From contig JBBRWS010000003.1 of assembly GCA_038249055.1 (NCBI GenBank), forward strand, positions 24,374-88,373: DNA of 64,000 nt, given 5' to 3'. Under the pieces are notes generated by a model that saw only the letters and a program-made list of their open reading frames with translations, made no database searches and was not told the origin of the DNA. Both the position numbers and the translations under genes were made by a program. Shown piece by piece: positions 1 through 64,000 of this stretch (its first letter is position 1; every line of letters begins with the position of its first letter). Origin of the DNA: Minisyncoccia bacterium (GTDB lineage: Bacteria > Patescibacteriota > Minisyncoccia > Phycocordibacterales > UBA9973).

Positions 1-606
1 TCACCCTCACGACCAGCCAATTCTTTTGCCTTTATTGTAAGTTTGTCTATAGATACAACTTTTTCTTGACCAGCTTCCTTAAGAAATGCCTTCAATGTCG
101 CATCGTCATAATCCATAGGAATAATTATCTTGGGTTCAAGAGTTACTGCTAATTTATATGCTTCTGTGGGGCTAAGTAATTGATTATTACCAATAGGAAT
201 AAATAATATATCTGGGGACTCTATTTGACCACGAATAACTGAGTTTAATTTTTCGTTAGACACTGCCCCAAGAAAACATAACGAAATATTTTCAATTGAA
301 AGAGAATAAATAGTATTAATATATTTTTTACCAGAAAGTTCAGTTTCTGTCATAATTCCTTTAATAAAAATATCCTTAATTTCATAATCACCAGGTCCAT
401 TAATTTCAAAAGGAACGATATCTCCGTGAGATACCATATCAAAACCATTAAAATCAGGGTGATTTACAGTAGAAAGAGCAATATCGGAGCCAAATTTAGA
501 TATTTTAGAAGAATATTTAGAATCTTTACTTATGGGATTAAAAGCCATAACTAAACTTCCCTGTCCGATTTTGAAAAACTGCTTTCCTAAATATGTGATA
601 ATCATA
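1..606 (-). CDS. MBL-fold metal-dependent hydrolase-like protein (UPF0173-like), 5' partial view (runs off window start)
   Basis: Minus-strand reading frame from ATG near 606 to window edge; translation MIITYLGKQFFKIGQGS...NPISK...HPDF resembles the N-terminal part of short metallo-beta-lactamase-fold hydrolases; not in ORF track because it is truncated by the window edge. Confidence 0.4.
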
Positions 607-662
607 GGTATATTATAACAAAAAAAATAATAAAAATAAAGCTAAAATACTCTATATAAACA

Positions 663-902
663 TTAAATAACCACCACCTTAGATAGGGCTCCAAGCCCTA
701 TCTGAGATTTCAATTTTCTAAAGTTTGATAAACTGTCTATTTTATCTACCCTATTAAATTCTTTCATACTTTCTATAAAACGATAAATATCATTCTTATC
801 TGAAAAAATGTCCCGCTTATCTACACCGCGATTATAGATATGATACATTTCCCCTATTACCAAAGGTTGTCTTCTTATACTCATGTTTTTATAGCACAAC
901 AA
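663..902 (-). pseudogene. IS200/IS605-like (Y1/HuH) transposase N-terminal fragment; C-terminus is read-through into a hairpin
   Basis: 79-aa ORF with RRQPLVIGEMYHIYNRGVDKRDIFSDKNDYYRF-type N-terminus typical of Y1 transposases, but no HuH/Tyr motifs; last ~12 codons are encoded by the GC hairpin at 672-702. Confidence 0.4.
672..702. repeat. GC-rich hairpin GATAGGGCT-tgg-AGCCCTATC at 3' side of transposase fragment
   Basis: 9-bp perfect stem in otherwise AT-rich DNA; shares AGCCCTATCT core with hairpin at 907-947. Confidence 0.5.
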
Positions 903-906
903 ATTG

Positions 907-947
907 AACGCCCCAGATAGGGGCTAAGCCCCGTAGCTGGGGCGTTA
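907..947. repeat. Nested GC-rich hairpin AACGCCCCAG..GGGGCT-ta-AGCCCC..CTGGGGCGTT at 5' side of transposase fragment
   Basis: 10-bp outer stem enclosing a 6-bp inner hairpin; shares AGCCCCTATCT core with 672-702; IS200/IS605-type subterminal hairpin candidate. Confidence 0.45.
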
Positions 948-1092
948 TTTATAATTTAACACTTATCAAAAAAATGAATCTCAAAAACTTGTAAAATCAT
1001 CGTATTTATAGTATAGTAATCGTATTATAAGCTCGGTTTGAAGTTTAACCCTTTTTGTGTTTAGTTTAAAAAACAAAGAGATCTTCAATCTG

Positions 1093-1116
1093 TGCCGCGA
1101 GACGCGGTTTTTTTAG
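1093..1116 (+). promoter_or_regulatory. GC hairpin plus T-run (CCGCGAGACGCGG TTTTTTT) in the leader region upstream of rpsA
   Basis: Seen directly; could be an orphan terminator or leader attenuator. Confidence 0.3.
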
Positions 1117-1146
1117 TTCCAAAATGAATATTTTTGGAAAAATATT

Positions 1147-2274
1147 ATGAAAAAAGAAGATAAAGATGTTATTGATAACATCGCAGAACACGCAAAAATA
1201 GAACTTTCAGGTATTGGTAAAATGCTTGAAAAAATAGAACTACCACCTCAAGTGGATGCACTTGTAGAAGGTCCAGTTATATCAATTCAAAAATCATCTG
1301 TTTATATAGACCTTACACCATTTGGTACAGGTATAATTTACGGAAGAGAATTTATCAATGCTAAAGATATAATCAAAAAAGTAAGTATTGGTGATGTCGT
1401 AAAAGCAAAAGTAGTTTCAACTGATAACGAAGAAGGTTATATTGAATTATCTTTGAAAGAAGCAAAACAAGCTCTTATTTGGAGTGAAGCCGAAAAAGCT
1501 ATCAAATCCAAAATTGCTCTTGAACTTACTGTTAAAGAAGCAAATAAAGGTGGTCTTATCTTAGAATGGCAAGGTATTGCTGGATTTCTTCCTGCAAGTC
1601 AACTTAAGAGTGAACACTATCCACGAGTAGAAGACTCCGATAAAGATAAAATACTTAAAGCATTAAAACTACTCATCGGTAAACGTATTAGTGTTGTTAT
1701 GATTTCTGCATTACCAAAGGAAGGCAAATTAATATTCTCTGAAAAAGACAATAATCCAGAAGAGAGACAAGAAATCGTAGGTAAATACGCTGTTGGAGAT
1801 GAACTTGAATGTACTATTGCTGGAATTGTAGACTTTGGAATCTTTCTAAAAGTTGAAGAAGGACTTGAAGGATTAGTTCATATCTCTGAAATCGATTGGG
1901 GTCTAGTAGAAGATCCACGAACAATGTTTAAGGTAGGAGACAAAGTTAAAGCTAAAATAATTGAAATCAAAGATGGTAAAATATCTCTTTCAATTAAAGC
2001 TCTAAAAGAAAATCCATGGAAAGAATTTGAAAATACTCTTAAAAAAGGAGACATCGTCTCAGGAGTTGTTATAAAATTCAACAAGCATGGTGCTCTAGTT
2101 TCTATTAAACAAGGAGTTGCAGGTCTTGCTCACAACTCAGGATTTGGCTCAGAAGAAAAGATGAAGAAAACTCTTGAGTTAGGTAAAACATATAACTTCC
2201 AAGTTACATTGTTCGAACCAAAGGACCAGAGAATGACTTTAGTTTATTTAGAAGACCAGAAGAAAGCTGAATAA
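1147..2274 (+). CDS. rpsA: 30S ribosomal protein S1 (short form, multiple S1 domains)
   Basis: 375 aa with repeated S1 RNA-binding domain signatures (GxVxG...V.V..D....ISLS). Confidence 0.9.
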   Translation: MKKEDKDVIDNIAEHAKIELSGIGKMLEKIELPPQVDALVEGPVISIQKSSVYIDLTPFGTGIIYGREFINAKDIIKKVSIGDVVKAKVVSTDNEEGYIELSLKEAKQALIWSEAEKAIKSKIALELTVKEANKGGLILEWQGIAGFLPASQLKSEHYPRVEDSDKDKILKALKLLIGKRISVVMISALPKEGKLIFSEKDNNPEERQEIVGKYAVGDELECTIAGIVDFGIFLKVEEGLEGLVHISEIDWGLVEDPRTMFKVGDKVKAKIIEIKDGKISLSIKALKENPWKEFENTLKKGDIVSGVVIKFNKHGALVSIKQGVAGLAHNSGFGSEEKMKKTLELGKTYNFQVTLFEPKDQRMTLVYLEDQKKAE

Positions 2275-2311
2275 TTAGTAACTAGTTTCTAGTGAATAGG
2301 TTCTAATAAAA

Positions 2312-2340
2312 ATGCCTGAGCGTCGCTCAGGCATTTTTAT
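2312..2340. terminator. Bidirectional rho-independent terminator between rpsA and the minus-strand membrane protein gene
   Basis: ATGCCTGAG-cgtcg-CTCAGGCAT followed by TTTTT, A-run upstream. Confidence 0.7.
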
Positions 2341-2361
2341 TATTCACTAAATTAATTTTTA

Positions 2362-2712
2362 TTAACAATCTAGACCCATTCTATTTTCTGTAGTAGGAAC
2401 GCAAGGTGTACCTATATATATTTCTCTTTGGCGCATATTTTTATCCCATATTTGGTTTCCAAATATAACTCCAAAAATACCCCATACTAGACTCATAAAT
2501 ATAATAAAAAGAATTATGGGTAAAAAAATAGCCCAAAATTTAATTTTGAATTTAATAGCAAATATAATCAAAAATAAAATACAAGTTATTAATGTGAGAG
2601 GATAAAAATATTCGAAATAATTTTTATAAAAAAAAGCAATAAATAAAGAAATACCGAAGGAAATAAAGGGTACTAAAACACTAAATAAATATAAAAATAT
2701 TTTTTTATTCAT
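2362..2712 (-). CDS. Hypothetical small membrane protein
   Basis: 116 aa, 3-4 hydrophobic helices. Confidence 0.5.
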   Translation of the reverse strand: MNKKIFLYLFSVLVPFISFGISLFIAFFYKNYFEYFYPLTLITCILFLIIFAIKFKIKFWAIFLPIILFIIFMSLVWGIFGVIFGNQIWDKNMRQREIYIGTPCVPTTENRMGLDC

Positions 2713-2731
2713 AAATTTTAATTCGTAATTA

Positions 2732-3319
2732 TTAATTATATAGAGTCATTGCTTTATCTTTCCCTTCAGCGGAAACCATTACGATTATTTCTGCCACTTT
2801 TTTAGACATATTTTTAATAATCTTTAATTCGTCTTCTTTAAAACTTCCGAGTAAAAATTTAAGTACTGCTTCTTCCCCTTTTGGCTTTCTAAATTTACCT
2901 GTGGGTGTTGAAGGTGAAACTCCAATACGAATACGCACAAACTCACGAGATTTAACACGCTTTATTATAGATTCTAATCCGTTATGACCACCTGAGCTAC
3001 GGTCATATGATATTTTTAAGCTTCCAAGAGGTAAATCTAAATCATCGTAAACTGCTATCAAATTTTTTAATTTCTTTGGACTGTCAATCAAAGGAGCAAC
3101 GGCATTGCCTGAGTTATTCATAAAAGTATTTGGTAATAAAAATTCCACTTTTTCAGAATCTAATTCACCTTTTGCTCTTAATGATTTTAATTTCATATCA
3201 TCTTTCCATTCTGAAAAATCATTTGCTTTAGCAATTTTTTCTAAAATAATTCTGCCAGTATTATGACGTGTATTTTCATATTCTTTTCCTGGATTTCCTA
3301 ATCCAACTATTAACATCAT
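2732..3319 (-). CDS. pth: Peptidyl-tRNA hydrolase
   Basis: MMLIVGLGNPGKEYENTRHNTG N-terminus and overall Pth pattern. Confidence 0.9.
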   Translation of the reverse strand: MMLIVGLGNPGKEYENTRHNTGRIILEKIAKANDFSEWKDDMKLKSLRAKGELDSEKVEFLLPNTFMNNSGNAVAPLIDSPKKLKNLIAVYDDLDLPLGSLKISYDRSSGGHNGLESIIKRVKSREFVRIRIGVSPSTPTGKFRKPKGEEAVLKFLLGSFKEDELKIIKNMSKKVAEIIVMVSAEGKDKAMTLYN

Positions 3320-3448
3320 GACTTTATAATAACATAAACGCGTACGGTCTGAAATAGCTATTTAATTTAAACTAAAAATTTTAAACATTAATACAACATA
3401 TTAATACCTATTCTGTCAATAGAATTTGTGTGATAAAATATATGTCAT

Positions 3449-4069
3449 ATGGAAAATATTAATAGTCAAATTGAAAATAAAAATATTCCCGTTAAATCAA
3501 AATTTAAAAAGGGACTTGAAAATTTTTGGGATCTTGTTAAGTTTGCAGTAATTGCACTTCTTATTGTCGTTCCAATAAGAATGTTTGTAGCTCAACCATT
3601 TTTAGTAAGTGGTGAATCAATGTTCCCTACTTTCCACGATGGAGAATATTTAATAGTTGATGAATTATCTTATTTAATTGGTAGTCCAAATCGAGGAGAT
3701 GTAATAGTTTTTCGATTTCCAGGTGATACAAAAAGATTTTTTATTAAAAGAATAATAGGTATGCCAAACGAAGAAGTTTCAATAACTAACGGGGTGGTAA
3801 CTATTATAAATAAAGCCAATCCAGATGGCTTCGTTTTAACAGAACCCTATATTGATGAAAAATTCAATACAACTTCTTCTTATATAACAGGCAATGATGA
3901 ATACTTTGTAATGGGAGATAACAGAAATAGAAGCTCAGATTCTCGGTCATGGGGTGAACCTCTAGTTACTAAATTAACAAGTAAATTAATAATAGGCCGA
4001 GCATACTTGAGACTTTTACCTTTGAAAGATATCGCGTACTTGCCAGGATATTATAAAGAAACTAAATAA
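3449..4069 (+). CDS. lepB: Signal peptidase I
   Basis: N-terminal TM, SGESMFPTF catalytic Ser box, GDNRNRSSDSR box. Confidence 0.9.
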   Translation: MENINSQIENKNIPVKSKFKKGLENFWDLVKFAVIALLIVVPIRMFVAQPFLVSGESMFPTFHDGEYLIVDELSYLIGSPNRGDVIVFRFPGDTKRFFIKRIIGMPNEEVSITNGVVTIINKANPDGFVLTEPYIDEKFNTTSSYITGNDEYFVMGDNRNRSSDSRSWGEPLVTKLTSKLIIGRAYLRLLPLKDIAYLPGYYKETK

Positions 4070-4078
4070 CACTATTTT

Positions 4079-5371
4079 ATGGAAAATAAAAAAACAAAAA
4101 AAGGGCCTATCTCATCAGTAAAAGGAATGCGAGATATTATTGATAGTCAGTATTATCAATTCCAGGGATTTTTTGAAAAAGCACAAGAGATAGCTGTGTA
4201 CTACGGATTTAAACCAATTGAAACACCAATAGTAGAACAAGAGGATGTCTTTACTTCTTCTATTGGAATAGGTACTGATATTATTGATAAAGAAATGTAT
4301 ACTCTTAAAACAAAAGGTGGTGATCATTTAGCTCTAAGACCAGAACATACTGCGGGAATAATGCGCAGTTATATTGAGAATGGAATGCAGGCTCTTCCAC
4401 AGCCAGTAATGTTTTATAGTTATGGTCCAGTATTTCGTCATGATAATCCTCAAAAAGGTAGATATCGTCAATTTTGGCAATTTGATATGGATGTAATTGG
4501 AAGTGATAAAAGTATACTCGACGCACTTGTTATTAAAACTGCCTGGACAATACTTTTAGAAGCTGGAGCGACTAATCTTTCTGTAGATATAAATTCCATA
4601 GGAGATAAAGAATGTCGAGCAGGATATATTAGAGAATTAGTTTCATATTACAAAAAACATATTAATGAACTTCCCGCAATAGACAGAGAAAGATTAAAAA
4701 CAAATCCTCTTAGAATTCTTGATTCAAAAGAAGAAAAAACAATTGAAATAAATCAAAATGCTCCTGATACTTTATCGCACTTATGCATAAATTGTAAAAA
4801 ACATTTTAAAGAGGTGTTGGAATACCTGGAAGAGACTGGAATACCTTATTCCATAAATAAATGTCTTGTTCGTGGATTATCTTACTACACAAGAACAGTT
4901 ATCGAGATAGTACAGGAAGATAAAGAAACTGGTAAAAAAATGACAATAACTGCTGGTGGACGTTATGATTATTTAGGTAAACAACTTGGCAGCAAAAAAG
5001 ATATTGCGGCTGTAGGTATTTCTATTGGAGTAGACAGAATAGTTGAATCCCCTTGGTTTGCAAAATTATCTCCTCGTATAATTAAAAAACCTAAAATTTA
5101 TTTTATTCAACTTGGCTTTGATGCCAAATTAAAATCTTTAAATGTAATCGAGATTTTAAGAAAAGGTAAAATTGCTATAGCACAATCAATATCTAAAGAT
5201 AATTTAGGAGCTCAATTAGCAATAGCAGAAAAACTAGGAATGGAATATGCTATTATATTTGGACAGAAAGAAGCACTAGAAGATTCTGTAATTTTCCGTG
5301 ATATGAGTAATCGTTCACAAGAAACTGTTAAACTTCCAAAACTACTAGAATATATAAAAAATATTAAATAA
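4079..5371 (+). CDS. hisS: Histidine--tRNA ligase
   Basis: Class II aaRS motifs, GGRYD motif, HisRS-like anticodon-binding C-terminus. Confidence 0.9.
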   Translation: MENKKTKKGPISSVKGMRDIIDSQYYQFQGFFEKAQEIAVYYGFKPIETPIVEQEDVFTSSIGIGTDIIDKEMYTLKTKGGDHLALRPEHTAGIMRSYIENGMQALPQPVMFYSYGPVFRHDNPQKGRYRQFWQFDMDVIGSDKSILDALVIKTAWTILLEAGATNLSVDINSIGDKECRAGYIRELVSYYKKHINELPAIDRERLKTNPLRILDSKEEKTIEINQNAPDTLSHLCINCKKHFKEVLEYLEETGIPYSINKCLVRGLSYYTRTVIEIVQEDKETGKKMTITAGGRYDYLGKQLGSKKDIAAVGISIGVDRIVESPWFAKLSPRIIKKPKIYFIQLGFDAKLKSLNVIEILRKGKIAIAQSISKDNLGAQLAIAEKLGMEYAIIFGQKEALEDSVIFRDMSNRSQETVKLPKLLEYIKNIK

Positions 5372-5404
5372 AGTATTATCAAAAAAACTAATAAAGATAA
5401 AGAA

Positions 5405-5941
5405 ATGCCTCCAATTATTCAAAACGGGGATAAAGTTTTACGAAAAATATCAAAAGAAGTACCTATTTCTAGTATAACTAAACCCAAAATAAAAAAAATA
5501 TTATCTGATATGAATTTAGCGCTCGATTCTCAATTTGATGGCGTTGCTATTGCTGCACCCCAAATCGGGGTATCACTTCGTATATTTCTTGTATCTGGAA
5601 GAATTTTTGATGAAGATTTTATTAGAGGTAAAGGATCAACAGAAGGAGGTTCATATAAAAAGAATCGTATTCCAAGTATGGTATTTATAAATCCTGTACT
5701 AATAAAAATATCTAAAGATAAAAAACTCATGACTGAAGGATGTCTTTCTGTTAGACCTCTTTACGGAAAAGTACGTAGAGCCACACGTGCAGTTATAGAG
5801 GCATACAATGAGCATGGTGTAAAATTTACAAAAGATGCTTCAGGATTACTTGCTCACATATTTCAGCATGAAACAGATCATTTGGATGGAGTTCTTTTTA
5901 TCGATAAAGCTAAAGATTTACAAGAAGTATTTGTTGAATAA
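5405..5941 (+). CDS. def: Peptide deformylase
   Basis: GVAIAAPQIG, EGCLS and QHETDHLDG (HExxH) motifs. Confidence 0.9.
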   Translation: MPPIIQNGDKVLRKISKEVPISSITKPKIKKILSDMNLALDSQFDGVAIAAPQIGVSLRIFLVSGRIFDEDFIRGKGSTEGGSYKKNRIPSMVFINPVLIKISKDKKLMTEGCLSVRPLYGKVRRATRAVIEAYNEHGVKFTKDASGLLAHIFQHETDHLDGVLFIDKAKDLQEVFVE

Positions 5942-6079
5942 CCCCGTAGTAGAAAATGGCATTGCCTATTAAGTATAATTAAATTCCACATTATAAATTT
6001 AAATAAATAAGTCAGTATTAATATTTAAGTAATACAGAAAAGGCAAACACATAATGCCATTTCTCACTACCGGGTAAAT

Positions 6080-6928
6080 ATGAATAAATTAAATTTTGCA
6101 TTTTTTGGTACTCCTGACGTAGCGGTAGAAACTTTAGAAATTCTAAAAAATAACGATTATTTACCGTCAGTTATTATAACTTCACCAGATAAGCCTGCAG
6201 GACGAGGCTTACACCTCACACCAAGCCCTGTTTCAATTTGGGCTGAAAAAAATAATATACTTATCTTAAAACCTGAAAAAATTAAACAGGAGTTTGTTGA
6301 TGAATTTTTAAAATTTAAAGTTGATTTATCTATTGTAGTTGCATATGGAAAAATATTACCTGAAACTCTTATTAATATCCCAAAATTAGGAACAATAAAC
6401 ATACATTATTCTCTGCTTCCTAAATACAGAGGAGCATCTCCTCTAGAGGCTTCACTTTTAGCTGGAGAAACTATTACAGGAGTTAGTATTCAACAAATGG
6501 CATTCAAGCTAGATAGTGGCCCTATCTTAGCGGAAAAAGAGATATTAATTGATATTAAAGACAAAAAAGAAGAACTAAAAAACAAACTTATTAAATTAGG
6601 GGGAGATTTATTATGTGAAATTTTACCAAAAATTATAAGTGGAGATATCGAGCCCAAAGATCAAGACGAATCTAAGGCTACATTTTGTACTAAAATTAAA
6701 AAAGAAGATGGAGAATTAAATTTAAACGATAACCCACAAAATAACTATAACAAATACCGTGCTTTTTATGGATGGCCAGGAGTATTTTTTTTCACAGAAA
6801 AAAATGGGAAAAAAATCAGAGTAAAAATAAAAGATGCAGTATTTGAAAATAATGAATTTATAATAAAGAAAATCACTCCTGAGGGTAAAAAAGAGATAAA
6901 CTACGAAGACTTCTTAAAACAAAAATAG
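6080..6928 (+). CDS. fmt: Methionyl-tRNA formyltransferase
   Basis: FFGTPDVAV N-terminus, SLLPKYRGASP motif. Confidence 0.9.
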   Translation: MNKLNFAFFGTPDVAVETLEILKNNDYLPSVIITSPDKPAGRGLHLTPSPVSIWAEKNNILILKPEKIKQEFVDEFLKFKVDLSIVVAYGKILPETLINIPKLGTINIHYSLLPKYRGASPLEASLLAGETITGVSIQQMAFKLDSGPILAEKEILIDIKDKKEELKNKLIKLGGDLLCEILPKIISGDIEPKDQDESKATFCTKIKKEDGELNLNDNPQNNYNKYRAFYGWPGVFFFTEKNGKKIRVKIKDAVFENNEFIIKKITPEGKKEINYEDFLKQK

Positions 6929-6934
6929 AAAAAT

Positions 6935-7294
6935 CTAGATACTTCCACCTTTTAATATCTTTTTTACACTTGCAGCTCCCCTTTTAAAAAGAGTTTGTTT
7001 TTTATCTTTATTACTTGTTATTTGACGAAATAATTCTTCTTTTGCATCATCTATTGCAGCATATAAATCTTCCTTTTCGGAAACTGTGTAAAATTCCTTA
7101 CCAGAAATTTCTAAGAATAATTCTCCCTTAAAAACATCTCCTTGCTTGTGATGATTGGTTGTTTTTGCAACTTCAACACGACAAATTACTTCTTCATTTT
7201 TTATAAATTTATCAATACCTGATAATCGCTTATTAATATATTCACTAATAGCATCTGTCAATTCCATATTAGTCGCCTTAATATTTATCTTCAT
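6935..7294 (-). CDS. hpf: Ribosome hibernation promoting factor / ribosome-associated inhibitor
   Basis: MKINIKATNMELTDAISEYINKRL... matches HPF/RaiA (sigma-54 modulation protein) fold signature. Confidence 0.8.
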   Translation of the reverse strand: MKINIKATNMELTDAISEYINKRLSGIDKFIKNEEVICRVEVAKTTNHHKQGDVFKGELFLEISGKEFYTVSEKEDLYAAIDDAKEELFRQITSNKDKKQTLFKRGAASVKKILKGGSI

Positions 7295-7327
7295 AATTTT
7301 ATTATTGCTTAATTATTAATACTTACA

Positions 7328-7564
7328 TTATACCAAATTTTCTGGTAAATTAATTGATAGTATTTTACTTGGACTTTGATGCCCACTTATTATGCGAACT
7401 TGTTTTGTTGATATACTAAATAATGATGCTAATATTTGGCATATTCTGTTATTTGCTAAATTTCTCTCTGCAGGTTCCTTAACAGAAATAATATAAGTAT
7501 CTTTATTTTTCTTTTTTATATCTTCCTTTTTGGCCCCAGCAGTAACTTTAACCTTAATATACAT
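7328..7564 (-). CDS. DUF167 (YggU-like) family protein
   Basis: IKVKVTAGAKK...ANNRICQILASLF...VRIISG pattern typical of DUF167. Confidence 0.6.
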   Translation of the reverse strand: MYIKVKVTAGAKKEDIKKKNKDTYIISVKEPAERNLANNRICQILASLFSISTKQVRIISGHQSPSKILSINLPENLV

Positions 7565-7676
7565 TCTGTAGTAAAAATAGCATTACTTACTATTTAAATT
7601 TATCATACTAATTTATTGACCTTTATTTAGTATAAATAATATATATTATTTATACTAAAGTACATAATTTATTAAT

Positions 7677-8051
7677 TTATTTTTTATTATTTAAAATTAT
7701 TTCTTTAATTTCTTTTATTTCTTTTTCTATATTTTCTAAAATACCTCTTTCTTTGTGAATTTCTTCCTCAGTTTTTTCATCAATTCTTTTTTCTTGATTA
7801 ATACCAGAAATAATAATATTATCTCCAATAAAAAATGAAATAAAAAGGCCTGTAGTAAGAGTTAACAAGATGCCAAAAATCAGAGACATCTCTCCTGACA
7901 TATTTAGATTATCGGAAATATGCCAAATGCCTCTCCATATGGAGACGATACCCACACTCCCAATAAATGCGTAAATTATTGGGTAATGAGTTAATTTTGC
8001 CCTTATTTTATCTTCTAATTTATCAAAAAATTTATAAATTATCTTATACAT
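7677..8051 (-). CDS. Hypothetical membrane protein with C-terminal coiled coil
   Basis: 124 aa, two TM helices then EEE/KE-rich tail. Confidence 0.5.
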   Translation of the reverse strand: MYKIIYKFFDKLEDKIRAKLTHYPIIYAFIGSVGIVSIWRGIWHISDNLNMSGEMSLIFGILLTLTTGLFISFFIGDNIIISGINQEKRIDEKTEEEIHKERGILENIEKEIKEIKEIILNNKK

Positions 8052-8062
8052 ATTTATTTAAA

Positions 8063-9556
8063 TTAGGTAATAATAAGTCCTATAATACCAAGAATAGTCA
8101 AATAAATAAGACAAGGAATAATAACTCCTTTTAAGATACTCACTTCAGCGTTTTTTGTTCCTGTAACAGCTTCAGCAGTTAAAATATCTGCAAGTGCTAT
8201 CATATTACCTGCAGCAGCCCCAACAACACCTAGAGACAAAATAACACTTGTATTGAGGGCTAAGTTAGTTGACGCTATATTAAATAAATGACCAAACATA
8301 ATATTTGAAACAGTAACACTTCCTGTCATAAAGGCTCCAAAAGCTCCAATAAAAGGTGTAAAAAAAGGAAGCATTAACGATTCAAAACTATGAGTGATAA
8401 GACTTATAGCTGATAATAACCCGGAGCTATTATTACCTGAATTTATCATTATTTGAACCATAGCTAGCATAGAAAAAACAACAAAAAATGGATAAATTGC
8501 CCCACTAAAAGCTTTTTTTATTGAACTAATAAAAACCTTTTCTTTTTCTCTCCAAATTATAATTACCAATAATCCAGAAATTAAAAAAATAAAACCAGCA
8601 TTATATAAATTAAAAGTATGATTAAATCCTAAAGATATCAATATTCCCATCTTGCCCAAAAAAATTTTTCCTAAAATTAATAACGAAACAAGAATAGCAT
8701 ATGGTAAAAAAGATTTAAAAGCTGACATTGTTGATACTTCTTCTTTTTCTTCAACTAAAGATAATTTCTCTTTAGGAATTAAAAATCCAAGTTTAATTGA
8801 GATAACAACTATTATTAACCCCGCAATAGAACCTAAAATTGACGGAAATTCTTGCCCTAGTGAGACAAATAAAACTGAAGGAACCACAAAAATTAAACCT
8901 GAAAATATTGCAAAAGGTAAAGCATCTAAAAATTCTTTTTTTCTATTTTGTCTACCTTCTGTAATTATCCACAACATAAAAATAGGAACGATAAAGCCAA
9001 CAATATTAAGTAGAGAAGCTATTAAAGGAACTGATGTGACGTTTAATCCAGCAAAACCAATCTTTATTGGTGTTCCTGCTGCTCCAAAAACCCCGGGAAC
9101 ACTATTACCAAGAAGGCCCACAACTAAAGCCTTAATTGGTGGTAATCCTAAACCTATCAAAATAGGAACAGTTATTGCAGCTGGAATTCCAAAACCAGCT
9201 GTTCCCTCAAGAAAACATTCAAAGAACCACGCAATAACAATTATTTGTACTCTGTAGTCTTTAGAAAGGCCACCTAAATAATATGAAATATTTTTAATAA
9301 CTTTAAAATCCTTTAATATTTCAAGAAAGAAGATTGCCCCGAAAATTATAATAAAAATATCAATCGCAACAAAAAATCCTTTTCCATATGATATATACAG
9401 GAAAGAAGGAATTATTTTCCAGTAAAAAACAGCAAGAACTGTATACAAAGAAAGAGTAATAACTGATGACCAGAGTAGAGTTGTCTTTTTAATTAGTAAT
9501 AAATAAAGAAAAACTAAAAATGGAAACGCCGACAATAAAATTGGTATGCTATTCAT
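8063..9556 (-). CDS. Polytopic permease, L-lactate permease (LctP)-like
   Basis: 497 aa, about 12-14 TM helices, G-rich motifs (GFGIPAAITVPILIGLGLPP) reminiscent of LctP family; family assignment tentative. Confidence 0.5.
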   Translation of the reverse strand: MNSIPILLSAFPFLVFLYLLLIKKTTLLWSSVITLSLYTVLAVFYWKIIPSFLYISYGKGFFVAIDIFIIIFGAIFFLEILKDFKVIKNISYYLGGLSKDYRVQIIVIAWFFECFLEGTAGFGIPAAITVPILIGLGLPPIKALVVGLLGNSVPGVFGAAGTPIKIGFAGLNVTSVPLIASLLNIVGFIVPIFMLWIITEGRQNRKKEFLDALPFAIFSGLIFVVPSVLFVSLGQEFPSILGSIAGLIIVVISIKLGFLIPKEKLSLVEEKEEVSTMSAFKSFLPYAILVSLLILGKIFLGKMGILISLGFNHTFNLYNAGFIFLISGLLVIIIWREKEKVFISSIKKAFSGAIYPFFVVFSMLAMVQIMINSGNNSSGLLSAISLITHSFESLMLPFFTPFIGAFGAFMTGSVTVSNIMFGHLFNIASTNLALNTSVILSLGVVGAAAGNMIALADILTAEAVTGTKNAEVSILKGVIIPCLIYLTILGIIGLIIT

Positions 9557-9605
9557 AGTAATATAATATCATAAAAAATATACTTTTAAAACATTAAATA
9601 AATAA

Positions 9606-9650
9606 ATCAAAACCCAATTAATATAAATTAATTGGGTTTTGATTTATTAT
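9606..9650. terminator. Long hairpin terminator between permease and FN3 surface protein genes
   Basis: ATCAAAACCCAATTAAT-ataa-ATTAATTGGGTTTTGAT then T-rich. Confidence 0.6.
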
Positions 9651-9662
9651 TAATTTTATAAA

Positions 9663-12600
9663 TTAATTTTGAGTTTGGCTATTTTTTTTTGTAATTACTC
9701 CAATTAAAATTATAATTGATAAAATTAGCAATAAAACAGAAGCTCCAGCCAAATAAAGACTTATGCCATCCATTAAACCTGGTTTTGCTACATTTATTGA
9801 GGCTTCAGCAATAGGAAGATCCTGAAAGGTTACAGCTTCAGCTGTTTTAGTAAATAAATACCCAGAACTTTTAGCTATAATATTACCGGTATTATTTACT
9901 GTTGCGGTGTAAACTGTATGATTACCATTCTCTAGTTCTTTATCTAATAAATACTCCCATTCACCATTATTATCTGCCTTAATAGTCACAATAATAGGGG
10001 TACTATAAATATACAAAGTAATGAAACTGTTTGGTAATGCTTGCCCTTTAATTATTATTTCTTTTTGTTCAGTTAATTTAACATCTTTTACCTTATAAGT
10101 AGGAACAACTGGAGCTTCAGATACTTCAGGCTGTTCTATTTCTACTTTAACTAACTCTGGGCTTTTAGGATTATAACCTAATAATATTTTTTCGGAGGCA
10201 TTAATACTTCTTCCTTCATAAGAAGATACGGGAGAAGGTTTTATTGGGTCAATATTATAAACATAGGTTGAATCATAGTCAGAAATTCCATCATTGTTTG
10301 TATCTTTATAAAGAAGGTCTCCCCCTTGTTCCTTTAATACTCCTGATTTATCTTCTACCGCAACAGTTAATAAATTGAATGCTTCATTAATATTTTCTGA
10401 GTTAACTTTATCTATTTGAGAAACAACACCTCCACCTCCTGCCATTCCTCTAAGATTTTCTATACCTTTATTGATTTCAATTTTTAAATTACTAATATCT
10501 TCCGGTGTAACAAGAGCTAAATTTAATAAACTCATTTCAACTTTATTTATAAGTTCATCTCTATATAAATAAACCTTTAATATATCAATTGTTAAATTAT
10601 TTTCCTTTATAATTTTAATTACATTTAAAGTACTACCGTTAATTATATTAATTAATTGCTCTTTTGTATTAACTATGGAGTTTCTAAGTTCGTCTACAGC
10701 AAAACTAATATCTTGAATATTTGTAATAATTTCATTTGTTGTCTCTGGTAATATAACTTTGGATATTTCATTTTGAATGAGTTTAATCGGATTTTCAATT
10801 ATTTCCTTTTGCTCTATTAGTGAAACTAAAGGCGTTGTTATGATATTGTCTTTATTTTCTTCAATATTCAATGCTGGAATAGATATTGTTTTTAAATCAG
10901 TAAAACCAGAACAAGTTATTGATGATGTTGTGGTTGTTTGTTTATAGCAGGCTTTAACGCGATAATAATAAGGTACTCCACGAGTAACATTAAAATCAGA
11001 GAACGAAGTAGCGTTTGAATTTGCAGAATAAATAACAACCGTAGATTTTGAATCAGAACTAAGTCTTCGTTCTATTATAAAATTTGTTTCATTATTTGAA
11101 TTATCTTCCCAATTAATTTTAATAGAAGGTGTAGTATTAGTAGATGTATTGTTTAATACTAAATTGGTTGGATCAGATATTTGTATAATATTTGTTACAG
11201 GAAGTGGAATTGTAATTTTTTCTAAATCTGCGTAATTAGAACAAACAGTTTTTATTGTTTCTGTTATTGTTCCTGTTGGTGGCGTGTAGCAAGCTTTAAC
11301 ACGATAATCATAAGACACTCCTGGCTTCGCATCATAATCAGTGAAATAATTTACATCTTTGTTTGTATTACCATAAGCAGTTGCGGAATATGTTGTTTCG
11401 CTATTTAATTTTCGCTCAACTGTAAACTCAGTTTCATTATCAGAAAGATCTTCCCATTTAAGTGATATAGATTTTGAGAGAGAATCTAAAGCTGAATATA
11501 ATTTCAAATTAGCTGGTGATGCAACTGCAACAATATTCGGAATAACAACCGGAATCGAAATTCCTTTTAATTCTGTATATCCTGAATAAATTGAGTAAAT
11601 ATTTCCTGATGTTGTTCCTGATGTTGGAGTATAACTAGCCTTTACCCTATAATCGTACGAAATTCCAGCTCTGGCATCATTATCAGTAAAGTAATTAACA
11701 TCTTTATCTGTACTACCATAAGCAGTAGCCGAATATGTTGTTTCGTTGCTTAATTTTCTTTCTATAATAAATTTAGTTTCATTATTGGAATTATCAATCC
11801 ATTTAAGTGGTATAGATTTTGAGAGAGAATCTAAAGTTGAATATAATTTTAAACCTGTGGGGGCGCTTACTGCTGTAACGTTTGGCGTTGTGGATGGAAT
11901 AGAAGTTCCTCTTAATTCAGTATACGCGGAACAAATTTTAGATGTGGTTCCTACTGTTGTAACCGCAGTTGAAGTATAGCAAGCCTTTACTTTATAATAA
12001 TAGGATGCTCCACGGGTAACCTCTAAATCAGTATATGAGGTTTCATTTGAATTTAAATAATAAGAGTTAATGGCTTTCGCACCGTCTATACTTGATGTTC
12101 TATCAATAACAAATTCAGTTTCATTATTAGAATAATCCTCCCATTTAAGTCCAATTGATGCTACCGTGGCGGTAGAAGTATTTTCTACTACTAAATTTTT
12201 AGGAGCAGATACTGTAATATTATTTAGAGATGGAATTGAAATCATAGATACACTAGTAAAACCGGAACAAAGATTTGATGAATATCCTACGTGACAAGCC
12301 TTCACTCGATAGTAATAAGAAACTCCACGATAAACTTGAAAGTCAGTATAATTATTAATTCCTGCATTTGTATAATAAGAAGTTGCAGTTGATGTTAAAT
12401 CATCACTTATTCTTCGTTCTATAATAAATTGCGTTTCGTTATCAGAATTATCAACCCATTTGAGTTCAATTGATGCCTTGAGGGGTGTTGAAATATTATT
12501 CAATTCTAATCCACTTGGGTCTTTAGGAGTATATAAATTTATATTTTCTGTTGTATTTGTTGTATTTGTTGCATCTGTTGTATTTATTGTATCAGTTGTA

Positions 12601-13133
12601 TTTGAAGTTTTAATAATAGCACCTTCAAATTTAGCATAGTCTGAGCAAACTGTTTCTACTCCTGCTGAAGTTCCAGACGTTGAAGATATTGTTGGTGAAT
12701 TTAATGTTGAAGATATTAAATCTACCTTTTCTGTTAGACACGCTTTTATTTGATAGTCATAAGAAAATCCTGTTCTAACATATTGATCATTAAAAAAATG
12801 AAAATCTTTCCCAATAAAAGCATTTGTTATCGGAACAAAAACTGTGTCTGTACTTAATTTTTTTTCAAGAATAAAATGGGTTTCTGTATCAGAATTATCA
12901 TCCCAGGTTAAATATATTGAAGATGGAGTAGAAGCTGGACTTGTAGATTGTTGTAAGTTTGTTGGAGCAAAAGGTGCAATAGCTGCGTAAGACACACCCC
13001 AAAGAACAATAATTATTGTTAAAAAAAAGATAAAACCTAAAACTAAAATAAACTTATTGTTTCTAGAAAACGTGTTTAATTTTAACCTTTTCATTGTATT
13101 ATTATACACTTTTAAATTAATTTTTAATATCAA
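9663..13133 (-). CDS. Large membrane-anchored surface protein with about 7 tandem fibronectin type III-like modules and C-terminal coiled-coil plus TM anchor
   Basis: 1156 aa; N-terminal signal anchor; repeated ~110-aa units each with LKWxDNSxNETxFxIERK...SYxYRVKAC signature; C-terminal LYLAGASVLLLILSIIILIGVI anchor. Confidence 0.8.
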   Translation of the reverse strand: MILKINLKVYNNTMKRLKLNTFSRNNKFILVLGFIFFLTIIIVLWGVSYAAIAPFAPTNLQQSTSPASTPSSIYLTWDDNSDTETHFILEKKLSTDTVFVPITNAFIGKDFHFFNDQYVRTGFSYDYQIKACLTEKVDLISSTLNSPTISSTSGTSAGVETVCSDYAKFEGAIIKTSNTTDTINTTDATNTTNTTENINLYTPKDPSGLELNNISTPLKASIELKWVDNSDNETQFIIERRISDDLTSTATSYYTNAGINNYTDFQVYRGVSYYYRVKACHVGYSSNLCSGFTSVSMISIPSLNNITVSAPKNLVVENTSTATVASIGLKWEDYSNNETEFVIDRTSSIDGAKAINSYYLNSNETSYTDLEVTRGASYYYKVKACYTSTAVTTVGTTSKICSAYTELRGTSIPSTTPNVTAVSAPTGLKLYSTLDSLSKSIPLKWIDNSNNETKFIIERKLSNETTYSATAYGSTDKDVNYFTDNDARAGISYDYRVKASYTPTSGTTSGNIYSIYSGYTELKGISIPVVIPNIVAVASPANLKLYSALDSLSKSISLKWEDLSDNETEFTVERKLNSETTYSATAYGNTNKDVNYFTDYDAKPGVSYDYRVKACYTPPTGTITETIKTVCSNYADLEKITIPLPVTNIIQISDPTNLVLNNTSTNTTPSIKINWEDNSNNETNFIIERRLSSDSKSTVVIYSANSNATSFSDFNVTRGVPYYYRVKACYKQTTTTSSITCSGFTDLKTISIPALNIEENKDNIITTPLVSLIEQKEIIENPIKLIQNEISKVILPETTNEIITNIQDISFAVDELRNSIVNTKEQLINIINGSTLNVIKIIKENNLTIDILKVYLYRDELINKVEMSLLNLALVTPEDISNLKIEINKGIENLRGMAGGGGVVSQIDKVNSENINEAFNLLTVAVEDKSGVLKEQGGDLLYKDTNNDGISDYDSTYVYNIDPIKPSPVSSYEGRSINASEKILLGYNPKSPELVKVEIEQPEVSEAPVVPTYKVKDVKLTEQKEIIIKGQALPNSFITLYIYSTPIIVTIKADNNGEWEYLLDKELENGNHTVYTATVNNTGNIIAKSSGYLFTKTAEAVTFQDLPIAEASINVAKPGLMDGISLYLAGASVLLLILSIIILIGVITKKNSQTQN

Positions 13134-14519
13134 TTAACTAGCAACCGGGAAAGAAACTATAAAATGTGAACCTATACCTTTTATAGATTCTATTGATATA
13201 CTTCCACCCATTTGCTTCGTCATCTGAGCAGTTATCCAAAGCCCCAAACCTGTCCCCCTTATATTTTCAGTTTCTTTAGTTCTAATTCGATAAAACTTCT
13301 CAAATAATTTTATTCTTTCTTCCTCACTCATACCAATACCAGTATCACTAACTCTTATATAGAGACGATTATTTTCCATATATTGTCTTACAATAATATC
13401 TCCTTTATTAGTATATTTAATAGCATTTCCTACTAAATTTATTACAATTTGTTTCAATCTACTCACATCAACATTTATATTTTGATTTTCTTCTATCTTT
13501 GATTTATCAAAAGATATATTTAAATTTTTCTCTTTTGCGGGTAATAAAAAAGATGTTACTATTTGATCAATTATTTCACTTGGATTTATTTTTTCAATTT
13601 CAAACGACATTCTACCTTGTTCAATTCTAGAAACGTCCAAAATATCAGAAACTAATGAGTCTAACTCTTTTGCTGAGTAATCAATTTTTAATATATAATC
13701 TTTCGTTTGTGAAGATATTTCGGGTGCTTCACGAGCAAATTCTGCATAGCCACGAATTATAGATAGCGGTGTTCGTAATTCATGAGAAGCCATTGAAATA
13801 AAATCGTCTTTTAATTGATCAACTTCTTTTAATTTTTTATATAAATCCATATAATCAATTATTTTAGAGTGACGGAAAAATAAAAATAAAATTAAAATGA
13901 TAATAAAAAATAGTAAAATTCTACTGCTATTAATACTACTTCCAATGGCAATATCAGCCATTGATAACGACTGGGTGGTAATCACTGCTCCCAAAATATT
14001 TCCCTGTTGATCAGTAATCGCACGTGTTGTTTTAAATAATCTTTCTCCATTATCTGAAAGTTCTATTGTAACGGAATGGGATGGATCACTGGCGGCTATT
14101 GTAAATATAAAAGATGCTTGATCGTCGGCTAAATTAATTTCATCCTTATTATTTGAAGCAATAATTCTATAAGAAATAGAAACTTCATTAGTTTCAGAAT
14201 TTGTAATTACTTCCCTTTTTACAACTTTAAAGTTTTTTATAGTTTCGTTTGTATTAACAACATCTTGAATCTTTTTATTTAAATATTCTGGATCATCAAT
14301 TTTATCTGAAGCAAACGAAACAAAGGCATCTTGCAATGACCCAATTCGTACATTAATCAAACGCTCCTGTGCATCATTTGCTATATTTATAAATCTCTCA
14401 GCCATGAAAACAAAAGCACCAGTAATTAATACTGCCACTACAATCGTATATATTAATTGAGGATTATTGGTTACTTTTTTAACTCCCTTAATAAAATTTG
14501 AATATAAAAAACCAAACAT
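13134..14519 (-). CDS. Sensor histidine kinase (membrane, periplasmic sensor domain)
   Basis: MASHELRTPLS H-box, N/G boxes (GTGLGLWI), two TM segments. Confidence 0.85.
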   Translation of the reverse strand: MFGFLYSNFIKGVKKVTNNPQLIYTIVVAVLITGAFVFMAERFINIANDAQERLINVRIGSLQDAFVSFASDKIDDPEYLNKKIQDVVNTNETIKNFKVVKREVITNSETNEVSISYRIIASNNKDEINLADDQASFIFTIAASDPSHSVTIELSDNGERLFKTTRAITDQQGNILGAVITTQSLSMADIAIGSSINSSRILLFFIIILILFLFFRHSKIIDYMDLYKKLKEVDQLKDDFISMASHELRTPLSIIRGYAEFAREAPEISSQTKDYILKIDYSAKELDSLVSDILDVSRIEQGRMSFEIEKINPSEIIDQIVTSFLLPAKEKNLNISFDKSKIEENQNINVDVSRLKQIVINLVGNAIKYTNKGDIIVRQYMENNRLYIRVSDTGIGMSEEERIKLFEKFYRIRTKETENIRGTGLGLWITAQMTKQMGGSISIESIKGIGSHFIVSFPVAS

Positions 14520-14592
14520 GCTTAGATGATACCATTTTATAAATAAATAATCACCATATTATCTACTTAATTTGATATTATATTTTAAAATT

Positions 14593-15135
14593 TTAATGAC
14601 TTTTAAGCCAAGTTATCATTTTTTTAAATGTACCTGGTCCTGCTTCCCCATCAGCTGTTAAACCTTCTGCTTTTTGAAAACTTTTTACACCATTAAATGT
14701 ACTTAATCCGTAATCATTATCGACTTTATTTGAAGTATTGTTATATATATTTAAAAATTTCTGAACAGTACCAACGGCTGGACCTTGTGATTTATTTTTG
14801 AGATAAATATTTCCATCTACTAATTTTTGTAATTCATTTATCAGAGTCTGATTTTTTGAAACTACAGTTTTTGGTTGAATTGGATTTTCAACAACTGGTT
14901 CTGGAGTTACAACTGCTAAAACTTCCTGAACCTTCTCTGTTTCAAATTGACTGATTTCTTTTTTTAATTTTGCTACTTCTTTTACAAGTTCTTCATTTTT
15001 TTGTTCTAACTCTTTTTGTTTTTGATTATCAACATGAGTACTTCCTGATTCTATGGTAGAAAATGCCCAATACCCAGCAAAAGAAAGTGCGGCAATAATG
15101 AAAATCGAAGATAACATAAATTTAAAATTTTCCAT
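14593..15135 (-). CDS. Membrane-anchored coiled-coil protein with C-terminal peptidoglycan-binding (PG_binding_1-like) domain
   Basis: N-terminal TM, KE-rich coiled coil, C-terminal DNDYGLSTFNGVKSFQKAEGLTADGEAGPGT motif. Confidence 0.6.
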   Translation of the reverse strand: MENFKFMLSSIFIIAALSFAGYWAFSTIESGSTHVDNQKQKELEQKNEELVKEVAKLKKEISQFETEKVQEVLAVVTPEPVVENPIQPKTVVSKNQTLINELQKLVDGNIYLKNKSQGPAVGTVQKFLNIYNNTSNKVDNDYGLSTFNGVKSFQKAEGLTADGEAGPGTFKKMITWLKSH

Positions 15136-15198
15136 AATTTAATTATATCAGATAATAATATTCTTGTACTATTTTTAAAAGTTAATAAGTTAATTCTT

Positions 15199-17706
15199 TT
15201 ATGGTGCCTTAATAAAATATTTATAGAAAAAATATTTTGAAATTTCAGCAATTATAAGATAACTAACAACAATACCCGCTATAAGTAATAATAGAGGAAA
15301 AGGAAGTTTCGAAAATCCTAAAATAACCCCCAATGGAGTATAAGGAACTATCCAAGCAAAAATTACTACAGCAATAGTACTAAATGTAACAAAAATACCT
15401 GGAGTACTTCTAAAGAATGGTACACGTCTAGTTCTAATAATAAAGATAACTAATATTTGTGTGGCGATAGATTCAATAAACCATCCAGTTTGAAAATGTT
15501 GTTCATTTAAATTAAATACTTTATAAAGAACAAAGAATGTTAAGAAATCAAAGATGGAGCTAATAAGACCAAATACAATAATGTATTTAGAAAACTCTCT
15601 CATGTTCCACTTTAATGGATTTTTTACAGCTTCTATATCTGTTTTATCAGTTGGTATTGTAGTCTGAGAAACATCGTATAAAAAATTATTAAAAATTATT
15701 TGAGATGAAAGCATTGGGAAGAATGGTAAAAAAATAGATGCTCCCATCATTGAAAACATATTTCCAAAATTTGAGCTAAAACCCATTTTTATATACTTAA
15801 GAGTATTTTGAAATGTAGAACGCCCCTCTATTACCCCATCTTTTAGAACGTGTAAATTTTTATTTAAAAGAATTATATCTGCAGTTTCTTTTGCAACATC
15901 AACCGCATTATTGACCGATATCCCAACATCAGCAATTTTCAAAACTGGTGCATCGTTAATCCCATCTCCCATATATCCTACAGTATGATCATTTAATTGT
16001 AATAATCTTACAATTCGTTCTTTTTGAATAGGAGAAACTCTAGCAAAGATATTTGTTGAATCCAATTTTTGTGAAAGTTCTTCATCTGTTAGAGTATTCA
16101 ACATAGCTCCAGTAAGAGAACCTTTTATCTCTATATTCAAATCTTTACAAATACGTTCAGTAAGAATTTCACTATCCCCTGTAATAATTTTTACTTCAAC
16201 TGAAAGATTTTTTAATTCTTCTAGGGCTGAACTAGCACTTTTTTTAGGTGGATCCAGAAAAGCAGCATAACCTACAAAAGTCATATTTTCTTCCTCTTGG
16301 TTTTTATATTTAATTCTTTCATCTTTTTCTATTTTCTTTACAGCTACAGCAAGAACACGAAAACCATCAGCGCTTAATTTGTCGTATTCATTTTTAGCCT
16401 TTTCTTTAATTTCATTATCAAATATGGATATATTATTTCCATCCTCGAGCATATTAGAAATAGAAAAAATACTCTCTGGAGCTCCTTTGGTAATCATTAA
16501 TCTCTCTCCATTATGTTCAACTATGATTGAATCTCTTTTCCTCTCAAAATCAAAAGGGATTTCATCTATTTTTGTATACGAACTTGAGTCCATCTTTCCA
16601 CGAATTTGTATTGCTTCATCAAGAGGACTTTTGCGGGCAGTATGATATATACTATTTAAATATGAATATAGGAGAGTATTTTTTGAATCAACGTCAAAAA
16701 TATTTATACATTTTATAAGTTCAATTTTATCTTCAGTTAAGGTCCCCGTTTTATCTGTACAAAGTATATCCATACTTCCAAAATTTTGCACAGATGCTAA
16801 ATTTTTCAATATAACCTGCTTTTTTGCCATACGAAGAGATCCATGAGAAAGTGTAACTGTCATAATAACAGGGAGAAGCTCCGGTGTAAGTCCTACTGCT
16901 ATTGCAGCTGCAAATAAAAATGAATTCAATACTCCTCTATCATTAAAAGCATTTACTAAAAAAACAAAAATTACCATCACTAAAGTAAGTCGAACAATAA
17001 AAATACTAAAATTTTTAAGCCCTATTTCAAAACTAGTTTTTTGTTTAACAGCGGAAAGTCTATCTGCAATTTTACCAAATTCTGCCTGTGAACCAGTTTG
17101 AATAACTTGAGCTATAGCAAAACCTGTTACCACCGACGTACCCATAAACACAGCATCCGTATCAGTTAATTTTAGAGAAATACTTGTTAAAGAAATATTA
17201 TCTTCCATTACAAATTTCTCTACAGGAAATGACTCTCCAGTTAGTACTGATTGATTTACGAAAAAATCATCGGCAGATATAATAATACAGTCAGCAGGTA
17301 TAACATCTCCAGCTGAAAGTTCAATTATATCTCCCGGCACTAACCCATGAAAAGGTATTTCTTGTTTTACTCCGTCACGACGGACCGTTGCTGTTGAAGC
17401 TACTTTTTCTACCAATCGTTCAGCAACTTTTTCCGATTTATAACTATTAAAAAAGTCCAAGGAAACTGAAACAAAAATCATAACCAAAAGAATTATTGCA
17501 TTAACAGACTGTCCAAAAAAGAATGCAATAATAGCAGCTCCCATTAAAAGAAATAGAAGAGGATTATTAAACTTCTTAAGAAACATAACTACGGGTTGAA
17601 GTTTTTTTCGATGATAAATAGTATTTTCACCGAATTTTACTAAATATTTTTTTGCCTGAAAAGAAGTCAAACCATTGACTACATCAGTTCTTTTATTTTC
17701 TTGCAT
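15199..17706 (-). CDS. mgtA: Magnesium-translocating P-type ATPase (MgtA-like)
   Basis: DKTGTLT phosphorylation motif, GDGINDAPVLK, PELLPVIMTVTLSHGSLRMAKKQVILKNLASVQNFGSMDILCTDKTGTLT closely parallels MgtA. Confidence 0.8.
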   Translation of the reverse strand: MQENKRTDVVNGLTSFQAKKYLVKFGENTIYHRKKLQPVVMFLKKFNNPLLFLLMGAAIIAFFFGQSVNAIILLVMIFVSVSLDFFNSYKSEKVAERLVEKVASTATVRRDGVKQEIPFHGLVPGDIIELSAGDVIPADCIIISADDFFVNQSVLTGESFPVEKFVMEDNISLTSISLKLTDTDAVFMGTSVVTGFAIAQVIQTGSQAEFGKIADRLSAVKQKTSFEIGLKNFSIFIVRLTLVMVIFVFLVNAFNDRGVLNSFLFAAAIAVGLTPELLPVIMTVTLSHGSLRMAKKQVILKNLASVQNFGSMDILCTDKTGTLTEDKIELIKCINIFDVDSKNTLLYSYLNSIYHTARKSPLDEAIQIRGKMDSSSYTKIDEIPFDFERKRDSIIVEHNGERLMITKGAPESIFSISNMLEDGNNISIFDNEIKEKAKNEYDKLSADGFRVLAVAVKKIEKDERIKYKNQEEENMTFVGYAAFLDPPKKSASSALEELKNLSVEVKIITGDSEILTERICKDLNIEIKGSLTGAMLNTLTDEELSQKLDSTNIFARVSPIQKERIVRLLQLNDHTVGYMGDGINDAPVLKIADVGISVNNAVDVAKETADIILLNKNLHVLKDGVIEGRSTFQNTLKYIKMGFSSNFGNMFSMMGASIFLPFFPMLSSQIIFNNFLYDVSQTTIPTDKTDIEAVKNPLKWNMREFSKYIIVFGLISSIFDFLTFFVLYKVFNLNEQHFQTGWFIESIATQILVIFIIRTRRVPFFRSTPGIFVTFSTIAVVIFAWIVPYTPLGVILGFSKLPFPLLLLIAGIVVSYLIIAEISKYFFYKYFIKAP

Positions 17707-17747
17707 GTCATTTATTATATCATATTAACACTACAGAAAACCAAATA

Positions 17748-17786
17748 AAAAACACTTTGATTCAATATCAAAGTGTTTTTTATTTT
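17748..17786. terminator. Hairpin terminator downstream of helicase gene
   Basis: AACACTTTGAT-tcaat-ATCAAAGTGTT followed by TTTTTT. Confidence 0.6.
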
Positions 17787-17797
17787 TAGATTCAAAT

Positions 17798-19162
17798 TTA
17801 ATTTACGAACGTTAAAGCTACTCCAACTTGATTCGCACGGCCAGTACGGCCTATACGGTGAACATAGTCTTCATAAGTAGCAGGAATTTCATAATTAATA
17901 ACGTGGGTAACATTTGGGATATCCAGTCCTCGAGCAGCAACATCAGTTGCAACAAGTATTTGACTATGATTATCTCTAAATGCTTTCAATGCACTTTGGC
18001 GTCTTGATTGATTTTTATCTCCGTGAATTGATTCAGCTTTATACCCTCTTTGAACTAATGTTTGACAAAGTTTTTCAACTCCATGTTTTGTACGTCCAAA
18101 AATAAGAACTTTAGAAAACTCCTTTTTAGATAAAAGAGAATGCAATGAATCAATTTTATCAGAACCATGAGGTACACGAATAATATCTTGATCTACGTTT
18201 CTGGCTGTATCTCCAGTTTTAGTAGAAATCCTTTCAGGATTAGTTAAAAATTCTACAATTAATTTATCAATTTCTTTTGTTATTGTTGCAGAGAATAATA
18301 ATGTTTGACGATTTGGTGCCATATTAGCCATAATAAATCGCATGTCATTTACAAATCCCATGTCGAGCATTCTATCTGCTTCATCAAGAACTATTGTTCT
18401 GAATTCTGCTAGACGAATAACTCTACGGTCAACTAAATCTTTCAAACGTCCAGGAGTACCAATCACTATATTGTGATCTCTGCGTAATCCATAAATTTGA
18501 TTTGAAATACCCATTCCTCCAACACAACATACAGAGTAAATTCTAAGTGCTCCTCTAAATGCCATCAATTCTTCATTAATTTGTGTTGCTAATTCTCGAG
18601 TTGGTACAATTACCAAAACTTTTTCACGAGGATTATTCATAATTTTATCTAATAGTGGAATCAAAAACGCAGCTGTTTTACCAGTTCCTGTATTTGCTAT
18701 ACCAACAACATCACGTCCATTAAGTACAAATGGAATAGCGACGTCTTGAATAGGAGTCGGATTCACATAACCTTTTTGGGTAATGTTATTTTTTAATGTT
18801 GCATGAATTTTAAAATCAGCAAATTTATTTACTGGTATATATGGAGCTGACTCAACTATTGGGTCTGCTTTACATATAAAACGAGAATGGCTTATATTAC
18901 TATCTCCACCATAACGAGGCTTAGAAGATCTTCCACGGTTACCACCGCCACTTGAGCGACTATAACCACCACTAGAACGACCTCCGCTATTGCTACTATT
19001 TGAACGACTATAACCACCACTTGGGCGACTACTACCACTAGTTCCGCGACCAGTAGAAGAACTGCCACGATAACTGCTTCTTTGTCCACTAGAAGATGGA
19101 CGACTTGAACCACCCGAAGATGGCTGACCGGAGCTTCCGCCACGGCTATTTGGTTTATACAT
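17798..19162 (-). CDS. DEAD-box ATP-dependent RNA helicase with ~100-aa Gly/Ser/Arg-rich (RGG/SGG/YSRS) N-terminal low-complexity extension
   Basis: Q motif GYVNPTPIQ, Walker A TGTGKTAAF, DEAD (VLDEADRMLD), SAT, HRIGRTGRA; N-terminus SRGGSSGQPSSGGSSRPSSSGQRSS... Confidence 0.85.
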   Translation of the reverse strand: MYKPNSRGGSSGQPSSGGSSRPSSSGQRSSYRGSSSTGRGTSGSSRPSGGYSRSNSSNSGGRSSGGYSRSSGGGNRGRSSKPRYGGDSNISHSRFICKADPIVESAPYIPVNKFADFKIHATLKNNITQKGYVNPTPIQDVAIPFVLNGRDVVGIANTGTGKTAAFLIPLLDKIMNNPREKVLVIVPTRELATQINEELMAFRGALRIYSVCCVGGMGISNQIYGLRRDHNIVIGTPGRLKDLVDRRVIRLAEFRTIVLDEADRMLDMGFVNDMRFIMANMAPNRQTLLFSATITKEIDKLIVEFLTNPERISTKTGDTARNVDQDIIRVPHGSDKIDSLHSLLSKKEFSKVLIFGRTKHGVEKLCQTLVQRGYKAESIHGDKNQSRRQSALKAFRDNHSQILVATDVAARGLDIPNVTHVINYEIPATYEDYVHRIGRTGRANQVGVALTFVN

Positions 19163-19448
19163 ATTATTTTCCCCAGTCTATAATTATAAAAGTAAGACGG
19201 ACTAGGACCCTTATCCCTTAAGGTTTCCATAAAGACTTTCCATTTGGGATAAGGCGTTATATACAGGCGCTACATGCGCAAGAAAACCATTGAGACTACA
19301 ACTTACTTGACTAGTATATAACTAATAATTATATTTGTCAACCCCACACTTATACCTATATCATTATATACTGTAACCTCGGTTTGATTTCTAAGTCATT
19401 ACGATTTATAAACATAGAAATATAAATACATATGGTCACGAAATAAAT

Positions 19449-19472
19449 AAAACCCCATCTTTGGGGTTTTAT
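19449..19472. terminator. Bidirectional hairpin terminator
   Basis: AAAACCCCA-tctt-TGGGGTTTT. Confidence 0.6.
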
Positions 19473-19484
19473 TGTTATAAAAAA

Positions 19485-19625
19485 TTATTTAGTTTTTTTA
19501 CTAATAGACTTTTTTTTGTCAGTTTTATTATCAAGCATAACTTTTTTGACAGCAAGTCTTTTTGCTGTCTTTTTTGAATGCTTTGATTTTATATGAGGAT
19601 GAAGTGAAGTAGCTCTTTTTGCCAT
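19485..19625 (-). CDS. Tiny Lys/Arg-rich basic protein (46 aa), function unknown
   Basis: ATG..TAA frame giving MAKRATSLHPHIKSKHSKKTAKRLAVKKVMLDNKTDKKKSISKKTK; sits between two terminators; below ORF-track size cutoff. Confidence 0.3.
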   Translation of the reverse strand: MAKRATSLHPHIKSKHSKKTAKRLAVKKVMLDNKTDKKKSISKKTK

Positions 19626-19715
19626 ATATATGAAATTGATTAATTAATAAGATATTCTGCATTATACATTAAATGAATAAAAAATCCAATTAATTTAGAT
19701 TAAAAAAAATAAAAT

Positions 19716-19760
19716 ACTCCACATGAGCCAAATGGCAAATGTGGAGTATTTTACTAAAAG
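19716..19760 (-). terminator. Terminator of cold-shock protein gene
   Basis: ATACTCCACAT..ATGTGGAGTAT hairpin followed (minus sense) by T-run. Confidence 0.6.
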
Positions 19761-19770
19761 CTACGCGATA

Positions 19771-19968
19771 TTATGCACGTGATACTTTTGTTGCAGCTGG
19801 TCCTTTTTCAGTGTCAACTAGTTCAAAAGTGACTGTGTCACCTGTTTGAAGTTCGTCAAATGTAACACCAACTAGTTCCTTAGAATGAAAGAAAAGGTCT
19901 TTAGCTTCGCCTTCGCGAGAGATAAATCCAAATCCTTTATCTGTAAGAGTCTTGATTGTTCCTGTCAT
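19771..19968 (-). CDS. csp: Cold-shock protein (CspA family)
   Basis: MTGTIKTLTDKGFGFISREGEAKDLFFH... RNP1/RNP2 motifs. Confidence 0.9.
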   Translation of the reverse strand: MTGTIKTLTDKGFGFISREGEAKDLFFHSKELVGVTFDELQTGDTVTFELVDTEKGPAATKVSRA

Positions 19969-20120
19969 ATGATTTTTTTGATTATTTTTGATTGAAACTT
20001 CGACGTGGTTTCTAGTGCCTTAACACAATTACAGTATAACACACTTTTTAAATAAATACATGTATTAACAACAAAGGATAATTTAATATAAAAATACTTA
20101 TATTTTATAATATAAACTAT

Positions 20121-20390
20121 TTATTTTTTAACCTCCATAAATCTCCTCCATTCATCTGCTACATCTGGTGATAATCTATCTAATTCTGTTAATATTATAT
20201 TTCTAATTTCAGACGATAAAATTTTATCTTTCTCTTCTACAAAATCTATTACCTTACTAGAAACTTCATTTACAATTTTATTTATTTCTTCTGGTTCCAA
20301 CTTTGCATCTTGTGCTGCTCTTGTTATTGATCTTATAATTTTTTTAGTATCAAATGGCATTTTTGTACCATTACTTTTTATAACTTGCAT
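20121..20390 (-). CDS. Stand-alone ATP-cone domain protein
   Basis: MQVIKSNGTKMPFDTKKIIRSITRA... matches ATP-cone (NrdR/NrdD N-terminal regulatory domain) pattern; no zinc ribbon. Confidence 0.6.
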   Translation of the reverse strand: MQVIKSNGTKMPFDTKKIIRSITRAAQDAKLEPEEINKIVNEVSSKVIDFVEEKDKILSSEIRNIILTELDRLSPDVADEWRRFMEVKK

Positions 20391-20718
20391 ATATACAAAA
20401 TTATTTAATTAATATTTATATAAGTTATAATCATAACGACTAATAATGATTATGACAATATATTTGAATAATCAAAAAAACCGAAACCAATAATTGGTTA
20501 CGGGTCTCTAGGACCTCTAGTTCTTTACTATTCACATTATATAATAATACTTAATTTACACAACAAGTTATTCACAATAAATAAATTATGAACATAACAT
20601 GATAATTATTTATGTTAAAATTAATATCAACGCCATGAAAAATAATTTAATTATAATTTTAATAATTTTATTTATAATACTAATAGGTATAGTAGTATTA
20701 TAAATAAAAAATAATAAT

Positions 20719-21174
20719 ATGAATGATAAAAATAAATTAGAGATAATAAGTGATTCTTTTAAAAATAATCAATATATACCATTAAAATATAGCTGTAATG
20801 GAGATAACATAAATCCCCCACTTTCTATACTCAACATTCCAAAAGAAACAAAATCAATGGCTCTAATTGTTGATGATCCCGATGCTCCTAGTGGAAATTG
20901 GGTTCACTGGATTCTATGGAATATATCTCCCATAACTTCAAAAATTGAAGAAAATATAATACCCATGAATTCCGTTCAAGGTTTAAATGATTCAAACAAT
21001 AACAAATATGATGGTCCATGTCCTCCGTCCGGAACACATAGATATTTTTTCAAATTATATGCCTTAGATTTTACTCTTAATTTAAATAAAGGTAGCAGAA
21101 AAAGTGATTTAGAAAATGCGATAAAAGGACACATTCTTGCTCAAGCAGAACTGATTGGATTATATTCTAAATAA
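20719..21174 (+). CDS. YbhB/YbcL family PEBP (Raf kinase inhibitor-like) protein
   Basis: DDPDAPSGNWVHW and HRYFFKLYALD motifs. Confidence 0.8.
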   Translation: MNDKNKLEIISDSFKNNQYIPLKYSCNGDNINPPLSILNIPKETKSMALIVDDPDAPSGNWVHWILWNISPITSKIEENIIPMNSVQGLNDSNNNKYDGPCPPSGTHRYFFKLYALDFTLNLNKGSRKSDLENAIKGHILAQAELIGLYSK

Positions 21175-21244
21175 ACTTATTTACCTTATATAAATCAAAT
21201 AAAAAAAATATAAAACTGGATGAAGACTACAACTTACTTTGAGT

Positions 21245-22420
21245 TTAAACTATAGTTTTCCATGGTTTCAGATAAATGAAAACACATAATGCAATAAAAG
21301 CTATAATTGTTGCAAAAATAAAAGTATACATGGGATTGAAAATCCAAAGAAAACCCGCAATGGCTGAAGCCGGAAGATAAATTAAGCCAGTTACAAAATT
21401 ATAAGTTCCTATAGCAGTAGCTCGTCTATCTTTTTCTAAGTCAGCAATAAATGCTTTATTTTGAGCCTCATCTATACTGTAAAAAATTCCAAATAATATA
21501 AATAATACTATTATTTCCCATTTTTCTGATGCAAAAATAAAACCTACAGACATAATTATATAAGTTATGTAACCTAAGGAAATAATATACTTTCTTCCGA
21601 TTATATCTCCCAATTTACCTACAGGTATAGAAATTATTACAAATGAAATATTAAAAAGTGCATACAAAAGAACTACATCCTTAATAGCAAAACCAACATC
21701 ATAAGCTCTAAGTAGCAGAAATCCAAAACTAAAATAAGCTAAAGAGAAAATACCCGCTGGAATTAAATAAATTTTAAAACGTGAATTCAAAGTTCCCCAT
21801 GCTTTGAAAATATTTTCTCTTTCATGCGGAGTACCAGGACGATCTTTCATTGTTGCTAAAATAATAACTGAAAGAACAGCACCCAAAATAGATACAATAA
21901 AAATAATGCGAAAAGTATTCATGCCTTGTCCCAACCAAAGAATTAAAAAATATGCAATAAAGGGTCCAATAATTGCCCCTGCTTTATCCATAGCTTTATG
22001 TACTCCGAATGCATACCCTCTATTTGATTCTTCTGCTACGTCAGATAACCATGCATCACGTGGTGGACCACGAAAACTTTTTCCAAGTCTCTCAATAATT
22101 CTAAAAGAAGCAAGGATAACAACAGAGTTACCAACTAATAACATTATTTTTGCTAAAGTAGAAAAACCATAACCAGTTATTGCTAAACGTTTTCTTTTCC
22201 CTGATTTATCTGATAGCCATCCTGTAAAATAATCTAATGATGATGCTGAAAAATCAGAAATACCTTCTATTAAACCGAGTAGCGAAGCAGAAGCACCGAC
22301 AACAACAGTGAAAAAAATTGAAAAAACTGAGAAAATTGCTTCCGAACTAATATCAGTTAAAAAACTAACAAAACCTAATTTTAAAACGTCAGGGTGTACA
22401 TTTAAAAATTTTTTTTCCAT
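21245..22420 (-). CDS. MFS transporter
   Basis: 391 aa, 12 TM, MFS loop motifs (GxLxDRxGRR-like GWLSDKSGKRKRL). Confidence 0.8.
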   Translation of the reverse strand: MEKKFLNVHPDVLKLGFVSFLTDISSEAIFSVFSIFFTVVVGASASLLGLIEGISDFSASSLDYFTGWLSDKSGKRKRLAITGYGFSTLAKIMLLVGNSVVILASFRIIERLGKSFRGPPRDAWLSDVAEESNRGYAFGVHKAMDKAGAIIGPFIAYFLILWLGQGMNTFRIIFIVSILGAVLSVIILATMKDRPGTPHERENIFKAWGTLNSRFKIYLIPAGIFSLAYFSFGFLLLRAYDVGFAIKDVVLLYALFNISFVIISIPVGKLGDIIGRKYIISLGYITYIIMSVGFIFASEKWEIIVLFILFGIFYSIDEAQNKAFIADLEKDRRATAIGTYNFVTGLIYLPASAIAGFLWIFNPMYTFIFATIIAFIALCVFIYLKPWKTIV

Positions 22421-22455
22421 TTGCTACAATTTAATATAATTATAATGAGTTAACC

Positions 22456-23310
22456 TTACTGTTTTTTTAAGTGACCATAACGTCTTGAATATACATAAGT
22501 CAAAGATGCTCCAAACAGGAAAATTTGAACGGAATAATAAACCCACAAAAGAAGAACCACAAAAGCTCCAGCAGCTCCAAAAAGTGAAGTAGCAGCCAGG
22601 TGTACTATGTAAATACCTATAATAAATTTTCCTAAAATAAACAAAGAAGTAGTTACAAGCGCACCACGAACAAGTTCTCTCCAGGGTAATCTTCTTTTTG
22701 GTAAAAAGCGATATATAAAAGTGACAAGAAAATTTAAAACAAAAAATGAAAATACAAATGAAATAATTTGGAATAAAAAGGTGACCTCAGAAAAAATAGG
22801 TATAAATTCTGAAATTAATGTAAGTATCGCACTGAAAACAATTGAAATTATTAATAAAAAACCAAGAATAGGAATCATTGAAAGAGAAAGAAGATGTGAG
22901 GTTACAAAATATTTCCAACCTTTTGTTTCGTCTCCTGATTGATTTGTATCCCAAAGATCATCTAACGAATTCTTTAGTTCATAGAAAACACCCAATGTTC
23001 CTATAATAAGAGTTCCAATACTAATTGTAATTGCTAAAAAATTAAATTTAGCCTCACTAATTCCAATGAGGATTGATCGAATAAACTCAGCACTTTCAGC
23101 ATTTACTAATGTTCTAATTTGCCCAACAATAGCAGTTTGAATGTAATTATGCCCAAGAAATGGACCAATAATAACTAACATAAGCATTAGCAATGGAACA
23201 ATAGAAAAAATGGTATAAAATGAAAGTGCAGCTCCCATGCGAGTAGCACGATGATTTTGCCAATGAATAAATGATGTTTTAATAACTGAAATTATTGATT
23301 TTACTTGCAT
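22456..23310 (-). CDS. YihY/BrkB family membrane protein
   Basis: N-terminal ...RMGAALSFYTIFSIVPLL... YihY signature, 6 TM. Confidence 0.8.
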   Translation of the reverse strand: MQVKSIISVIKTSFIHWQNHRATRMGAALSFYTIFSIVPLLMLMLVIIGPFLGHNYIQTAIVGQIRTLVNAESAEFIRSILIGISEAKFNFLAITISIGTLIIGTLGVFYELKNSLDDLWDTNQSGDETKGWKYFVTSHLLSLSMIPILGFLLIISIVFSAILTLISEFIPIFSEVTFLFQIISFVFSFFVLNFLVTFIYRFLPKRRLPWRELVRGALVTTSLFILGKFIIGIYIVHLAATSLFGAAGAFVVLLLWVYYSVQIFLFGASLTYVYSRRYGHLKKQ

Positions 23311-23595
23311 ATTAATTGATTTCTATACGATAATTTTTATATAAACAGTTAAACTATACTTACCCTTCTATTTTAACACAAATTAATTATTTTACTCATC
23401 ACAGAATAATCATTTAAAACTATATTCGTACAATAGAAACAGCAAAACCTTTCATAAAGAAATTTTCAAAATACTTTATAAGGATTTTGAAAATAAATAA
23501 AACATTCAACTTTATTTTTATATAAAATTTAATTATTTGACAAAATATATTTTTTGTTTTCTTTTTATAAAAAGTGTATAACTTTATTGCAAGAC

Positions 23596-23758
23596 TTTTT
23601 TGGTGGATATAAAATTAACATGAGGTTCAGAAGCATAGTGGTGGTACCGCAAGGGATAGCCAAATGGCTGTACCGTAAGGGAATGTCGTTAAATAGTAGA
23701 ATATTAGTAGGGCTTCTGGATCTCATAAAAATAACCACGTTTATCGCGGTTATTTTTA
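23596..23758 (+). ncRNA. Candidate small structured RNA (unclassified) in 470-bp intergenic region, ending at a hairpin plus T-run
   Basis: GC-richer segment with duplicated GTACCGYAAGGGA (GNRA-type GCAA/GTAA loops), AGCCAAATGGCT hairpin, terminator-like AACCACGTTTATCGCGGTT + TTTTTATTTT; overlapping 90-aa ORF looks spurious. Confidence 0.25.
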
Positions 23759-23779
23759 TTTTAGTTATTATTTTAAAAA

Positions 23780-24040
23780 TTAAAAAAATACTTCTATCGC
23801 TCCTTCTCCCCCATCTTCAAGTTTAGATTGATTATAATGAATATTTCGAGTATTAAGATAATTCCGAACAAAATTGGGTAATACTGGGCCATTCGTACTG
23901 TTATTACCCTTATCTACTATTATCTGAACATGTCTATACTTATTTCCAATAACTAAAGAATTTAAAATAATTTCAGTTTCATTGGTAGTATATCCATGTA
24001 AATCTATTTCTCTTTCGGCATTTTGTTTATATTTATTCAC
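23780..24040 (-). CDS. Smr domain protein
   Basis: EIDLHGYTTNETE...IIVDKG...GPVL pattern of Smr domain. Confidence 0.65.
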   Translation of the reverse strand: MNKYKQNAEREIDLHGYTTNETEIILNSLVIGNKYRHVQIIVDKGNNSTNGPVLPNFVRNYLNTRNIHYNQSKLEDGGEGAIEVFF

Positions 24041-24046
24041 AATATA

Positions 24047-24613
24047 TTAAACTTCAAAAGATTCAAGCGTCTTCATTAAAGCTGAGACGGGAAGACCTAT
24101 AATCCCATCGTAATCCCCACTCATATTTATAACAAATGTTTCTTTAATAGTTTGAATAGCATAAGCTCCCGCTCTTGTAAGAGGTTCCCCTGTCTCCACA
24201 TACTCGTCTATCTCTTTGTCGGATAAATCTTTAAACTTTATTTTTGCCTCAGCTACTTCTGAAATTATTTTTTTACTCTTTGTATCTATAACTGTATAAC
24301 CTGATAAAACAGTATGTTCATTACCACTAAGAATCCTGAGCATTTCTTTCGCACGCTCTCTAGTGTGTGGCTTACCGAGAACTAATCCATTAAAAGATAT
24401 GAAAGTGTCACCACTTATAATAATGGCATCTTCATAATACTGTGCTACACTTTCTGCCTTCCCTTTTGATAAAAATTTTACAAGCTCATCTGGTGGCATA
24501 GGCAATGTCATATCTTCTTCATAATTACTAGCAACCGCCTCAAAGGAAAGGCCTGTTTTAGCCAATAATTCTTTTCTTCTTGGTGATGTTGATGCAAGTA
24601 TAATTTTTCTCAT
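24047..24613 (-). CDS. maf: Maf-like nucleoside triphosphate pyrophosphatase
   Basis: MRKIILASTSPRRKELL N-terminus, Maf fold pattern. Confidence 0.85.
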   Translation of the reverse strand: MRKIILASTSPRRKELLAKTGLSFEAVASNYEEDMTLPMPPDELVKFLSKGKAESVAQYYEDAIIISGDTFISFNGLVLGKPHTRERAKEMLRILSGNEHTVLSGYTVIDTKSKKIISEVAEAKIKFKDLSDKEIDEYVETGEPLTRAGAYAIQTIKETFVINMSGDYDGIIGLPVSALMKTLESFEV

Positions 24614-24630
24614 TTTTAGATTATATCATA

Positions 24631-24670
24631 AAAAAACAGCACTTCTGGGGGGAAGTGCTGTTAGTATTTT
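24631..24670 (-). terminator. Terminator of the Cys-rich small protein gene
   Basis: AACAGCACTTC-loop-GAAGTGCTGTT with A-run (T-run in minus sense). Confidence 0.6.
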
Positions 24671-24751
24671 ATGATCCTTTCGGTTCATTTTATATGTTTC
24701 ATTTACTAAGAGTGAAACATTTACTCTTTTCTTGAGATTAAAATAATTAAA

Positions 24752-25060
24752 TTATTTTATGAAACTCCTGTTGTGTGCATCTATTGCTTCACGAACAAGT
24801 TCAACCTCTTCATCTGCCCAAGCAGATTTTTTCAACTTATCTGTAAGCTTCTCTTTATCCAATCTATTAAATGAGGATAAACATTGGCCACAAACAACAA
24901 CGCCTTTCATCATGGTACCTTTTTCATATACAACTGGAGATTTCGTATAGATTAACGAATCCTTTTCCCTGTAAAGAAAACTGCATTCACAATTTGTGCA
25001 TCTTCCATACTCAAGAATGCTTCCCAAAATATTACCGAAAAAATTCAAAATTTTTTTCAT
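24752..25060 (-). CDS. Small Cys-rich (CxxC...CxxC) hypothetical protein, possible zinc ribbon
   Basis: ORF 24752-25111; start moved to second Met (MKKILNFF) to avoid overlap with upstream gene; CTNCEC and CGQC pairs. Confidence 0.45.
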   Translation of the reverse strand: MKKILNFFGNILGSILEYGRCTNCECSFLYREKDSLIYTKSPVVYEKGTMMKGVVVCGQCLSSFNRLDKEKLTDKLKKSAWADEEVELVREAIDAHNRSFIK

Positions 25061-25071
25061 CTTCAAATTTA

Positions 25072-26151
25072 TTAATTTTTCAAAATTTCCATAGCCTTTT
25101 CTACACAGCAATTATTATAAATTGCTTTTCTCTCAGGGATAGGAGAAAGAGATGCAATTGAACCCGTAATCAACACAGAAAGTGCTGACAGATTTAAATA
25201 TTCAGCATCTGTAGGTACTTCACCGAGAGTTGCTTTAACTAATTCCAATTTATCAATACAGCACAAAGTGTTCTGTATTTTTGAAAAAGGAATCGGCTCA
25301 CCGCAATACATATCACCTTGTCCAACCCTTAAGTTTTGCAAGAAGTTATCAAGCTCATTTGTACCTGGTACATTTGGAAAGATTGTTTCCCCGCCATTTA
25401 CGTACATAGGTAAAACATATAATTCCTTTTTGGATGCCATTTGCATAAGGCAAGGCAACCTTGAAACGATAGGTTCTGGAACTCCCATCTGAATAGAACG
25501 GTTCTTTTCTGGAAACAAATAAATCATTTTGCTTCCAACCTTAACGTCACTACATAAAGATCTGAGAGTAATTTGATTTTGCATTCTCATTTGTTTAACC
25601 GCACATTCACACCCACTATCCTTCATTTTTTGAATATGTTTCGGTTGAAAAACCGGATACTTATCAAAACCCGAAGTAACAATATTTGCAATTCTAGCGT
25701 ATTCAAACACCTGACTTGCAATAAACGATGGTGTAAAAGAGTTCGGTCGAATTTCAGAGGTTAATTCTTCTGAAATCAAACAATCGAGAGCAGTCGCATG
25801 ATTCATAACAGCCAAAACATTATGACCGCTATTGATCAATTCCAACGCTTTCTGATAATTTTGTGATCCAAAAAGTTTGCACTCTTCAGCTTTTACAAAA
25901 GTACCTATGAGCCATTTTAGAACTGCCTTAGAATCATCACATGGAACATAATGCCCCGTGAAAGTATTAGGTCTCACACTTAATGCATCTAACGATTTCA
26001 ATAGAATTTCTTTTCCTTTTTGGTATCCTTTAATACCGCAATTTGAATATAATTCCACCACTTTTTCTGAAATAAATGACTCCATGTCACTTGGATGATT
26101 ACCCCATGCATTAAACTCAGGAATCAATCCCATTGGTTGAAAATTTTTCAT
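25072..26151 (-). CDS. Soluble glycerol-3-phosphate acyltransferase-like protein (plant plastidial ATS1/GPAT type)
   Basis: FGSQNY...SGHNVLAVMNHATALD (HX4D acyltransferase motif in the context GHNV-L---NH-TEAD of plastidial GPAT) and FPEKNRS (cf. FPEGTRS). Confidence 0.55.
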   Translation of the reverse strand: MKNFQPMGLIPEFNAWGNHPSDMESFISEKVVELYSNCGIKGYQKGKEILLKSLDALSVRPNTFTGHYVPCDDSKAVLKWLIGTFVKAEECKLFGSQNYQKALELINSGHNVLAVMNHATALDCLISEELTSEIRPNSFTPSFIASQVFEYARIANIVTSGFDKYPVFQPKHIQKMKDSGCECAVKQMRMQNQITLRSLCSDVKVGSKMIYLFPEKNRSIQMGVPEPIVSRLPCLMQMASKKELYVLPMYVNGGETIFPNVPGTNELDNFLQNLRVGQGDMYCGEPIPFSKIQNTLCCIDKLELVKATLGEVPTDAEYLNLSALSVLITGSIASLSPIPERKAIYNNCCVEKAMEILKN

Positions 26152-26164
26152 AATTTAGGTTTTA

Positions 26165-26305
26165 GTTTAATTTAAGTTTTGTTTGAATTACCTTACACTC
26201 CATTTAGAAATACAAGGTAATTCAAACAAATATCAATTAATAAAACCATATTTCGAAGAACTACTACCTTTATATAATAGCATATTTATATGTTTTTGTC
26301 AATAT
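26165..26305 (-). promoter_or_regulatory. Conserved promoter + 5' leader hairpin module, copy A (upstream of GPAT-like gene)
   Basis: Minus-sense TTGACA-N17-TATTAT, then 13-bp-stem hairpin TTTGAATTACCTT...AAGGTAATTCAAA about 30 nt before ATG. Confidence 0.5.
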
Positions 26306-26377
26306 AATAAATATTAATATTTTTCTATTGTATACTGATAAATTAAGCTTTTTTACTCATAAATCAACTAAAAAATA

Positions 26378-26414
26378 AAAATAAGGTTAATCACTCTGGA
26401 TTAACCTTATTTTA
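26378..26414 (-). terminator. Terminator of amidase gene
   Basis: AAGGTTAATC-actctg-GATTAACCTT with flanking A/T runs. Confidence 0.6.
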
Positions 26415-26454
26415 AACATTCGGCAGATTTTTATATTACAAAAATCAAAATTAC

Positions 26455-27216
26455 TTATTTTTTCATAAATCTTTCAAGTGATTTTGTAATAACCAACGCG
26501 TAATCTTCCCTCACCTTTGGGTCTCTGATTCGCCATAAATCTTTCTCGTTCTTAAAATTTCCAAGTTCAAGAAGAACACATTCTCTGATTTTATTAGTAT
26601 TACTCAAAACATAAATATTTTTAACCCCTTTAGATTTATCTCCACTTGTAATAATAGAATTTACATGATTACTTAATCGATTTTTAATCTCTAATTCTTT
26701 TTTAAGACATAGAGCGAGAAAATTACTCTTCCTACCGGTAATAATACGAGCACCTGCAAATTCTTTTTTTACTACATCAAAGTGTATTGAAATATATACA
26801 ACTTTATGTTTCGGAAAATTCTTTAGCTTTAAATTTGCAAAAGCAACTCTTTTAGATAAGCCAGAACTACCGGCTTTAACATTTGAACGATCAAAAGAAA
26901 AAACCGCATTTGAAGCACATACAATCGCTTGCTGTGGGTCATTATTTATTGGTTTTAATTGATTGGTTTTTATAGTCTTAAAAACTATTGCACCTTTGCT
27001 TTTTAAAAGATTTTCCAATCTAATAGCTACGTCATAGCAGTAGGCGCTTTCGGTTACACATTGTTTATTTTTACCAAACAAACTACTTGCACCAGGGTCG
27101 CTTCCTCCATGACCAGGATCAATCACAACAACCAAACCATATAATTCTTGGCTAGGTACATTTTTAAAGCTAACTAAAGCAATAAAAATAATAACGAGAA
27201 AAAATATTTTTTTCAT
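26455..27216 (-). CDS. N-acetylmuramoyl-L-alanine amidase (Amidase_3 family), secreted
   Basis: Signal peptide; VVIDPGHGGSDPGA zinc-binding motif. Confidence 0.75.
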   Translation of the reverse strand: MKKIFFLVIIFIALVSFKNVPSQELYGLVVVIDPGHGGSDPGASSLFGKNKQCVTESAYCYDVAIRLENLLKSKGAIVFKTIKTNQLKPINNDPQQAIVCASNAVFSFDRSNVKAGSSGLSKRVAFANLKLKNFPKHKVVYISIHFDVVKKEFAGARIITGRKSNFLALCLKKELEIKNRLSNHVNSIITSGDKSKGVKNIYVLSNTNKIRECVLLELGNFKNEKDLWRIRDPKVREDYALVITKSLERFMKK

Positions 27217-27296
27217 ATTTCTCTTTTTTGTAGGTTTTCAAAATAGCGTTTTTCTTCACATTACAAGATATTTTTCATTCTGTCAATCTTTATAAC

Positions 27297-27340
27297 AAAA
27301 AAAATAAACCGTGATTCCAAACAAATGGAAACACGGTTTA
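27297..27340 (-). terminator. Terminator of FG-GAP paralog 1
   Basis: AAACCGTG...CACGGTTT hairpin, T-run in minus sense; homologous copy at 28890-28934. Confidence 0.6.
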
Positions 27341-27356
27341 CTGATTATATTAAAGG

Positions 27357-28718
27357 CTATTTTTTTATAACCTTAAGAGTTTTTCCTGAGACATTTACAA
27401 AATATATTCCAGGTTTATGAGGCAGACCAATAACTGTTTTACCAGCGTTGCATTGTGTTTTTTGTATGACCCTAGAAGTGGAGTCTATAATAGTTAACAT
27501 TTCACCTTCCTTGGTATTTTCAATGTTTAAAATATCAATACAAGGATTGGGAAAAATTTTTAATTCAGAATTATTAATTTGATTAACCGCGGTATGAATA
27601 TCACCAGTGGTATTAATCAGAACTGATAAACCTGTATAACTATTAACAGAAACAATATCTGGTTTCCCATCATTATTTACGTCCGCGACCACAATTCCAT
27701 CTGGATCATTATTATTAGGTGAATTTGTATTAAATACAGTGACAACCTTATTAATAACTACCTGTACACGACCACTTGATATCATGACAATATCATCATA
27801 GCCGTCAGAATTAAGATCACCAACGGAAAGTGCCCCGGGGTTAACCTGATTATCAATATCAAAAGAGATATCAGAGTTAGCTCCCCATACACCAATTTTT
27901 CCAGTAACTGAATAAACTAATTCCTTTCTATTATCTGAACTAATATTTCCAACTACAATTGAAGATGGATTATTTTTATCCGGAATAATGTTTAGATTGG
28001 TCAACATTTCAATGCTTCTATCTTTTCTAAATTTATAAACAGAAACATAATTAAAACCGCCTTGACCATTCATTTTTATTACCGAATTAAAACTATCAGA
28101 CCCGAGCTTTGCAATCTCAATATCATCATACCCTGATTGTGTCGAGGGATAATAATAAGGTAAGGATAGACAACCGATACTATCACAATAATATGCAACA
28201 ATATTGGGTTGATTCCATAGAGAAACTACAATGTCATTTATTCCGTCATCGTTAATATCGCCAATTTTTACAGCATCTACTGTTTTCCCGGCATAAATAT
28301 TAATAGGATGTCCTAATTTACCAACAGTATTTTGATGATAAATAATAATCTCATCACCAGCACCTAATACAACATCACTAAGTCCATCATTATTAATATC
28401 GCCTGAGCTTATAGTGCTCACATCATATTTTTGATAATAAGGATAAACAGCTGATAGCTGTAGGGTATTGCTTGAATCCTGAAGATAAATAAATAATTTA
28501 AAATTAGTATTTACACTTGGATTACTAGCATAAGAACCGGTCGCAACAGCGACGTCTATCTTACCATCGTTATTAAAATCACCTGCCGTCAGGTGATCAG
28601 CTAATGTTCCATTTATGGGATAATTTTTTACCCCTGAAAATGTAACTTGCCCGCAAGCAATGTTACCGATAGAAAGAATACCAAATACAACAACTAGAGT
28701 AATCAGAATTTGTTTCAT
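27357..28718 (-). CDS. Secreted FG-GAP/VCBS-repeat beta-propeller protein with C-terminal T9SS-type (Por secretion tail-like) sorting domain, paralog 1
   Basis: Signal peptide; repeated DxNxDGxxD(I/V)V motifs (DFNNDGKIDVAV, DINNDGLSDVV, DINDDGINDIV...); C-terminus KIFPNPCIDILNIEN...IIDSTSRVI...GIYFVNVSGKTLKVIKK. Confidence 0.7.
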   Translation of the reverse strand: MKQILITLVVVFGILSIGNIACGQVTFSGVKNYPINGTLADHLTAGDFNNDGKIDVAVATGSYASNPSVNTNFKLFIYLQDSSNTLQLSAVYPYYQKYDVSTISSGDINNDGLSDVVLGAGDEIIIYHQNTVGKLGHPINIYAGKTVDAVKIGDINDDGINDIVVSLWNQPNIVAYYCDSIGCLSLPYYYPSTQSGYDDIEIAKLGSDSFNSVIKMNGQGGFNYVSVYKFRKDRSIEMLTNLNIIPDKNNPSSIVVGNISSDNRKELVYSVTGKIGVWGANSDISFDIDNQVNPGALSVGDLNSDGYDDIVMISSGRVQVVINKVVTVFNTNSPNNNDPDGIVVADVNNDGKPDIVSVNSYTGLSVLINTTGDIHTAVNQINNSELKIFPNPCIDILNIENTKEGEMLTIIDSTSRVIQKTQCNAGKTVIGLPHKPGIYFVNVSGKTLKVIKK

Positions 28719-28734
28719 AATTTTTATTATTAAT

Positions 28735-28880
28735 TTTTAGTTTATATTTATTTGAATTACTTTAAATTTCATATAGAAATACAAAGTAATTCAAATAAAT
28801 TACTGTCTAAAAATTATTTTATCAAAGAGCTAAGACTAACTTATATAGTAGCATAAATATAGAGATTTGTCAATCTATAT
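28735..28880 (-). promoter_or_regulatory. Conserved promoter + 5' leader hairpin module, copy B
   Basis: Minus-sense TTGACA-N17-TACTAT then TTTGAATTACTTT...AAAGTAATTCAAA hairpin ~33 nt before ATG. Confidence 0.5.
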
Positions 28881-28889
28881 TCTAATTTC

Positions 28890-28934
28890 ATAAAAAAATA
28901 AACCGTTATTCCAAGCAAATGGGATAACGGTTTA
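28890..28934 (-). terminator. Terminator of FG-GAP paralog 2
   Basis: AAACCGTTAT...ATAACGGTTT hairpin. Confidence 0.6.
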
Positions 28935-28952
28935 TCAAATAAATTTTCAAAG

Positions 28953-30335
28953 CTAATTCTTTACAACTTTGAATGTTTTACCCGATATATTTACAAAATA
29001 AATTCCAGGATAAAAACCTTCCATACTAACGACTGTTTTATCGTAATCAGTTTTAATCTTCTTTATTACTCTGGAAGTTGAGTCATAAATAGTCAAGATA
29101 TCCTTTCCGTTTGTATTATTAATGTTTACAATATTTTTACAAGGGTTAGGAAATACATTAAGCTCAGTGTCATTAATTTGATTTGTACCTGTAATAATAG
29201 TGGTATTGAGCATAATTGTTAAACCTGTATTACCATTACATGAAACAATGTCTAGTTTCCCATCACTATTTACATCCGTAATAGCTATCCCATCAGGTGA
29301 ATTAATATCTGGTGAATTCGTTGAGAATTTATATATCACCTTATTAACAATCACTTGCACAAAATTATTACTAATCATTACAATTTCATCGATTCCGTCG
29401 GAGTTTAAGTCTCCAGCAGCCAAGGCCCCACTATTATATGGAGTCTGTAAATCAAATGATATTTCAGGAGATGCTCCCCATACATTTATCATTCCATTTA
29501 CTGAATAAATAAGTTCATTCCTTTTGTCGGAAGTAACATTACCCATAACAATAGAGACGGGCATATTATTAACACTATTTGAAATGAGATCTAAATTGGT
29601 TTCAGTATTCAGACTTCTGTCTTTATTAAAATGATAAACAGTAAAAGATAATCTTCCTTTACTGTAGAGTCCTCCTTGACCATACATTTTAATTACAGAA
29701 TTAAAATTATCATCTCCAAGTCGAGCAATCTCAATATCACCATACAATGATGCTCCTGAAAAATACCAAACTGGATAAGCTAATTTGCCCATACTGTCAC
29801 CATAAAAGGCGGCAATGTTTGACTGTCTCCGAAGAGTAATAATGATATCGTTTATTCCATCATCATTTATGTCCCCAATTTTTAGAGCATCAGGTATTGC
29901 ACCACAATAGGTATAAACTGGTGAATTAAATTTACCGTTTACATTTTGGTAAAAAATACCAATTTCTGCTTCTACGGCAATGACAATATCACAGAGACCA
30001 TCATTATTCACGTCACCTGCACCTATTGCCCCCACGCCGTCGGTAGCATGACCATAAGTATAACTATCTGAAAGAATCAAACTGTTGTTCTTATCTTGTA
30101 GGTATACCATTACTTTATAGTTAGTATTGAGACCAGAATCAGTCGTATACGAACTTGTTGCTACAGCAACGTCCTTTTTACCATCATTATTAAAATCACC
30201 TGTTGTAAGGTGATTTGCTAATGTTCCCAAAATTGGGAAATTAGTAAAGGGAGAAAATGTAACTTGCCCGCAAGCGATGTTACTAAACAAAATAAAACCA
30301 AACACAACAAAAAAATTCACTACTAAATTTTTCAT
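28953..30335 (-). CDS. Secreted FG-GAP/VCBS-repeat protein with T9SS-type C-terminal domain, paralog 2
   Basis: Same architecture as 27357-28718, tandem paralog; C-terminus LNVFPNPCKNIVNINN...IYDSTSRVI...GIYFVNISGKTFKVVKN. Confidence 0.7.
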   Translation of the reverse strand: MKNLVVNFFVVFGFILFSNIACGQVTFSPFTNFPILGTLANHLTTGDFNNDGKKDVAVATSSYTTDSGLNTNYKVMVYLQDKNNSLILSDSYTYGHATDGVGAIGAGDVNNDGLCDIVIAVEAEIGIFYQNVNGKFNSPVYTYCGAIPDALKIGDINDDGINDIIITLRRQSNIAAFYGDSMGKLAYPVWYFSGASLYGDIEIARLGDDNFNSVIKMYGQGGLYSKGRLSFTVYHFNKDRSLNTETNLDLISNSVNNMPVSIVMGNVTSDKRNELIYSVNGMINVWGASPEISFDLQTPYNSGALAAGDLNSDGIDEIVMISNNFVQVIVNKVIYKFSTNSPDINSPDGIAITDVNSDGKLDIVSCNGNTGLTIMLNTTIITGTNQINDTELNVFPNPCKNIVNINNTNGKDILTIYDSTSRVIKKIKTDYDKTVVSMEGFYPGIYFVNISGKTFKVVKN

Positions 30336-30349
30336 GATTTCGTTTTTTA

Positions 30350-30490
30350 AATGGTTAGATTATTTGAATTACTTTAAATTCCATATAGAAATACAAAGTA
30401 ATTCAAATAAGTCACGACTTAAAAAAACTTTATCAAAGAACTGATACTGCCTAATAGTCTGACATAAATGCATGGCTTTGTCAATTTACA
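30350..30490 (-). promoter_or_regulatory. Conserved promoter + 5' leader hairpin module, copy C
   Basis: Minus-sense TTGACA then TTTGAATTACTTT...AAAGTAATTCAAA hairpin ~28 nt before ATG. Confidence 0.5.
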
Positions 30491-30606
30491 ATCAGATAAC
30501 TAAAAGGAAACGTGTCTAAGTACATTTCCAATTATATTTTTTATTCAAATAACTAACCACATATAAACAATCGAATAATTGTTTAAATTTTGATATAATC
30601 AACTAT

Positions 30607-31083
30607 ATGAAAAAATTCTATATAATTATCATCGTGGTGGCCTTGGGTTATGGTGGATACTGGTATATCAATCACCAATCAGAAACAAAAGATTTTATAA
30701 ATAATGTTATCGACACAAAAAATAATGTCGTAAACAAAACTAATGCGGAAATTGATTCACTTATAAAAAGTGCCGTGAGCGGAGTTAACACAATCAGCCC
30801 ATTATATTATCTTCAAAATAGAAATTATGGAATATCAGCAACTGAAAACATTTGTTTAAATACTGAATCAAAAGGTAGTATAGGTGGCGTTATTTCTGGT
30901 ATCCAAAAACTCACAAAGGCAGTTACTTGCACAGTTGATCCAGACTTCCCTTCAAAGAGCTTTACTCTTATTGCTCCGTCATTAATAGATAAGGAAATAT
31001 CTTACTGTACAGACCAGTCAGGATTTTCTGTAATTAATACGGTATCAATGAATACATTTAAGGCGGGATTTAAATGTAAATAA
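30607..31083 (+). CDS. Hypothetical secreted/membrane-anchored protein
   Basis: 158 aa, N-terminal hydrophobic segment, 6 Cys. Confidence 0.5.
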   Translation: MKKFYIIIIVVALGYGGYWYINHQSETKDFINNVIDTKNNVVNKTNAEIDSLIKSAVSGVNTISPLYYLQNRNYGISATENICLNTESKGSIGGVISGIQKLTKAVTCTVDPDFPSKSFTLIAPSLIDKEISYCTDQSGFSVINTVSMNTFKAGFKCK

Positions 31084-31215
31084 AAACATCTTTAGATATA
31101 CTAAACATCGATTTTCCGCCAATATTTTTGAGTATTTTAATGATATTTAATTAATAAAAATTAAGAATAGTTTAAACATAAATCAATGAAAATACATTGA
31201 CTTTTAAGCATTTTT

Positions 31216-31902
31216 GTGATATTATATATAGATATGATACAAATGTTAATAATAAATATGCTTTATAATGAGCCTATATTTTCCAAGGTAAATAACGCTA
31301 TTTCTGCGCCATTAATAATACAATCACAAACTACTGTTGACCCGTCCATAGAACCCACAATAGAACCAATAACAATGCCATACGACGTTCCCCTATTTTC
31401 ACAAATCAGTGATATTTCATCTGTTAATTGGAAACAAAAAGGATGTGGGGTAGCAGATATTGCTATGCTTATAGAATTTTATAAACCAAATACCACTACA
31501 GTTCAAAAGGTTCTTGAAGAGGGCCTAGCATCAGGCGCTTATCTAAAAAATGTTGGTTGGAAACATGACGGACTAGCAAAACTTGCAACAAAATACGATT
31601 TAATTGGTAAAACCCATGATTTTTCAAAATCTGACAAAATTACTGCATTAATTCAATTAAAAGATATTATAAAAGAAGGACCAGCTATCGCATCAATACG
31701 TCGTGGATTTAATCCTACAAGCTCATTCGGTCACCTTATCGTTGTAACTGGTTTTGATGATAAATTAGTTTACTACAATGATCCAGGGAAAAAAGAAGGA
31801 ATAAGAAATGTTCCAATCAGTGAATTTATGAATGGATGGAAAAAAAGACTCATTGTTGTGAGACCACCAGCAACAAAAATACAAATAGCAAAAGTTGGTT
31901 AA
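31216..31902 (+). CDS. Peptidase C39-like (papain-fold, Cys/His) domain protein
   Basis: KGCGVADIAMLIEFY (catalytic Cys context) and GHLIVVTGFDD...YYNDPG (His) resemble Peptidase_C39_2/butirosin-like. Confidence 0.5.
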   Translation: MILYIDMIQMLIINMLYNEPIFSKVNNAISAPLIIQSQTTVDPSIEPTIEPITMPYDVPLFSQISDISSVNWKQKGCGVADIAMLIEFYKPNTTTVQKVLEEGLASGAYLKNVGWKHDGLAKLATKYDLIGKTHDFSKSDKITALIQLKDIIKEGPAIASIRRGFNPTSSFGHLIVVTGFDDKLVYYNDPGKKEGIRNVPISEFMNGWKKRLIVVRPPATKIQIAKVG

Positions 31903-33800
31903 TAATATGAAGTTCCAACTAGGCATACCTTTTGCCATGGTTTATAAACACTTCTAAAATTTCTCTCTTTAGTTGTCCCATCTGCATAATTTACGGTATA
32001 TAATACATCTGTAGTTACTCCATCATGAGGAGCTTCAAAACATTTTGTTGTGCCGATTCTATAATCTGCGCTATTTATATATTTTGTTGGCGGGGCTGGT
32101 ATTTTATTATATAAATTTGGTTTTGAAACCGTAGCAGAACGTCCATCATTTTGACCGTATAATTCCATTATTACTTCCTTGTTCTCTACTCTAGCCTGCA
32201 ACAAAAGATAACCTTCTGTATCATTCACAAAACGAAGATCTGGGTGCGGTCCGTAGATAGTAGCATCCAAACCTGGTGGGTTGTAATAGTTAATAACAAA
32301 TCTATGATTTTGCCTTTCTGTAATTGAAAGACCTGCATTGAGAGCTAATCGAAACAAAGTAGTAGAAACCTGGCACAGACCTCCACCGTACTCTTTTGTT
32401 GTTTTATTTTCCTTAATAACCATCTCTTTAACATAACCTTCTTTTTCTGTTACGCGACCAATAGAATTAACAGTGGAAAATTCTTCACCTGGAGCTATTA
32501 AAATACCAGTAATAACAGAAACTCCTGTTTTTATATTATGTTCTCTGTCATTACTGCTTCCTTTAAAACTGGTACGCACTTCACCGACTAAATCACGTAT
32601 TCTATATTTTTCAACTGTTTTTTGAGTAACTTTTGGTTCCACTTCAATAACTTCTAATGGTATTGTTATTGTGCCAATTTTATTATTTAAATCTGGCTGA
32701 GAATCAAAAATTATTTTTTCTATCTGCTCATCTACTTTATTGATATCTACAACATTACCAGAAGCCCCCTTTACTATTTCAACCAATCTACCATCGCTCA
32801 TTTTAAATCGACTGTTTTTAGGAGGACTAACAATATACTTTGAAATTGTACTTGAAAAGTAATTTTCTAATTTATTACGGTCAATCCCAATACCTCCATC
32901 TTCTTTGACAGTTAGCCATGCAACAAGCTTTGATCCACTCATCTTCCAAGTGCGTTGTTTATATTTAAATATTAGATTGGTTTCTTTTGCAAATTTTTCA
33001 GAAAAAGACATAAACGGAATAAGATTGTCTTTTGTTATTTTTGGTAAATCAATATCAGCTTTTATATTTAAAGTATTATTATCAAACTGAGCTAATTTCT
33101 TTTCTATGATATTTATAATTTCTTCATTATTAATCTTTTCTCCTGCAATTTCGTCTGAAATTAAAATTTCGTTATTAACCAAAGAAAATTCAGCCATTAC
33201 ACTTTCCTTTAAAAACCCATATAACTCATTTTCAAATAAAAAATTTATATTATCTTTAAAGACAATCGTTGAAAAATAAAAATCCTTTTTTGTAAACAAC
33301 AATACAAACTGTTCTTTAAAACGAATAAAAACATTACCCTCGTGACCATAACTATAAGCTTTGTTTAAATCATTTTCCCATCCATTTGTATTAAAATACT
33401 CTATTGAATTATCTGATGTTAACCCAGTAGATAGTGCTGGTATATTTACTTCTCTTATTCCTTTTATTCCTTCAAAATTTATATCCAATCCATTATTTTG
33501 TAGATTATCTGCTTTCTGTTTAAAATGCTCAAATGCTTCATCATAAGTTTGACCACCAACTGATACACCAGCAACATGCACACCAGGATAAAATTTATTA
33601 TCATGTTTTATTTCAAAATCAACAACAGCCCATATTCCAAATATAATAGGAATAAATACAAAAAATAAACCCGAAAGAGAAAGCCCAAAAATAATAGGTC
33701 TTGGAATATTATCTTTTTGGTTATTTGTAATATTTCCACGTCTTTTATTTTTAAGATGACGCTTTTTATTCAAATATTTATGTAAGGTATGTTTAAACAC
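31899..33800 (-). CDS. VanW family protein (membrane-anchored)
   Basis: N-terminal TM; GGGLCQVSTTLFRLALNAGLSITERQNHRFVINYYNPPGLDATIY core VanW motif. Confidence 0.8.
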   Translation of the reverse strand: MFKHTLHKYLNKKRHLKNKRRGNITNNQKDNIPRPIIFGLSLSGLFFVFIPIIFGIWAVVDFEIKHDNKFYPGVHVAGVSVGGQTYDEAFEHFKQKADNLQNNGLDINFEGIKGIREVNIPALSTGLTSDNSIEYFNTNGWENDLNKAYSYGHEGNVFIRFKEQFVLLFTKKDFYFSTIVFKDNINFLFENELYGFLKESVMAEFSLVNNEILISDEIAGEKINNEEIINIIEKKLAQFDNNTLNIKADIDLPKITKDNLIPFMSFSEKFAKETNLIFKYKQRTWKMSGSKLVAWLTVKEDGGIGIDRNKLENYFSSTISKYIVSPPKNSRFKMSDGRLVEIVKGASGNVVDINKVDEQIEKIIFDSQPDLNNKIGTITIPLEVIEVEPKVTQKTVEKYRIRDLVGEVRTSFKGSSNDREHNIKTGVSVITGILIAPGEEFSTVNSIGRVTEKEGYVKEMVIKENKTTKEYGGGLCQVSTTLFRLALNAGLSITERQNHRFVINYYNPPGLDATIYGPHPDLRFVNDTEGYLLLQARVENKEVIMELYGQNDGRSATVSKPNLYNKIPAPPTKYINSADYRIGTTKCFEAPHDGVTTDVLYTVNYADGTTKERNFRSVYKPWQKVCLVGTSYY

Positions 33801-33851
33801 ATACTTATTATAAAACTTTATAAATAAATTTACTATTAATTTAATAATTAT

Positions 33852-34967
33852 TTAGTTAAAAGGGATTTTCAAAATAAATCGTGTTCCACCAGTAACATGT
33901 TGGTAGTTAATATCCCCTCCGTGAGCTCTTGCAATTAATCTTGCACTATACAAACCTATACCAGTACCGTTTTTCTTTGAACTGATAAATTTTTTAAATA
34001 ACTTTTTTTGAATTTCTTTAGAAATTTCTCCGGTGTTATAAAAACTCAAACAAAGACCATTATCTTCGTACACATTTACTATGATTTTATCATCATCTTT
34101 AGTTGAAGCATCAACGGCATTATGAAGAAGGTTGTTTATTAATGAATCAAAAAGAACTTCATCTATTAAAATTAATTTCTGCATTAAATCAGCATTCGAG
34201 GGTTTATTTTCTAAATCTTTCAACGAAACATGTATTTTATTACTCTTCTTTATTTCTGAAAAATTTCTTTTTATTTCATTGATTATCTCAACTACCGTTT
34301 TAAGATTTTTACCTAAAATATCCTGCCCTCTTTCAATTTTAGCTAAAGCCAAATAACTTTCCATCATTTTTAACATTTTTTTACCTGTAGTATTTATTAT
34401 GGTTGAAAATTTTATAATTTCTTCTCTTGATAATTCTTCTTCTAAAAGATAACTCGAATAACCAATAATAATAGCAAGGGGGCTACGTAGGTCATGGTTT
34501 AATGTATTTATATAATTTTCAAGTGCATGTTCTATTTCTTTGCGTTTTGTTATATCAGTATGAGTTCCAAACATTATCAATGGTTTTCCATCTTCTGTTC
34601 TGGCTGTGATACAACCACGTTCACAAATCCAAACATAATGACCTTTTTTATGTTTAACTCTAATTTCATGTTTATAATATGGTAATTCACCGCTAAAGTG
34701 CTTATTAATTAATTCTTTAGATTTAATAAAATCATCCGGATGAGTGATATTTTCTAAAACTGTAGCATTAATCAATCCTAATTCATTTAAATTATAACCT
34801 ATAATTTGTGCCCACTTATCACTAAAAACCATTTCACCTGTTTGGATATTCCATTTCCAAGTGCCTACGTCTGTTTTTTCAATTATTTTTCTTATTTGTG
34901 AATGTGTATCGTCAAATTTTTGTGTTAATTCTTTATATTTTATATTATTTAATTTATCCTCTTCCAT
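33852..34967 (-). CDS. Cytoplasmic PAS-domain sensor histidine kinase
   Basis: PAS (…WKWNIQTGEMVFSDKWAQIIGY…), HisKA LNHDLRSPLAII, HATPase GTGIGLYSARLIARAHGG. Confidence 0.85.
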   Translation of the reverse strand: MEEDKLNNIKYKELTQKFDDTHSQIRKIIEKTDVGTWKWNIQTGEMVFSDKWAQIIGYNLNELGLINATVLENITHPDDFIKSKELINKHFSGELPYYKHEIRVKHKKGHYVWICERGCITARTEDGKPLIMFGTHTDITKRKEIEHALENYINTLNHDLRSPLAIIIGYSSYLLEEELSREEIIKFSTIINTTGKKMLKMMESYLALAKIERGQDILGKNLKTVVEIINEIKRNFSEIKKSNKIHVSLKDLENKPSNADLMQKLILIDEVLFDSLINNLLHNAVDASTKDDDKIIVNVYEDNGLCLSFYNTGEISKEIQKKLFKKFISSKKNGTGIGLYSARLIARAHGGDINYQHVTGGTRFILKIPFN

Positions 34968-35112
34968 TTTTTAGTATATTATTTTAATTAATTTATTTAT
35001 TTTGGCTCGGTCTTTAAAAATAACATATTAATTTTTACTAATCAATAAAAAACACCATAAGACCATGCATTTGACTGAAATAAAAATAAATATTATTAAA
35101 AAAATTTTATTC

Positions 35113-35146
35113 TAAAAAACCGTCTATATAATATAGACGGTTTTTT
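35113..35146. terminator. Bidirectional hairpin terminator
   Basis: AAAAAACCGTCTATAT-aa-TATAGACGGTTTTTT. Confidence 0.65.
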
Positions 35147-35160
35147 AGAATAAAATAATA

Positions 35161-35916
35161 CTACTTATTAAATAATTTTACTAACCAACCCAATAAACTA
35201 ATTTTATTTTCATTTTCTCTAAGAAAATCACTAATCTTTTGTTGTTCTTGTTCTAATACTTGAACTTGCATTTGAATAGATGTTTTATTTTCTATATTTA
35301 CTGTTTGATCTAATATTCCTTTTAATTGATTTATATGATTTTCTGTTTTAACCATTTCACTTCGTAATTGACCAACATTTTTATAGTCAGTACCAATAAA
35401 GAATGTCTTGAATCCACTTCTATTTTTAATTTTGTCTATTGCGGAAGCCACATTTTCTTTTGATTCATTTTGTTGCTGTGCTATTACTCTCACTTGTTCT
35501 CCGATACCACCCTGTTCTCTATCTGCTACATCCAAAAGATTTTTAACAAATGTCGATACTGCACTTCTGTGCTCTTCTCCATTTAGCATGTTATTATCAT
35601 CATTATCGTCAGTTTGACTCTCTTCAATTTTATTAATATCATCATTTTCATTAGTATCTTCTTGATCATCATCCATGTTATTTTGATCTTCATTTTCATT
35701 AATATTTACCTCGTTCTCATTAGTTACATTTTGATTTTCGTTTACATTGTTTTGTTCATCTTGTACTTCAGTTTGGTTACCATTTACGTTAACTCGATCG
35801 ACATTAACATCAACTTGATTTTTAATTTCTGCTTCTGCAAACACGACAGACTGCCCAAAAATAACACCTAAAACTAAAGAAACTATGAACAATTGACTTA
35901 TTTTAATTATTTTCAT
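35161..35916 (-). CDS. Secreted acidic Asn/Asp/Glu-rich protein with C-terminal coiled coil
   Basis: Signal peptide, low-complexity NENQNV/DDDQED region. Confidence 0.5.
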   Translation of the reverse strand: MKIIKISQLFIVSLVLGVIFGQSVVFAEAEIKNQVDVNVDRVNVNGNQTEVQDEQNNVNENQNVTNENEVNINENEDQNNMDDDQEDTNENDDINKIEESQTDDNDDNNMLNGEEHRSAVSTFVKNLLDVADREQGGIGEQVRVIAQQQNESKENVASAIDKIKNRSGFKTFFIGTDYKNVGQLRSEMVKTENHINQLKGILDQTVNIENKTSIQMQVQVLEQEQQKISDFLRENENKISLLGWLVKLFNK

Positions 35917-36101
35917 ATTTTATATATTTAAATTAATAATAGATTTTAACCTAATAGAGACTCTAGTTCTTCGCCTTTTTATTATATCACAATGTAAAAT
36001 AATAAATATAACCTTAAAAGCCAATATTAAATATAATGATACAATTAATACCATTAAAATTTTACTTTTTTAAATTAAAATAAGGTGTATACTTTAAATA
36101 T

Positions 36102-37172
36102 ATGAGAATACTAGATGACGTAAAATTAGACTATCAGGATGTATTATTAAGACCCAAAAGAAGCACTTTGGAGTCAAGAAAAGATGTTTTAATAGAAAGG
36201 ACTTTTACTTTTTATCATTCTCCAAAAGAATGGACCGGCGTTCCTATAATGACCGCAAATATGGCAACTTGTGGAACTTTTGAAATGGCACGGATTTTTT
36301 CTGAATACAAGATGATAACAACTTTTCATAAATATTATTCCGTTTTAGATTATGAAAAATTTTTTAAGACTTTTAATAATCCAGATTATATTTGCTATAC
36401 ATCTGGAATACGGGAACAAGATATAAAACAATTAAAATTAATGAAAAATAAAGGATTACTTGAAAAATTTTCTTTTATTTGTTTAGACGTTCCAAATGGA
36501 TACTTGCAAACTTTTTTGGATGCAATTAAAAATGTTCGCAAAATGTGCCCTAGTCATATTATTATTGCCGGAAATGTAGTTACAAATGAAATTACTGAAG
36601 AAATCATATTAGCAGGCGCAGACATTGTAAAAATTGGAATTGGTCCTGGTGCAGCATGTACAACAAGAAAAATGACGGGTGTTGGTTATCCCCAACTCTC
36701 TGCTGTGATAGAATGTGCAGATTCTGCTCATGGAATAGCCAATGAAAAAGGTGTCGGGAGAATAATTGCAGATGGTGGACAACAATATACTTCAGATATA
36801 GCTAAAGCCTTTTGTGGAGGAGCAGATTTTAATATGTGTGGTTCATTATTTTCAGGCTTTGAACAAAGTGCGGGTAAAACAATTATTAAAGATAGTAAAA
36901 AGTTTAAAGAATATTTTGGATCGTCTTCAAATAAAGCAATGGAAGAATTTTATGGAAAAAAAGAAAAACATAGAGCAAGTGAAGGAAGGTACACGCTTAT
37001 TCCCCACAAAGGAGACATTCAAGATTTCATCCAAGACTTACTCGGGTCATTGCGAAGTACGGCAACATACATTGGAGCAAGACAGTTAAAAGAATTTCCA
37101 AAAAGAGCTACATTTATAAAAGTAAACAGACAACTTACTTCATATCTAGAAAAATATGATACCGGGGAGTAA
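36102..37172 (+). CDS. guaC: GMP reductase
   Basis: MRILDDVKLDYQDVLLRPKRSTLESRKDV...GIGPGAACTTRKMTGVGYPQLSAVIECADSAHG, no CBS pair, length 356 aa; nearly colinear with E. coli GuaC. Confidence 0.85.
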   Translation: MRILDDVKLDYQDVLLRPKRSTLESRKDVLIERTFTFYHSPKEWTGVPIMTANMATCGTFEMARIFSEYKMITTFHKYYSVLDYEKFFKTFNNPDYICYTSGIREQDIKQLKLMKNKGLLEKFSFICLDVPNGYLQTFLDAIKNVRKMCPSHIIIAGNVVTNEITEEIILAGADIVKIGIGPGAACTTRKMTGVGYPQLSAVIECADSAHGIANEKGVGRIIADGGQQYTSDIAKAFCGGADFNMCGSLFSGFEQSAGKTIIKDSKKFKEYFGSSSNKAMEEFYGKKEKHRASEGRYTLIPHKGDIQDFIQDLLGSLRSTATYIGARQLKEFPKRATFIKVNRQLTSYLEKYDTGE

Positions 37173-37242
37173 ATTATGCCATTTAAAAACCTTATATAGA
37201 TATTTATCTACATAAGGTTTTTTGATTACAATAATTAGTTAG

Positions 37243-37812
37243 TTAAATTAATTTAATATAAATGCCCCTTAAACCACGATACATAAAATCAGAATCCATC
37301 CCAAAACCAATTAACCATTCAGGACCAACATTGTTTAGTATCCAATATTTAATGTCAAAATCTAATATTTTGTGTGCCTTTTTAACAACAAGAACACAAT
37401 ATTCAATTGATTTTACATTTTTGTTTTTTAAATATTCATTTAAAAACTCAAGTGTAATTCCTTCATCAACAATATCTTCAATAACAATTATGGCTCTATT
37501 CGAAAGATCAATAGTAGGTTCACTGGTAATTTTTACATCACTTAAGGCCTGAGCATCTCCTATATACCTTTTTATTCTTACTGTATCAATACTATGAGAA
37601 AAACCAAGGTCTTGTAATACCATCGATAAAGATGTCCCAAAATACATTCCCCCATTTGTAACAACTAATAAAACAGGGGGTAAAGAGTCACAATAATCGA
37701 TTGAGATTTTTTTTGCAATTTTCTTAATCTTTAATTGAAGTTCGCTAGGGCTTAAAAGAATTGTATAATCAAAGCCCCCAATCTTAATTATATTTTCCTT
37801 CTTAATTTTCAT
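37243..37812 (-). CDS. hpt: Hypoxanthine-guanine phosphoribosyltransferase
   Basis: PRTase motif AIIVIEDIVDEGITLEFL, Hpt-like N-terminal region. Confidence 0.8.
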   Translation of the reverse strand: MKIKKENIIKIGGFDYTILLSPSELQLKIKKIAKKISIDYCDSLPPVLLVVTNGGMYFGTSLSMVLQDLGFSHSIDTVRIKRYIGDAQALSDVKITSEPTIDLSNRAIIVIEDIVDEGITLEFLNEYLKNKNVKSIEYCVLVVKKAHKILDFDIKYWILNNVGPEWLIGFGMDSDFMYRGLRGIYIKLI

Positions 37813-37932
37813 AATTATTTATGGATTTTAGATTATATTTCATTTTAATTAACATTATTACTAATTTTAAATATTGTCAATTTTATTATTTTAAAATTAA
37901 AATACGCTTTTTTTATAGTGAATAATTTATTT

Positions 37933-38883
37933 CTAATTTATTATAAATAACTGATCCTTTAACATCTGTTCTTTTTCTATTTTTAGTAAACTATTTTTTA
38001 CTATTTCATTAATTTCATTTTTTGGTACCTTTACCGCCTCTCGGTTTATTGGTAAATCTTTCCAAGGAGGATTATTATTAAAATCGTATAAACCATAAAT
38101 AATAACAGGAGTACCACTTGCTAACATAGTTTGCCCATCTTCTGCCAAAATCCATTGTTCTCCCCAATTATATAACCACTCCGCATCTTTGGAATACAAG
38201 CGAACACAAGAGTGACTTGCGGGATATCCTGGTAATGCATACTGATGAAGAGCAATTCCCTCTTTATTACTAATATTAAAATTCCACTTTAAAATCCATT
38301 CATCACTAAATGTACTCGTTACTTCTTCTCCTTTCCAATTCATAAAATAAAGACCCGTGGGTGTTGGGGTTTTAAGCTTACCAGAGCTTACTGGACCACT
38401 TCTTATTAATTGTCCTTTTTCGTAAAAACCAAAGGCCTGTGTAGGTTGATAAATAATGACTAATTTTGGAATATTTTCTGCTCCCTCAATTAAATTTGGC
38501 ATAAATTCCCATAAATTTGGGTCATTAAATGATTTAGGAATTACAAGCGTCATACCTTTTAGAAGGTTTCTATCGTCAATTCGATTAATAGCTAGTACTG
38601 TAAATACATTTTCTATACCAACTATTTTTGTAAGCTCTCGTCCAGGATTGGTACTTAAAAGAGTAATAGTTTCAAATTTTTCTTCATTTAAATTCAATGA
38701 AACTATATCAATAGGTAAGATTGAAATTGATTCTTCTTCAACAATAAGCAACGGGCTAGGTTGATTAATAATAGGCACTTTTTTATCAGTTACTTTCCCT
38801 AGAAAAAATAATCCTCCCGTAATAAATACAGCAGCAAGTGCTATTATAATTTTATTCACCTCGGTATTGTAACATACAAACAA
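37933..38883 (-). CDS. L,D-transpeptidase (YkuD) family protein, membrane-anchored
   Basis: GIALHQYALPGYPASHSCVRL catalytic motif. Confidence 0.8.
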   Translation of the reverse strand: MFVCYNTEVNKIIIALAAVFITGGLFFLGKVTDKKVPIINQPSPLLIVEEESISILPIDIVSLNLNEEKFETITLLSTNPGRELTKIVGIENVFTVLAINRIDDRNLLKGMTLVIPKSFNDPNLWEFMPNLIEGAENIPKLVIIYQPTQAFGFYEKGQLIRSGPVSSGKLKTPTPTGLYFMNWKGEEVTSTFSDEWILKWNFNISNKEGIALHQYALPGYPASHSCVRLYSKDAEWLYNWGEQWILAEDGQTMLASGTPVIIYGLYDFNNNPPWKDLPINREAVKVPKNEINEIVKNSLLKIEKEQMLKDQLFIIN

Positions 38884-38958
38884 GACTAATGCTTGAATTT
38901 GATATTGATTATAATTTTATGCATTTAATCATAAAAAAATACTTAAAATGCTATTTTT

Positions 38959-39006
38959 ATTAATCTTTAAACTATTAAATATTTATTTAATAGTTTAAAG
39001 ATTAAT
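38959..39006. repeat. 48-bp perfect AT-rich palindrome in divergent intergenic region
   Basis: ATTAATCTTTAAACTATTAAATA-tt-TATTTAATAGTTTAAAGATTAAT. Confidence 0.6.
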
Positions 39007-39109
39007 TCTGTTGAATAATAATTAAATATGTTATAATTAAAAAGTGATCGACAAACGAGCATAAAGGTTTTAAAACTATTATTAATCTTAAAAAGAAATA
39101 TTAAAATAT

Positions 39110-39466
39110 ATGGATTCATCAAATTCAAACACAACAAAGCCGTTATACCGTGGAACACAAATTGTTTGGTATATTCTAGGTATTATTGAAGTAGTATTAG
39201 CATTTAGATTTGTTCTAAAGCTACTTGCAGCTAACCCTTCAGCAGGTTTTAGTAATCTAATTTATAGTATTAGTTATCCTCTCGCAACTCCATTTTTAAA
39301 TGTCTTTAAATTATCAAAAATCTCAGGAAGTATTTTTGAATGGACTACACTTTTAGCTATGATGGTATATTGGATAATTGCTTTAGGTATTATTAAATTA
39401 TTCTTTATGAGTAAGTCAGTATCTACTCCTGAGGCTGCAATAAAATTAGATAACGCAAATAAATAA
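39110..39466 (+). CDS. YggT-like small membrane protein
   Basis: 118 aa, FRFVLKLLAANPSAGFSNLIYSISYPLATPFLNVF pattern like YggT/Ycf19. Confidence 0.5.
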   Translation: MDSSNSNTTKPLYRGTQIVWYILGIIEVVLAFRFVLKLLAANPSAGFSNLIYSISYPLATPFLNVFKLSKISGSIFEWTTLLAMMVYWIIALGIIKLFFMSKSVSTPEAAIKLDNANK

Positions 39467-39475
39467 TACAAAAAT

Positions 39476-39506
39476 AAAAAACCGTCTAATTTTAGACGGT
39501 TTTTTA
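39476..39506. terminator. Bidirectional terminator
   Basis: AAAAACCGTCTAA-ttt-TAGACGGTTTTTT. Confidence 0.65.
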
Positions 39507-39529
39507 TTTTTGTATATTCTATGTATAAC

Positions 39530-40414
39530 TTATTGTGTTATTTTTTGCTTCTTACTAATCCTTCCTAAAAATATTCCCAACAAGATAGCGGCGACTGCGG
39601 TAGCAAATAATTCTATAGTTTTATAATCTTTATTAGGACTAGCCTCTATTTTATTATTATCTATATTTAATATTTCTTCTTTTTCTAATTGTTTATCTGT
39701 ATTTATATAAACAAACAAACTTCCCTCGTGAGGGAGCAACGGGGAAGATGTTTTATATGAACTAATATAACCTTCATCTAATATTTTTATATCAGAAATT
39801 ACATGAAGAGATTCTAAAATATAACCACCTTCATAACAAAGACCCTTTCTTGAAAAAATTAATATAATTTTATCAGTTACGCCAGGTAAACTGTATCCAT
39901 CAACAATTAAAGGTTGATCAACATTACACCCTGAAAAAGGTATTTCGGCTTTTTTTACATTATCTTGAAAAACCGTTGCCATAAAATCTACTCCACATAA
40001 CCAAGGAGTATCTTCTGTACACTCCTTAACTTTTACAACATTGGTTTCTATCCGTATATTATTTTTTCTTAAATTTATTAACTTAGCAAAATCTAAATTT
40101 TCAACTATCAAATTAATCTTTTGTAAATAATCCTTGAAATAAAAATCACCATCAATGGCTGCTTGCTTTTCAGCATCATCGCAGGAATATAGCGTTGACA
40201 ATTCTCCATTAACCAAAGAAATACTTTTTAATTCTGAGGGACAACCTCTGCCACCTTGATCTGCTGAAAGAAAATAAACCAATTTTGTTATTGGGTTATA
40301 TTTTAAATCATAAACAACATATGGACCACCTGTCGTTGCTTCTACCCTATTAAAAAACAAAGAGAAAACTATTATTAATATGGACACGCCTTGAATCAAG
40401 AAATTTTTTTTCAT
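39530..40414 (-). CDS. Hypothetical secreted protein with C-terminal TM anchor
   Basis: 294 aa, signal peptide, Cys pairs, terminal hydrophobic helix. Confidence 0.5.
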   Translation of the reverse strand: MKKNFLIQGVSILIIVFSLFFNRVEATTGGPYVVYDLKYNPITKLVYFLSADQGGRGCPSELKSISLVNGELSTLYSCDDAEKQAAIDGDFYFKDYLQKINLIVENLDFAKLINLRKNNIRIETNVVKVKECTEDTPWLCGVDFMATVFQDNVKKAEIPFSGCNVDQPLIVDGYSLPGVTDKIILIFSRKGLCYEGGYILESLHVISDIKILDEGYISSYKTSSPLLPHEGSLFVYINTDKQLEKEEILNIDNNKIEASPNKDYKTIELFATAVAAILLGIFLGRISKKQKITQ

Positions 40415-40433
40415 CTTAAAATTATAACATAAA

Positions 40434-40664
40434 TTATTTCTTTTTTATTACAATAGAATATTTAATAAGAAGAATAATTAGAACTAATATAATTGCAATT
40501 ACTGGGGCAATAATAGACCCTATTACTACATAAGTTAAAGGGATTTCAGCCATAACATTTTCCTTTTCACTTTTTACAATAACTTTTCTTTTATTACCCT
40601 CGTGGAATAATTCTTTAATTTTTCTCACTAAATCTTTACCATTTATTTTAAATTCCTCTTGCAT
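40434..40664 (-). CDS. Small hypothetical protein with C-terminal TM
   Basis: 76 aa. Confidence 0.35.
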   Translation of the reverse strand: MQEEFKINGKDLVRKIKELFHEGNKRKVIVKSEKENVMAEIPLTYVVIGSIIAPVIAIILVLIILLIKYSIVIKKK

Positions 40665-40720
40665 AAATTTAATTTTATTGTTAATTATAATTATTTTTTA
40701 TATTTAAAATTTGAAATAAA

Positions 40721-41884
40721 TTATGGCTCAACAAAATTTATTTTTATTAAAACTATTTCTGGCCTATTACCAATTCTAACAGGTGGGCCCCAAGTACCAT
40801 AACCACTGGAAACATAAAATTGAGTATTTTCGATTTTTCTATGTCCATAAGGAAGTTCATAAATCATTTTTACAATGTAATTAAATGGCCAAAGTTGACC
40901 ATTGTGGGTATGTCCAGAAATTTGTAAATCTACTTTTCCACTTTCTGCTAAACTTTGTAAATTAAATGGTTGATGATCTAATAGTATTATAGGTAAATTG
41001 GAATTGGTATTTTCTAAAATCTGATTAAGAGTTTTTCTCTCTATTCCTCCAATACGAGAAATACTGGAATCTTCCCTTCCCACTAAATAGAAACTATTAT
41101 CAACTAAAACAAACTCATCGCGTAAAACTTTTAAACCATGTTCAATTAAATATTTATCCGCTGCTTCTACTCCTCCCATATATTCATGATTACCATTAAC
41201 TGAGTAAAAACCTAAAGGAGGATTAATTTGATTTAAACTATTTCCCATGTCTTCTTTTATTACTGGCCCTATATCTTCGTCTATAACATCCCCTACAAAA
41301 ACTACCAACTCTGGCTTCATAATATTTATAGTATCTGCTAAATATTTAAATCTTGATTTTCCAAGAATTGTTCCTAAGTGAATATCACTTGCGACTATTA
41401 TTGAAAAGTTTTCTTTTTCTGAACCTGACTTTTTATCTATTTGGATATTAATTTCATTCACTTTTGGAAACAAAGTATTTATAAAACCCGCACTAACAAT
41501 AACCAATGATATGGTGATAACTATAACCCCTATTTTAAATTTCTTTTTATCTGTTAAAGGTTCCCAAAAAGGATTTAATTTTAAAAGATAAAACAATAAA
41601 CGAATAAAATCTAATAAAAGTAAAATAATAACTAGATAAATTAATAGACCAAGCCACAAAGAGCCAGTCCAGACAAAAAAAGCTGAAATATTATTTAAAA
41701 ACCAATTTTCAAGAACACGTCCTAAAATAAAAGAAATCGGTAATATCCAGAAAAAATAACTTAGATATTTTCTGACTTTTAAATATGGTAGTAAAAATTG
41801 CCTACCTCTAATAAAAACATATAAATTTACAATAAAATATACAGATAAAAATATTGTAAAAAATGAAATAAATTGTGCAGACAT
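40721..41884 (-). CDS. Membrane-anchored metallophosphoesterase (calcineurin-like)
   Basis: IVASDIHLG, VVFVGDVIDE, GNHE, GHTHNGQLW motifs; N-terminal TM helices. Confidence 0.8.
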   Translation of the reverse strand: MSAQFISFFTIFLSVYFIVNLYVFIRGRQFLLPYLKVRKYLSYFFWILPISFILGRVLENWFLNNISAFFVWTGSLWLGLLIYLVIILLLLDFIRLLFYLLKLNPFWEPLTDKKKFKIGVIVITISLVIVSAGFINTLFPKVNEINIQIDKKSGSEKENFSIIVASDIHLGTILGKSRFKYLADTINIMKPELVVFVGDVIDEDIGPVIKEDMGNSLNQINPPLGFYSVNGNHEYMGGVEAADKYLIEHGLKVLRDEFVLVDNSFYLVGREDSSISRIGGIERKTLNQILENTNSNLPIILLDHQPFNLQSLAESGKVDLQISGHTHNGQLWPFNYIVKMIYELPYGHRKIENTQFYVSSGYGTWGPPVRIGNRPEIVLIKINFVEP

Positions 41885-42008
41885 ATAATATATTTATATA
41901 CTCATAATTTTACCACAATTATAGACTTTTAGTTTATTTGAAATAATAAACATTTAATTCTGTATATAACAATTTAACTTATAATACTATTGGGTTAATA
42001 TCATAGTG

Positions 42009-42620
42009 TTATGGTGAAATAACCTCATCTTTTTTGTAACACTCTGTTTCATCAAATGTCCTACTTTCTTTGAATTGAATAACATGGCAAGTTTCATGAA
42101 TTATTACTTTTGCAGCATATTTATAATCACCAAATGGAGTACTAATATCAATCACACCTGGATTTATTTTATATAAAGAATAACACCCCCCTCCAAATCC
42201 GCCACAAGAAATATTTGGATCTATAGACTCAACATTCTTACAAAAATCATCATATTGTTCACTGAAGTTATTTTTCAAATACCTAATACCCTTTTTCATT
42301 GTTGTATTGCTCATCTCTGTAAATGAAGGCCTTATTGTAATAAAACACCTATTGGGTAAATCAATATAAATAAAAAAATGATAGATAATCCACAGTATAA
42401 CCAACACAGCAATAAAATATTTAAAAAGTTTGATTATAACTTTTTTATCAGTTCTTCCAAAAATCCTTAAATAAAAAGTATTTATAGTTGCGTTTTTACT
42501 TATTGTTACTCTTTCAATTTCTTCTCTAAGAAGACGTTTTTCAGCATCCTCTGAATAATAACATTTAGTACATCTATTCGTTTTTTCTTCTAACTCTGCT
42601 CCACATTTTTTACATTTCAT
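42009..42620 (-). CDS. Zinc-ribbon/TM protein with C-terminal HExxH motif (putative metallopeptidase-like)
   Basis: MKCKKCGAEL...CTKC zinc ribbon, one TM, IIHETCHVIQF. Confidence 0.45.
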   Translation of the reverse strand: MKCKKCGAELEEKTNRCTKCYYSEDAEKRLLREEIERVTISKNATINTFYLRIFGRTDKKVIIKLFKYFIAVLVILWIIYHFFIYIDLPNRCFITIRPSFTEMSNTTMKKGIRYLKNNFSEQYDDFCKNVESIDPNISCGGFGGGCYSLYKINPGVIDISTPFGDYKYAAKVIIHETCHVIQFKESRTFDETECYKKDEVISP

Positions 42621-42704
42621 AATTAAATTTTAAATATAAATCTTTTTACAAAACATTTACAAAATTGATAAATAAATGGAATATACTTTTTTATTTATTA
42701 TAAA

Positions 42705-43208
42705 TTATTGAGGGCAAATAAATTCACAATTGGGACCGGTGCGTCCAACATAGGAACCATCAGGGCATTGCTTTGCATCCATAGTACAGGCAATAGGTTG
42801 TTTTAATCCAGTACATCTCCAATTTATTTCAGCTGTTTTTGTTTCCTCACTAACTACACATGCTGGATTACATCCTTCAGGTCTTCCATTTAAATTAGCA
42901 TCATACCACCATGTTTTAGAATTTATATTATAAGTACCGAAAGATAAAACTTCTCCACCTTTTATACATGATTTTTCAGCAATAGTGCGAGCTTCTATTT
43001 CAGTAAGTGAATTATTTATTTGAGGACAAACAGCAAATTCGCAATTTGGACCTGTCCGGCTAACCACTGAACCGTCAGCACAAATTTTAGATTCTTCGCT
43101 ACATACATAAATACCACCTTTATTAATATCTGTTTTATTTGCCCGTAATACTAAAATTAATGTTATTAATATAAATAAACTTAAAATAATTATGCTTATT
43201 TTTTTCAT
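42705..43208 (-). CDS. Secreted Cys-rich protein with internally duplicated module
   Basis: CADGSVVSRTGPNCEFAVCPQ near N-terminus and CPDGSYVGRTGPNCEFICPQ at C-terminus. Confidence 0.5.
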   Translation of the reverse strand: MKKISIIILSLFILITLILVLRANKTDINKGGIYVCSEESKICADGSVVSRTGPNCEFAVCPQINNSLTEIEARTIAEKSCIKGGEVLSFGTYNINSKTWWYDANLNGRPEGCNPACVVSEETKTAEINWRCTGLKQPIACTMDAKQCPDGSYVGRTGPNCEFICPQ

Positions 43209-43282
43209 AACTTTAATTATAACATTTTTGAGTACAAATTAATTACTATATAAAAATTTTAATAATATGGTATAATAATTTC

Positions 43283-43558
43283 ATGGAAACTTTAACTGTA
43301 TTGTTTGATATATTAATAGCTTTATTATCGTTGTGGGTTGTTTTTAAACTAATAGGTTATGGCGGAACTATTGGTAAATCATTATCCCAAGTCGGTTATG
43401 GAATTGTAATAATCGGATTTTCGCAGATTTTAGAAACAGCTGGTTTATTATTTTTTGATGAAAGTGTATTTGATATGCATGTTATTCATCGCTCTGTTCT
43501 TACAACTGGTTTCTTATTAGTAGCATGGGGTTTTAAAAATTTAATGGAAAAAAAATAA
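43283..43558 (+). CDS. Small membrane protein
   Basis: 91 aa, 3 TM. Confidence 0.4.
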   Translation: METLTVLFDILIALLSLWVVFKLIGYGGTIGKSLSQVGYGIVIIGFSQILETAGLLFFDESVFDMHVIHRSVLTTGFLLVAWGFKNLMEKK

Positions 43559-43574
43559 CATATTATCTCTGGTG

Positions 43575-44102
43575 TTACTTTAAACCAAACAAAAACCATC
43601 GGGGCTTATTTGTATATAAATAATTAGGATTTTCCTTTGTAGCTTTTTCCTTTATAAATCTTGTTATATTTAGCTCAGTTGAACCATAAGAATAAACAGG
43701 AAATCCAACTTGAGGAGATGGATTTTTTTCTTCTGGTCTTACTAAAATTACTTTTGATTTTTGTGTTTTTGAATCTTTGTACCAAATTACGAGAGAATTC
43801 CCATTTATATTTATAAGATTGTATACGTATTCTACATCTTTAAATTCTATAATTTTATTTCCGTTTATTTTTTTAATTATAATATTATCTTCAGTAACTT
43901 CAATATATTTTAATCTATAAAAAGAGTCAGCAGACATAATAAATACATAGATAAAAATTAATAGAAAAAGAACAGTGAATAAACTAAAATTACCAGAAGA
44001 TATTATCCCAATAATAAAAAATAAACTAACCCCAATCAATACTGGGAATATGATGTAATATACGTATGTTTCAAATGGTGAACTTTTATATAAAATGGGC
44101 AT
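43575..44102 (-). CDS. Hypothetical membrane protein (2 TM + soluble domain)
   Basis: 175 aa. Confidence 0.45.
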   Translation of the reverse strand: MPILYKSSPFETYVYYIIFPVLIGVSLFFIIGIISSGNFSLFTVLFLLIFIYVFIMSADSFYRLKYIEVTEDNIIIKKINGNKIIEFKDVEYVYNLININGNSLVIWYKDSKTQKSKVILVRPEEKNPSPQVGFPVYSYGSTELNITRFIKEKATKENPNYLYTNKPRWFLFGLK

Positions 44103-44106
44103 AAAT

Positions 44107-44670
44107 TTATTTATTAGTAAAAATTATATCTTCTCCAACTAAATTATTATCCTTATTATAATCATCAAATAAATGCCAATAGGTAGACGTAAGTCTTTCT
44201 TCTTTCTCTAAACCTAATATTTTTATAGCATTTTCTATTGAATCCTTATCCCCTTCAATTTCTAAATAATCTCCGAATGGTAACCTGTCCAGGGCTAATA
44301 TTGTTTCGGCTAATTCATACTCTGTTCTATATTTTTCCATAATCCATTTTTTAGTAAAACCTAATGTAAATAACATTTTTTCTGCTAATTCAACATCACT
44401 AATTTCAATTTCTAATTCTTGTCTTTCTTTAAACTTTTCATCACTTCCTGATAATTTAGACTTTACTGTCATGGTTTTCTTTTCTCCACTGCGAACACGT
44501 AAAAATATTCCCTTTTTAATTAGTGATTCTTCGGATGTATCCATTCTTATAGCCTTTTGAAAAATATTTTTATGTAATTCCTTTCCTCCGACGGATTTTA
44601 TTTTCTCCTCTAATTCTAATAAGTCATGTATTTTAAATTTTATTTCTGTTTCAATTAAATTATTTGTCAT
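44107..44670 (-). CDS. CYTH domain (triphosphate tunnel metalloenzyme / class IV adenylyl cyclase-like) protein
   Basis: N-terminal ETEIKFKI (ExExK) motif and length typical of CYTH. Confidence 0.6.
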   Translation of the reverse strand: MTNNLIETEIKFKIHDLLELEEKIKSVGGKELHKNIFQKAIRMDTSEESLIKKGIFLRVRSGEKKTMTVKSKLSGSDEKFKERQELEIEISDVELAEKMLFTLGFTKKWIMEKYRTEYELAETILALDRLPFGDYLEIEGDKDSIENAIKILGLEKEERLTSTYWHLFDDYNKDNNLVGEDIIFTNK

Positions 44671-45134
44671 ATAGAAAATTTATATATTACAGAATAATCA
44701 AAAGTTATTTTATTTAAATCAATAGATTGAGTTTCTATTTCAGGACTTACGTCACCAAACCCTCTAATAAAACCATCTGCAACTTTTTTGAACACAACCC
44801 AACCAACGGATTCAGTTCCTTCTGATTGAAATGTGTAATCTGCTAATAAAATTCCATTTTTATATGTCCCTTTCAAAGTACCGGTTGAACTATCCTTTTC
44901 AAAATTCTTAATATCAAGTGTTCCTGTAAAAGATTCACCTTGTTCAGAAAGAATTGTAAGAGTATATACATCGTTTGCTAAATGTCCAATATAAGTACCT
45001 ATAATAGTTTCTTTTAAAACCACAGAAGAATCATCACTTAAAGATCCACTTTTTGGTTTTTGATAATAAATATAAGCACTGGCAATAATCAAAGCTATTA
45101 TTCCTAATATAATTATTTTTAAAAAGTTTTTCAT
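44667..45134 (-). CDS. Hypothetical secreted protein
   Basis: 155 aa, signal peptide; overlaps downstream gene by 4 nt (ATGA). Confidence 0.5.
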   Translation of the reverse strand: MKNFLKIIILGIIALIIASAYIYYQKPKSGSLSDDSSVVLKETIIGTYIGHLANDVYTLTILSEQGESFTGTLDIKNFEKDSSTGTLKGTYKNGILLADYTFQSEGTESVGWVVFKKVADGFIRGFGDVSPEIETQSIDLNKITFDYSVIYKFSI

Positions 45135-45277
45135 GATTTAATTCTATCATAATTTAAAACTTATATTAAGATATAAAATATCCATTGCAAAATATACCTG
45201 CCCGCCCTCTGGCAGAGTTTAAAATAGCTGTTCTACTTCATAGAACGAGATAGAAACATTTTCGAATAAAGTAAAAT

Positions 45278-45310
45278 AAAAAAGACCCACAATAAAGTGG
45301 GTCTTTTTTA
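45278..45310. terminator. Bidirectional terminator
   Basis: AAAAAGACCCAC-aataaa-GTGGGTCTTTTTT. Confidence 0.65.
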
Positions 45311-45325
45311 TTAAATAACTTCAGT

Positions 45326-46036
45326 TTAGTTATTATCATCAATTGCATCAAGGCTATCATCTTTTTCATCCTTATCATCATCTTTTCCATCATTATCATG
45401 ATCTAAAGATTTTGAATCACTTACATCAGGAATATTATCATTATCATCATCTTTATCTTGAGAATCAATAAGACCATCATTATCATGATCTTCAGATTTT
45501 GAATCTTTACTATCCTCTATACCATCATTGTCATCATCAATATCCAAATCATCTGAAATGTCATCGTTATCATGATCTTTAGATTTTGAATCTTTACTAT
45601 CCTCTATATTATCATTATCGTCATCTTTATCTTGATCATCTGAAATACCATCCTTATCACTATCTACTCTAGATACCCATTTACGAGCAATATTTGCATC
45701 AATTACAAAACTACCATCTTGAGTGATATTTCCTGATATTCCTACAAAATCACCACTTTGTATATCAGTGATAACCCGATTTAAACTTATAATATTGGTT
45801 GTAGCAGAAATCTTTACTGTCCAACTTCCACCCCAACTTTTAACAACTATTGAGTCCGTACCTACAGACTCAACAAAGCCACGCATAAGCACATTACCAC
45901 TAGGATTAATATTTAGAATCATAGGACTCTTAATAACCTCGGGAGATACTACATTTGTTTCTGCAAATACCTTAAACCCAAATATACTTAAAAAAACAAA
46001 CACAATCACGATAATAAATTTTTTATTATTTTTCAT
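45326..46036 (-). CDS. Secreted protein with Asp-rich thrombospondin type 3-like calcium-binding repeats
   Basis: Signal peptide; C-terminal half made of DKDDDNDNIED / DIDDDNDGIEDSKD / DHDNDG repeats. Confidence 0.55.
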   Translation of the reverse strand: MKNNKKFIIVIVFVFLSIFGFKVFAETNVVSPEVIKSPMILNINPSGNVLMRGFVESVGTDSIVVKSWGGSWTVKISATTNIISLNRVITDIQSGDFVGISGNITQDGSFVIDANIARKWVSRVDSDKDGISDDQDKDDDNDNIEDSKDSKSKDHDNDDISDDLDIDDDNDGIEDSKDSKSEDHDNDGLIDSQDKDDDNDNIPDVSDSKSLDHDNDGKDDDKDEKDDSLDAIDDNN

Positions 46037-46278
46037 TTTTATATTTTGTTATTAATAATAATTTAGATTTCATGGACTAATATAGATTAGTAATGAAGTC
46101 TAAAAAACAACCTACTTAATTATAGACTTCTTGAGCCTTGAGTTCTTCGTATTTTAATTATAACAAATTAAATAAAGATAGATAGGGATAGATTGGATAT
46201 AACTCTTATAAAAAGATTTCAAAACAACTTACTCCTCGTTTGAAACAAAAATAGAAATCTTTTTAAATAATATAAAAT

Positions 46279-46731
46279 TTACTTAATTTCTTCTTTTAAA
46301 ACTTTAATTGCTTCTTCGAGAATATTAATGTCTTTTATCTTCTCAGATATTGATAATCTAGAGTATTGAGTTTTTTGATCATTGGATGCATATTCATCAT
46401 TTCTATCAAGCCAATTATCATGAATTAAATTTAACACATCATTAATTTTTCCAATCGCAACTTCAGCTGAAAGATGATTTTCTTCCTTCCAATCGTTAGG
46501 TAATTTATCATAAGGAGTATTCGCAATGTCTATGTCAGAAATACCTTCATGTTTTTCAATCCATTCTTTATCTTTAACTTTTTTCATTCTAGGAGTAAAT
46601 GTTTTTGTTTCTGGATCGAATCTTTCTTTGCGCCAGTTTTCATGCATCAATCTTGCTAATGTCTCAACTTCCTGAACTTTCTTTTCTTCTAATTGTTTTG
46701 ATCTATTATTAAAAATTAATTGTTCATACAT
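46279..46731 (-). CDS. Hypothetical protein
   Basis: 150 aa, charged, no TM. Confidence 0.5.
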   Translation of the reverse strand: MYEQLIFNNRSKQLEEKKVQEVETLARLMHENWRKERFDPETKTFTPRMKKVKDKEWIEKHEGISDIDIANTPYDKLPNDWKEENHLSAEVAIGKINDVLNLIHDNWLDRNDEYASNDQKTQYSRLSISEKIKDINILEEAIKVLKEEIK

Positions 46732-46819
46732 TTTATTATTATATCACAAACTATAATTATTAAACTGGCCCAAAAATTAACCTTATTTAAATATAATTTT
46801 GAAATTATAAATAAATCAA

Positions 46820-47191
46820 TTAATAATTAAAACTCATCCAGAAGAAAAAGACGCCGATAGTAAATATAACTACTCCCCAGAGTATCTGCTGACCTTTAAA
46901 CATTTGGGCTTTTTTATTAACACGATTAGGAAACCCAATTTTTTCAATTCCTTTAAATAAGGTAACCCAGCCTAAAATAGTTATTGCAACTCGCCAATCG
47001 GTAACCCAAATATTATGAGCAACAACAGTGACTAATCCTAATAAAAAAGTAATATAACCAGTAGATATAGTAATAGCTCTGTCTTCGGTATATTCTATAA
47101 TCCTACCTAATAATTTTGCACCAATAGACATTGCGCCAAGAATCATAAAAAGACTGCCCCAAAACTTTGCTAAAAAAATTGTTATTTCCAT
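46820..47191 (-). CDS. Small membrane protein
   Basis: 123 aa, 4 TM. Confidence 0.5.
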   Translation of the reverse strand: MEITIFLAKFWGSLFMILGAMSIGAKLLGRIIEYTEDRAITISTGYITFLLGLVTVVAHNIWVTDWRVAITILGWVTLFKGIEKIGFPNRVNKKAQMFKGQQILWGVVIFTIGVFFFWMSFNY

Positions 47192-47290
47192 GACATAAAA
47201 ATTATATCAAATTATTAATATATAAGGTATATCTTTATGCCTCCAAACCTTGGGTGAAGTAAGAAACTTTTTGAAAATATTTAGTCATAA

Positions 47291-48514
47291 TTAATGTAGT
47301 TTAGGAAATGAATTCCCTCTTTTTCTTCCACTACCTTTAAGAGAGGAAGCATGTTTCAGCGAATTTTGTCCAAATTTTTCTCTTATCTTATCTCCCACTT
47401 CTTCTATAATGTTTTTAGTTTCAGATTTATCAAATATGCCAAATAAATCCCTAGGTATATTTTCTCTTCTTAATAAATTTCGCAAAGTAATCCCAGTTGA
47501 ACGAATTTTTTCATCATTTTGTAACAGCTTATATAAAATAGGTTCAATAATATTAAGCATCTCACTTGGATTATTAGTATATAAAGGTAAATGACTCTCA
47601 CCAACACGGTGAATAAAATTAGAATTTTTTACAAAAAATGAAACTGAATTAGTCACCAGATTAAGTTCTCTTGCTCTTTCACATGCTCTTTCTATATTTT
47701 CTGAAAGTTCAGCAAATATTATTTTTGAATTGCAAGATGATGGCTTAAAAGTTGAAGTTGATTGAATTGATTTTTGATCTCTTCTGTCATGATTGGAATC
47801 AATTTCTAATAAAGATTTGCCTGAAAGTTCTTGTTTAAGATTAAATAATGGCAAGGGAAAATATTTTTCTATTGGTTCATCTGGATAGTGAACAAGATCA
47901 TAAGCGGTTTTCATTCCCATATCGTGCAGTCGTGGAACTGTCTGTTTGCCAATACCCCAAATGTCATCTATTTTTGTTTTCTTAAGTGCATTCTCTTCGT
48001 CCATTTCGTTTAAAAGTAAAACCATACCATCGGGTTTATCAAGCTTTGAAGCGGTCTTCGCGAGTGCTTTTGTTCTCCCAAGTCCAAAAGAATATGTTAC
48101 ACCAATTGTATTTTTAATTTCATCTTTGATGTCACTCACAAGTTTTTCTGGACTACCAGCATATTTTATATCTGAAGGTTTAACAATCATAAAACATTCA
48201 TCTATACTATATACTTCAACTTGCTCAAGGTACGATAAAAAAATATTATAAACATCATTGGAAATTTTATTATATAAATCAAAATGATGAGAAAGAATAA
48301 TAACTTTAGGGAATTGTTTTTTAATTTGGAATATTGGCATACCACGAGTAACACCAAGTTTTTTAGCTTCATAACTCATGGCTACAGCTATTCCCCTATC
48401 TTCTCCCACAACAACAGGCATCCCTTTATATTCAGGATGCTTCGATACTTCACACGAAACAAAGAAAGAATCTCCATCTGCATGAAGAAATAAATTGTCG
48501 GAATTATCAGACAT
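47291..48514 (-). CDS. dinB: Y-family DNA polymerase (DNA polymerase IV-like)
   Basis: LHADGDSFFVSCEV, SIDECF catalytic motifs. Confidence 0.8.
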   Translation of the reverse strand: MSDNSDNLFLHADGDSFFVSCEVSKHPEYKGMPVVVGEDRGIAVAMSYEAKKLGVTRGMPIFQIKKQFPKVIILSHHFDLYNKISNDVYNIFLSYLEQVEVYSIDECFMIVKPSDIKYAGSPEKLVSDIKDEIKNTIGVTYSFGLGRTKALAKTASKLDKPDGMVLLLNEMDEENALKKTKIDDIWGIGKQTVPRLHDMGMKTAYDLVHYPDEPIEKYFPLPLFNLKQELSGKSLLEIDSNHDRRDQKSIQSTSTFKPSSCNSKIIFAELSENIERACERARELNLVTNSVSFFVKNSNFIHRVGESHLPLYTNNPSEMLNIIEPILYKLLQNDEKIRSTGITLRNLLRRENIPRDLFGIFDKSETKNIIEEVGDKIREKFGQNSLKHASSLKGSGRKRGNSFPKLH

Positions 48515-48574
48515 TTACATATTGTATCAAAAATATCGGAATTGGGTTCATAGAGATAACCCATTATTATCCTT

Positions 48575-49069
48575 CTATATATTTAATTCTTTTTCGTTTA
48601 TTTTATATAAAACTTTTAGTAGTAAATTTTTAAGAACGGTGATAAATACAGCGATTACACTTGAAATAATAATTATAATAAGTCCAATTGCCACTACCCC
48701 AGGAGCATCATCTTTATCTGCTACATAGAATATATATGGCATACCAATTATATACAATAAACTTATTACTATTGCACAATATCTTATTTTAATTAAAGCT
48801 TTTATGGATAATTCTGAAAAAGCTTTATTTTTTTCAATGTAGTTCAAAACATTTAATATTTGGAATAATGCAATAAAAAAAGGAATCCCTGGTATATATA
48901 AACCCAATAAAAGTGGATCATATCCTCCCATTTCAACTGAACCAATAATACGAGGTAATGCTAAAATATATAAAGATAAAAATGCAAGTCCGATTAAAAA
49001 AACAACCCCTTTTAATATAAAGGTTGACATTGATTTCATAAAAAATTTATATATTTTAGCTTTAATCAT
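48575..49069 (-). CDS. Hypothetical membrane protein
   Basis: 164 aa, 4 TM. Confidence 0.5.
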   Translation of the reverse strand: MIKAKIYKFFMKSMSTFILKGVVFLIGLAFLSLYILALPRIIGSVEMGGYDPLLLGLYIPGIPFFIALFQILNVLNYIEKNKAFSELSIKALIKIRYCAIVISLLYIIGMPYIFYVADKDDAPGVVAIGLIIIIISSVIAVFITVLKNLLLKVLYKINEKELNI

Positions 49070-49514
49070 TGTCTAATTTTACCACAAAATTATTGTAAAA
49101 AGAGTAAAATAGACCTCCCTAGATAGGATTGGTCGCTTTCATCAATTTTAACTGCTCGTCTGTTTGAAACGAAGTGGAAACTTTTTTTAGAAAAATTAAA
49201 TAAAATCTATTATTTAATTTCTTCTTTCCCCCTCCAATTTATTTCAAAAGAAATAGAATATTTATTAGGAATTTTCCACTTAGAAAATCTAAAACAAAGA
49301 AACTGAAATTTATTTTCATTAATCCTCCCAAAGCCAAACCTATTTAAAGTAAGTTCTATGTCTATAACCATTTAACAAGTATAGCAAAGGTTCCAAAGTA
49401 TATAAAGGTGTCAAAAATACTATTATTAAATAATAGTTAAATTATGTGATCTAAAATTGGAGTAATGTTCTAATTATTATTTTTAATAAATAATAAAAGT
49501 ACCATTGTTTAGAA

Positions 49515-49724
49515 CTAGAATTTGTCGTTTAGATATTTACTGGCGATACTCAATGCAAATGAAGGCAGTATTACAAAAACAGTTGCAAATAAGAGCCTAA
49601 TAAATATTTGGCTTATAGTCGAATCTGGTGCGTCTGGTCCAGAACCAGTTATTACAACTAAAATACCAATAATTCCAAAAACAATGGATGAATAAATAAA
49701 AATTCGCGTTGCTATTTTTTGCAT
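49515..49724 (-). CDS. Small membrane protein
   Basis: 69 aa, 2 TM. Confidence 0.35.
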   Translation of the reverse strand: MQKIATRIFIYSSIVFGIIGILVVITGSGPDAPDSTISQIFIRLLFATVFVILPSFALSIASKYLNDKF

Positions 49725-49885
49725 AGTAAGATTATATTACTAATAAAACAAAAAGTCACCTTAATATAGGGTAACTTTTTTGGATTCAAGACTGGGAAGA
49801 TATGGAAACTTTATTAAGAAAAAAATTATAATATAAAACAGGCCAATTTTATCATTGGCCTGTTTTTCAAAAAATACATTTTTGA

Positions 49886-50248
49886 TCACCTTGGAACAGT
49901 GCAACTGTCGTCAAATTTGTTAATACCAGAAGAACCTCCAAATTCATAAGTGTACCAACAGGCAAAAAGCGCCTTCCGGTCTGACCAATAGTTACCTGAA
50001 TACATCTTAGATTGAAAACATTTAATTTTCCAATGTGGGTCAGTTTTTACCTCTGATGGATTTTCAACTAATGTTGTTACTAATTCAAGACTATAAATTT
50101 TGAGACCAAACCAATCTTTGTATGACCAAATTTGTTTAAGTTTTTCAAAACTATCAACTCCATATAAAATTACATTTTCTCTTAGGGGTAAAAATAATTC
50201 TTCCCCATTTAAAAATTTTAATTTAATTACTTCAGTTTCTTGTTTCAT
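49886..50248 (-). CDS. Hypothetical protein
   Basis: 120 aa. Confidence 0.45.
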   Translation of the reverse strand: MKQETEVIKLKFLNGEELFLPLRENVILYGVDSFEKLKQIWSYKDWFGLKIYSLELVTTLVENPSEVKTDPHWKIKCFQSKMYSGNYWSDRKALFACWYTYEFGGSSGINKFDDSCTVPR

Positions 50249-50417
50249 TGTATTTATTTTTAACTGTAAGTACTATTATTACTTTTTTCTTCACATTACT
50301 TCTAATCAGAAATGATGTCAATACAACAAAATAACCCTAATATGATTAAGGTTAAAATTGATGAATTTTAACTTGGAAAGAAGTGAGAACTTTGACAGAG
50401 AAGATAAATGAGTAATA

Positions 50418-51203
50418 TTAATCGATTTTCGTAGATATCTGGATATTATTGGTCTTTATTTTTTCTATTACAGCTCTAAATAAATCTTGAAGTCTACCAT
50501 TATAACGCAAGTTATTTTCATCTGGATTCTCAGGATTTAAATAATAAATAGGGTCAACAATACTAGCCACTTGTTTTTCAATATCCTCATCCATTTTGAC
50601 CTTATCTCTACTTAGAATACCTGTACGAACGAGTAAAGTTCTACCAAGTAAATCCATCAATCTTTCCTTATACCATTGGTGTGAAGTAGAGATGGATTCG
50701 TCTATTTCTGTTCCCTCTCTTAGTCTAGCTGTTGCTTCATGACTAAGTACTTCGTGAGTAATTCTTTCCTCTGTGCTACGTTCCTGTAAACGATCTTCGG
50801 GAATCTTAAAAAATATTATGCCATCTTTTTCTAATGAACCACCCCCTGTACCATAAACAGTGGGCGCTAGAATAAAATTTTTAGAAGGTTTAAATCCATA
50901 AAGTTCTTGTATGGCTCCTGTCATTTTTTTGAATATCTTATTCCAAGTATTATTTAATTCCAGAGCATAAGATTCATAGTTGTTTTGATTTTTTAAATAA
51001 TCCTGCTGAACAGCTTTTTCAACATCTTCTCTTTTGTAATTTTTAGGGTCAATACTTATAGGAAGATTTAAATAATCTGAATATCCTAATTTTTCATATC
51101 TTTCATAATTTTTTAAATACCATAAAATACGATTAATCTCATTATTAATAATATCTTCTTTTTTTGAAATTACTTCAATTTTTATTCCTCTATTTTGTTC
51201 CAT
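50418..51203 (-). CDS. Hypothetical protein
   Basis: 261 aa. Confidence 0.5.
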   Translation of the reverse strand: MEQNRGIKIEVISKKEDIINNEINRILWYLKNYERYEKLGYSDYLNLPISIDPKNYKREDVEKAVQQDYLKNQNNYESYALELNNTWNKIFKKMTGAIQELYGFKPSKNFILAPTVYGTGGGSLEKDGIIFFKIPEDRLQERSTEERITHEVLSHEATARLREGTEIDESISTSHQWYKERLMDLLGRTLLVRTGILSRDKVKMDEDIEKQVASIVDPIYYLNPENPDENNLRYNGRLQDLFRAVIEKIKTNNIQISTKID

Positions 51204-51473
51204 CTTTTTTATAAGCTTATCTTCTCCTTCTATTGGCTATTCAACATATTTACTTGATTCTAAATTAGTTTCTATATTATTTAATTTATTACTCCTAATT
51301 TGCTCAAGAATATCTTCTTCTAAATAATTTTCTTTCATACAATTATTCTACCATAGGTTCAAATTTCTATTAATGTAAACAAATAACTCGTATGAAAATA
51401 TAAGTCAAATTGCCTTTGATCCGAACTTATGGTGTAGTAGAAACTTTTTTAAGAAATATTAAATAAAAAATAA

Positions 51474-51920
51474 TTATTTTTCTAAAATATCTTTTAGTTT
51501 AAATACAAAAGCTTTTTCCCAAAACTTCATTGAATACCAACTTAGAAGAGGCCCCGCTATCAGTCTTAGCCATTTATTGTGAATATCAACTTCATAAACA
51601 TAATTAATCCTCGTTCCCTCTTCTATTTCTTCCATTAAAAATTCTTCATGACCAGATATACCTAATTTTGAATTCTCATTATCAGAAATGTATCCCGTCC
51701 TCGGAATAATCTCTGTTTTCATTTTTACTGGAAACACCATGCCGAAAGACTTTACTTTTGCATCAATTTCTAATTTATTACCATCTTTCTTAGCAATAAC
51801 CAATGACTCTGCAACAGTTGTAAAATTGTTTGGCATATTTTCAAAATCACTAATAATTTTAAAAACTTGATCAATAGGAGCTTTAATAACCCAAGAACCT
51901 TTTAAGTTAATATGTTTCAT
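51474..51920 (-). CDS. SRPBCC (Bet v1/polyketide cyclase-like) superfamily protein
   Basis: 148 aa; SWVIKAPIDQVFKIISDFENMPNNF N-terminus typical of SRPBCC/Polyketide_cyc2. Confidence 0.45.
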   Translation of the reverse strand: MKHINLKGSWVIKAPIDQVFKIISDFENMPNNFTTVAESLVIAKKDGNKLEIDAKVKSFGMVFPVKMKTEIIPRTGYISDNENSKLGISGHEEFLMEEIEEGTRINYVYEVDIHNKWLRLIAGPLLSWYSMKFWEKAFVFKLKDILEK

Positions 51921-52178
51921 TATTTTATTATACCAAAAAAATATAATTCACTTGCTCTGTGAGTATTGTATCTTCCCCTACCTAAGGAGGCGAATGTGCT
52001 CATTCGCATGTTCAGTATCTTTTTTTATTTCGGTTATCATCAAAAAAAACGAAAAGATTTCAATCTCCTCTCGGTCCGACTCTCTAATCGACTACACACA
52101 AGACAACCAAGTAGGTCATTTTACTAAATGAACAATCAGCTCGCTCTGAATTTAATCAACGTAATTTTGACTTACTAA

Positions 52179-52766
52179 TTACCCTTTTGGAAATATCTTT
52201 TCCAAAGAATCTCCTGGTTCTATTTCATATTTTTCTTTTTGCTCAGTTTCTTCTTTTTCACCTATAAACTTGATTATTGCTCCCATTCTCTTTTCCGCAA
52301 TTTCAGAATATTCGTCAAAAATTCTTTTTGCATCTACTGGAAGAAGTTGTTTTTTATTTAAAAAGCCATTATATGTTTCTTTAAATTTCTTGTCATTAAT
52401 ATCTTGGTAATTGTAATGGATATCAACATCTTGCCCATTGATTTCTCCTTTTATAATATTATCCTCCCATCCATAACCATATTCCTCTTTCTTAAAAGCT
52501 AAGTCGGAATTTTTCATTTTTTCAAAATATTTTTGTTCTTCACTTTCTGCCCCCTTTCCTTCAGATGCTTTTCTAGCTTCAAGTTCAAGTTCAGCATCTA
52601 TTTTTATAATATCTTCTTTGGTTATATCTTTATTTTTAAACGAAGAAATTTCCACTGTTCTAAGAAAATCTATAACTTTCTCTTTTAATGAAGGATTTAT
52701 AATACCTTCAACTCTCTTTTCATAGTTTTTTTGTGAATTAATTTGTTCTGGGTTAAATTTTTCCAT
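52179..52766 (-). CDS. Hypothetical acidic protein
   Basis: 195 aa. Confidence 0.5.
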   Translation of the reverse strand: MEKFNPEQINSQKNYEKRVEGIINPSLKEKVIDFLRTVEISSFKNKDITKEDIIKIDAELELEARKASEGKGAESEEQKYFEKMKNSDLAFKKEEYGYGWEDNIIKGEINGQDVDIHYNYQDINDKKFKETYNGFLNKKQLLPVDAKRIFDEYSEIAEKRMGAIIKFIGEKEETEQKEKYEIEPGDSLEKIFPKG

Positions 52767-52974
52767 AAATAATTATAAAATTAATAATAATTAATTATAA
52801 CTATTAAATACCTAACAAACAAGATTATTCTTGATACTCCGGACTTGGGACGAAGTGGAAACATTTATATTAAATAATAAAAATTAGCAATTAATTTTAA
52901 TTCTTAAAAAAGTTAAAAATTGTAATGGTAGTGATAAAGTATTATAATTAAATGGTATTAATAAATTTATATTT

Positions 52975-53466
52975 ATGATAATTAACGATACTAATAACAA
53001 TACGGAGATAGAAAGATTTAAACGATTAGTGGACATTTCTAGTGATTGGGTTTGGGAAACTGATGATAAGGGTGTTTTCACTTATTCAAGTGGGGGTGCT
53101 GAGAGAATTTTAGGATACAGTACTGGTGAACTTGTCGGGAAAAATTATAAAAACTTTTTAAGAAAATCAGAGTTGAATGAAAATCATGACGGTTTTACAA
53201 AAGAATTGCATACCCATATAAAAAAAGATGGCACAGATTGTATAATGGAATCTGTAAAAATAGCTAAATTAAACGAGAATGGTTTGGTCGTTGGGTATAT
53301 GGGAGTTGACCACGATATTACAGAAAAAGTAACTACACTTAAAAAACTTGAAGAACAATTTTCTGAAATAGAAAAAAGAAATAAGTTTTTAATAGATAGA
53401 GAATTAAAGATGATAGAACTCAAAAAAGAGAACGAGGAGCTTAAAAAGAAATTAGAAAACAAATAA
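52975..53466 (+). CDS. PAS domain protein with C-terminal coiled coil
   Basis: DISSDWVWETDDKGVFTYSSGGAERILGYSTGELVGKNY PAS core. Confidence 0.6.
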   Translation: MIINDTNNNTEIERFKRLVDISSDWVWETDDKGVFTYSSGGAERILGYSTGELVGKNYKNFLRKSELNENHDGFTKELHTHIKKDGTDCIMESVKIAKLNENGLVVGYMGVDHDITEKVTTLKKLEEQFSEIEKRNKFLIDRELKMIELKKENEELKKKLENK

Positions 53467-53569
53467 AAAGGCCATTATAAAATATGGTGAAAAATATGCT
53501 CCGTGGGTTGGACGCAGTTCGAACTTGTATAATTGAACAAAAGTTATTTGAAATGAAGGCAATATAACT

Positions 53570-54568
53570 TTAATACATTTTCAGTGAAAAAGGATAAGGA
53601 ATATAATTTTCAATATATTCTTCTAAAAAATCTGCCTTTTCTGGAGAATAAATATAATCCCTAGAATTATTAGATATATTATAATTTATATCCTTAACCA
53701 TCTTTCCATCAACTATAATCCCCGATAGAACATCAATTTTTTTACGGTGCAGAAAAAGACACAAATTTTTAGTTATTGGGAAAAATAGTTCAGTATGTGG
53801 GCCACCTAAACTTTTATAATCATAAGGAAAAGCAACCTTATCTTCTGGGACAAAGTAAACAGCTGGTGCATCGGATGTGATAAAATAATTAGGATCTTCA
53901 CATTGTATAATTTGAATAGTCATATCTGAGAGCACATTACTATACATAGTTAAATTTGTAAAAATATGCTTAATAAACAGATTTCTTGGTAAACTTACTT
54001 CAAAATTTCCATCCTCCATCATTTTTATATATTTTTTTGTTGCGCCGTCTGCTTGCTCTTCAGTCATATCTGGAAATTTCTTCTTAAGGTGATCTTTCAT
54101 TTCAGTAATTCTATTACTATTAGAAGATTCAGCCCAATTTTGAGCCTGAGCACTAGCTTTATATATTTCTTCCATCTCAATTTTACTATGCAAAGTTCTA
54201 CTAAGCATTGAGGCAATAAGGGTAATAATGTATTCTCTGTATTTATCAAATATCAACGTAGCATCAAAAAAATTATTTTCTACAAAAGATACGAAATCTT
54301 TATATTTGGATTCAAACTCTTCGCTGAAGAAATCTTCAAAGATGTTTTTATCTTCAAATTCATCGTCCTGGGGAATATATAAATTATTTTTTACGCCAAT
54401 GATATTTAATCCATCCTCTCCCTGAACTACCAGCACTCTATCAGATTTTTCAATGTTATTCTCGAAAAACTTTTTACCTTTTTTGTAAACAAATAATTGT
54501 TCCTCCTTATTCCAAAATTTTTTAAGATATACTTTGGGGATATAATGGTTACGGCTTTTAATTTCCAT
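53570..54568 (-). CDS. DUF4238 family protein
   Basis: N-terminal NHYIPKVYLKKF matches the HYxPxFYLxxF signature of DUF4238. Confidence 0.55.
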   Translation of the reverse strand: MEIKSRNHYIPKVYLKKFWNKEEQLFVYKKGKKFFENNIEKSDRVLVVQGEDGLNIIGVKNNLYIPQDDEFEDKNIFEDFFSEEFESKYKDFVSFVENNFFDATLIFDKYREYIITLIASMLSRTLHSKIEMEEIYKASAQAQNWAESSNSNRITEMKDHLKKKFPDMTEEQADGATKKYIKMMEDGNFEVSLPRNLFIKHIFTNLTMYSNVLSDMTIQIIQCEDPNYFITSDAPAVYFVPEDKVAFPYDYKSLGGPHTELFFPITKNLCLFLHRKKIDVLSGIIVDGKMVKDINYNISNNSRDYIYSPEKADFLEEYIENYIPYPFSLKMY

Positions 54569-54662
54569 ATTTATATTTTAACATTTTTATACCATACTAC
54601 ATATGACTATAATTTTTTAGGATAATTATATTTTATCATTTGAAAATGTTGCGAGTTTTTAT

Positions 54663-55205
54663 TTATTTTAGATTAAGATATTTATCAAACCTATCTTTTT
54701 CAGTTGGGAATTTAGATGTACCTAACTCATATAATTTTTGTGTAAATCCATACATACCCATTTTATTTAACATAAACATCATAACCATAATTGGTTCACA
54801 GCTTTCTGATAAATCTATAGATTTTTTCATATATTCCATAGCTCTGTTTTCGTCACCTAATAAAAATAAGGTCCTCCCTATTTTATCTAAAACAGCTCCA
54901 TTATTTGGTTCAAGTTGTAATGAAACCCAATAATCACTAAAAGCTTTTTCATAATCATTAATCTCACAATAAGCATCTCCCCTTAATACCCATATATAAA
55001 ATAAAGAATCGTCTAATTTTAAACAATCCGAAAAAGAATCAATAGATTCTTTATACAGTTCTAAGTGTAACAATGAGCTTGCTTTGTAAGATAAGGCTGT
55101 AAAATTATTTACATTCTCTTTTAAAATTTTTGCAGATAAAGATAAGCAATCTCCATACTTTTCATTATTATATAATTCTCTTATTTGTTGTATTTCTTCA
55201 TCCAT
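54663..55205 (-). CDS. Tetratricopeptide repeat protein
   Basis: Four TPR-like 34-aa units (W-LG-Y-A-F-P pattern). Confidence 0.7.
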   Translation of the reverse strand: MDEEIQQIRELYNNEKYGDCLSLSAKILKENVNNFTALSYKASSLLHLELYKESIDSFSDCLKLDDSLFYIWVLRGDAYCEINDYEKAFSDYWVSLQLEPNNGAVLDKIGRTLFLLGDENRAMEYMKKSIDLSESCEPIMVMMFMLNKMGMYGFTQKLYELGTSKFPTEKDRFDKYLNLK

Positions 55206-55269
55206 AATTATTTGTAAGAATAAATATCTACTTGATTACTTCCATTTTTACAAAAACTGTATATAAATA

Positions 55270-56391
55270 TTATTTTTTAAATACATTCTCTCTGTGATAA
55301 GCTAAATATTTTTTGTGATCATCTTCAATTTTTGAAAGTTTCATTTCTTTATTTATTCCCAAAAAACCAAAATTTTCAGCACTTAATTTACTTGAAAATA
55401 TTATTTTACCAGCATCATCAAAAGAAATTAATCCAATATCAAACAATTTATCAATATTTGGAATGAGTAATAAACCATTATATTGATCAATTACCTCTTT
55501 AGTATCGCAATCACTCCACGGTTTTATATGTGATGCAACAAGGACCCTAAGGTCATCGCATCCTGTGACACAACATTTCCACCAATATTCAATCAGATAA
55601 TTTCTAAAAAGACCTTGCCCAATTCTCGCTTTAATTATAGTTTCTCTATCTTTTGATACCAATTCTTTGTAATTTCTAATCTTTTGTTCTATGTCTTTTT
55701 GAGGAATATTTAATTTAGCTAACTTATCTTCAATATCCGAAATTATCCAAACAAAAGAATGTGCATTAAGCAAAGAAACATCTTTTATCCCTTTAGTTAA
55801 TAACAACTCTCTAGTCTGATTTAATAAACTATTATAACTGCAATAATTATTCCAAGAGCATTGATGATTTAACTTAAAATCAATGACACCCAATTTACCA
55901 AAAGCAATATCAAAATTATTTGGACTAGTTGGCATATATTGAGCTTTATCTTTTATAAAAAATAGATATGCTAATAAGGGGTAATTTTTACCAAAATATT
56001 CAATAAAGATATTAAATGATTCCTCATCTGTTTTTACTCCAGTAAAGAAATCAAATAGACATTTTTCATAATCATTTATTTCTTTATCTTTAGCTTTATT
56101 TTCAAATTTTACAGTAAGCCTCCAGTCAACAAGATTGTTTTCGTTATTACTAAGTTTTATAGCAGAAAGAACAGATTGAAATATTTTACCTGTTCCAATA
56201 TCCTCAGTTTTCCAATTCCAAAAACCTAATATATTACGAGCTTTTTCATAAATTTCGTCTTTATAACCCTCGTTTCCCTCTGTAAATCTATTTGATGGAA
56301 AAGAAACAAAAGACGTTTTACTTTCATTCTCAACAAAAACCTTAAATAACTGGAAATATTTTTCAAAACAAAATTCATCAATTTTAAACAT
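55270..56391 (-). CDS. HNH nuclease (HNH_2-type C-terminal domain) fused to ~270-aa unknown N-terminal domain
   Basis: C-terminus RIGQGLFRNYLIEYWWKCCVTGCDDLRVLVASHIKPWSDC...NGLLLIPNIDKLFDIGLISFD. Confidence 0.65.
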   Translation of the reverse strand: MFKIDEFCFEKYFQLFKVFVENESKTSFVSFPSNRFTEGNEGYKDEIYEKARNILGFWNWKTEDIGTGKIFQSVLSAIKLSNNENNLVDWRLTVKFENKAKDKEINDYEKCLFDFFTGVKTDEESFNIFIEYFGKNYPLLAYLFFIKDKAQYMPTSPNNFDIAFGKLGVIDFKLNHQCSWNNYCSYNSLLNQTRELLLTKGIKDVSLLNAHSFVWIISDIEDKLAKLNIPQKDIEQKIRNYKELVSKDRETIIKARIGQGLFRNYLIEYWWKCCVTGCDDLRVLVASHIKPWSDCDTKEVIDQYNGLLLIPNIDKLFDIGLISFDDAGKIIFSSKLSAENFGFLGINKEMKLSKIEDDHKKYLAYHRENVFKK

Positions 56392-56412
56392 ATTTTTTAA
56401 TTAATATCTATT

Positions 56413-56844
56413 TTATAAACCGTGCTCCCTTAAACACCTATTGTATGTATTTTCACTTAATACCTTACTTACTTTTTTTGTTTCGGGGCTTGGATTTCTC
56501 TCTATCGTATTTGCACTTATTTCCTCACATTTATTCAGCTCAATTTTTTGTGTTTCAGAGGTATAATTTTCGGTATCTTTCATATATTGATAAAACTTAA
56601 TACTATAAATAGGATTACTACCTCTAAATGGTGCAGCTGGATATTTTAATTTGCACTGTTCAAATTCATTTGCATTTTGTTCGGCTTGTTCTTTTGTTAC
56701 TCCAACATCAGCTGGAATAATTGTTATCTGCTGTGAACAACTCTTTTTTATATTAGTTGGTCTTAATTGAAACCAATAAAAAGCACCTAAAATAACTATT
56801 AAAACTATAATAATTATTCCTTTGTATTCTTTAATTTTTTCCAT
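56413..56844 (-). CDS. Hypothetical membrane-anchored protein
   Basis: 143 aa, N-terminal TM, Cys-containing extracytoplasmic part. Confidence 0.45.
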   Translation of the reverse strand: MEKIKEYKGIIIIVLIVILGAFYWFQLRPTNIKKSCSQQITIIPADVGVTKEQAEQNANEFEQCKLKYPAAPFRGSNPIYSIKFYQYMKDTENYTSETQKIELNKCEEISANTIERNPSPETKKVSKVLSENTYNRCLREHGL

Positions 56845-56885
56845 ACTAATCTTATTCTACCACTTTTACCCCACAGTGCATATCA

Positions 56886-57467
56886 CTATAGTTTTTTAGG
56901 ACAACAAATATATTTAGTTGCTTGAAACCATTCCTCTGTAGCAATTTTTTTCCATTGCTTTATATAGGGGATATTAGTGTTATTAAGATCTGGGTCATCT
57001 ATGAATTTATCCATAAAATTTTCAGGGATAATTCCACAAAAATAATTATCGGTCATCATTTGAGATATTACTAAACCTAAGCAATTACTGAATAATTTTT
57101 TATCAAATTTAATATCTAGTCGTTCTAAAATATCCCAAGGCATCATAAATCTGTTCGTGCACCCAAACTCAAATATCATACCTTTATTGACCAACTTAAA
57201 TTCCTCAAACTTTTCACTAAAATAATGAAAAACTGTCATTAAAAATGCCGTGTGAATAGCCATAAAATAAATAAAGTGTTTTTTCTTAAGGAGATAATGA
57301 TTATTCTCTTTGAGGAGTTGTAAATCATCAACGTTGCGTGTATTGTTTTCTTTATCATTGCAGTAATTAGGATATACACAAGCCTGCTTAAAAATTTCTA
57401 AATCTTTAGGATATTGAATATGGTAATAATCATAAAGAGAATTAAATTGCTCTGTATCATTTTCCAT
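56886..57467 (-). CDS. Hypothetical protein
   Basis: 193 aa. Confidence 0.45.
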   Translation of the reverse strand: MENDTEQFNSLYDYYHIQYPKDLEIFKQACVYPNYCNDKENNTRNVDDLQLLKENNHYLLKKKHFIYFMAIHTAFLMTVFHYFSEKFEEFKLVNKGMIFEFGCTNRFMMPWDILERLDIKFDKKLFSNCLGLVISQMMTDNYFCGIIPENFMDKFIDDPDLNNTNIPYIKQWKKIATEEWFQATKYICCPKKL

Positions 57468-57472
57468 AGAAT

Positions 57473-58072
57473 TTAATGAAATAGAAACTTTCTATTATTA
57501 AAATAAATCCAATTAGGTAATACCCATATTAGACCAAACAAAATAATAGTAATAATAAACATTGTGACATCTAATTTTGATAATGCAAGTATAATTGTTT
57601 CAAATATTAAAACAAAGAAATTCATTTCCCAAGCCCATAATTTTCTCTTTTTCAATCCCCAAAAAAGGACTCCTGAAATTACTATTTGCAACACAGACAC
57701 AACTATCCAAATTACATTACTGTGTAAATCTATAAGAACGAGTAGATTTAATATACCTAAAATAACGGATAATGGTAATCTAATATAAACATAAAAATTA
57801 AACCAGCCAAGGTTTTTACTGCTTACTCTTTTTGGGTGATTAACTGAATTTATTTTTTTTTCAATTTTACTTACTATTCTTTCTACTGCATAGTCCATTT
57901 GCCAATCCTCGTTTATATAATTAGCTTTTTCTATTTTTTCTCTAATTAAATTTTGAAGTTCCTTTTCAGGAATATTTTTTAAATTTATCCCCTCAAAGGA
58001 AACAATATCATTAAAAATAATATCCTCTATATTTGCATCATTATTTTGTTTATTTTCTATTGAATTATTCAT
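57473..58072 (-). CDS. Hypothetical protein with soluble N-domain and C-terminal 4-TM bundle
   Basis: 199 aa. Confidence 0.45.
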   Translation of the reverse strand: MNNSIENKQNNDANIEDIIFNDIVSFEGINLKNIPEKELQNLIREKIEKANYINEDWQMDYAVERIVSKIEKKINSVNHPKRVSSKNLGWFNFYVYIRLPLSVILGILNLLVLIDLHSNVIWIVVSVLQIVISGVLFWGLKKRKLWAWEMNFFVLIFETIILALSKLDVTMFIITIILFGLIWVLPNWIYFNNRKFLFH

Positions 58073-58091
58073 ATCTAAAAATCAATTAACC

Positions 58092-58475
58092 CTATAAAGG
58101 GAAAATATTAAAAATTATAATCAAAGCCCAGATAAAACCTGTAATAGTTGTTGATATAATTCCTATCATTCGTCCTTTCTCTGCACCTCCTGAGGTCTTT
58201 TTGATTGATTTAATACCCATAAATAATGCAAGAACTAAGAATAATATACTCAAAACAATAGACCCCCAATATATTAAATCATTGAAACTAAAATACCAAT
58301 TACCTCCACCAATTTTAAACATAAACTGATCAAATCTAAAAACAAAAGTATTTGAGTAGTCAATCTTATCAAACAAATTGGTAAAAGGCTCACTAGATAA
58401 ATATGCTAAAACCAAAGCACTAATTGAGTAGAGAGATTCTTTATTCCACTTTTTTATATTTAGATTATTCTCCAT
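58092..58475 (-). CDS. Small membrane protein
   Basis: 127 aa, 3 TM. Confidence 0.45.
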   Translation of the reverse strand: MENNLNIKKWNKESLYSISALVLAYLSSEPFTNLFDKIDYSNTFVFRFDQFMFKIGGGNWYFSFNDLIYWGSIVLSILFLVLALFMGIKSIKKTSGGAEKGRMIGIISTTITGFIWALIIIFNIFPL

Positions 58476-58688
58476 ATAGCTAGTATACTATCTTGTAGTA
58501 AAATTTAATACTATTATTAAGCCATTTGATCTATCTGAGCCAAGTCCATCTCCAGATTCAGCAAGCACTGTTGCTCTGTCATATCCGGATATTTCTCTTG
58601 TAATTTCTTAACTGAGGCCCACAGTATCTTTGGTGGTAGTTTCGCTAATGTCGGATATTGATTTTTATCTAATAATTTTTCTTCCATA

Positions 58689-59123
58689 TTACTTATTGTG
58701 TTTATTTATTGCCCTAATTATTTTGTCTTGTTCCTCTTGATATAATCCATCTTTACCATATATATAAATATTTTTTCCTGTAGATGGACGATGTAGTATA
58801 AACGGACCAATCCATTCATCTTTATTTTTTTCTAATTTATCAAATATCATTTTTGCAGATTCACTTTCAAGTATTTGCCAAATATTATCTCTTTCCTTAA
58901 ATACATCATAAAATTCTTCAGGTTGTTTTTTAACCATTTTCCAAAAAATATTTGATCTTCTCCAAGAAGAGTAATTATATAAAAATAGTAATGTCCATTT
59001 AATAAAAAGATACAAGCCAATGATTGTGAGTATTAAAAATAACCACTTGGATTTAATAACAAAATATATGCTTAATACAAGAAGTGAAATATCTGCTATT
59101 AAAAATAGTAAAATTATAATCAT
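58689..59123 (-). CDS. Membrane protein (2 TM + cytoplasmic domain); start trimmed to internal Met
   Basis: ORF track starts at 59213 but the first 30 codons are translated from the GC-rich structured element; MIIILLFLIADIS start at 59123 is far more plausible. Confidence 0.5.
   Translation of the reverse strand: MIIILLFLIADISLLVLSIYFVIKSKWLFLILTIIGLYLFIKWTLLFLYNYSSWRRSNIFWKMVKKQPEEFYDVFKERDNIWQILESESAKMIFDKLEKNKDEWIGPFILHRPSTGKNIYIYGKDGLYQEEQDKIIRAINKHNK

Positions 59124-64000: not shown

Follow-up and report, generated by a model that had tools for sequence, protein, structure and literature searches.

The recurrent intergenic motif in this DNA is the conserved part of a larger intergenic module found in a variable gene island of tiny-genome Paceibacteria. 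We tentatively propose (probability about 0.4) that the module acts at the RNA level as a punctuation or insulator cassette, in which a conserved recognition box and a weak intrinsic terminator would end a transcript just before the next promoter.

Copies of the module in the window

The whole stretch of DNA analysed here (64 kb, hereafter the window) contains nine copies of the module and one weak copy, identified with a weight matrix, a covariance model and reading of the sequence (Table 1). All lie on the minus strand, which is the strand of the neighbouring genes, and all fall between 45.2 and 53.5 kb; the remaining 56 kb holds none. The source of the window is a bacterium of the candidate phyla radiation (Nomurabacteria/Paceibacteria). 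An earlier note on this DNA had listed five copies, all of which are present at the coordinates given; the repeat that it described ahead of minus-strand genes is genuine, intergenic and orientation-specific. The left arms of the copies that it lacked begin at 49809, 50390, 45257 (degenerate) and 53524 (variant), in addition to the weak copy.

By itself, the 11-mer core shows only mild enrichment (27 matches with at most two mismatches, against 15.6 ± 3.9 in shuffles). The 28-nt weight matrix stands clearly above shuffles: window copies score 16.8–36 bits, and shuffled windows yield 0–3 hits at 12 bits or more. With the covariance model, five copies in the window reach E-values of 2e-6 to 0.04, each of them on the minus strand. 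Copy m1 falls below the model thresholds and is counted for its layout and its position. No family matching the module was found in Rfam. Five copies lie 19–29 nt past the stop of the upstream gene and three lie 45–76 nt past it, one copy sits between divergent genes, and the next ATG is 76–223 nt away.

Table 1. Module copies in the window and the promoters downstream of them, in gene sense (CM, covariance model; WM, weight matrix)
Feature	Position	Strand	Sequence elements	Context	Scores
m9b, variant	53455..53530	−	AAGTTCGAACTG-CGTCC-AACCCACGGAGCA, then hairpin CCATattttataATGG + CCTTTTT	no co-oriented gene follows, since the flanking genes are convergent	WM 20.2 bits
m7, best copy	52812..52868	−	ATAAAT-GTTTCCACTT-CGTCCC-AAGTCCGGAG-TAT, hairpin CAAGaataatCTTG, TTTGTT	divergent genes on either side; ATG 52766 96 nt away	WM 36–46 bits; CM 36.6 bits, E=1.8e-6
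m6	51376..51450	−	AAAAAA-GTTTCTACTACACCATAAGTTCGGATCA, then weak hairpin + T-rich tail	SRPBCC gene stop 29 nt before; ATG 51338 106 nt after	E=0.004
m5, missed earlier	50324..50396	−	GTTCTCACTT-CTTTCC-AAGTT..., linker CAATTTT, hairpin AACCTTAATcatATTAGGGTT + ATTTTG	downstream promoter TTGACA-17-TAATGT	CM 32.8 bits, E=2e-5; hairpin dG −7.3 at +36..+59
m4, missed earlier	49742..49815	−	GTTTCCATAT-CTTCCC-AGTCTTGAATCC, hairpin AAAAAGTTACC..GGTGACTTTTT	downstream GTGACT-17-TATAAT-6-ATG of gene for 69-aa membrane protein	CM 30.2 bits; hairpin dG −9.8
Weak type-b-like degenerate copy, membership uncertain	49437..49476	−	TTAGAACAT-TACTCC-AATTTTAGAT		CM 19.1 bits, E=0.11
m3	49100..49188	−	AAAAAAA-GTTTCCACTT-CGTTTC-AAACAGACGAGC, hairpin GACCaatCCtatctaGGgaGGTC + TATTTTACTCTTTTT	downstream TGGTAAAAT-6-ATG of DUF2975 gene, then dinB	CM 26.6 bits; hairpin dG −7.2
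m2	47200..47273	−	CAAAAA-GTTTCTTACTT-CACCC-AAGGTTTGGAGGC, weak downstream hairpin, then TGATATAAT-N9-ATG	dinB stop 23 nt before	CM 20.7 bits, E=0.04
m1	46208..46265	−	AT-degenerate, 1-nt insertion: GATTTCTATTT-TTGTTTC-AAACGAGGAG; GTTTCAAAC..GTTTTGAAATC pairing, then TTTTTAT	stop codon 19 nt before	below model thresholds
m8, missed earlier	45190..45263	−	GAAAAT-GTTTCTATCT-CGTTCT-ATGAAGTAGAAC, linker AGCTATTTTAAAC, hairpin CTGCCagagggcgGGCAG + TATATTTTG		WM 16.8 bits; hairpin passes as terminator-like
Downstream promoters of module-separated gene units	45106..52790	−	TGnTATAAT-type −10 boxes ending ~6 nt before ATG		

Architecture of the module

The module, read in gene sense, spans ~65 nt in the window, reaches ~100 nt in relatives, and is built of four parts. 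The box, an imperfect inverted repeat of 28 nt around a conserved C-rich centre (GTTTCCACTT-CGTCCC-AAGTTCGGAGC), comes after an A-run in type a or a −10-like hexamer in type b; an A/T linker (CAAAATTTT) follows and then, at a fixed position, a short hairpin of variable sequence and a T-run. The −10 box of the next gene lies 0–40 nt further on. The T-run placed after the core in the earlier note is, in this sense, an A-run that precedes the motif, and the motif is longer than first described, running on to ...CCCAAGT-N1-3-GGAG.

Across genomes, the box has either GTTTCCACTT or TTCGAACAT as its left arm, CNTCCC in the middle and AAGTTCGGAGC on the right, so that two discrete left-arm classes share one right arm. 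This is the true split, visible only across genomes; the two sub-types previously distinguished within the window are degenerate variants. The arms, of ~9 bp, flank an asymmetric CGTCCC and vary at the positions adjoining it. Insertions of variable length occur within the box (L002 4769, L002 5437, L079 5169), and several copies carry an inserted GC-rich mini-hairpin. Of 14 type-b copies, 8 have a hexamer that matches TATAAT at five or more of six positions and ends 2–5 nt ahead of the left arm; the background is 28% for any of 17 positions. No credible −10 of their own with T at the last position was found in type-a copies, the class to which all good window copies belong.

Conservation and genomic context

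The motif is conserved beyond this genome: the same module, clustered and co-oriented with genes, occurs in related metagenomic Nomurabacteria/Paceibacteria contigs, with four copies in 2 kb in L004, four each in L041 and L056, at least six in L002 and at least seven in L079. The second left-arm type appears in these relatives, often with a −10-like hexamer before it, and L041 has a variant similar to m9b (...CCCACGGAGCC). Modules are found after stop codons, past independent terminators, and between divergent as well as convergent genes. At the L004 position (2395) orthologous to m6, a module likewise lies downstream of the SRPBCC gene. L004, L041 and L056 also have a module ahead of the gene for the 69-aa membrane protein; this gene is 90% identical between genomes, and its upstream module is unalignable beyond the conserved box.

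Hairpins, pairing and gene starts

The earlier note saw no convincing hairpin and for that reason no terminator. The motif, however, has the form of an imperfect inverted repeat, and 30–60 nt downstream of it in gene sense comes a hairpin with a T-run, which starts at +29 to +37 and ends at +53 to +61 in most copies; every good copy has one at a fixed distance. Of 38 modules, 15 have such a hairpin and T-run with dG at or below −4 in gene sense and 4 have one on the antisense strand; the rate in random windows is 5%. Stem sequences change from copy to copy, yet the pairing is kept. Seven of them (L041x, m4, L041_6985, L020, L056_4232, m5 and L079_1532), by sequence reading, contain G·U pairs, which on the opposite strand are A·C mismatches; stems of the opposite kind, A·C in gene sense and G·U antisense, were absent among those read. 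This G·U bias indicates gene-sense RNA. The hairpins are AT-rich and weak, many with dG above −4, and that of m8 is the sole motif-following hairpin in the window to pass a standard terminator scan.

Pairing within the box is modestly supported. In its arms 72% of cells are paired; shuffles give 68%, and 0–1 of 500 equal the observed value. The arms also pair better than slid registers, and 21–29 cells are changed on both sides; the 28% of cells left unpaired are weak for a structured RNA. RNAalifold found no consensus structure for the module, and the two strands have equal folding energies of −5.2 kcal/mol. Type-a copies have a near-invariant left arm and centre, and their 5 nt before GGAG vary uncompensated, a pattern that resembles a sequence motif more than a stem.

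Among 56 window genes, 17 have a hexamer with at least five of six matches to TATAAT and its end exactly 6 nt from the ATG. None has a Shine-Dalgarno match. Examples of TGnTATAAT-type −10 boxes precede the ATGs at 47191, 48514, 49069, 49724, 51338 and 51920. A −10 ending ~6 nt before the ATG implies leaderless mRNAs, and the transcripts of this DNA are probably largely leaderless.

Alternative explanations

The orientation and intergenic position of the motif hold, and the regulator-binding site that the earlier note suggested is a live rival, if an unlikely one. The box would be an imperfect palindromic operator through which a transcription factor co-regulates the island promoters, possibly as a stress or SOS-like regulon, given that dinB lies within the cluster (the window, L002 and L079 all have dinB downstream of a module). 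Arm symmetry of ~72% is typical of operators, the −10 is 60–67 nt from the box start in 7 of 11 copies by sequence reading, and relatives have a near-perfect palindrome, (T)AGAAGTTCGAACC(T)A, 59–60 nt downstream of the box, beside the next gene's −10 or −35. Inverted repeats of 7–9 bp around a spacer recall CIRCE/HrcA-type and Gram-positive LexA-type operators. The Gram-positive LexA box is CGAAC-N4-GTTCG, and the type-b arms CGAACAT/ATGTTCG match the halves of this box (B. subtilis SOS), here split by 6 bp. Yet GAAC and GTTC are spaced by N10 and not N4, the centre is conserved above the arms, the reverse of most operators, and the sites lie 60–100 nt upstream of the −10 (61–100 nt in the window) and not over the promoter. 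The genes downstream do not form a repair or chaperone set and are of unrelated function (RsgA, PG-binding, SRPBCC, CYTH, membrane proteins), and well-conserved copies occupy convergent gaps with no promoter to serve (L079 2581–2660, 41.5 bits; window 53.5 kb). None of the 58 window ORFs scanned for domains has a recognised DNA-binding domain, the S24/LexA signature (GDSM) was not found in any protein resembling LexA, and an operator leaves the fixed coupling to a hairpin and T-run unexplained. The non-canonical sigma promoter also put forward in the earlier note is highly improbable. GTTTCC (or TTCGAA) would be the −35 and GGAGCA the −10, in keeping with invariant blocks 16 nt apart in a bipartite motif of fixed orientation upstream of genes, but the 16-nt "spacer" is the most conserved part, several window copies lack GGAG, copies lie between convergent genes, and initiation would fall ~7 nt before the hairpin and T-run, and every gene downstream already has a TGnTATAAT box close to its start codon, at a distance of 6 nt.

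Other readings make the module an RNA or a mobile unit. Sibling small RNAs of ~55–65 nt, standalone or derived from 3′ UTRs and acting in trans, with the box as seed or protein-binding head and the hairpin and U-run as their own terminator, are quite unlikely. They would fit the hexamers upstream of type-b copies, the fixed distance of the terminator, a box kept while flanks diverge even ahead of a gene 90% identical between genomes, and copies in every genomic context, convergent gaps included. Multicopy small RNAs with C-rich loops (LhrC1-5, RsaE/RoxS, 6C) mask Shine-Dalgarno sequences; the module shares with them a short RNA-like unit, a (U)CCC apical C-rich sequence, a Rho-independent terminator and close sibling copies, but is more numerous, and each copy abuts a gene promoter. 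Moreover, promoters of type-a copies are not evident, the genome lacks Shine-Dalgarno sequences for the loop to mask, GGGACG-type complementary sites near gene starts were not found in the 64 kb, every copy is on the strand of its neighbouring genes, and at least nine near-adjacent copies would be costly for a reduced genome. The repeat nature of the motif holds as well, and the repeat element of the earlier note is a live but decidedly unlikely rival: a selfish or passively spreading repeat (REP-, MITE-, Correia-like, or a "mobile promoter" cassette) with terminator and promoter parts, tolerated without dedicated function. Copies are more alike within than between genomes (L041 8177 and L041 8827 are near-identical along 70 nt; L079 has arm and loop variants of its own, and so does L002), relatives differ in copy number and intervening genes, TTCGAAC(A/T)TC at the left end with its reverse complement at the right resembles terminal inverted repeats in relatives, and there are the mini-hairpin insertions. 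REP/BIME of enterobacteria and Correia of Neisseria are extragenic repeats able to stabilise or terminate upstream transcripts, Correia also supplying promoter parts; like them, the module is short, imperfectly palindromic, strictly extragenic, often right after stops, and part of families in concerted evolution within a genome. Unlike them, it has a single orientation to genes with fixed placement relative to stops and promoters, an asymmetric conserved centre and a constant association with a separate terminator hairpin, and its copies cluster in one island where those of the known families are dispersed. No target-site duplication is visible at its copies, searches of the window yielded no transposase, RAYT or integrase, and the box is conserved across genomes whose DinB is 73–86% identical and whose neutral intergenic DNA is unalignable. 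A site-specific recombination site bounding mobile gene cassettes, with a lox/dif-like layout of inverted arms around an asymmetric 6-bp core and integron-like use, is very unlikely. It would suit the two left-arm classes with a common right arm and the directly oriented copies separating units of one or two genes; between the SRPBCC and 69-aa genes, three modules bound two additional gene units in the window, L002 has an interval of only 53 nt and L004 has different genes. Integron cassette arrays likewise hold small, unrelated, co-oriented genes separated by imperfect inverted repeats, with content that varies among relatives. The module, however, is much shorter than attC, and lacks its R''/R' core boxes (RYYYAAC/GTTRRRY), and no recombinase was found within the 64 kb; its arms vary at core-adjoining positions, the genes have their own promoters, the module is inherited with neither neighbouring gene (its right half does not follow the 69-aa gene), and the terminator and promoter coupling would go unexplained.

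Transcription punctuation as the proposed role

Leader and antitermination cassettes (lambda nut boxA/boxB; the LoaP-dependent leaders of Bacillus antibiotic operons) place a conserved RNA hairpin just before an intrinsic terminator. The module resembles them in its order of optional promoter, hairpin-like box with conserved loop, short linker, intrinsic terminator and gene, and in having several copies per genome, in gene orientation throughout. It differs in that its downstream genes have their own promoter past the terminator, the box pairs poorly, copies also lie at convergent gene ends, and no N-like protein or NusG paralogue is assigned to it. Clustering in one region is odd for a general punctuation signal, and several copies follow a good terminator and are to that extent redundant as terminators; others lie 19–36 nt past a stop codon with no other terminator.

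Under the punctuation reading, transcription of the module would either continue from the upstream gene, with the module as the transcript's tail, or start at a −10 of the module's own, and the weak AT-rich hairpin with its U-run would end the transcript shortly before the next promoter begins. Lying 8 nt upstream of the terminator, the conserved box may be a recognition element at which a trans-acting factor assists or relieves termination, or else the functional head of a released short RNA. Read-through would bury the start codon within a transcript, in a genome without ribosome-binding sites, and termination at the module would thereby shield leaderless promoters from it.

Copies of the motif in the window and in related metagenomes

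All five copies of the intergenic motif that the earlier note had placed between 46230 and 52885 are present at those coordinates. The T-run and AATATT described there exist as sequence, but in the sense of the genes they form an A-run and AT-rich sequence upstream of a 28-nt conserved box. The 11-mer core alone barely rises above the shuffled background (27 matches against 15.6 ± 3.9 in shuffles, with at most two mismatches), whereas the 28-nt motif does so clearly: its copies score 16.8-36 bits with a weight matrix, shuffled windows give 0-3 matches above 12 bits, and a covariance model returns E-values of 2e-6 to 0.04 for five of the window copies. The longer motif is not a chance feature. 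Four further copies lie at 45257, 49809, 50390 and 53524, and an additional weak one at 49437-49476. All are intergenic, on the minus strand and inside 45.2-53.5 kb, and the remaining 56 kb of the window contain no copy. The gene-sense consensus reads AAAAA-GTTTCCACTT-CGTCCC-AAGT(N1-3)GGAG(C). Five copies start 19-29 nt past a stop codon and three start 45-76 nt past one; the next ATG follows after 76-223 nt. We refer to the whole repeat of about 65 nt, from the A-run or a −10-like hexamer through the box and an A/T linker to a hairpin with T-run, as the module.

Related loci (designated L002, L004 and so on) carry the module too: four copies occur within 2 kb of L004 (Paceibacteria) and several in L002. 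A metagenome scan with AAANGTTTCCACTTCNNCCCA as query returned 51 loci, most of them chance matches in GC-rich coding DNA; copies are genuine only in 7-8 AT-rich contigs, with the same layout in L018, L020, L032, L041, L056/L057 and perhaps L042 (27-35% G+C). Viral contigs were dismissed as carriers, all 11 exact matches in them being chance matches in GC-rich coding DNA. Searches with an HMM and the covariance model added further copies from these loci, along with copies in L068 and L079, two loci obtained via homologues of a 69-aa membrane protein encoded in the window. Nearly every gene in the first 5.3 kb of L079 is preceded by a module, and so is dinB. The closest resemblance is among copies of one genome, as for L041 8177 and L041 8827, which are almost identical over 70 nt. 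A GC-rich mini-hairpin, CCCGCCTGCAACGATGTAGCAACTTCGGGCAGGG, is inserted at varying points within modules of L079 (210-245 and 5183-5216), with a relative in a module of L002 (~5459-5490); its behaviour is that of an independent small insertion element.

The left arms of the box fall into two discrete classes. Type a reads AAAAAG-GTTTCCACTT, and type b consists of a −10-like hexamer, N2-5 and TTCGAACAT. Common to both are the centre C-N-T-C-C-C, the right arm A(A/T)GTTCGGAG(C) and the linker (C/A)AAAATTTT, followed by the hairpin and T-run. In many copies outside the window the T-run gives way to (G)GAG(G/T)TTAGTAG-AAGTTCGAACC(T/C)A, so that AAGTTCGAAC stands 59-60 nt past the right arm, directly ahead of the −10 or −35 of the next gene.

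The box and the downstream hairpin

The arms of the box are partly complementary. In two alignments, one ungapped with 32 copies and one model-based with 41, 72% of the cells are paired against 67-68% in shuffles, a value reached by 0-1 of 500 shuffles; 21-29 cells are changed on both sides, and the true register outscores slid ones, although much of this signal comes from the split between types a and b. Arm pairs include CGAACTT/AAGTTCG (L041 9742), CGAACAT/ATGTTCG (L002 571), CGAATAT/ATATTCG (L056 4232) and CTCAAATTT/AAGTTTGGAG (L041 6985). The other 28% of cells are unpaired, three copies carry insertions of variable length within the box, and in type-a copies the 5 nt ahead of GGAG vary freely while the left arm is invariant. 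For a structured RNA, this pairing is weak. The folding energy of the box is equal in sense and antisense and was discarded as a guide to the strand. Since the centre and left arm are conserved beyond any pairing need, sequence-specific recognition is indicated. RNAalifold predicted no structure on whole modules, because the variable hairpins fall out of register in the MAFFT alignment. Modules of the window, L018 and L032 matched no family of Rfam 15 at E-values up to 5-10.

We then consider the 75 nt following the box, searched in 38 modules for a hairpin ending in a T-run. In 15 of the 38 the folding energy is -4 kcal/mol or lower, a value reached by only 5% of windows drawn at random from these loci and by 4 of 38 antisense ones; 29 of the modules have at least a weak hairpin with T-run. 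Its position is fixed, with starts at +29 to +37 and ends at +53 to +61. The earlier note had seen no convincing hairpin; there is one, but it is weak. Stem sequences vary from copy to copy with pairing retained, and seven stems have G·U pairs for which the opposite strand would show A·C mismatches, with no opposite case seen. This asymmetry indicates that the hairpin part behaves as a gene-sense RNA hairpin.

An intrinsic (Rho-independent) terminator is a stable hairpin that runs straight into a U-tract on the transcribed strand, and it closes a transcription unit. Five window copies, 19-29 nt past a stop codon, are placed accordingly, as are copies in L002, L004, L056 and L079. The A-tract of the linker is able to pair with the U-tract, as in bidirectional terminators. 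The stems are AT-rich, many of them very weak, and a standard terminator scan (at least three G-C pairs) flagged a single module hairpin in the window, at 45197-45216. By its behaviour, the downstream hairpin is a candidate AT-rich intrinsic terminator, and a weak one at best.

Genomic setting and promoters

Modules occur in four contexts. Some follow directly on stop codons with no other terminator in between, as do the five window copies at 19-29 nt and copies in L002, L004, L056 and L079. Others lie 15-25 nt past a strong independent terminator (window 49809; L004 1326, 1843 and 3271; L018; L041 9742 and 6985; L079 1532). A third group stands between divergent genes (window 52862; two copies in L032; L079 3219) and a fourth between convergent genes (window 53.5 kb; L079 2581-2660, among the best-scoring copies). 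Together, these contexts argue for a self-contained unit. A hexamer such as TATAAT, TATACT, TACAAT, TATATT or CATAAT, with its end 2-5 nt ahead of the left arm, is present in 8 of 14 type-b copies, in a post hoc analysis with a background of 28% for any of 17 positions, or about 7% for four. These −10-like hexamers hint that type-b modules can be transcribed independently. Type-a copies have only TAAAAA- or TATAAA-like strings upstream, with the final T missing.

The window has a G+C content of 29%. In 17 of its 56 genes a TATAAT-like hexamer (at least 5/6), usually as TGnTATAAT, ends exactly 6 nt before the ATG, and none of the 56 shows a Shine-Dalgarno match. This combination is the signature of leaderless mRNAs, with the promoter abutting the start codon, and leaderless expression appears to be the norm in the source organism. 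One of very few Shine-Dalgarno-like sites in the window is a GGGAGG 6 nt ahead of an internal ATG in a 53-aa ORF, the real product of which may be a 26-aa peptide.

The modules lie within a run of short, mostly monocistronic genes at 40-58 kb. Many are hypotheticals; the named products are SRPBCC, DUF2975, dinB, DUF5666, CYTH, PAS, DUF4238 and HNH, and a type I restriction system flanks the run on one side. The window DinB has relatives of 73-86% identity in MAGs labelled Candidatus Nomurabacteria, Paceibacteria and, in one case, Saccharibacteria, which places the source organism in the candidate phyla radiation (Patescibacteria). Genes downstream of modules bear no relation to one another. 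A module stands ahead of the gene for the 69-aa two-helix membrane protein in four cases (window, L004, L041, L056) but not in L002, L068, L069 and L079, so the link between module and gene is not obligatory. The protein itself is simply very conserved: it has 1357 homologues, the best 120 of which are at least 81% identical (Paceibacteria and Nomurabacteria metagenomes). Between the window and L004 its DNA is about 90% identical; homology ends at the −10 box, and the modules upstream have only the motif pattern in common. Gene content between fixed landmarks varies among relatives. The interval from the SRPBCC gene to that of the 69-aa protein holds two extra genes and three modules in the window, other genes in L004, and only 53 nt in L002.

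Genes and other features of the window
Feature	Position	Strand	Family or match
"Intergenic" stretch, 1.5 kb without an ORF of at least 100 aa	19163-20718
Short cold-shock-protein-like ORF	~19950-20150	minus
Structured-looking region	~23640-23790	plus	no Rfam match
359-aa gene	25072-26151		no Pfam match
Hairpin region ahead of the 359-aa gene	26152-26454
FG-GAP/Por-tail protein gene	27357-28718
Hairpin region	28719-28952
FG-GAP/Por-tail protein gene	28953-30335
Hairpin region	30336-30606
DinB-type polymerase	47291-48514	minus	Pfam IMS
53-aa ORF	49210-49371
GGGAGG site in the 53-aa ORF	49300-49330	minus
69-aa two-helix membrane protein gene	49515-49724	minus	no Pfam family
Interrupted 307-codon frame	50418-51338	minus
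GC-richer intergenic stretch, 258 nt	51921-52178	minus	no Rfam match
LOOT RNA	59184-59320	minus	Rfam RF03000

Other features of the window

The 307-codon frame contains a single in-frame TAG at codon 34, after which an ATG-started ORF of 261 aa follows. A recent pseudogene or a sequencing error would explain this, as would stop-codon read-through or recoding. The GC-richer stretch lies upstream of the SRPBCC gene and is recognisably like L041 ~9560-9700 (minus strand; …GATGATAACCGAAA…GGGAAGATAC…CACAGAGCAA(G/A)TG), which is downstream of a module and adjoins a convergent gene; we consider the window stretch a candidate non-coding RNA or leader. The LOOT RNA, at 62.4 bits the sole match of Rfam 15 in the window at the gathering threshold, sits between a hypothetical gene and type I restriction-modification genes. 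Three regions have a hairpin of about 45 nt in common (TTTGAATTAC(C/T)TT…AA(G/A)GTAATTCAAA) together with further similar sequence, two of them upstream of paralogous genes; they look like a separate family of conserved leaders. The plus-strand region at ~23640-23790 is a further candidate non-coding RNA: a long stem (ATGAGGTTCAGAAGC / GCTTCTGGATCTCAT) closes it, GTACCG(C/T)AAGGGA is repeated inside, and there is a strong terminator. The putative cold-shock-protein-like ORF (MTGTIKTLTDKGFGFISREGEAKDLFFH…), so named from its sequence, lies in a stretch that holds other small ORFs.

Comparison with known elements and alternative explanations

By their defining features, the module is none of integron attC, Gram-positive LexA box, REP or standard promoter. 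Sites of the attC type carry R'' (RYYYAAC) and R' (GTTRRRY) boxes over 57-141 bp with an intI integrase nearby; neither box occurs in the module copies, and the 58 window ORFs scanned contain no recombinase domain. In genomic habit the module resembles REP/BIME and Correia extragenic palindromic repeats. REP/BIME elements are imperfect extragenic palindromes, as the module is, but occur in both orientations and with a RAYT transposase, whereas all module copies have a single orientation and no RAYT was found in the window. Elements of the MITE/Correia kind have terminal inverted repeats and target-site duplications. In relatives TTCGAAC(A/T)TC marks the left end, with its complement some 90 nt further right; this right-hand box is missing from the window copies, except for a weak one at a single copy (m6), and no target-site duplication was seen in the flanks of the modules. 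Closest by layout are the lambda nut and LoaP leaders, with their conserved hairpin ahead of an intrinsic terminator. Such processive antitermination leaders have a promoter upstream of that hairpin and work with a cognate antiterminator protein; the geometry of the module would fit, and type-b copies have the −10-like hexamer in the corresponding place.

Several other identities were rejected. ARAGORN finds no tRNA in the window and the TTCGAA boxes form no T-arm, which disposes of a tRNA-like origin. On the plus strand TGGGACG resembles the sigma-54 element TGGCACG, but lacks the −12 GC, and plus-strand genes are absent; MraZ-type direct repeats (TGGGA-N5-TGGAA) number only two and stand at many unrelated genes. 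A DnaA box (TTTCCAC against TTATCCACA), a parS half-site and a DNA uptake sequence do not agree with copies that are intergenic only, in one orientation, regionally clustered and conserved beyond these cores. The mini-ORF ATG-TTT-CCA-CTT-CGT-CCC of some type-a copies has its ATG in only about a quarter and shows no codon periodicity.

An operator for a transcription factor is possible but unlikely. The imperfect palindromy speaks for it, as do dinB within the cluster and the related AAGTTCGAAC palindrome that adjoins promoters in relatives. The LexA-like half-sites of type-b copies do so too, but the Gram-positive LexA box is a CGAAC-N4-GTTCG palindrome overlapping the promoters of repair genes, while here the half-sites are N10 apart and stand 60-100 nt upstream of the −10, and most associated genes are not repair genes. 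Moreover, conserved copies exist without any downstream promoter, the distance to the −10 is variable and the genes are heterogeneous, the centre is more conserved than the arms, and no regulator gene is found among the 58 window ORFs scanned. A family of sibling small RNAs, which the type-b hexamers and the terminator would fit, seems rather improbable with type-a copies lacking promoters; small RNAs that mask ribosome-binding sites were rejected, there being no Shine-Dalgarno targets here and no complementary sites near gene starts.

It is doubtful that the module is a selfish repeat or mobile promoter cassette: similarity within genomes and flux in copy number are as expected of one, but no target duplication was seen, no transposase was found in the window, and orientation and placement are strict. 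We regard it as very unlikely that site-specific recombination takes place at the box, with inverted arms of about 9 bp around a conserved asymmetric 6-bp crossover region, and shuffles promoter-bearing single-gene cassettes in and out of a variable island of ultra-small candidate-phyla-radiation genomes. The window ORFs scanned include no recombinase, and neither neighbouring gene is inherited together with its module; if true, this would be an integron-like cassette platform unrelated to attC/IntI. The promoter for a non-canonical sigma factor put forward in the earlier note is hardly tenable. GTTTCC-N16-GGAGCA has promoter-like spacing, but transcripts would begin within about 10 nt of the hairpin and T-run, and every gene has a −10 box of its own.

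A possible punctuation element

We rate the module as a lineage-specific intergenic terminator-associated element. Our best explanation, to which we give a probability of roughly 0.4, is that it serves as RNA-level punctuation or an insulator: a weak intrinsic terminator just upstream of a leaderless promoter, with a recognition box at fixed distance. Transcription of the module, termination and a factor reading the box are all parts that we infer. The terminator would sit immediately ahead of the next leaderless promoter. In genes that have no ribosome-binding sites, read-through from upstream would leave the next start codon buried within a transcript and its promoter occluded, so that each short gene would need a stop signal at that point. 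For the conserved box we see two options: recruitment of a factor by which termination at the weak AT-rich hairpin is strengthened or relieved, or a role as functional head of the short RNA that results.

Bacteria of the candidate phyla radiation have tiny genomes and few recognisable regulators. We know of no cultured, genetically tractable models among them and, to our knowledge, almost nothing is known of how they delimit and control transcription. Here, a conserved, multi-copy module couples a sequence-specific box to a putative weak terminator directly upstream of predicted leaderless promoters. Were it only a tolerated repeat, it would be of modest interest. If a factor reads the box, the module would represent a lineage-specific (anti)termination or insulation system, giving a handle on gene regulation in these organisms and helping annotators to recognise the boundaries of transcription units as well as a variable accessory-gene island. 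The module recurs across Paceibacteria and Nomurabacteria metagenomes, and its conservation across an under-studied radiation offers a testable entry point to transcription control there.

Follow-up and report, generated by a model that had tools for sequence, protein, structure and literature searches.

The window, by which we mean the whole 64-kb stretch of DNA analysed here, carries on its minus strand a complete ATG-initiated gene for a 373-aa protein in which two domains are joined by a helical linker (Table 1). A type I restriction-modification (R-M) system, comprising HsdM and HsdR (59744-62875), lies approximately 3.4 kb upstream on the same strand, small open reading frames without family matches fill the interval, and genes for a TPR protein and a DUF4238 protein follow downstream. 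Scans for promoters and terminators returned counts at chance level and were uninformative, and a tRNA scan for an integration site found none within the 64-kb window. An identical protein (P0001) was found, and an identical copy with the same neighbours is present on an independent Logan contig. In total, 2281 database homologues were recovered, most of them 370-380 aa in length and covering 99% of the 373-aa protein. Family members are annotated merely as "HNH endonuclease" or "hypothetical protein". An AlphaFold2 model of the whole protein, computed from the family alignment, has a pLDDT of 94.0 and a pTM of 0.87.

Table 1. Coordinates of the nuclease gene and its parts within the window
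Feature	Residues	Window coordinates	Strand	Basis or remarks
Complete gene of a 373-aa two-domain nuclease (N-terminal putative reader, linker, HNH)		55270..56391, including stop	-	ORF, homologues, AlphaFold2 model
N-terminal all-alpha domain, putative modified-base reader, without Pfam family	1-230	55702..56391	-	
Helical linker (helices 232-242 and 246-256)	231-256	55624..55701	-	phmmer alignment, model secondary structure
HNH_2 nuclease domain and stop codon	257-373	55270..55623	-	Predicted catalytic H288, N305, D314, D318
Beta-beta-alpha-metal core, Pfam HNH_2 match	273-325	55417..55575	-	Profile positions 1-66 of 66

The first-pass annotation had called this open reading frame an HNH_2-type nuclease, and the Pfam HNH_2 profile (PF13391) bears this out, matching the core over its full length with 43.5 bits (E = 3e-11) against a cutoff of 21. 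Every motif of the HNH_2 set listed in that annotation is present and invariant or nearly so in a 55-sequence alignment of full-length homologues: R256, G258-Q259-G260, F262-R263, C273...C278, H288-x-x-P291, N305-G306-L-L308-L309, and F317-D318. In the AlphaFold2 model, the core is formed by strands 285-288 and 306-309 and a helix at 311-318. The sole match to a sequence of solved structure (phmmer against PDB sequences) is 6YEX, with 98 bits and E = 3.9e-27, aligning residues 232-373 of the query to residues 168-308 of the chain. This structure is that of VcaM4I, an EVE-HNH endonuclease dependent on 5mC or 5hmC, whose key HNH residues are H224, N241, D250, and D254 (PMC7897488). With an ungapped offset of +64, these correspond to H288, N305, D314, and D318, all four of which are invariant in the 55-sequence alignment; by comparison with VcaM4I, H288 is predicted to act as the general base, N305 to be structural, and D314 and D318 to form the metal site. 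Because all four key residues are retained, the nuclease is predicted to be active. These comparisons place the C-terminal 140 aa in the VcaM4I/TagI subfamily as a catalytically intact HNH nuclease, with activity predicted from its sequence. The earlier placement of the nuclease at the C terminus was thus correct, but its length was underestimated at 100 aa, as the homologous module spans residues 232-373, about 140 aa.

Part of this module is the linker. VcaM4I dimerises via its HNH domains, its inter-domain linker helix (residues 148-178) auto-inhibits the nuclease, and the HNH module freed from that linker is a non-specific, toxic nuclease (PMC7897488). The linker of the 373-aa protein partly aligns with the C-terminal end of the VcaM4I linker helix, starting where query residue 232 pairs with VcaM4I residue 168, so that just the last 11 or so residues of the helix fall inside the phmmer alignment. 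We infer by analogy that an auto-inhibitory control like that of VcaM4I may operate here as well. In a genome scan, most relatives matched solely residues ~232-373, and the linker and HNH domain therefore appear to form a cassette that has been joined to various N-terminal domains. This reading agrees with weak matches in NCBIfam, one to the MAG4270 family and one to a restriction HNH that is phosphorothioate-dependent. PADLOC models labelled "Type II restriction enzyme" also match the HNH part (PDLC03529, 7.5e-18; PDLC03546, 1.7e-16). The solved close relatives of the HNH module all come from modification-dependent enzymes.

The N-terminal half is recognised by none of these resources. Residues 1-230 have no Pfam match even at E = 10 and none in NCBIfam or PADLOC, where the nuclease part alone is recognised. 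A 28-sequence profile of the domain searched against PDB sequences (hmmsearch) returned nothing credible and no glycosylase; a match to serine hydroxymethyltransferase among the PDB sequences was dismissed at E = 0.44. Neither PF01878 nor any other PUA family was matched in the Pfam scans of the 373-aa protein, and the N-terminal model is all-alpha, so that an EVE/PUA reader is not apparent. The first-pass description of an uncharacterised N-terminal domain therefore stands as regards the absence of a recognised family, while its extent contracts from about 270 aa to residues ~1-230. The domain is nonetheless conserved as strongly as the nuclease. Among 247 diverse homologues, Y43, K44, P154, Y183, and H211 are invariant, and E41, W60, G66, G68, N86, E109, Y137, W180, N182, and F213 are conserved in at least 98%. 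No Asp is invariant in the same set (D148, 85%; D161, 90%; D209, 84%), and the window protein and its closest relatives have Asn at position 209. Position 161, which follows a Pro-rich loop ("YLPIAPxxFD161"), is D or E in 98% of homologues, and D161 is lost in the relatives fused to an EVE domain.

The strongest evidence for the function of the N-terminal domain is its distribution. An exhaustive phmmer search with residues 1-230 alone against 1.84 billion cluster representatives (clusters at 50% identity) identified 710 representatives at E <= 1e-3, of which 123 reached E <= 1e-30. The proteins of these 710 clusters range from 229 to 759 aa, and the position of the domain within them varies. 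Among 77 members of atypical length that were surveyed with Pfam, the domain stands alongside NOV_C/DUF3883 in 49, HNH_2 in 14, and classical HNH (PF01844) in seven, with single cases of MrcB_N plus AAA+, DUF3427, and EVE. YenY4I and McaZI, two modification-dependent enzymes that have been characterised, have DUF3883 as their PD-(D/E)XK catalytic domain (PMC6765204). The NOV_C-fused relatives match the PADLOC models PD-T4-1, PDC-S36, and TmtA, through their nuclease half alone. P0193 is an McrB-like fusion that has the domain at residues 8-220, then MrcB_N and the AAA+ module, and a gene 2 bp downstream encodes DUF2357 and PDDEXK_7, which are McrC signatures according to a census of McrBC systems (PMC11090510). 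The domain thus forms the N terminus of McrB in a genuine McrBC system, the slot where McrB homologues carry their DNA-modification readers. In P0028, P0030, P0096, and P0105, which are 542-560 aa in length, an EVE domain precedes the whole unit of N-terminal domain and HNH. In being swapped among four effector types and paired with three known readers of modified DNA, the domain behaves as a type IV sensor does. Its 230 aa form a conserved all-helical module that folds independently and is found elsewhere on other type IV nuclease and NTPase effectors. Full-length relatives occur in Spirochaetota, Desulfobacterota, Cyanobacteria, Bacteroidota, Gammaproteobacteria, Firmicutes, and Patescibacteria, a patchy pattern of horizontal spread.

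We compared 11 loci, representing 10 distinct contexts because two of them (L004 and L006) are syntenic. Besides the window itself, one homologue lies in a type I R-M island with YgjP, a resolvase, and a WYL protein, another directly adjoins a type I-B CRISPR-Cas operon, and an EVE-fused form is found between two integrases with a UvrD helicase and a C5 methyltransferase nearby. Further homologues adjoin an integrase and a ParB-methyltransferase; a HinfI-type R-M pair with a ThsB-like TIR protein, a caspase-like peptidase, and a Fic protein; and a helicase-DUF559 protein with recombinases. Plain chromosomal surroundings with no obvious defence genes were seen at L002, L004, and L006. Genes for R-M, CRISPR-Cas, TIR, integrase, or recombinase proteins are thus present in seven of the 10 contexts. 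No neighbour, methyltransferase included, is conserved across the 11 loci, and the methyltransferases near homologues are already paired with nucleases of their own (HsdR, HinfI). A multi-gene system was rejected, as none of the homologues examined has as a neighbour either the 143-aa protein encoded upstream or the TPR and DUF4238 proteins encoded downstream. The position that the first-pass annotation gave the gene, between a TPR protein and small proteins in an R-M-anchored island, is accurate as a description of the window, but these neighbours are not conserved partners; the nuclease gene is a stand-alone unit.

A model of the N-terminal domain on its own (pLDDT 95.6) contains twelve helices and no strands. 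Its best fold match is an Ogg-type glycosylase/lyase (TM1821, 3N0U) at 8% identity, and the other fold matches that align at least 120 residues are solely Mag1, EndoIII, Qng1, and hOGG1. A Foldseek comparison of the domain, which the first-pass annotation had suggested, was run with the domain-only model against the PDB and ranked 3N0U first, mouse OGG1 seventh, and MUTYH twentieth; none of these matches is significant (E = 1.2, TM 0.35), and spurious fold matches come easily with all-alpha domains. The Pfam families HhH-GPD, Ogg2 (PF22175), and OGG-like (PF21790) have no match in the N-terminal domain. For profile comparison, Ogg2 sequences were taken from the PDB and 120 homologues collected, giving a 124-sequence set. 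Alignment of the N-terminal family to Ogg2 with hhalign, using four PDB sequences and then 247 against 124 sequences, gave probabilities of 2-4% that are not significant; the larger comparison reached 3.8% (P = 0.011) over 27 local columns, and global mode gave nothing. The 27-column match pairs "g..dVsLLDAHSFxW" with "G..dvAILDkHIL" of Ogg2, the segment that holds the Ogg2 catalytic Asp. The extended hhalign mapping sets G134xxY137 against GHRF/Y and D209-x-H211 against D147-x-H149, and it differs from a reading by helix order, which is colinear and takes G134 (91% conserved) as the candidate hairpin. There are three candidate helix-hairpin-helix segments in all, at G66-x-G68 (98%, "DIG66xG68"), G134, and G168, with D161 and D209 as candidate acidic residues, neither of them invariant, and no conserved Lys after a hairpin. 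Since the two mappings differ and a third candidate hairpin exists, we made no assignment of pocket or catalytic residues. On balance, we lean modestly towards a relationship between the N-terminal domain and the glycosylase fold.

How such a relationship would bear on function can be read in more than one way. In HhH-GPD proteins, replacement of the catalytic Asp by Asn is the classic inactivating substitution that leaves binding intact. An active, diverged HhH-GPD glycosylase that excises a base, with the HNH domain then cleaving at or near the abasic site, would be in keeping with the best fold match being an active glycosylase/lyase, with the conserved Pro-rich loop and acidic residue at position 161, and with the resemblance of "LLD209-A-H211" to the catalytic "IID-R-H" of Ogg2; stand-alone HhH glycosylases (Dag proteins) and Brig1 also act in phage defence. 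Against this, the domain has no invariant Asp, D161 is lost when EVE is present, N209 in the window protein and its closest relatives would be an inactivating substitution if the mapping of position 209 is right, and the published nuclease-fused EndoIII/Ogg-like sensors are without catalytic residues (PMC12191111). We therefore regard excision followed by cutting as unlikely. Still less credible is a role in housekeeping DNA repair, with a glycosylase-like lesion reader directing an HNH nickase to damaged host DNA. The fold resembles that of 8-oxoguanine, 3-methyladenine, and EndoIII repair glycosylases, and two related genomes hold the gene at the same chromosomal position, but the gene is patchy across phyla, its neighbours vary among integrases, recombinases, R-M, and CRISPR-Cas genes, its nuclease module belongs to the HNH_2 subfamily of restriction enzymes, and by sequence the N-terminal domain belongs to no repair family. 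The first-pass annotation had named a housekeeping repair family with conserved chromosomal context as the finding that would count against a sensor; what emerged was a remote resemblance to the glycosylase fold in a patchy gene with variable surroundings.

Two other readings dispense with the modified base. The trigger sensed by the N-terminal domain could be a protein of the phage, a nucleotide signal, or a structure or end in DNA, and a non-specific HNH nuclease would then be freed to abort infection. Such a toxic nuclease would fit the behaviour of the VcaM4I HNH once off its linker (PMC7897488), the defence-island contexts, the PADLOC matches of the NOV_C-fused relatives to systems whose trigger is unknown (through the nuclease half alone), and the fact that no DNA-binding family could be shown to be homologous to the domain in sequence. 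It sits poorly with P0193, where the domain stands at the N-terminal position in which McrB homologues carry their readers and mcrC follows, with the tandem arrangements with EVE, DUF3427, and MrcB_N, all of them DNA readers, and with the derivation of all solved close relatives of the HNH module from modification-dependent enzymes; we consider this reading improbable, though not negligible. A conventional type II-like enzyme would cut unmodified DNA at a sequence recognised by the N-terminal domain, with protection from a methyltransferase, either the neighbouring HsdM or an unlinked one. The "Type II" labels of the two PADLOC models, the R-M system 3.4 kb upstream, and the homologue beside a HinfI-type R-M pair could be taken this way, but the PADLOC matches are limited to the nuclease, and shuffling with McrB, EVE, and DUF3427 is atypical of type II recognition domains. 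A cognate methyltransferase was rejected, since none is a conserved neighbour across the 11 loci and those nearby have HsdR or HinfI partners, and the type II-like reading is accordingly very unlikely.

We consider it probable that the gene product is a type IV-like restriction endonuclease that stands alone, its dependence on modification being read from its architecture, and that its target is most likely chemically modified phage DNA. The architecture offers a separate putative reader, no cognate methyltransferase, and a reader shared with McrBC-type effectors. The earlier suggestion that the N-terminal part is the sensor of a modification-dependent or phage-triggered nuclease gains support, at the level of sequence, from the shuffling of the module, the lack of a conserved methyltransferase, and the defence and mobile contexts. 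By homology to VcaM4I, the protein would dimerise through its HNH domains and be kept inactive by the linker region. The N-terminal domain would scan incoming DNA and bind a non-canonical base, which would probably be flipped into a pocket lined by Y43, K44, W60, N86, Y137, W180, N182, Y183, H211, F213, and W215, base flipping being proposed because the predicted fold most resembles Ogg2-type HhH-GPD DNA glycosylases. Binding would then free the HNH dimer to cut both strands nearby. The host's own DNA would be spared for lack of the modification, so that no methyltransferase partner would be needed. That the target is a modified purine, e.g., a 7-deazaguanine derivative, is speculation that draws on END-Mag, with its Ogg-like sensor, and on the HhH Dag glycosylases.

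It is the reader domain that defines a type IV enzyme, and every new one has brought insight into natural phage modifications together with a reagent for mapping them. In HNH, DUF3883, and McrBC systems, the N-terminal module takes exactly the position of a modification reader. It represents a widespread putative reader, possibly of glycosylase-fold ancestry, that no Pfam, NCBIfam, or PADLOC model currently recognises. If it does descend from a glycosylase, the END nuclease concept of 2025 would also cover the HNH class and reach many more phyla, and the case for repair glycosylase folds as a recurrent source of anti-phage sensors would become stronger. The broader proposal that the domain is a new, divergent HhH-GPD branch, widely recruited as a base-flipping reader of hypermodified phage bases on HNH, PD-(D/E)XK, and McrBC effectors, is a tentative one that we consider less likely than not. 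Were it true, the Asp-containing majority may still excise the base, giving two-step "excise-then-cut" restriction enzymes, and the branch would constitute a new sensor family, possibly with a new specificity (7-deazaguanine or other modified purines) of use in detection. The practical value lies in identifying the modification that is recognised. Should the fold link be wrong, the N-terminal domain would still be an uncharacterised type IV sensor worth naming.

Among known systems, the DUF3427-DUF3883 enzymes (McaZI, YenY4I) and McrBC are comparable in that relatives of the N-terminal domain replace or accompany their readers (DUF3427, MrcB_N/DUF3578, and EVE) and precede their effectors, the DUF3883 nuclease and the McrB GTPase with McrC. 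In contrast to these enzymes, the window protein uses HNH_2 and is NTP-independent by architecture. The NCBIfam family NF045952 (MAG4270 family putative restriction endonuclease) is similar in length, with a 366-position profile, and residues 162-365, which run from the last part of the N-terminal domain through the linker into the HNH domain, match profile positions 151-364. The score of 33.5 bits is below the cutoff of 53, however, and the first 150 profile positions are unmatched; NF045952 is at best a sister family, itself uncharacterised. In the literature on MAG4270, HNH_2, and HhH-GPD with HNH, we found no description of an architecture combining this N-terminal domain with HNH.

The VcaM4I/TspA15I group of EVE-HNH enzymes (PDB 6YEX; PMC7897488, PMC6765204) has a homologous HNH domain, with the catalytic His, the structural Asn, and the two metal-site Asp residues kept in the window protein. 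The readers differ, that of the group being an EVE/PUA beta-barrel and that of the window protein an unrelated all-helical domain of ~230 aa; EVE accompanies the N-terminal domain as an extra, upstream domain in a few longer relatives alone (P0028, P0030, P0096, P0105). The Ogg2 8-oxoguanine glycosylase/AP lyases (TM1821, 3N0U; MjaOgg, 3FHF/3KNT; PF22175) remotely resemble the predicted fold, at 8% identity, but the N-terminal domain has no clear GIG hairpin with Lys, and it is fused to a nuclease in defence contexts whereas Ogg2 is a stand-alone repair enzyme.

The END nucleases, described in a 2025 preprint, fuse a nuclease to a catalytically inactive EndoIII/Ogg-like sensor and restrict phages with hypermodified DNA (PMC12191111). 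The reported fusions involve PLD, a NucS-like PD-DExK nuclease (END-Mag), and an McrB-like GTPase; END-Mag has a sensor like archaeal Ogg and restricts phages carrying modified guanine, and HNH is mentioned in the general introduction alone and not as a sensor partner (PMC12191111). Stand-alone HhH glycosylases, the Dag proteins, likewise defend against phages with modified guanines (10.1101/2025.10.29.685425). Judged by the published description of the END nucleases, the window protein resembles them in its helical, possibly glycosylase-like putative sensor, its modular nuclease fusion, and its lack of a methyltransferase. As with the END sensor, the N-terminal domain is also found on a PD-(D/E)XK nuclease and an McrB-like GTPase, and, as with END-Mag, its best fold match is an Ogg-type glycosylase. 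HHpred identifies END sensors as EndoIII/OGG-like, whereas Pfam, PDB sequences, and hhalign gave no significant match for the N-terminal domain. END sensors have lost their catalytic residues; the N-terminal domain has no invariant Asp and the window protein has N209, yet D161 and D209 are retained in 84-90% of the family and the mapping to Ogg2 is ambiguous. Unlike END-PaCF1, in which the sensor is C-terminal, the window protein carries its putative sensor at the N terminus, and its nuclease is an HNH. The use of HNH as the effector, joined to this putative N-terminal sensor, is what is new in an END-like concept that itself has recent precedent.

The type I R-M system that lies upstream of the HNH gene is encoded as HsdM followed by HsdR. 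A stand-alone HsdS gene can be seen neither between the two nor after them. Approximately 250 residues of HsdM beyond its N6_Mtase domain match no family, and this subunit may be a fused M-S protein. The run of small ORFs separating HsdR from the HNH gene yielded no significant family match in Pfam, NCBIfam or PADLOC, and these ORFs are not kept beside HNH homologues at other loci. Judged from their sequences, the 199-aa and 127-aa products look like membrane proteins, as does the N-terminal end of the 143-aa one. On the downstream side, the DUF4238 protein also matches "DUF4238-Pers", a PADLOC model for candidate defence genes, weakly (E = 6.4e-5), and its gene may represent a further defence gene within the same island.

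Elsewhere in the window, the Y-family polymerase gene lies ~7 kb away from the HNH gene. The largest unannotated protein of the window is the product of the 1156-aa ORF, for which no Pfam match reaches E <= 1e-5. The sorting domains on the two FG-GAP repeat proteins suggest that the host is Bacteroidota-like, with a GC content of ~29%.

Features of the window and of loci L001 and L005
Feature	Position	Strand	Description
Type I R-M system	window 59744-63956; L001 1290-6648	-	739-aa HsdM precedes 1043-aa HsdR
Seven small ORFs	window 56413-59738	-	one run (113, 82, 56, 127, 199, 193, 143 aa) between HsdR and the HNH gene
DUF4238 protein	window 53570-54568	-	Pfam E = 9.7e-27; second gene downstream from the HNH gene
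Translesion DNA polymerase gene	window 47291-48514	-	Y-family (ImpB/MucB/SamB)
Two FG-GAP repeat proteins	window 27357-30335	-	type IX secretion C-terminal sorting domain (Por_Secre_tail) on both
1156-aa ORF	window 9663-13133	-	TTG start
Three-domain EVE relative	L005 6001-7629

Of the named homologues of the HNH protein, the nearest, at 62% identity, comes from a Patescibacteria MAG. The GTDB species representatives scanned did not include the genome of the window. Among relatives with other domain arrangements, P0028, P0030, P0096 and P0105 (542-560 aa) carry the modified-DNA reader EVE, followed by the N-terminal domain and then HNH_2, an order that would place two putative readers in tandem. 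These EVE-carrying relatives have E, G or K at D161, a residue that is otherwise conserved, and one of the three-domain proteins is flanked by two integrase genes.

Relatives in which a DUF3883/NOV_C nuclease domain replaces HNH (P0132, P0135, P0147, P0154 and others) match the PADLOC models PD-T4-1, PDC-S36 and TmtA (Tiamat). As these matches are confined essentially to the nuclease half, this suggests that the PD-T4-1, PDC-S36 and TmtA systems possess a common effector with differing sensors.
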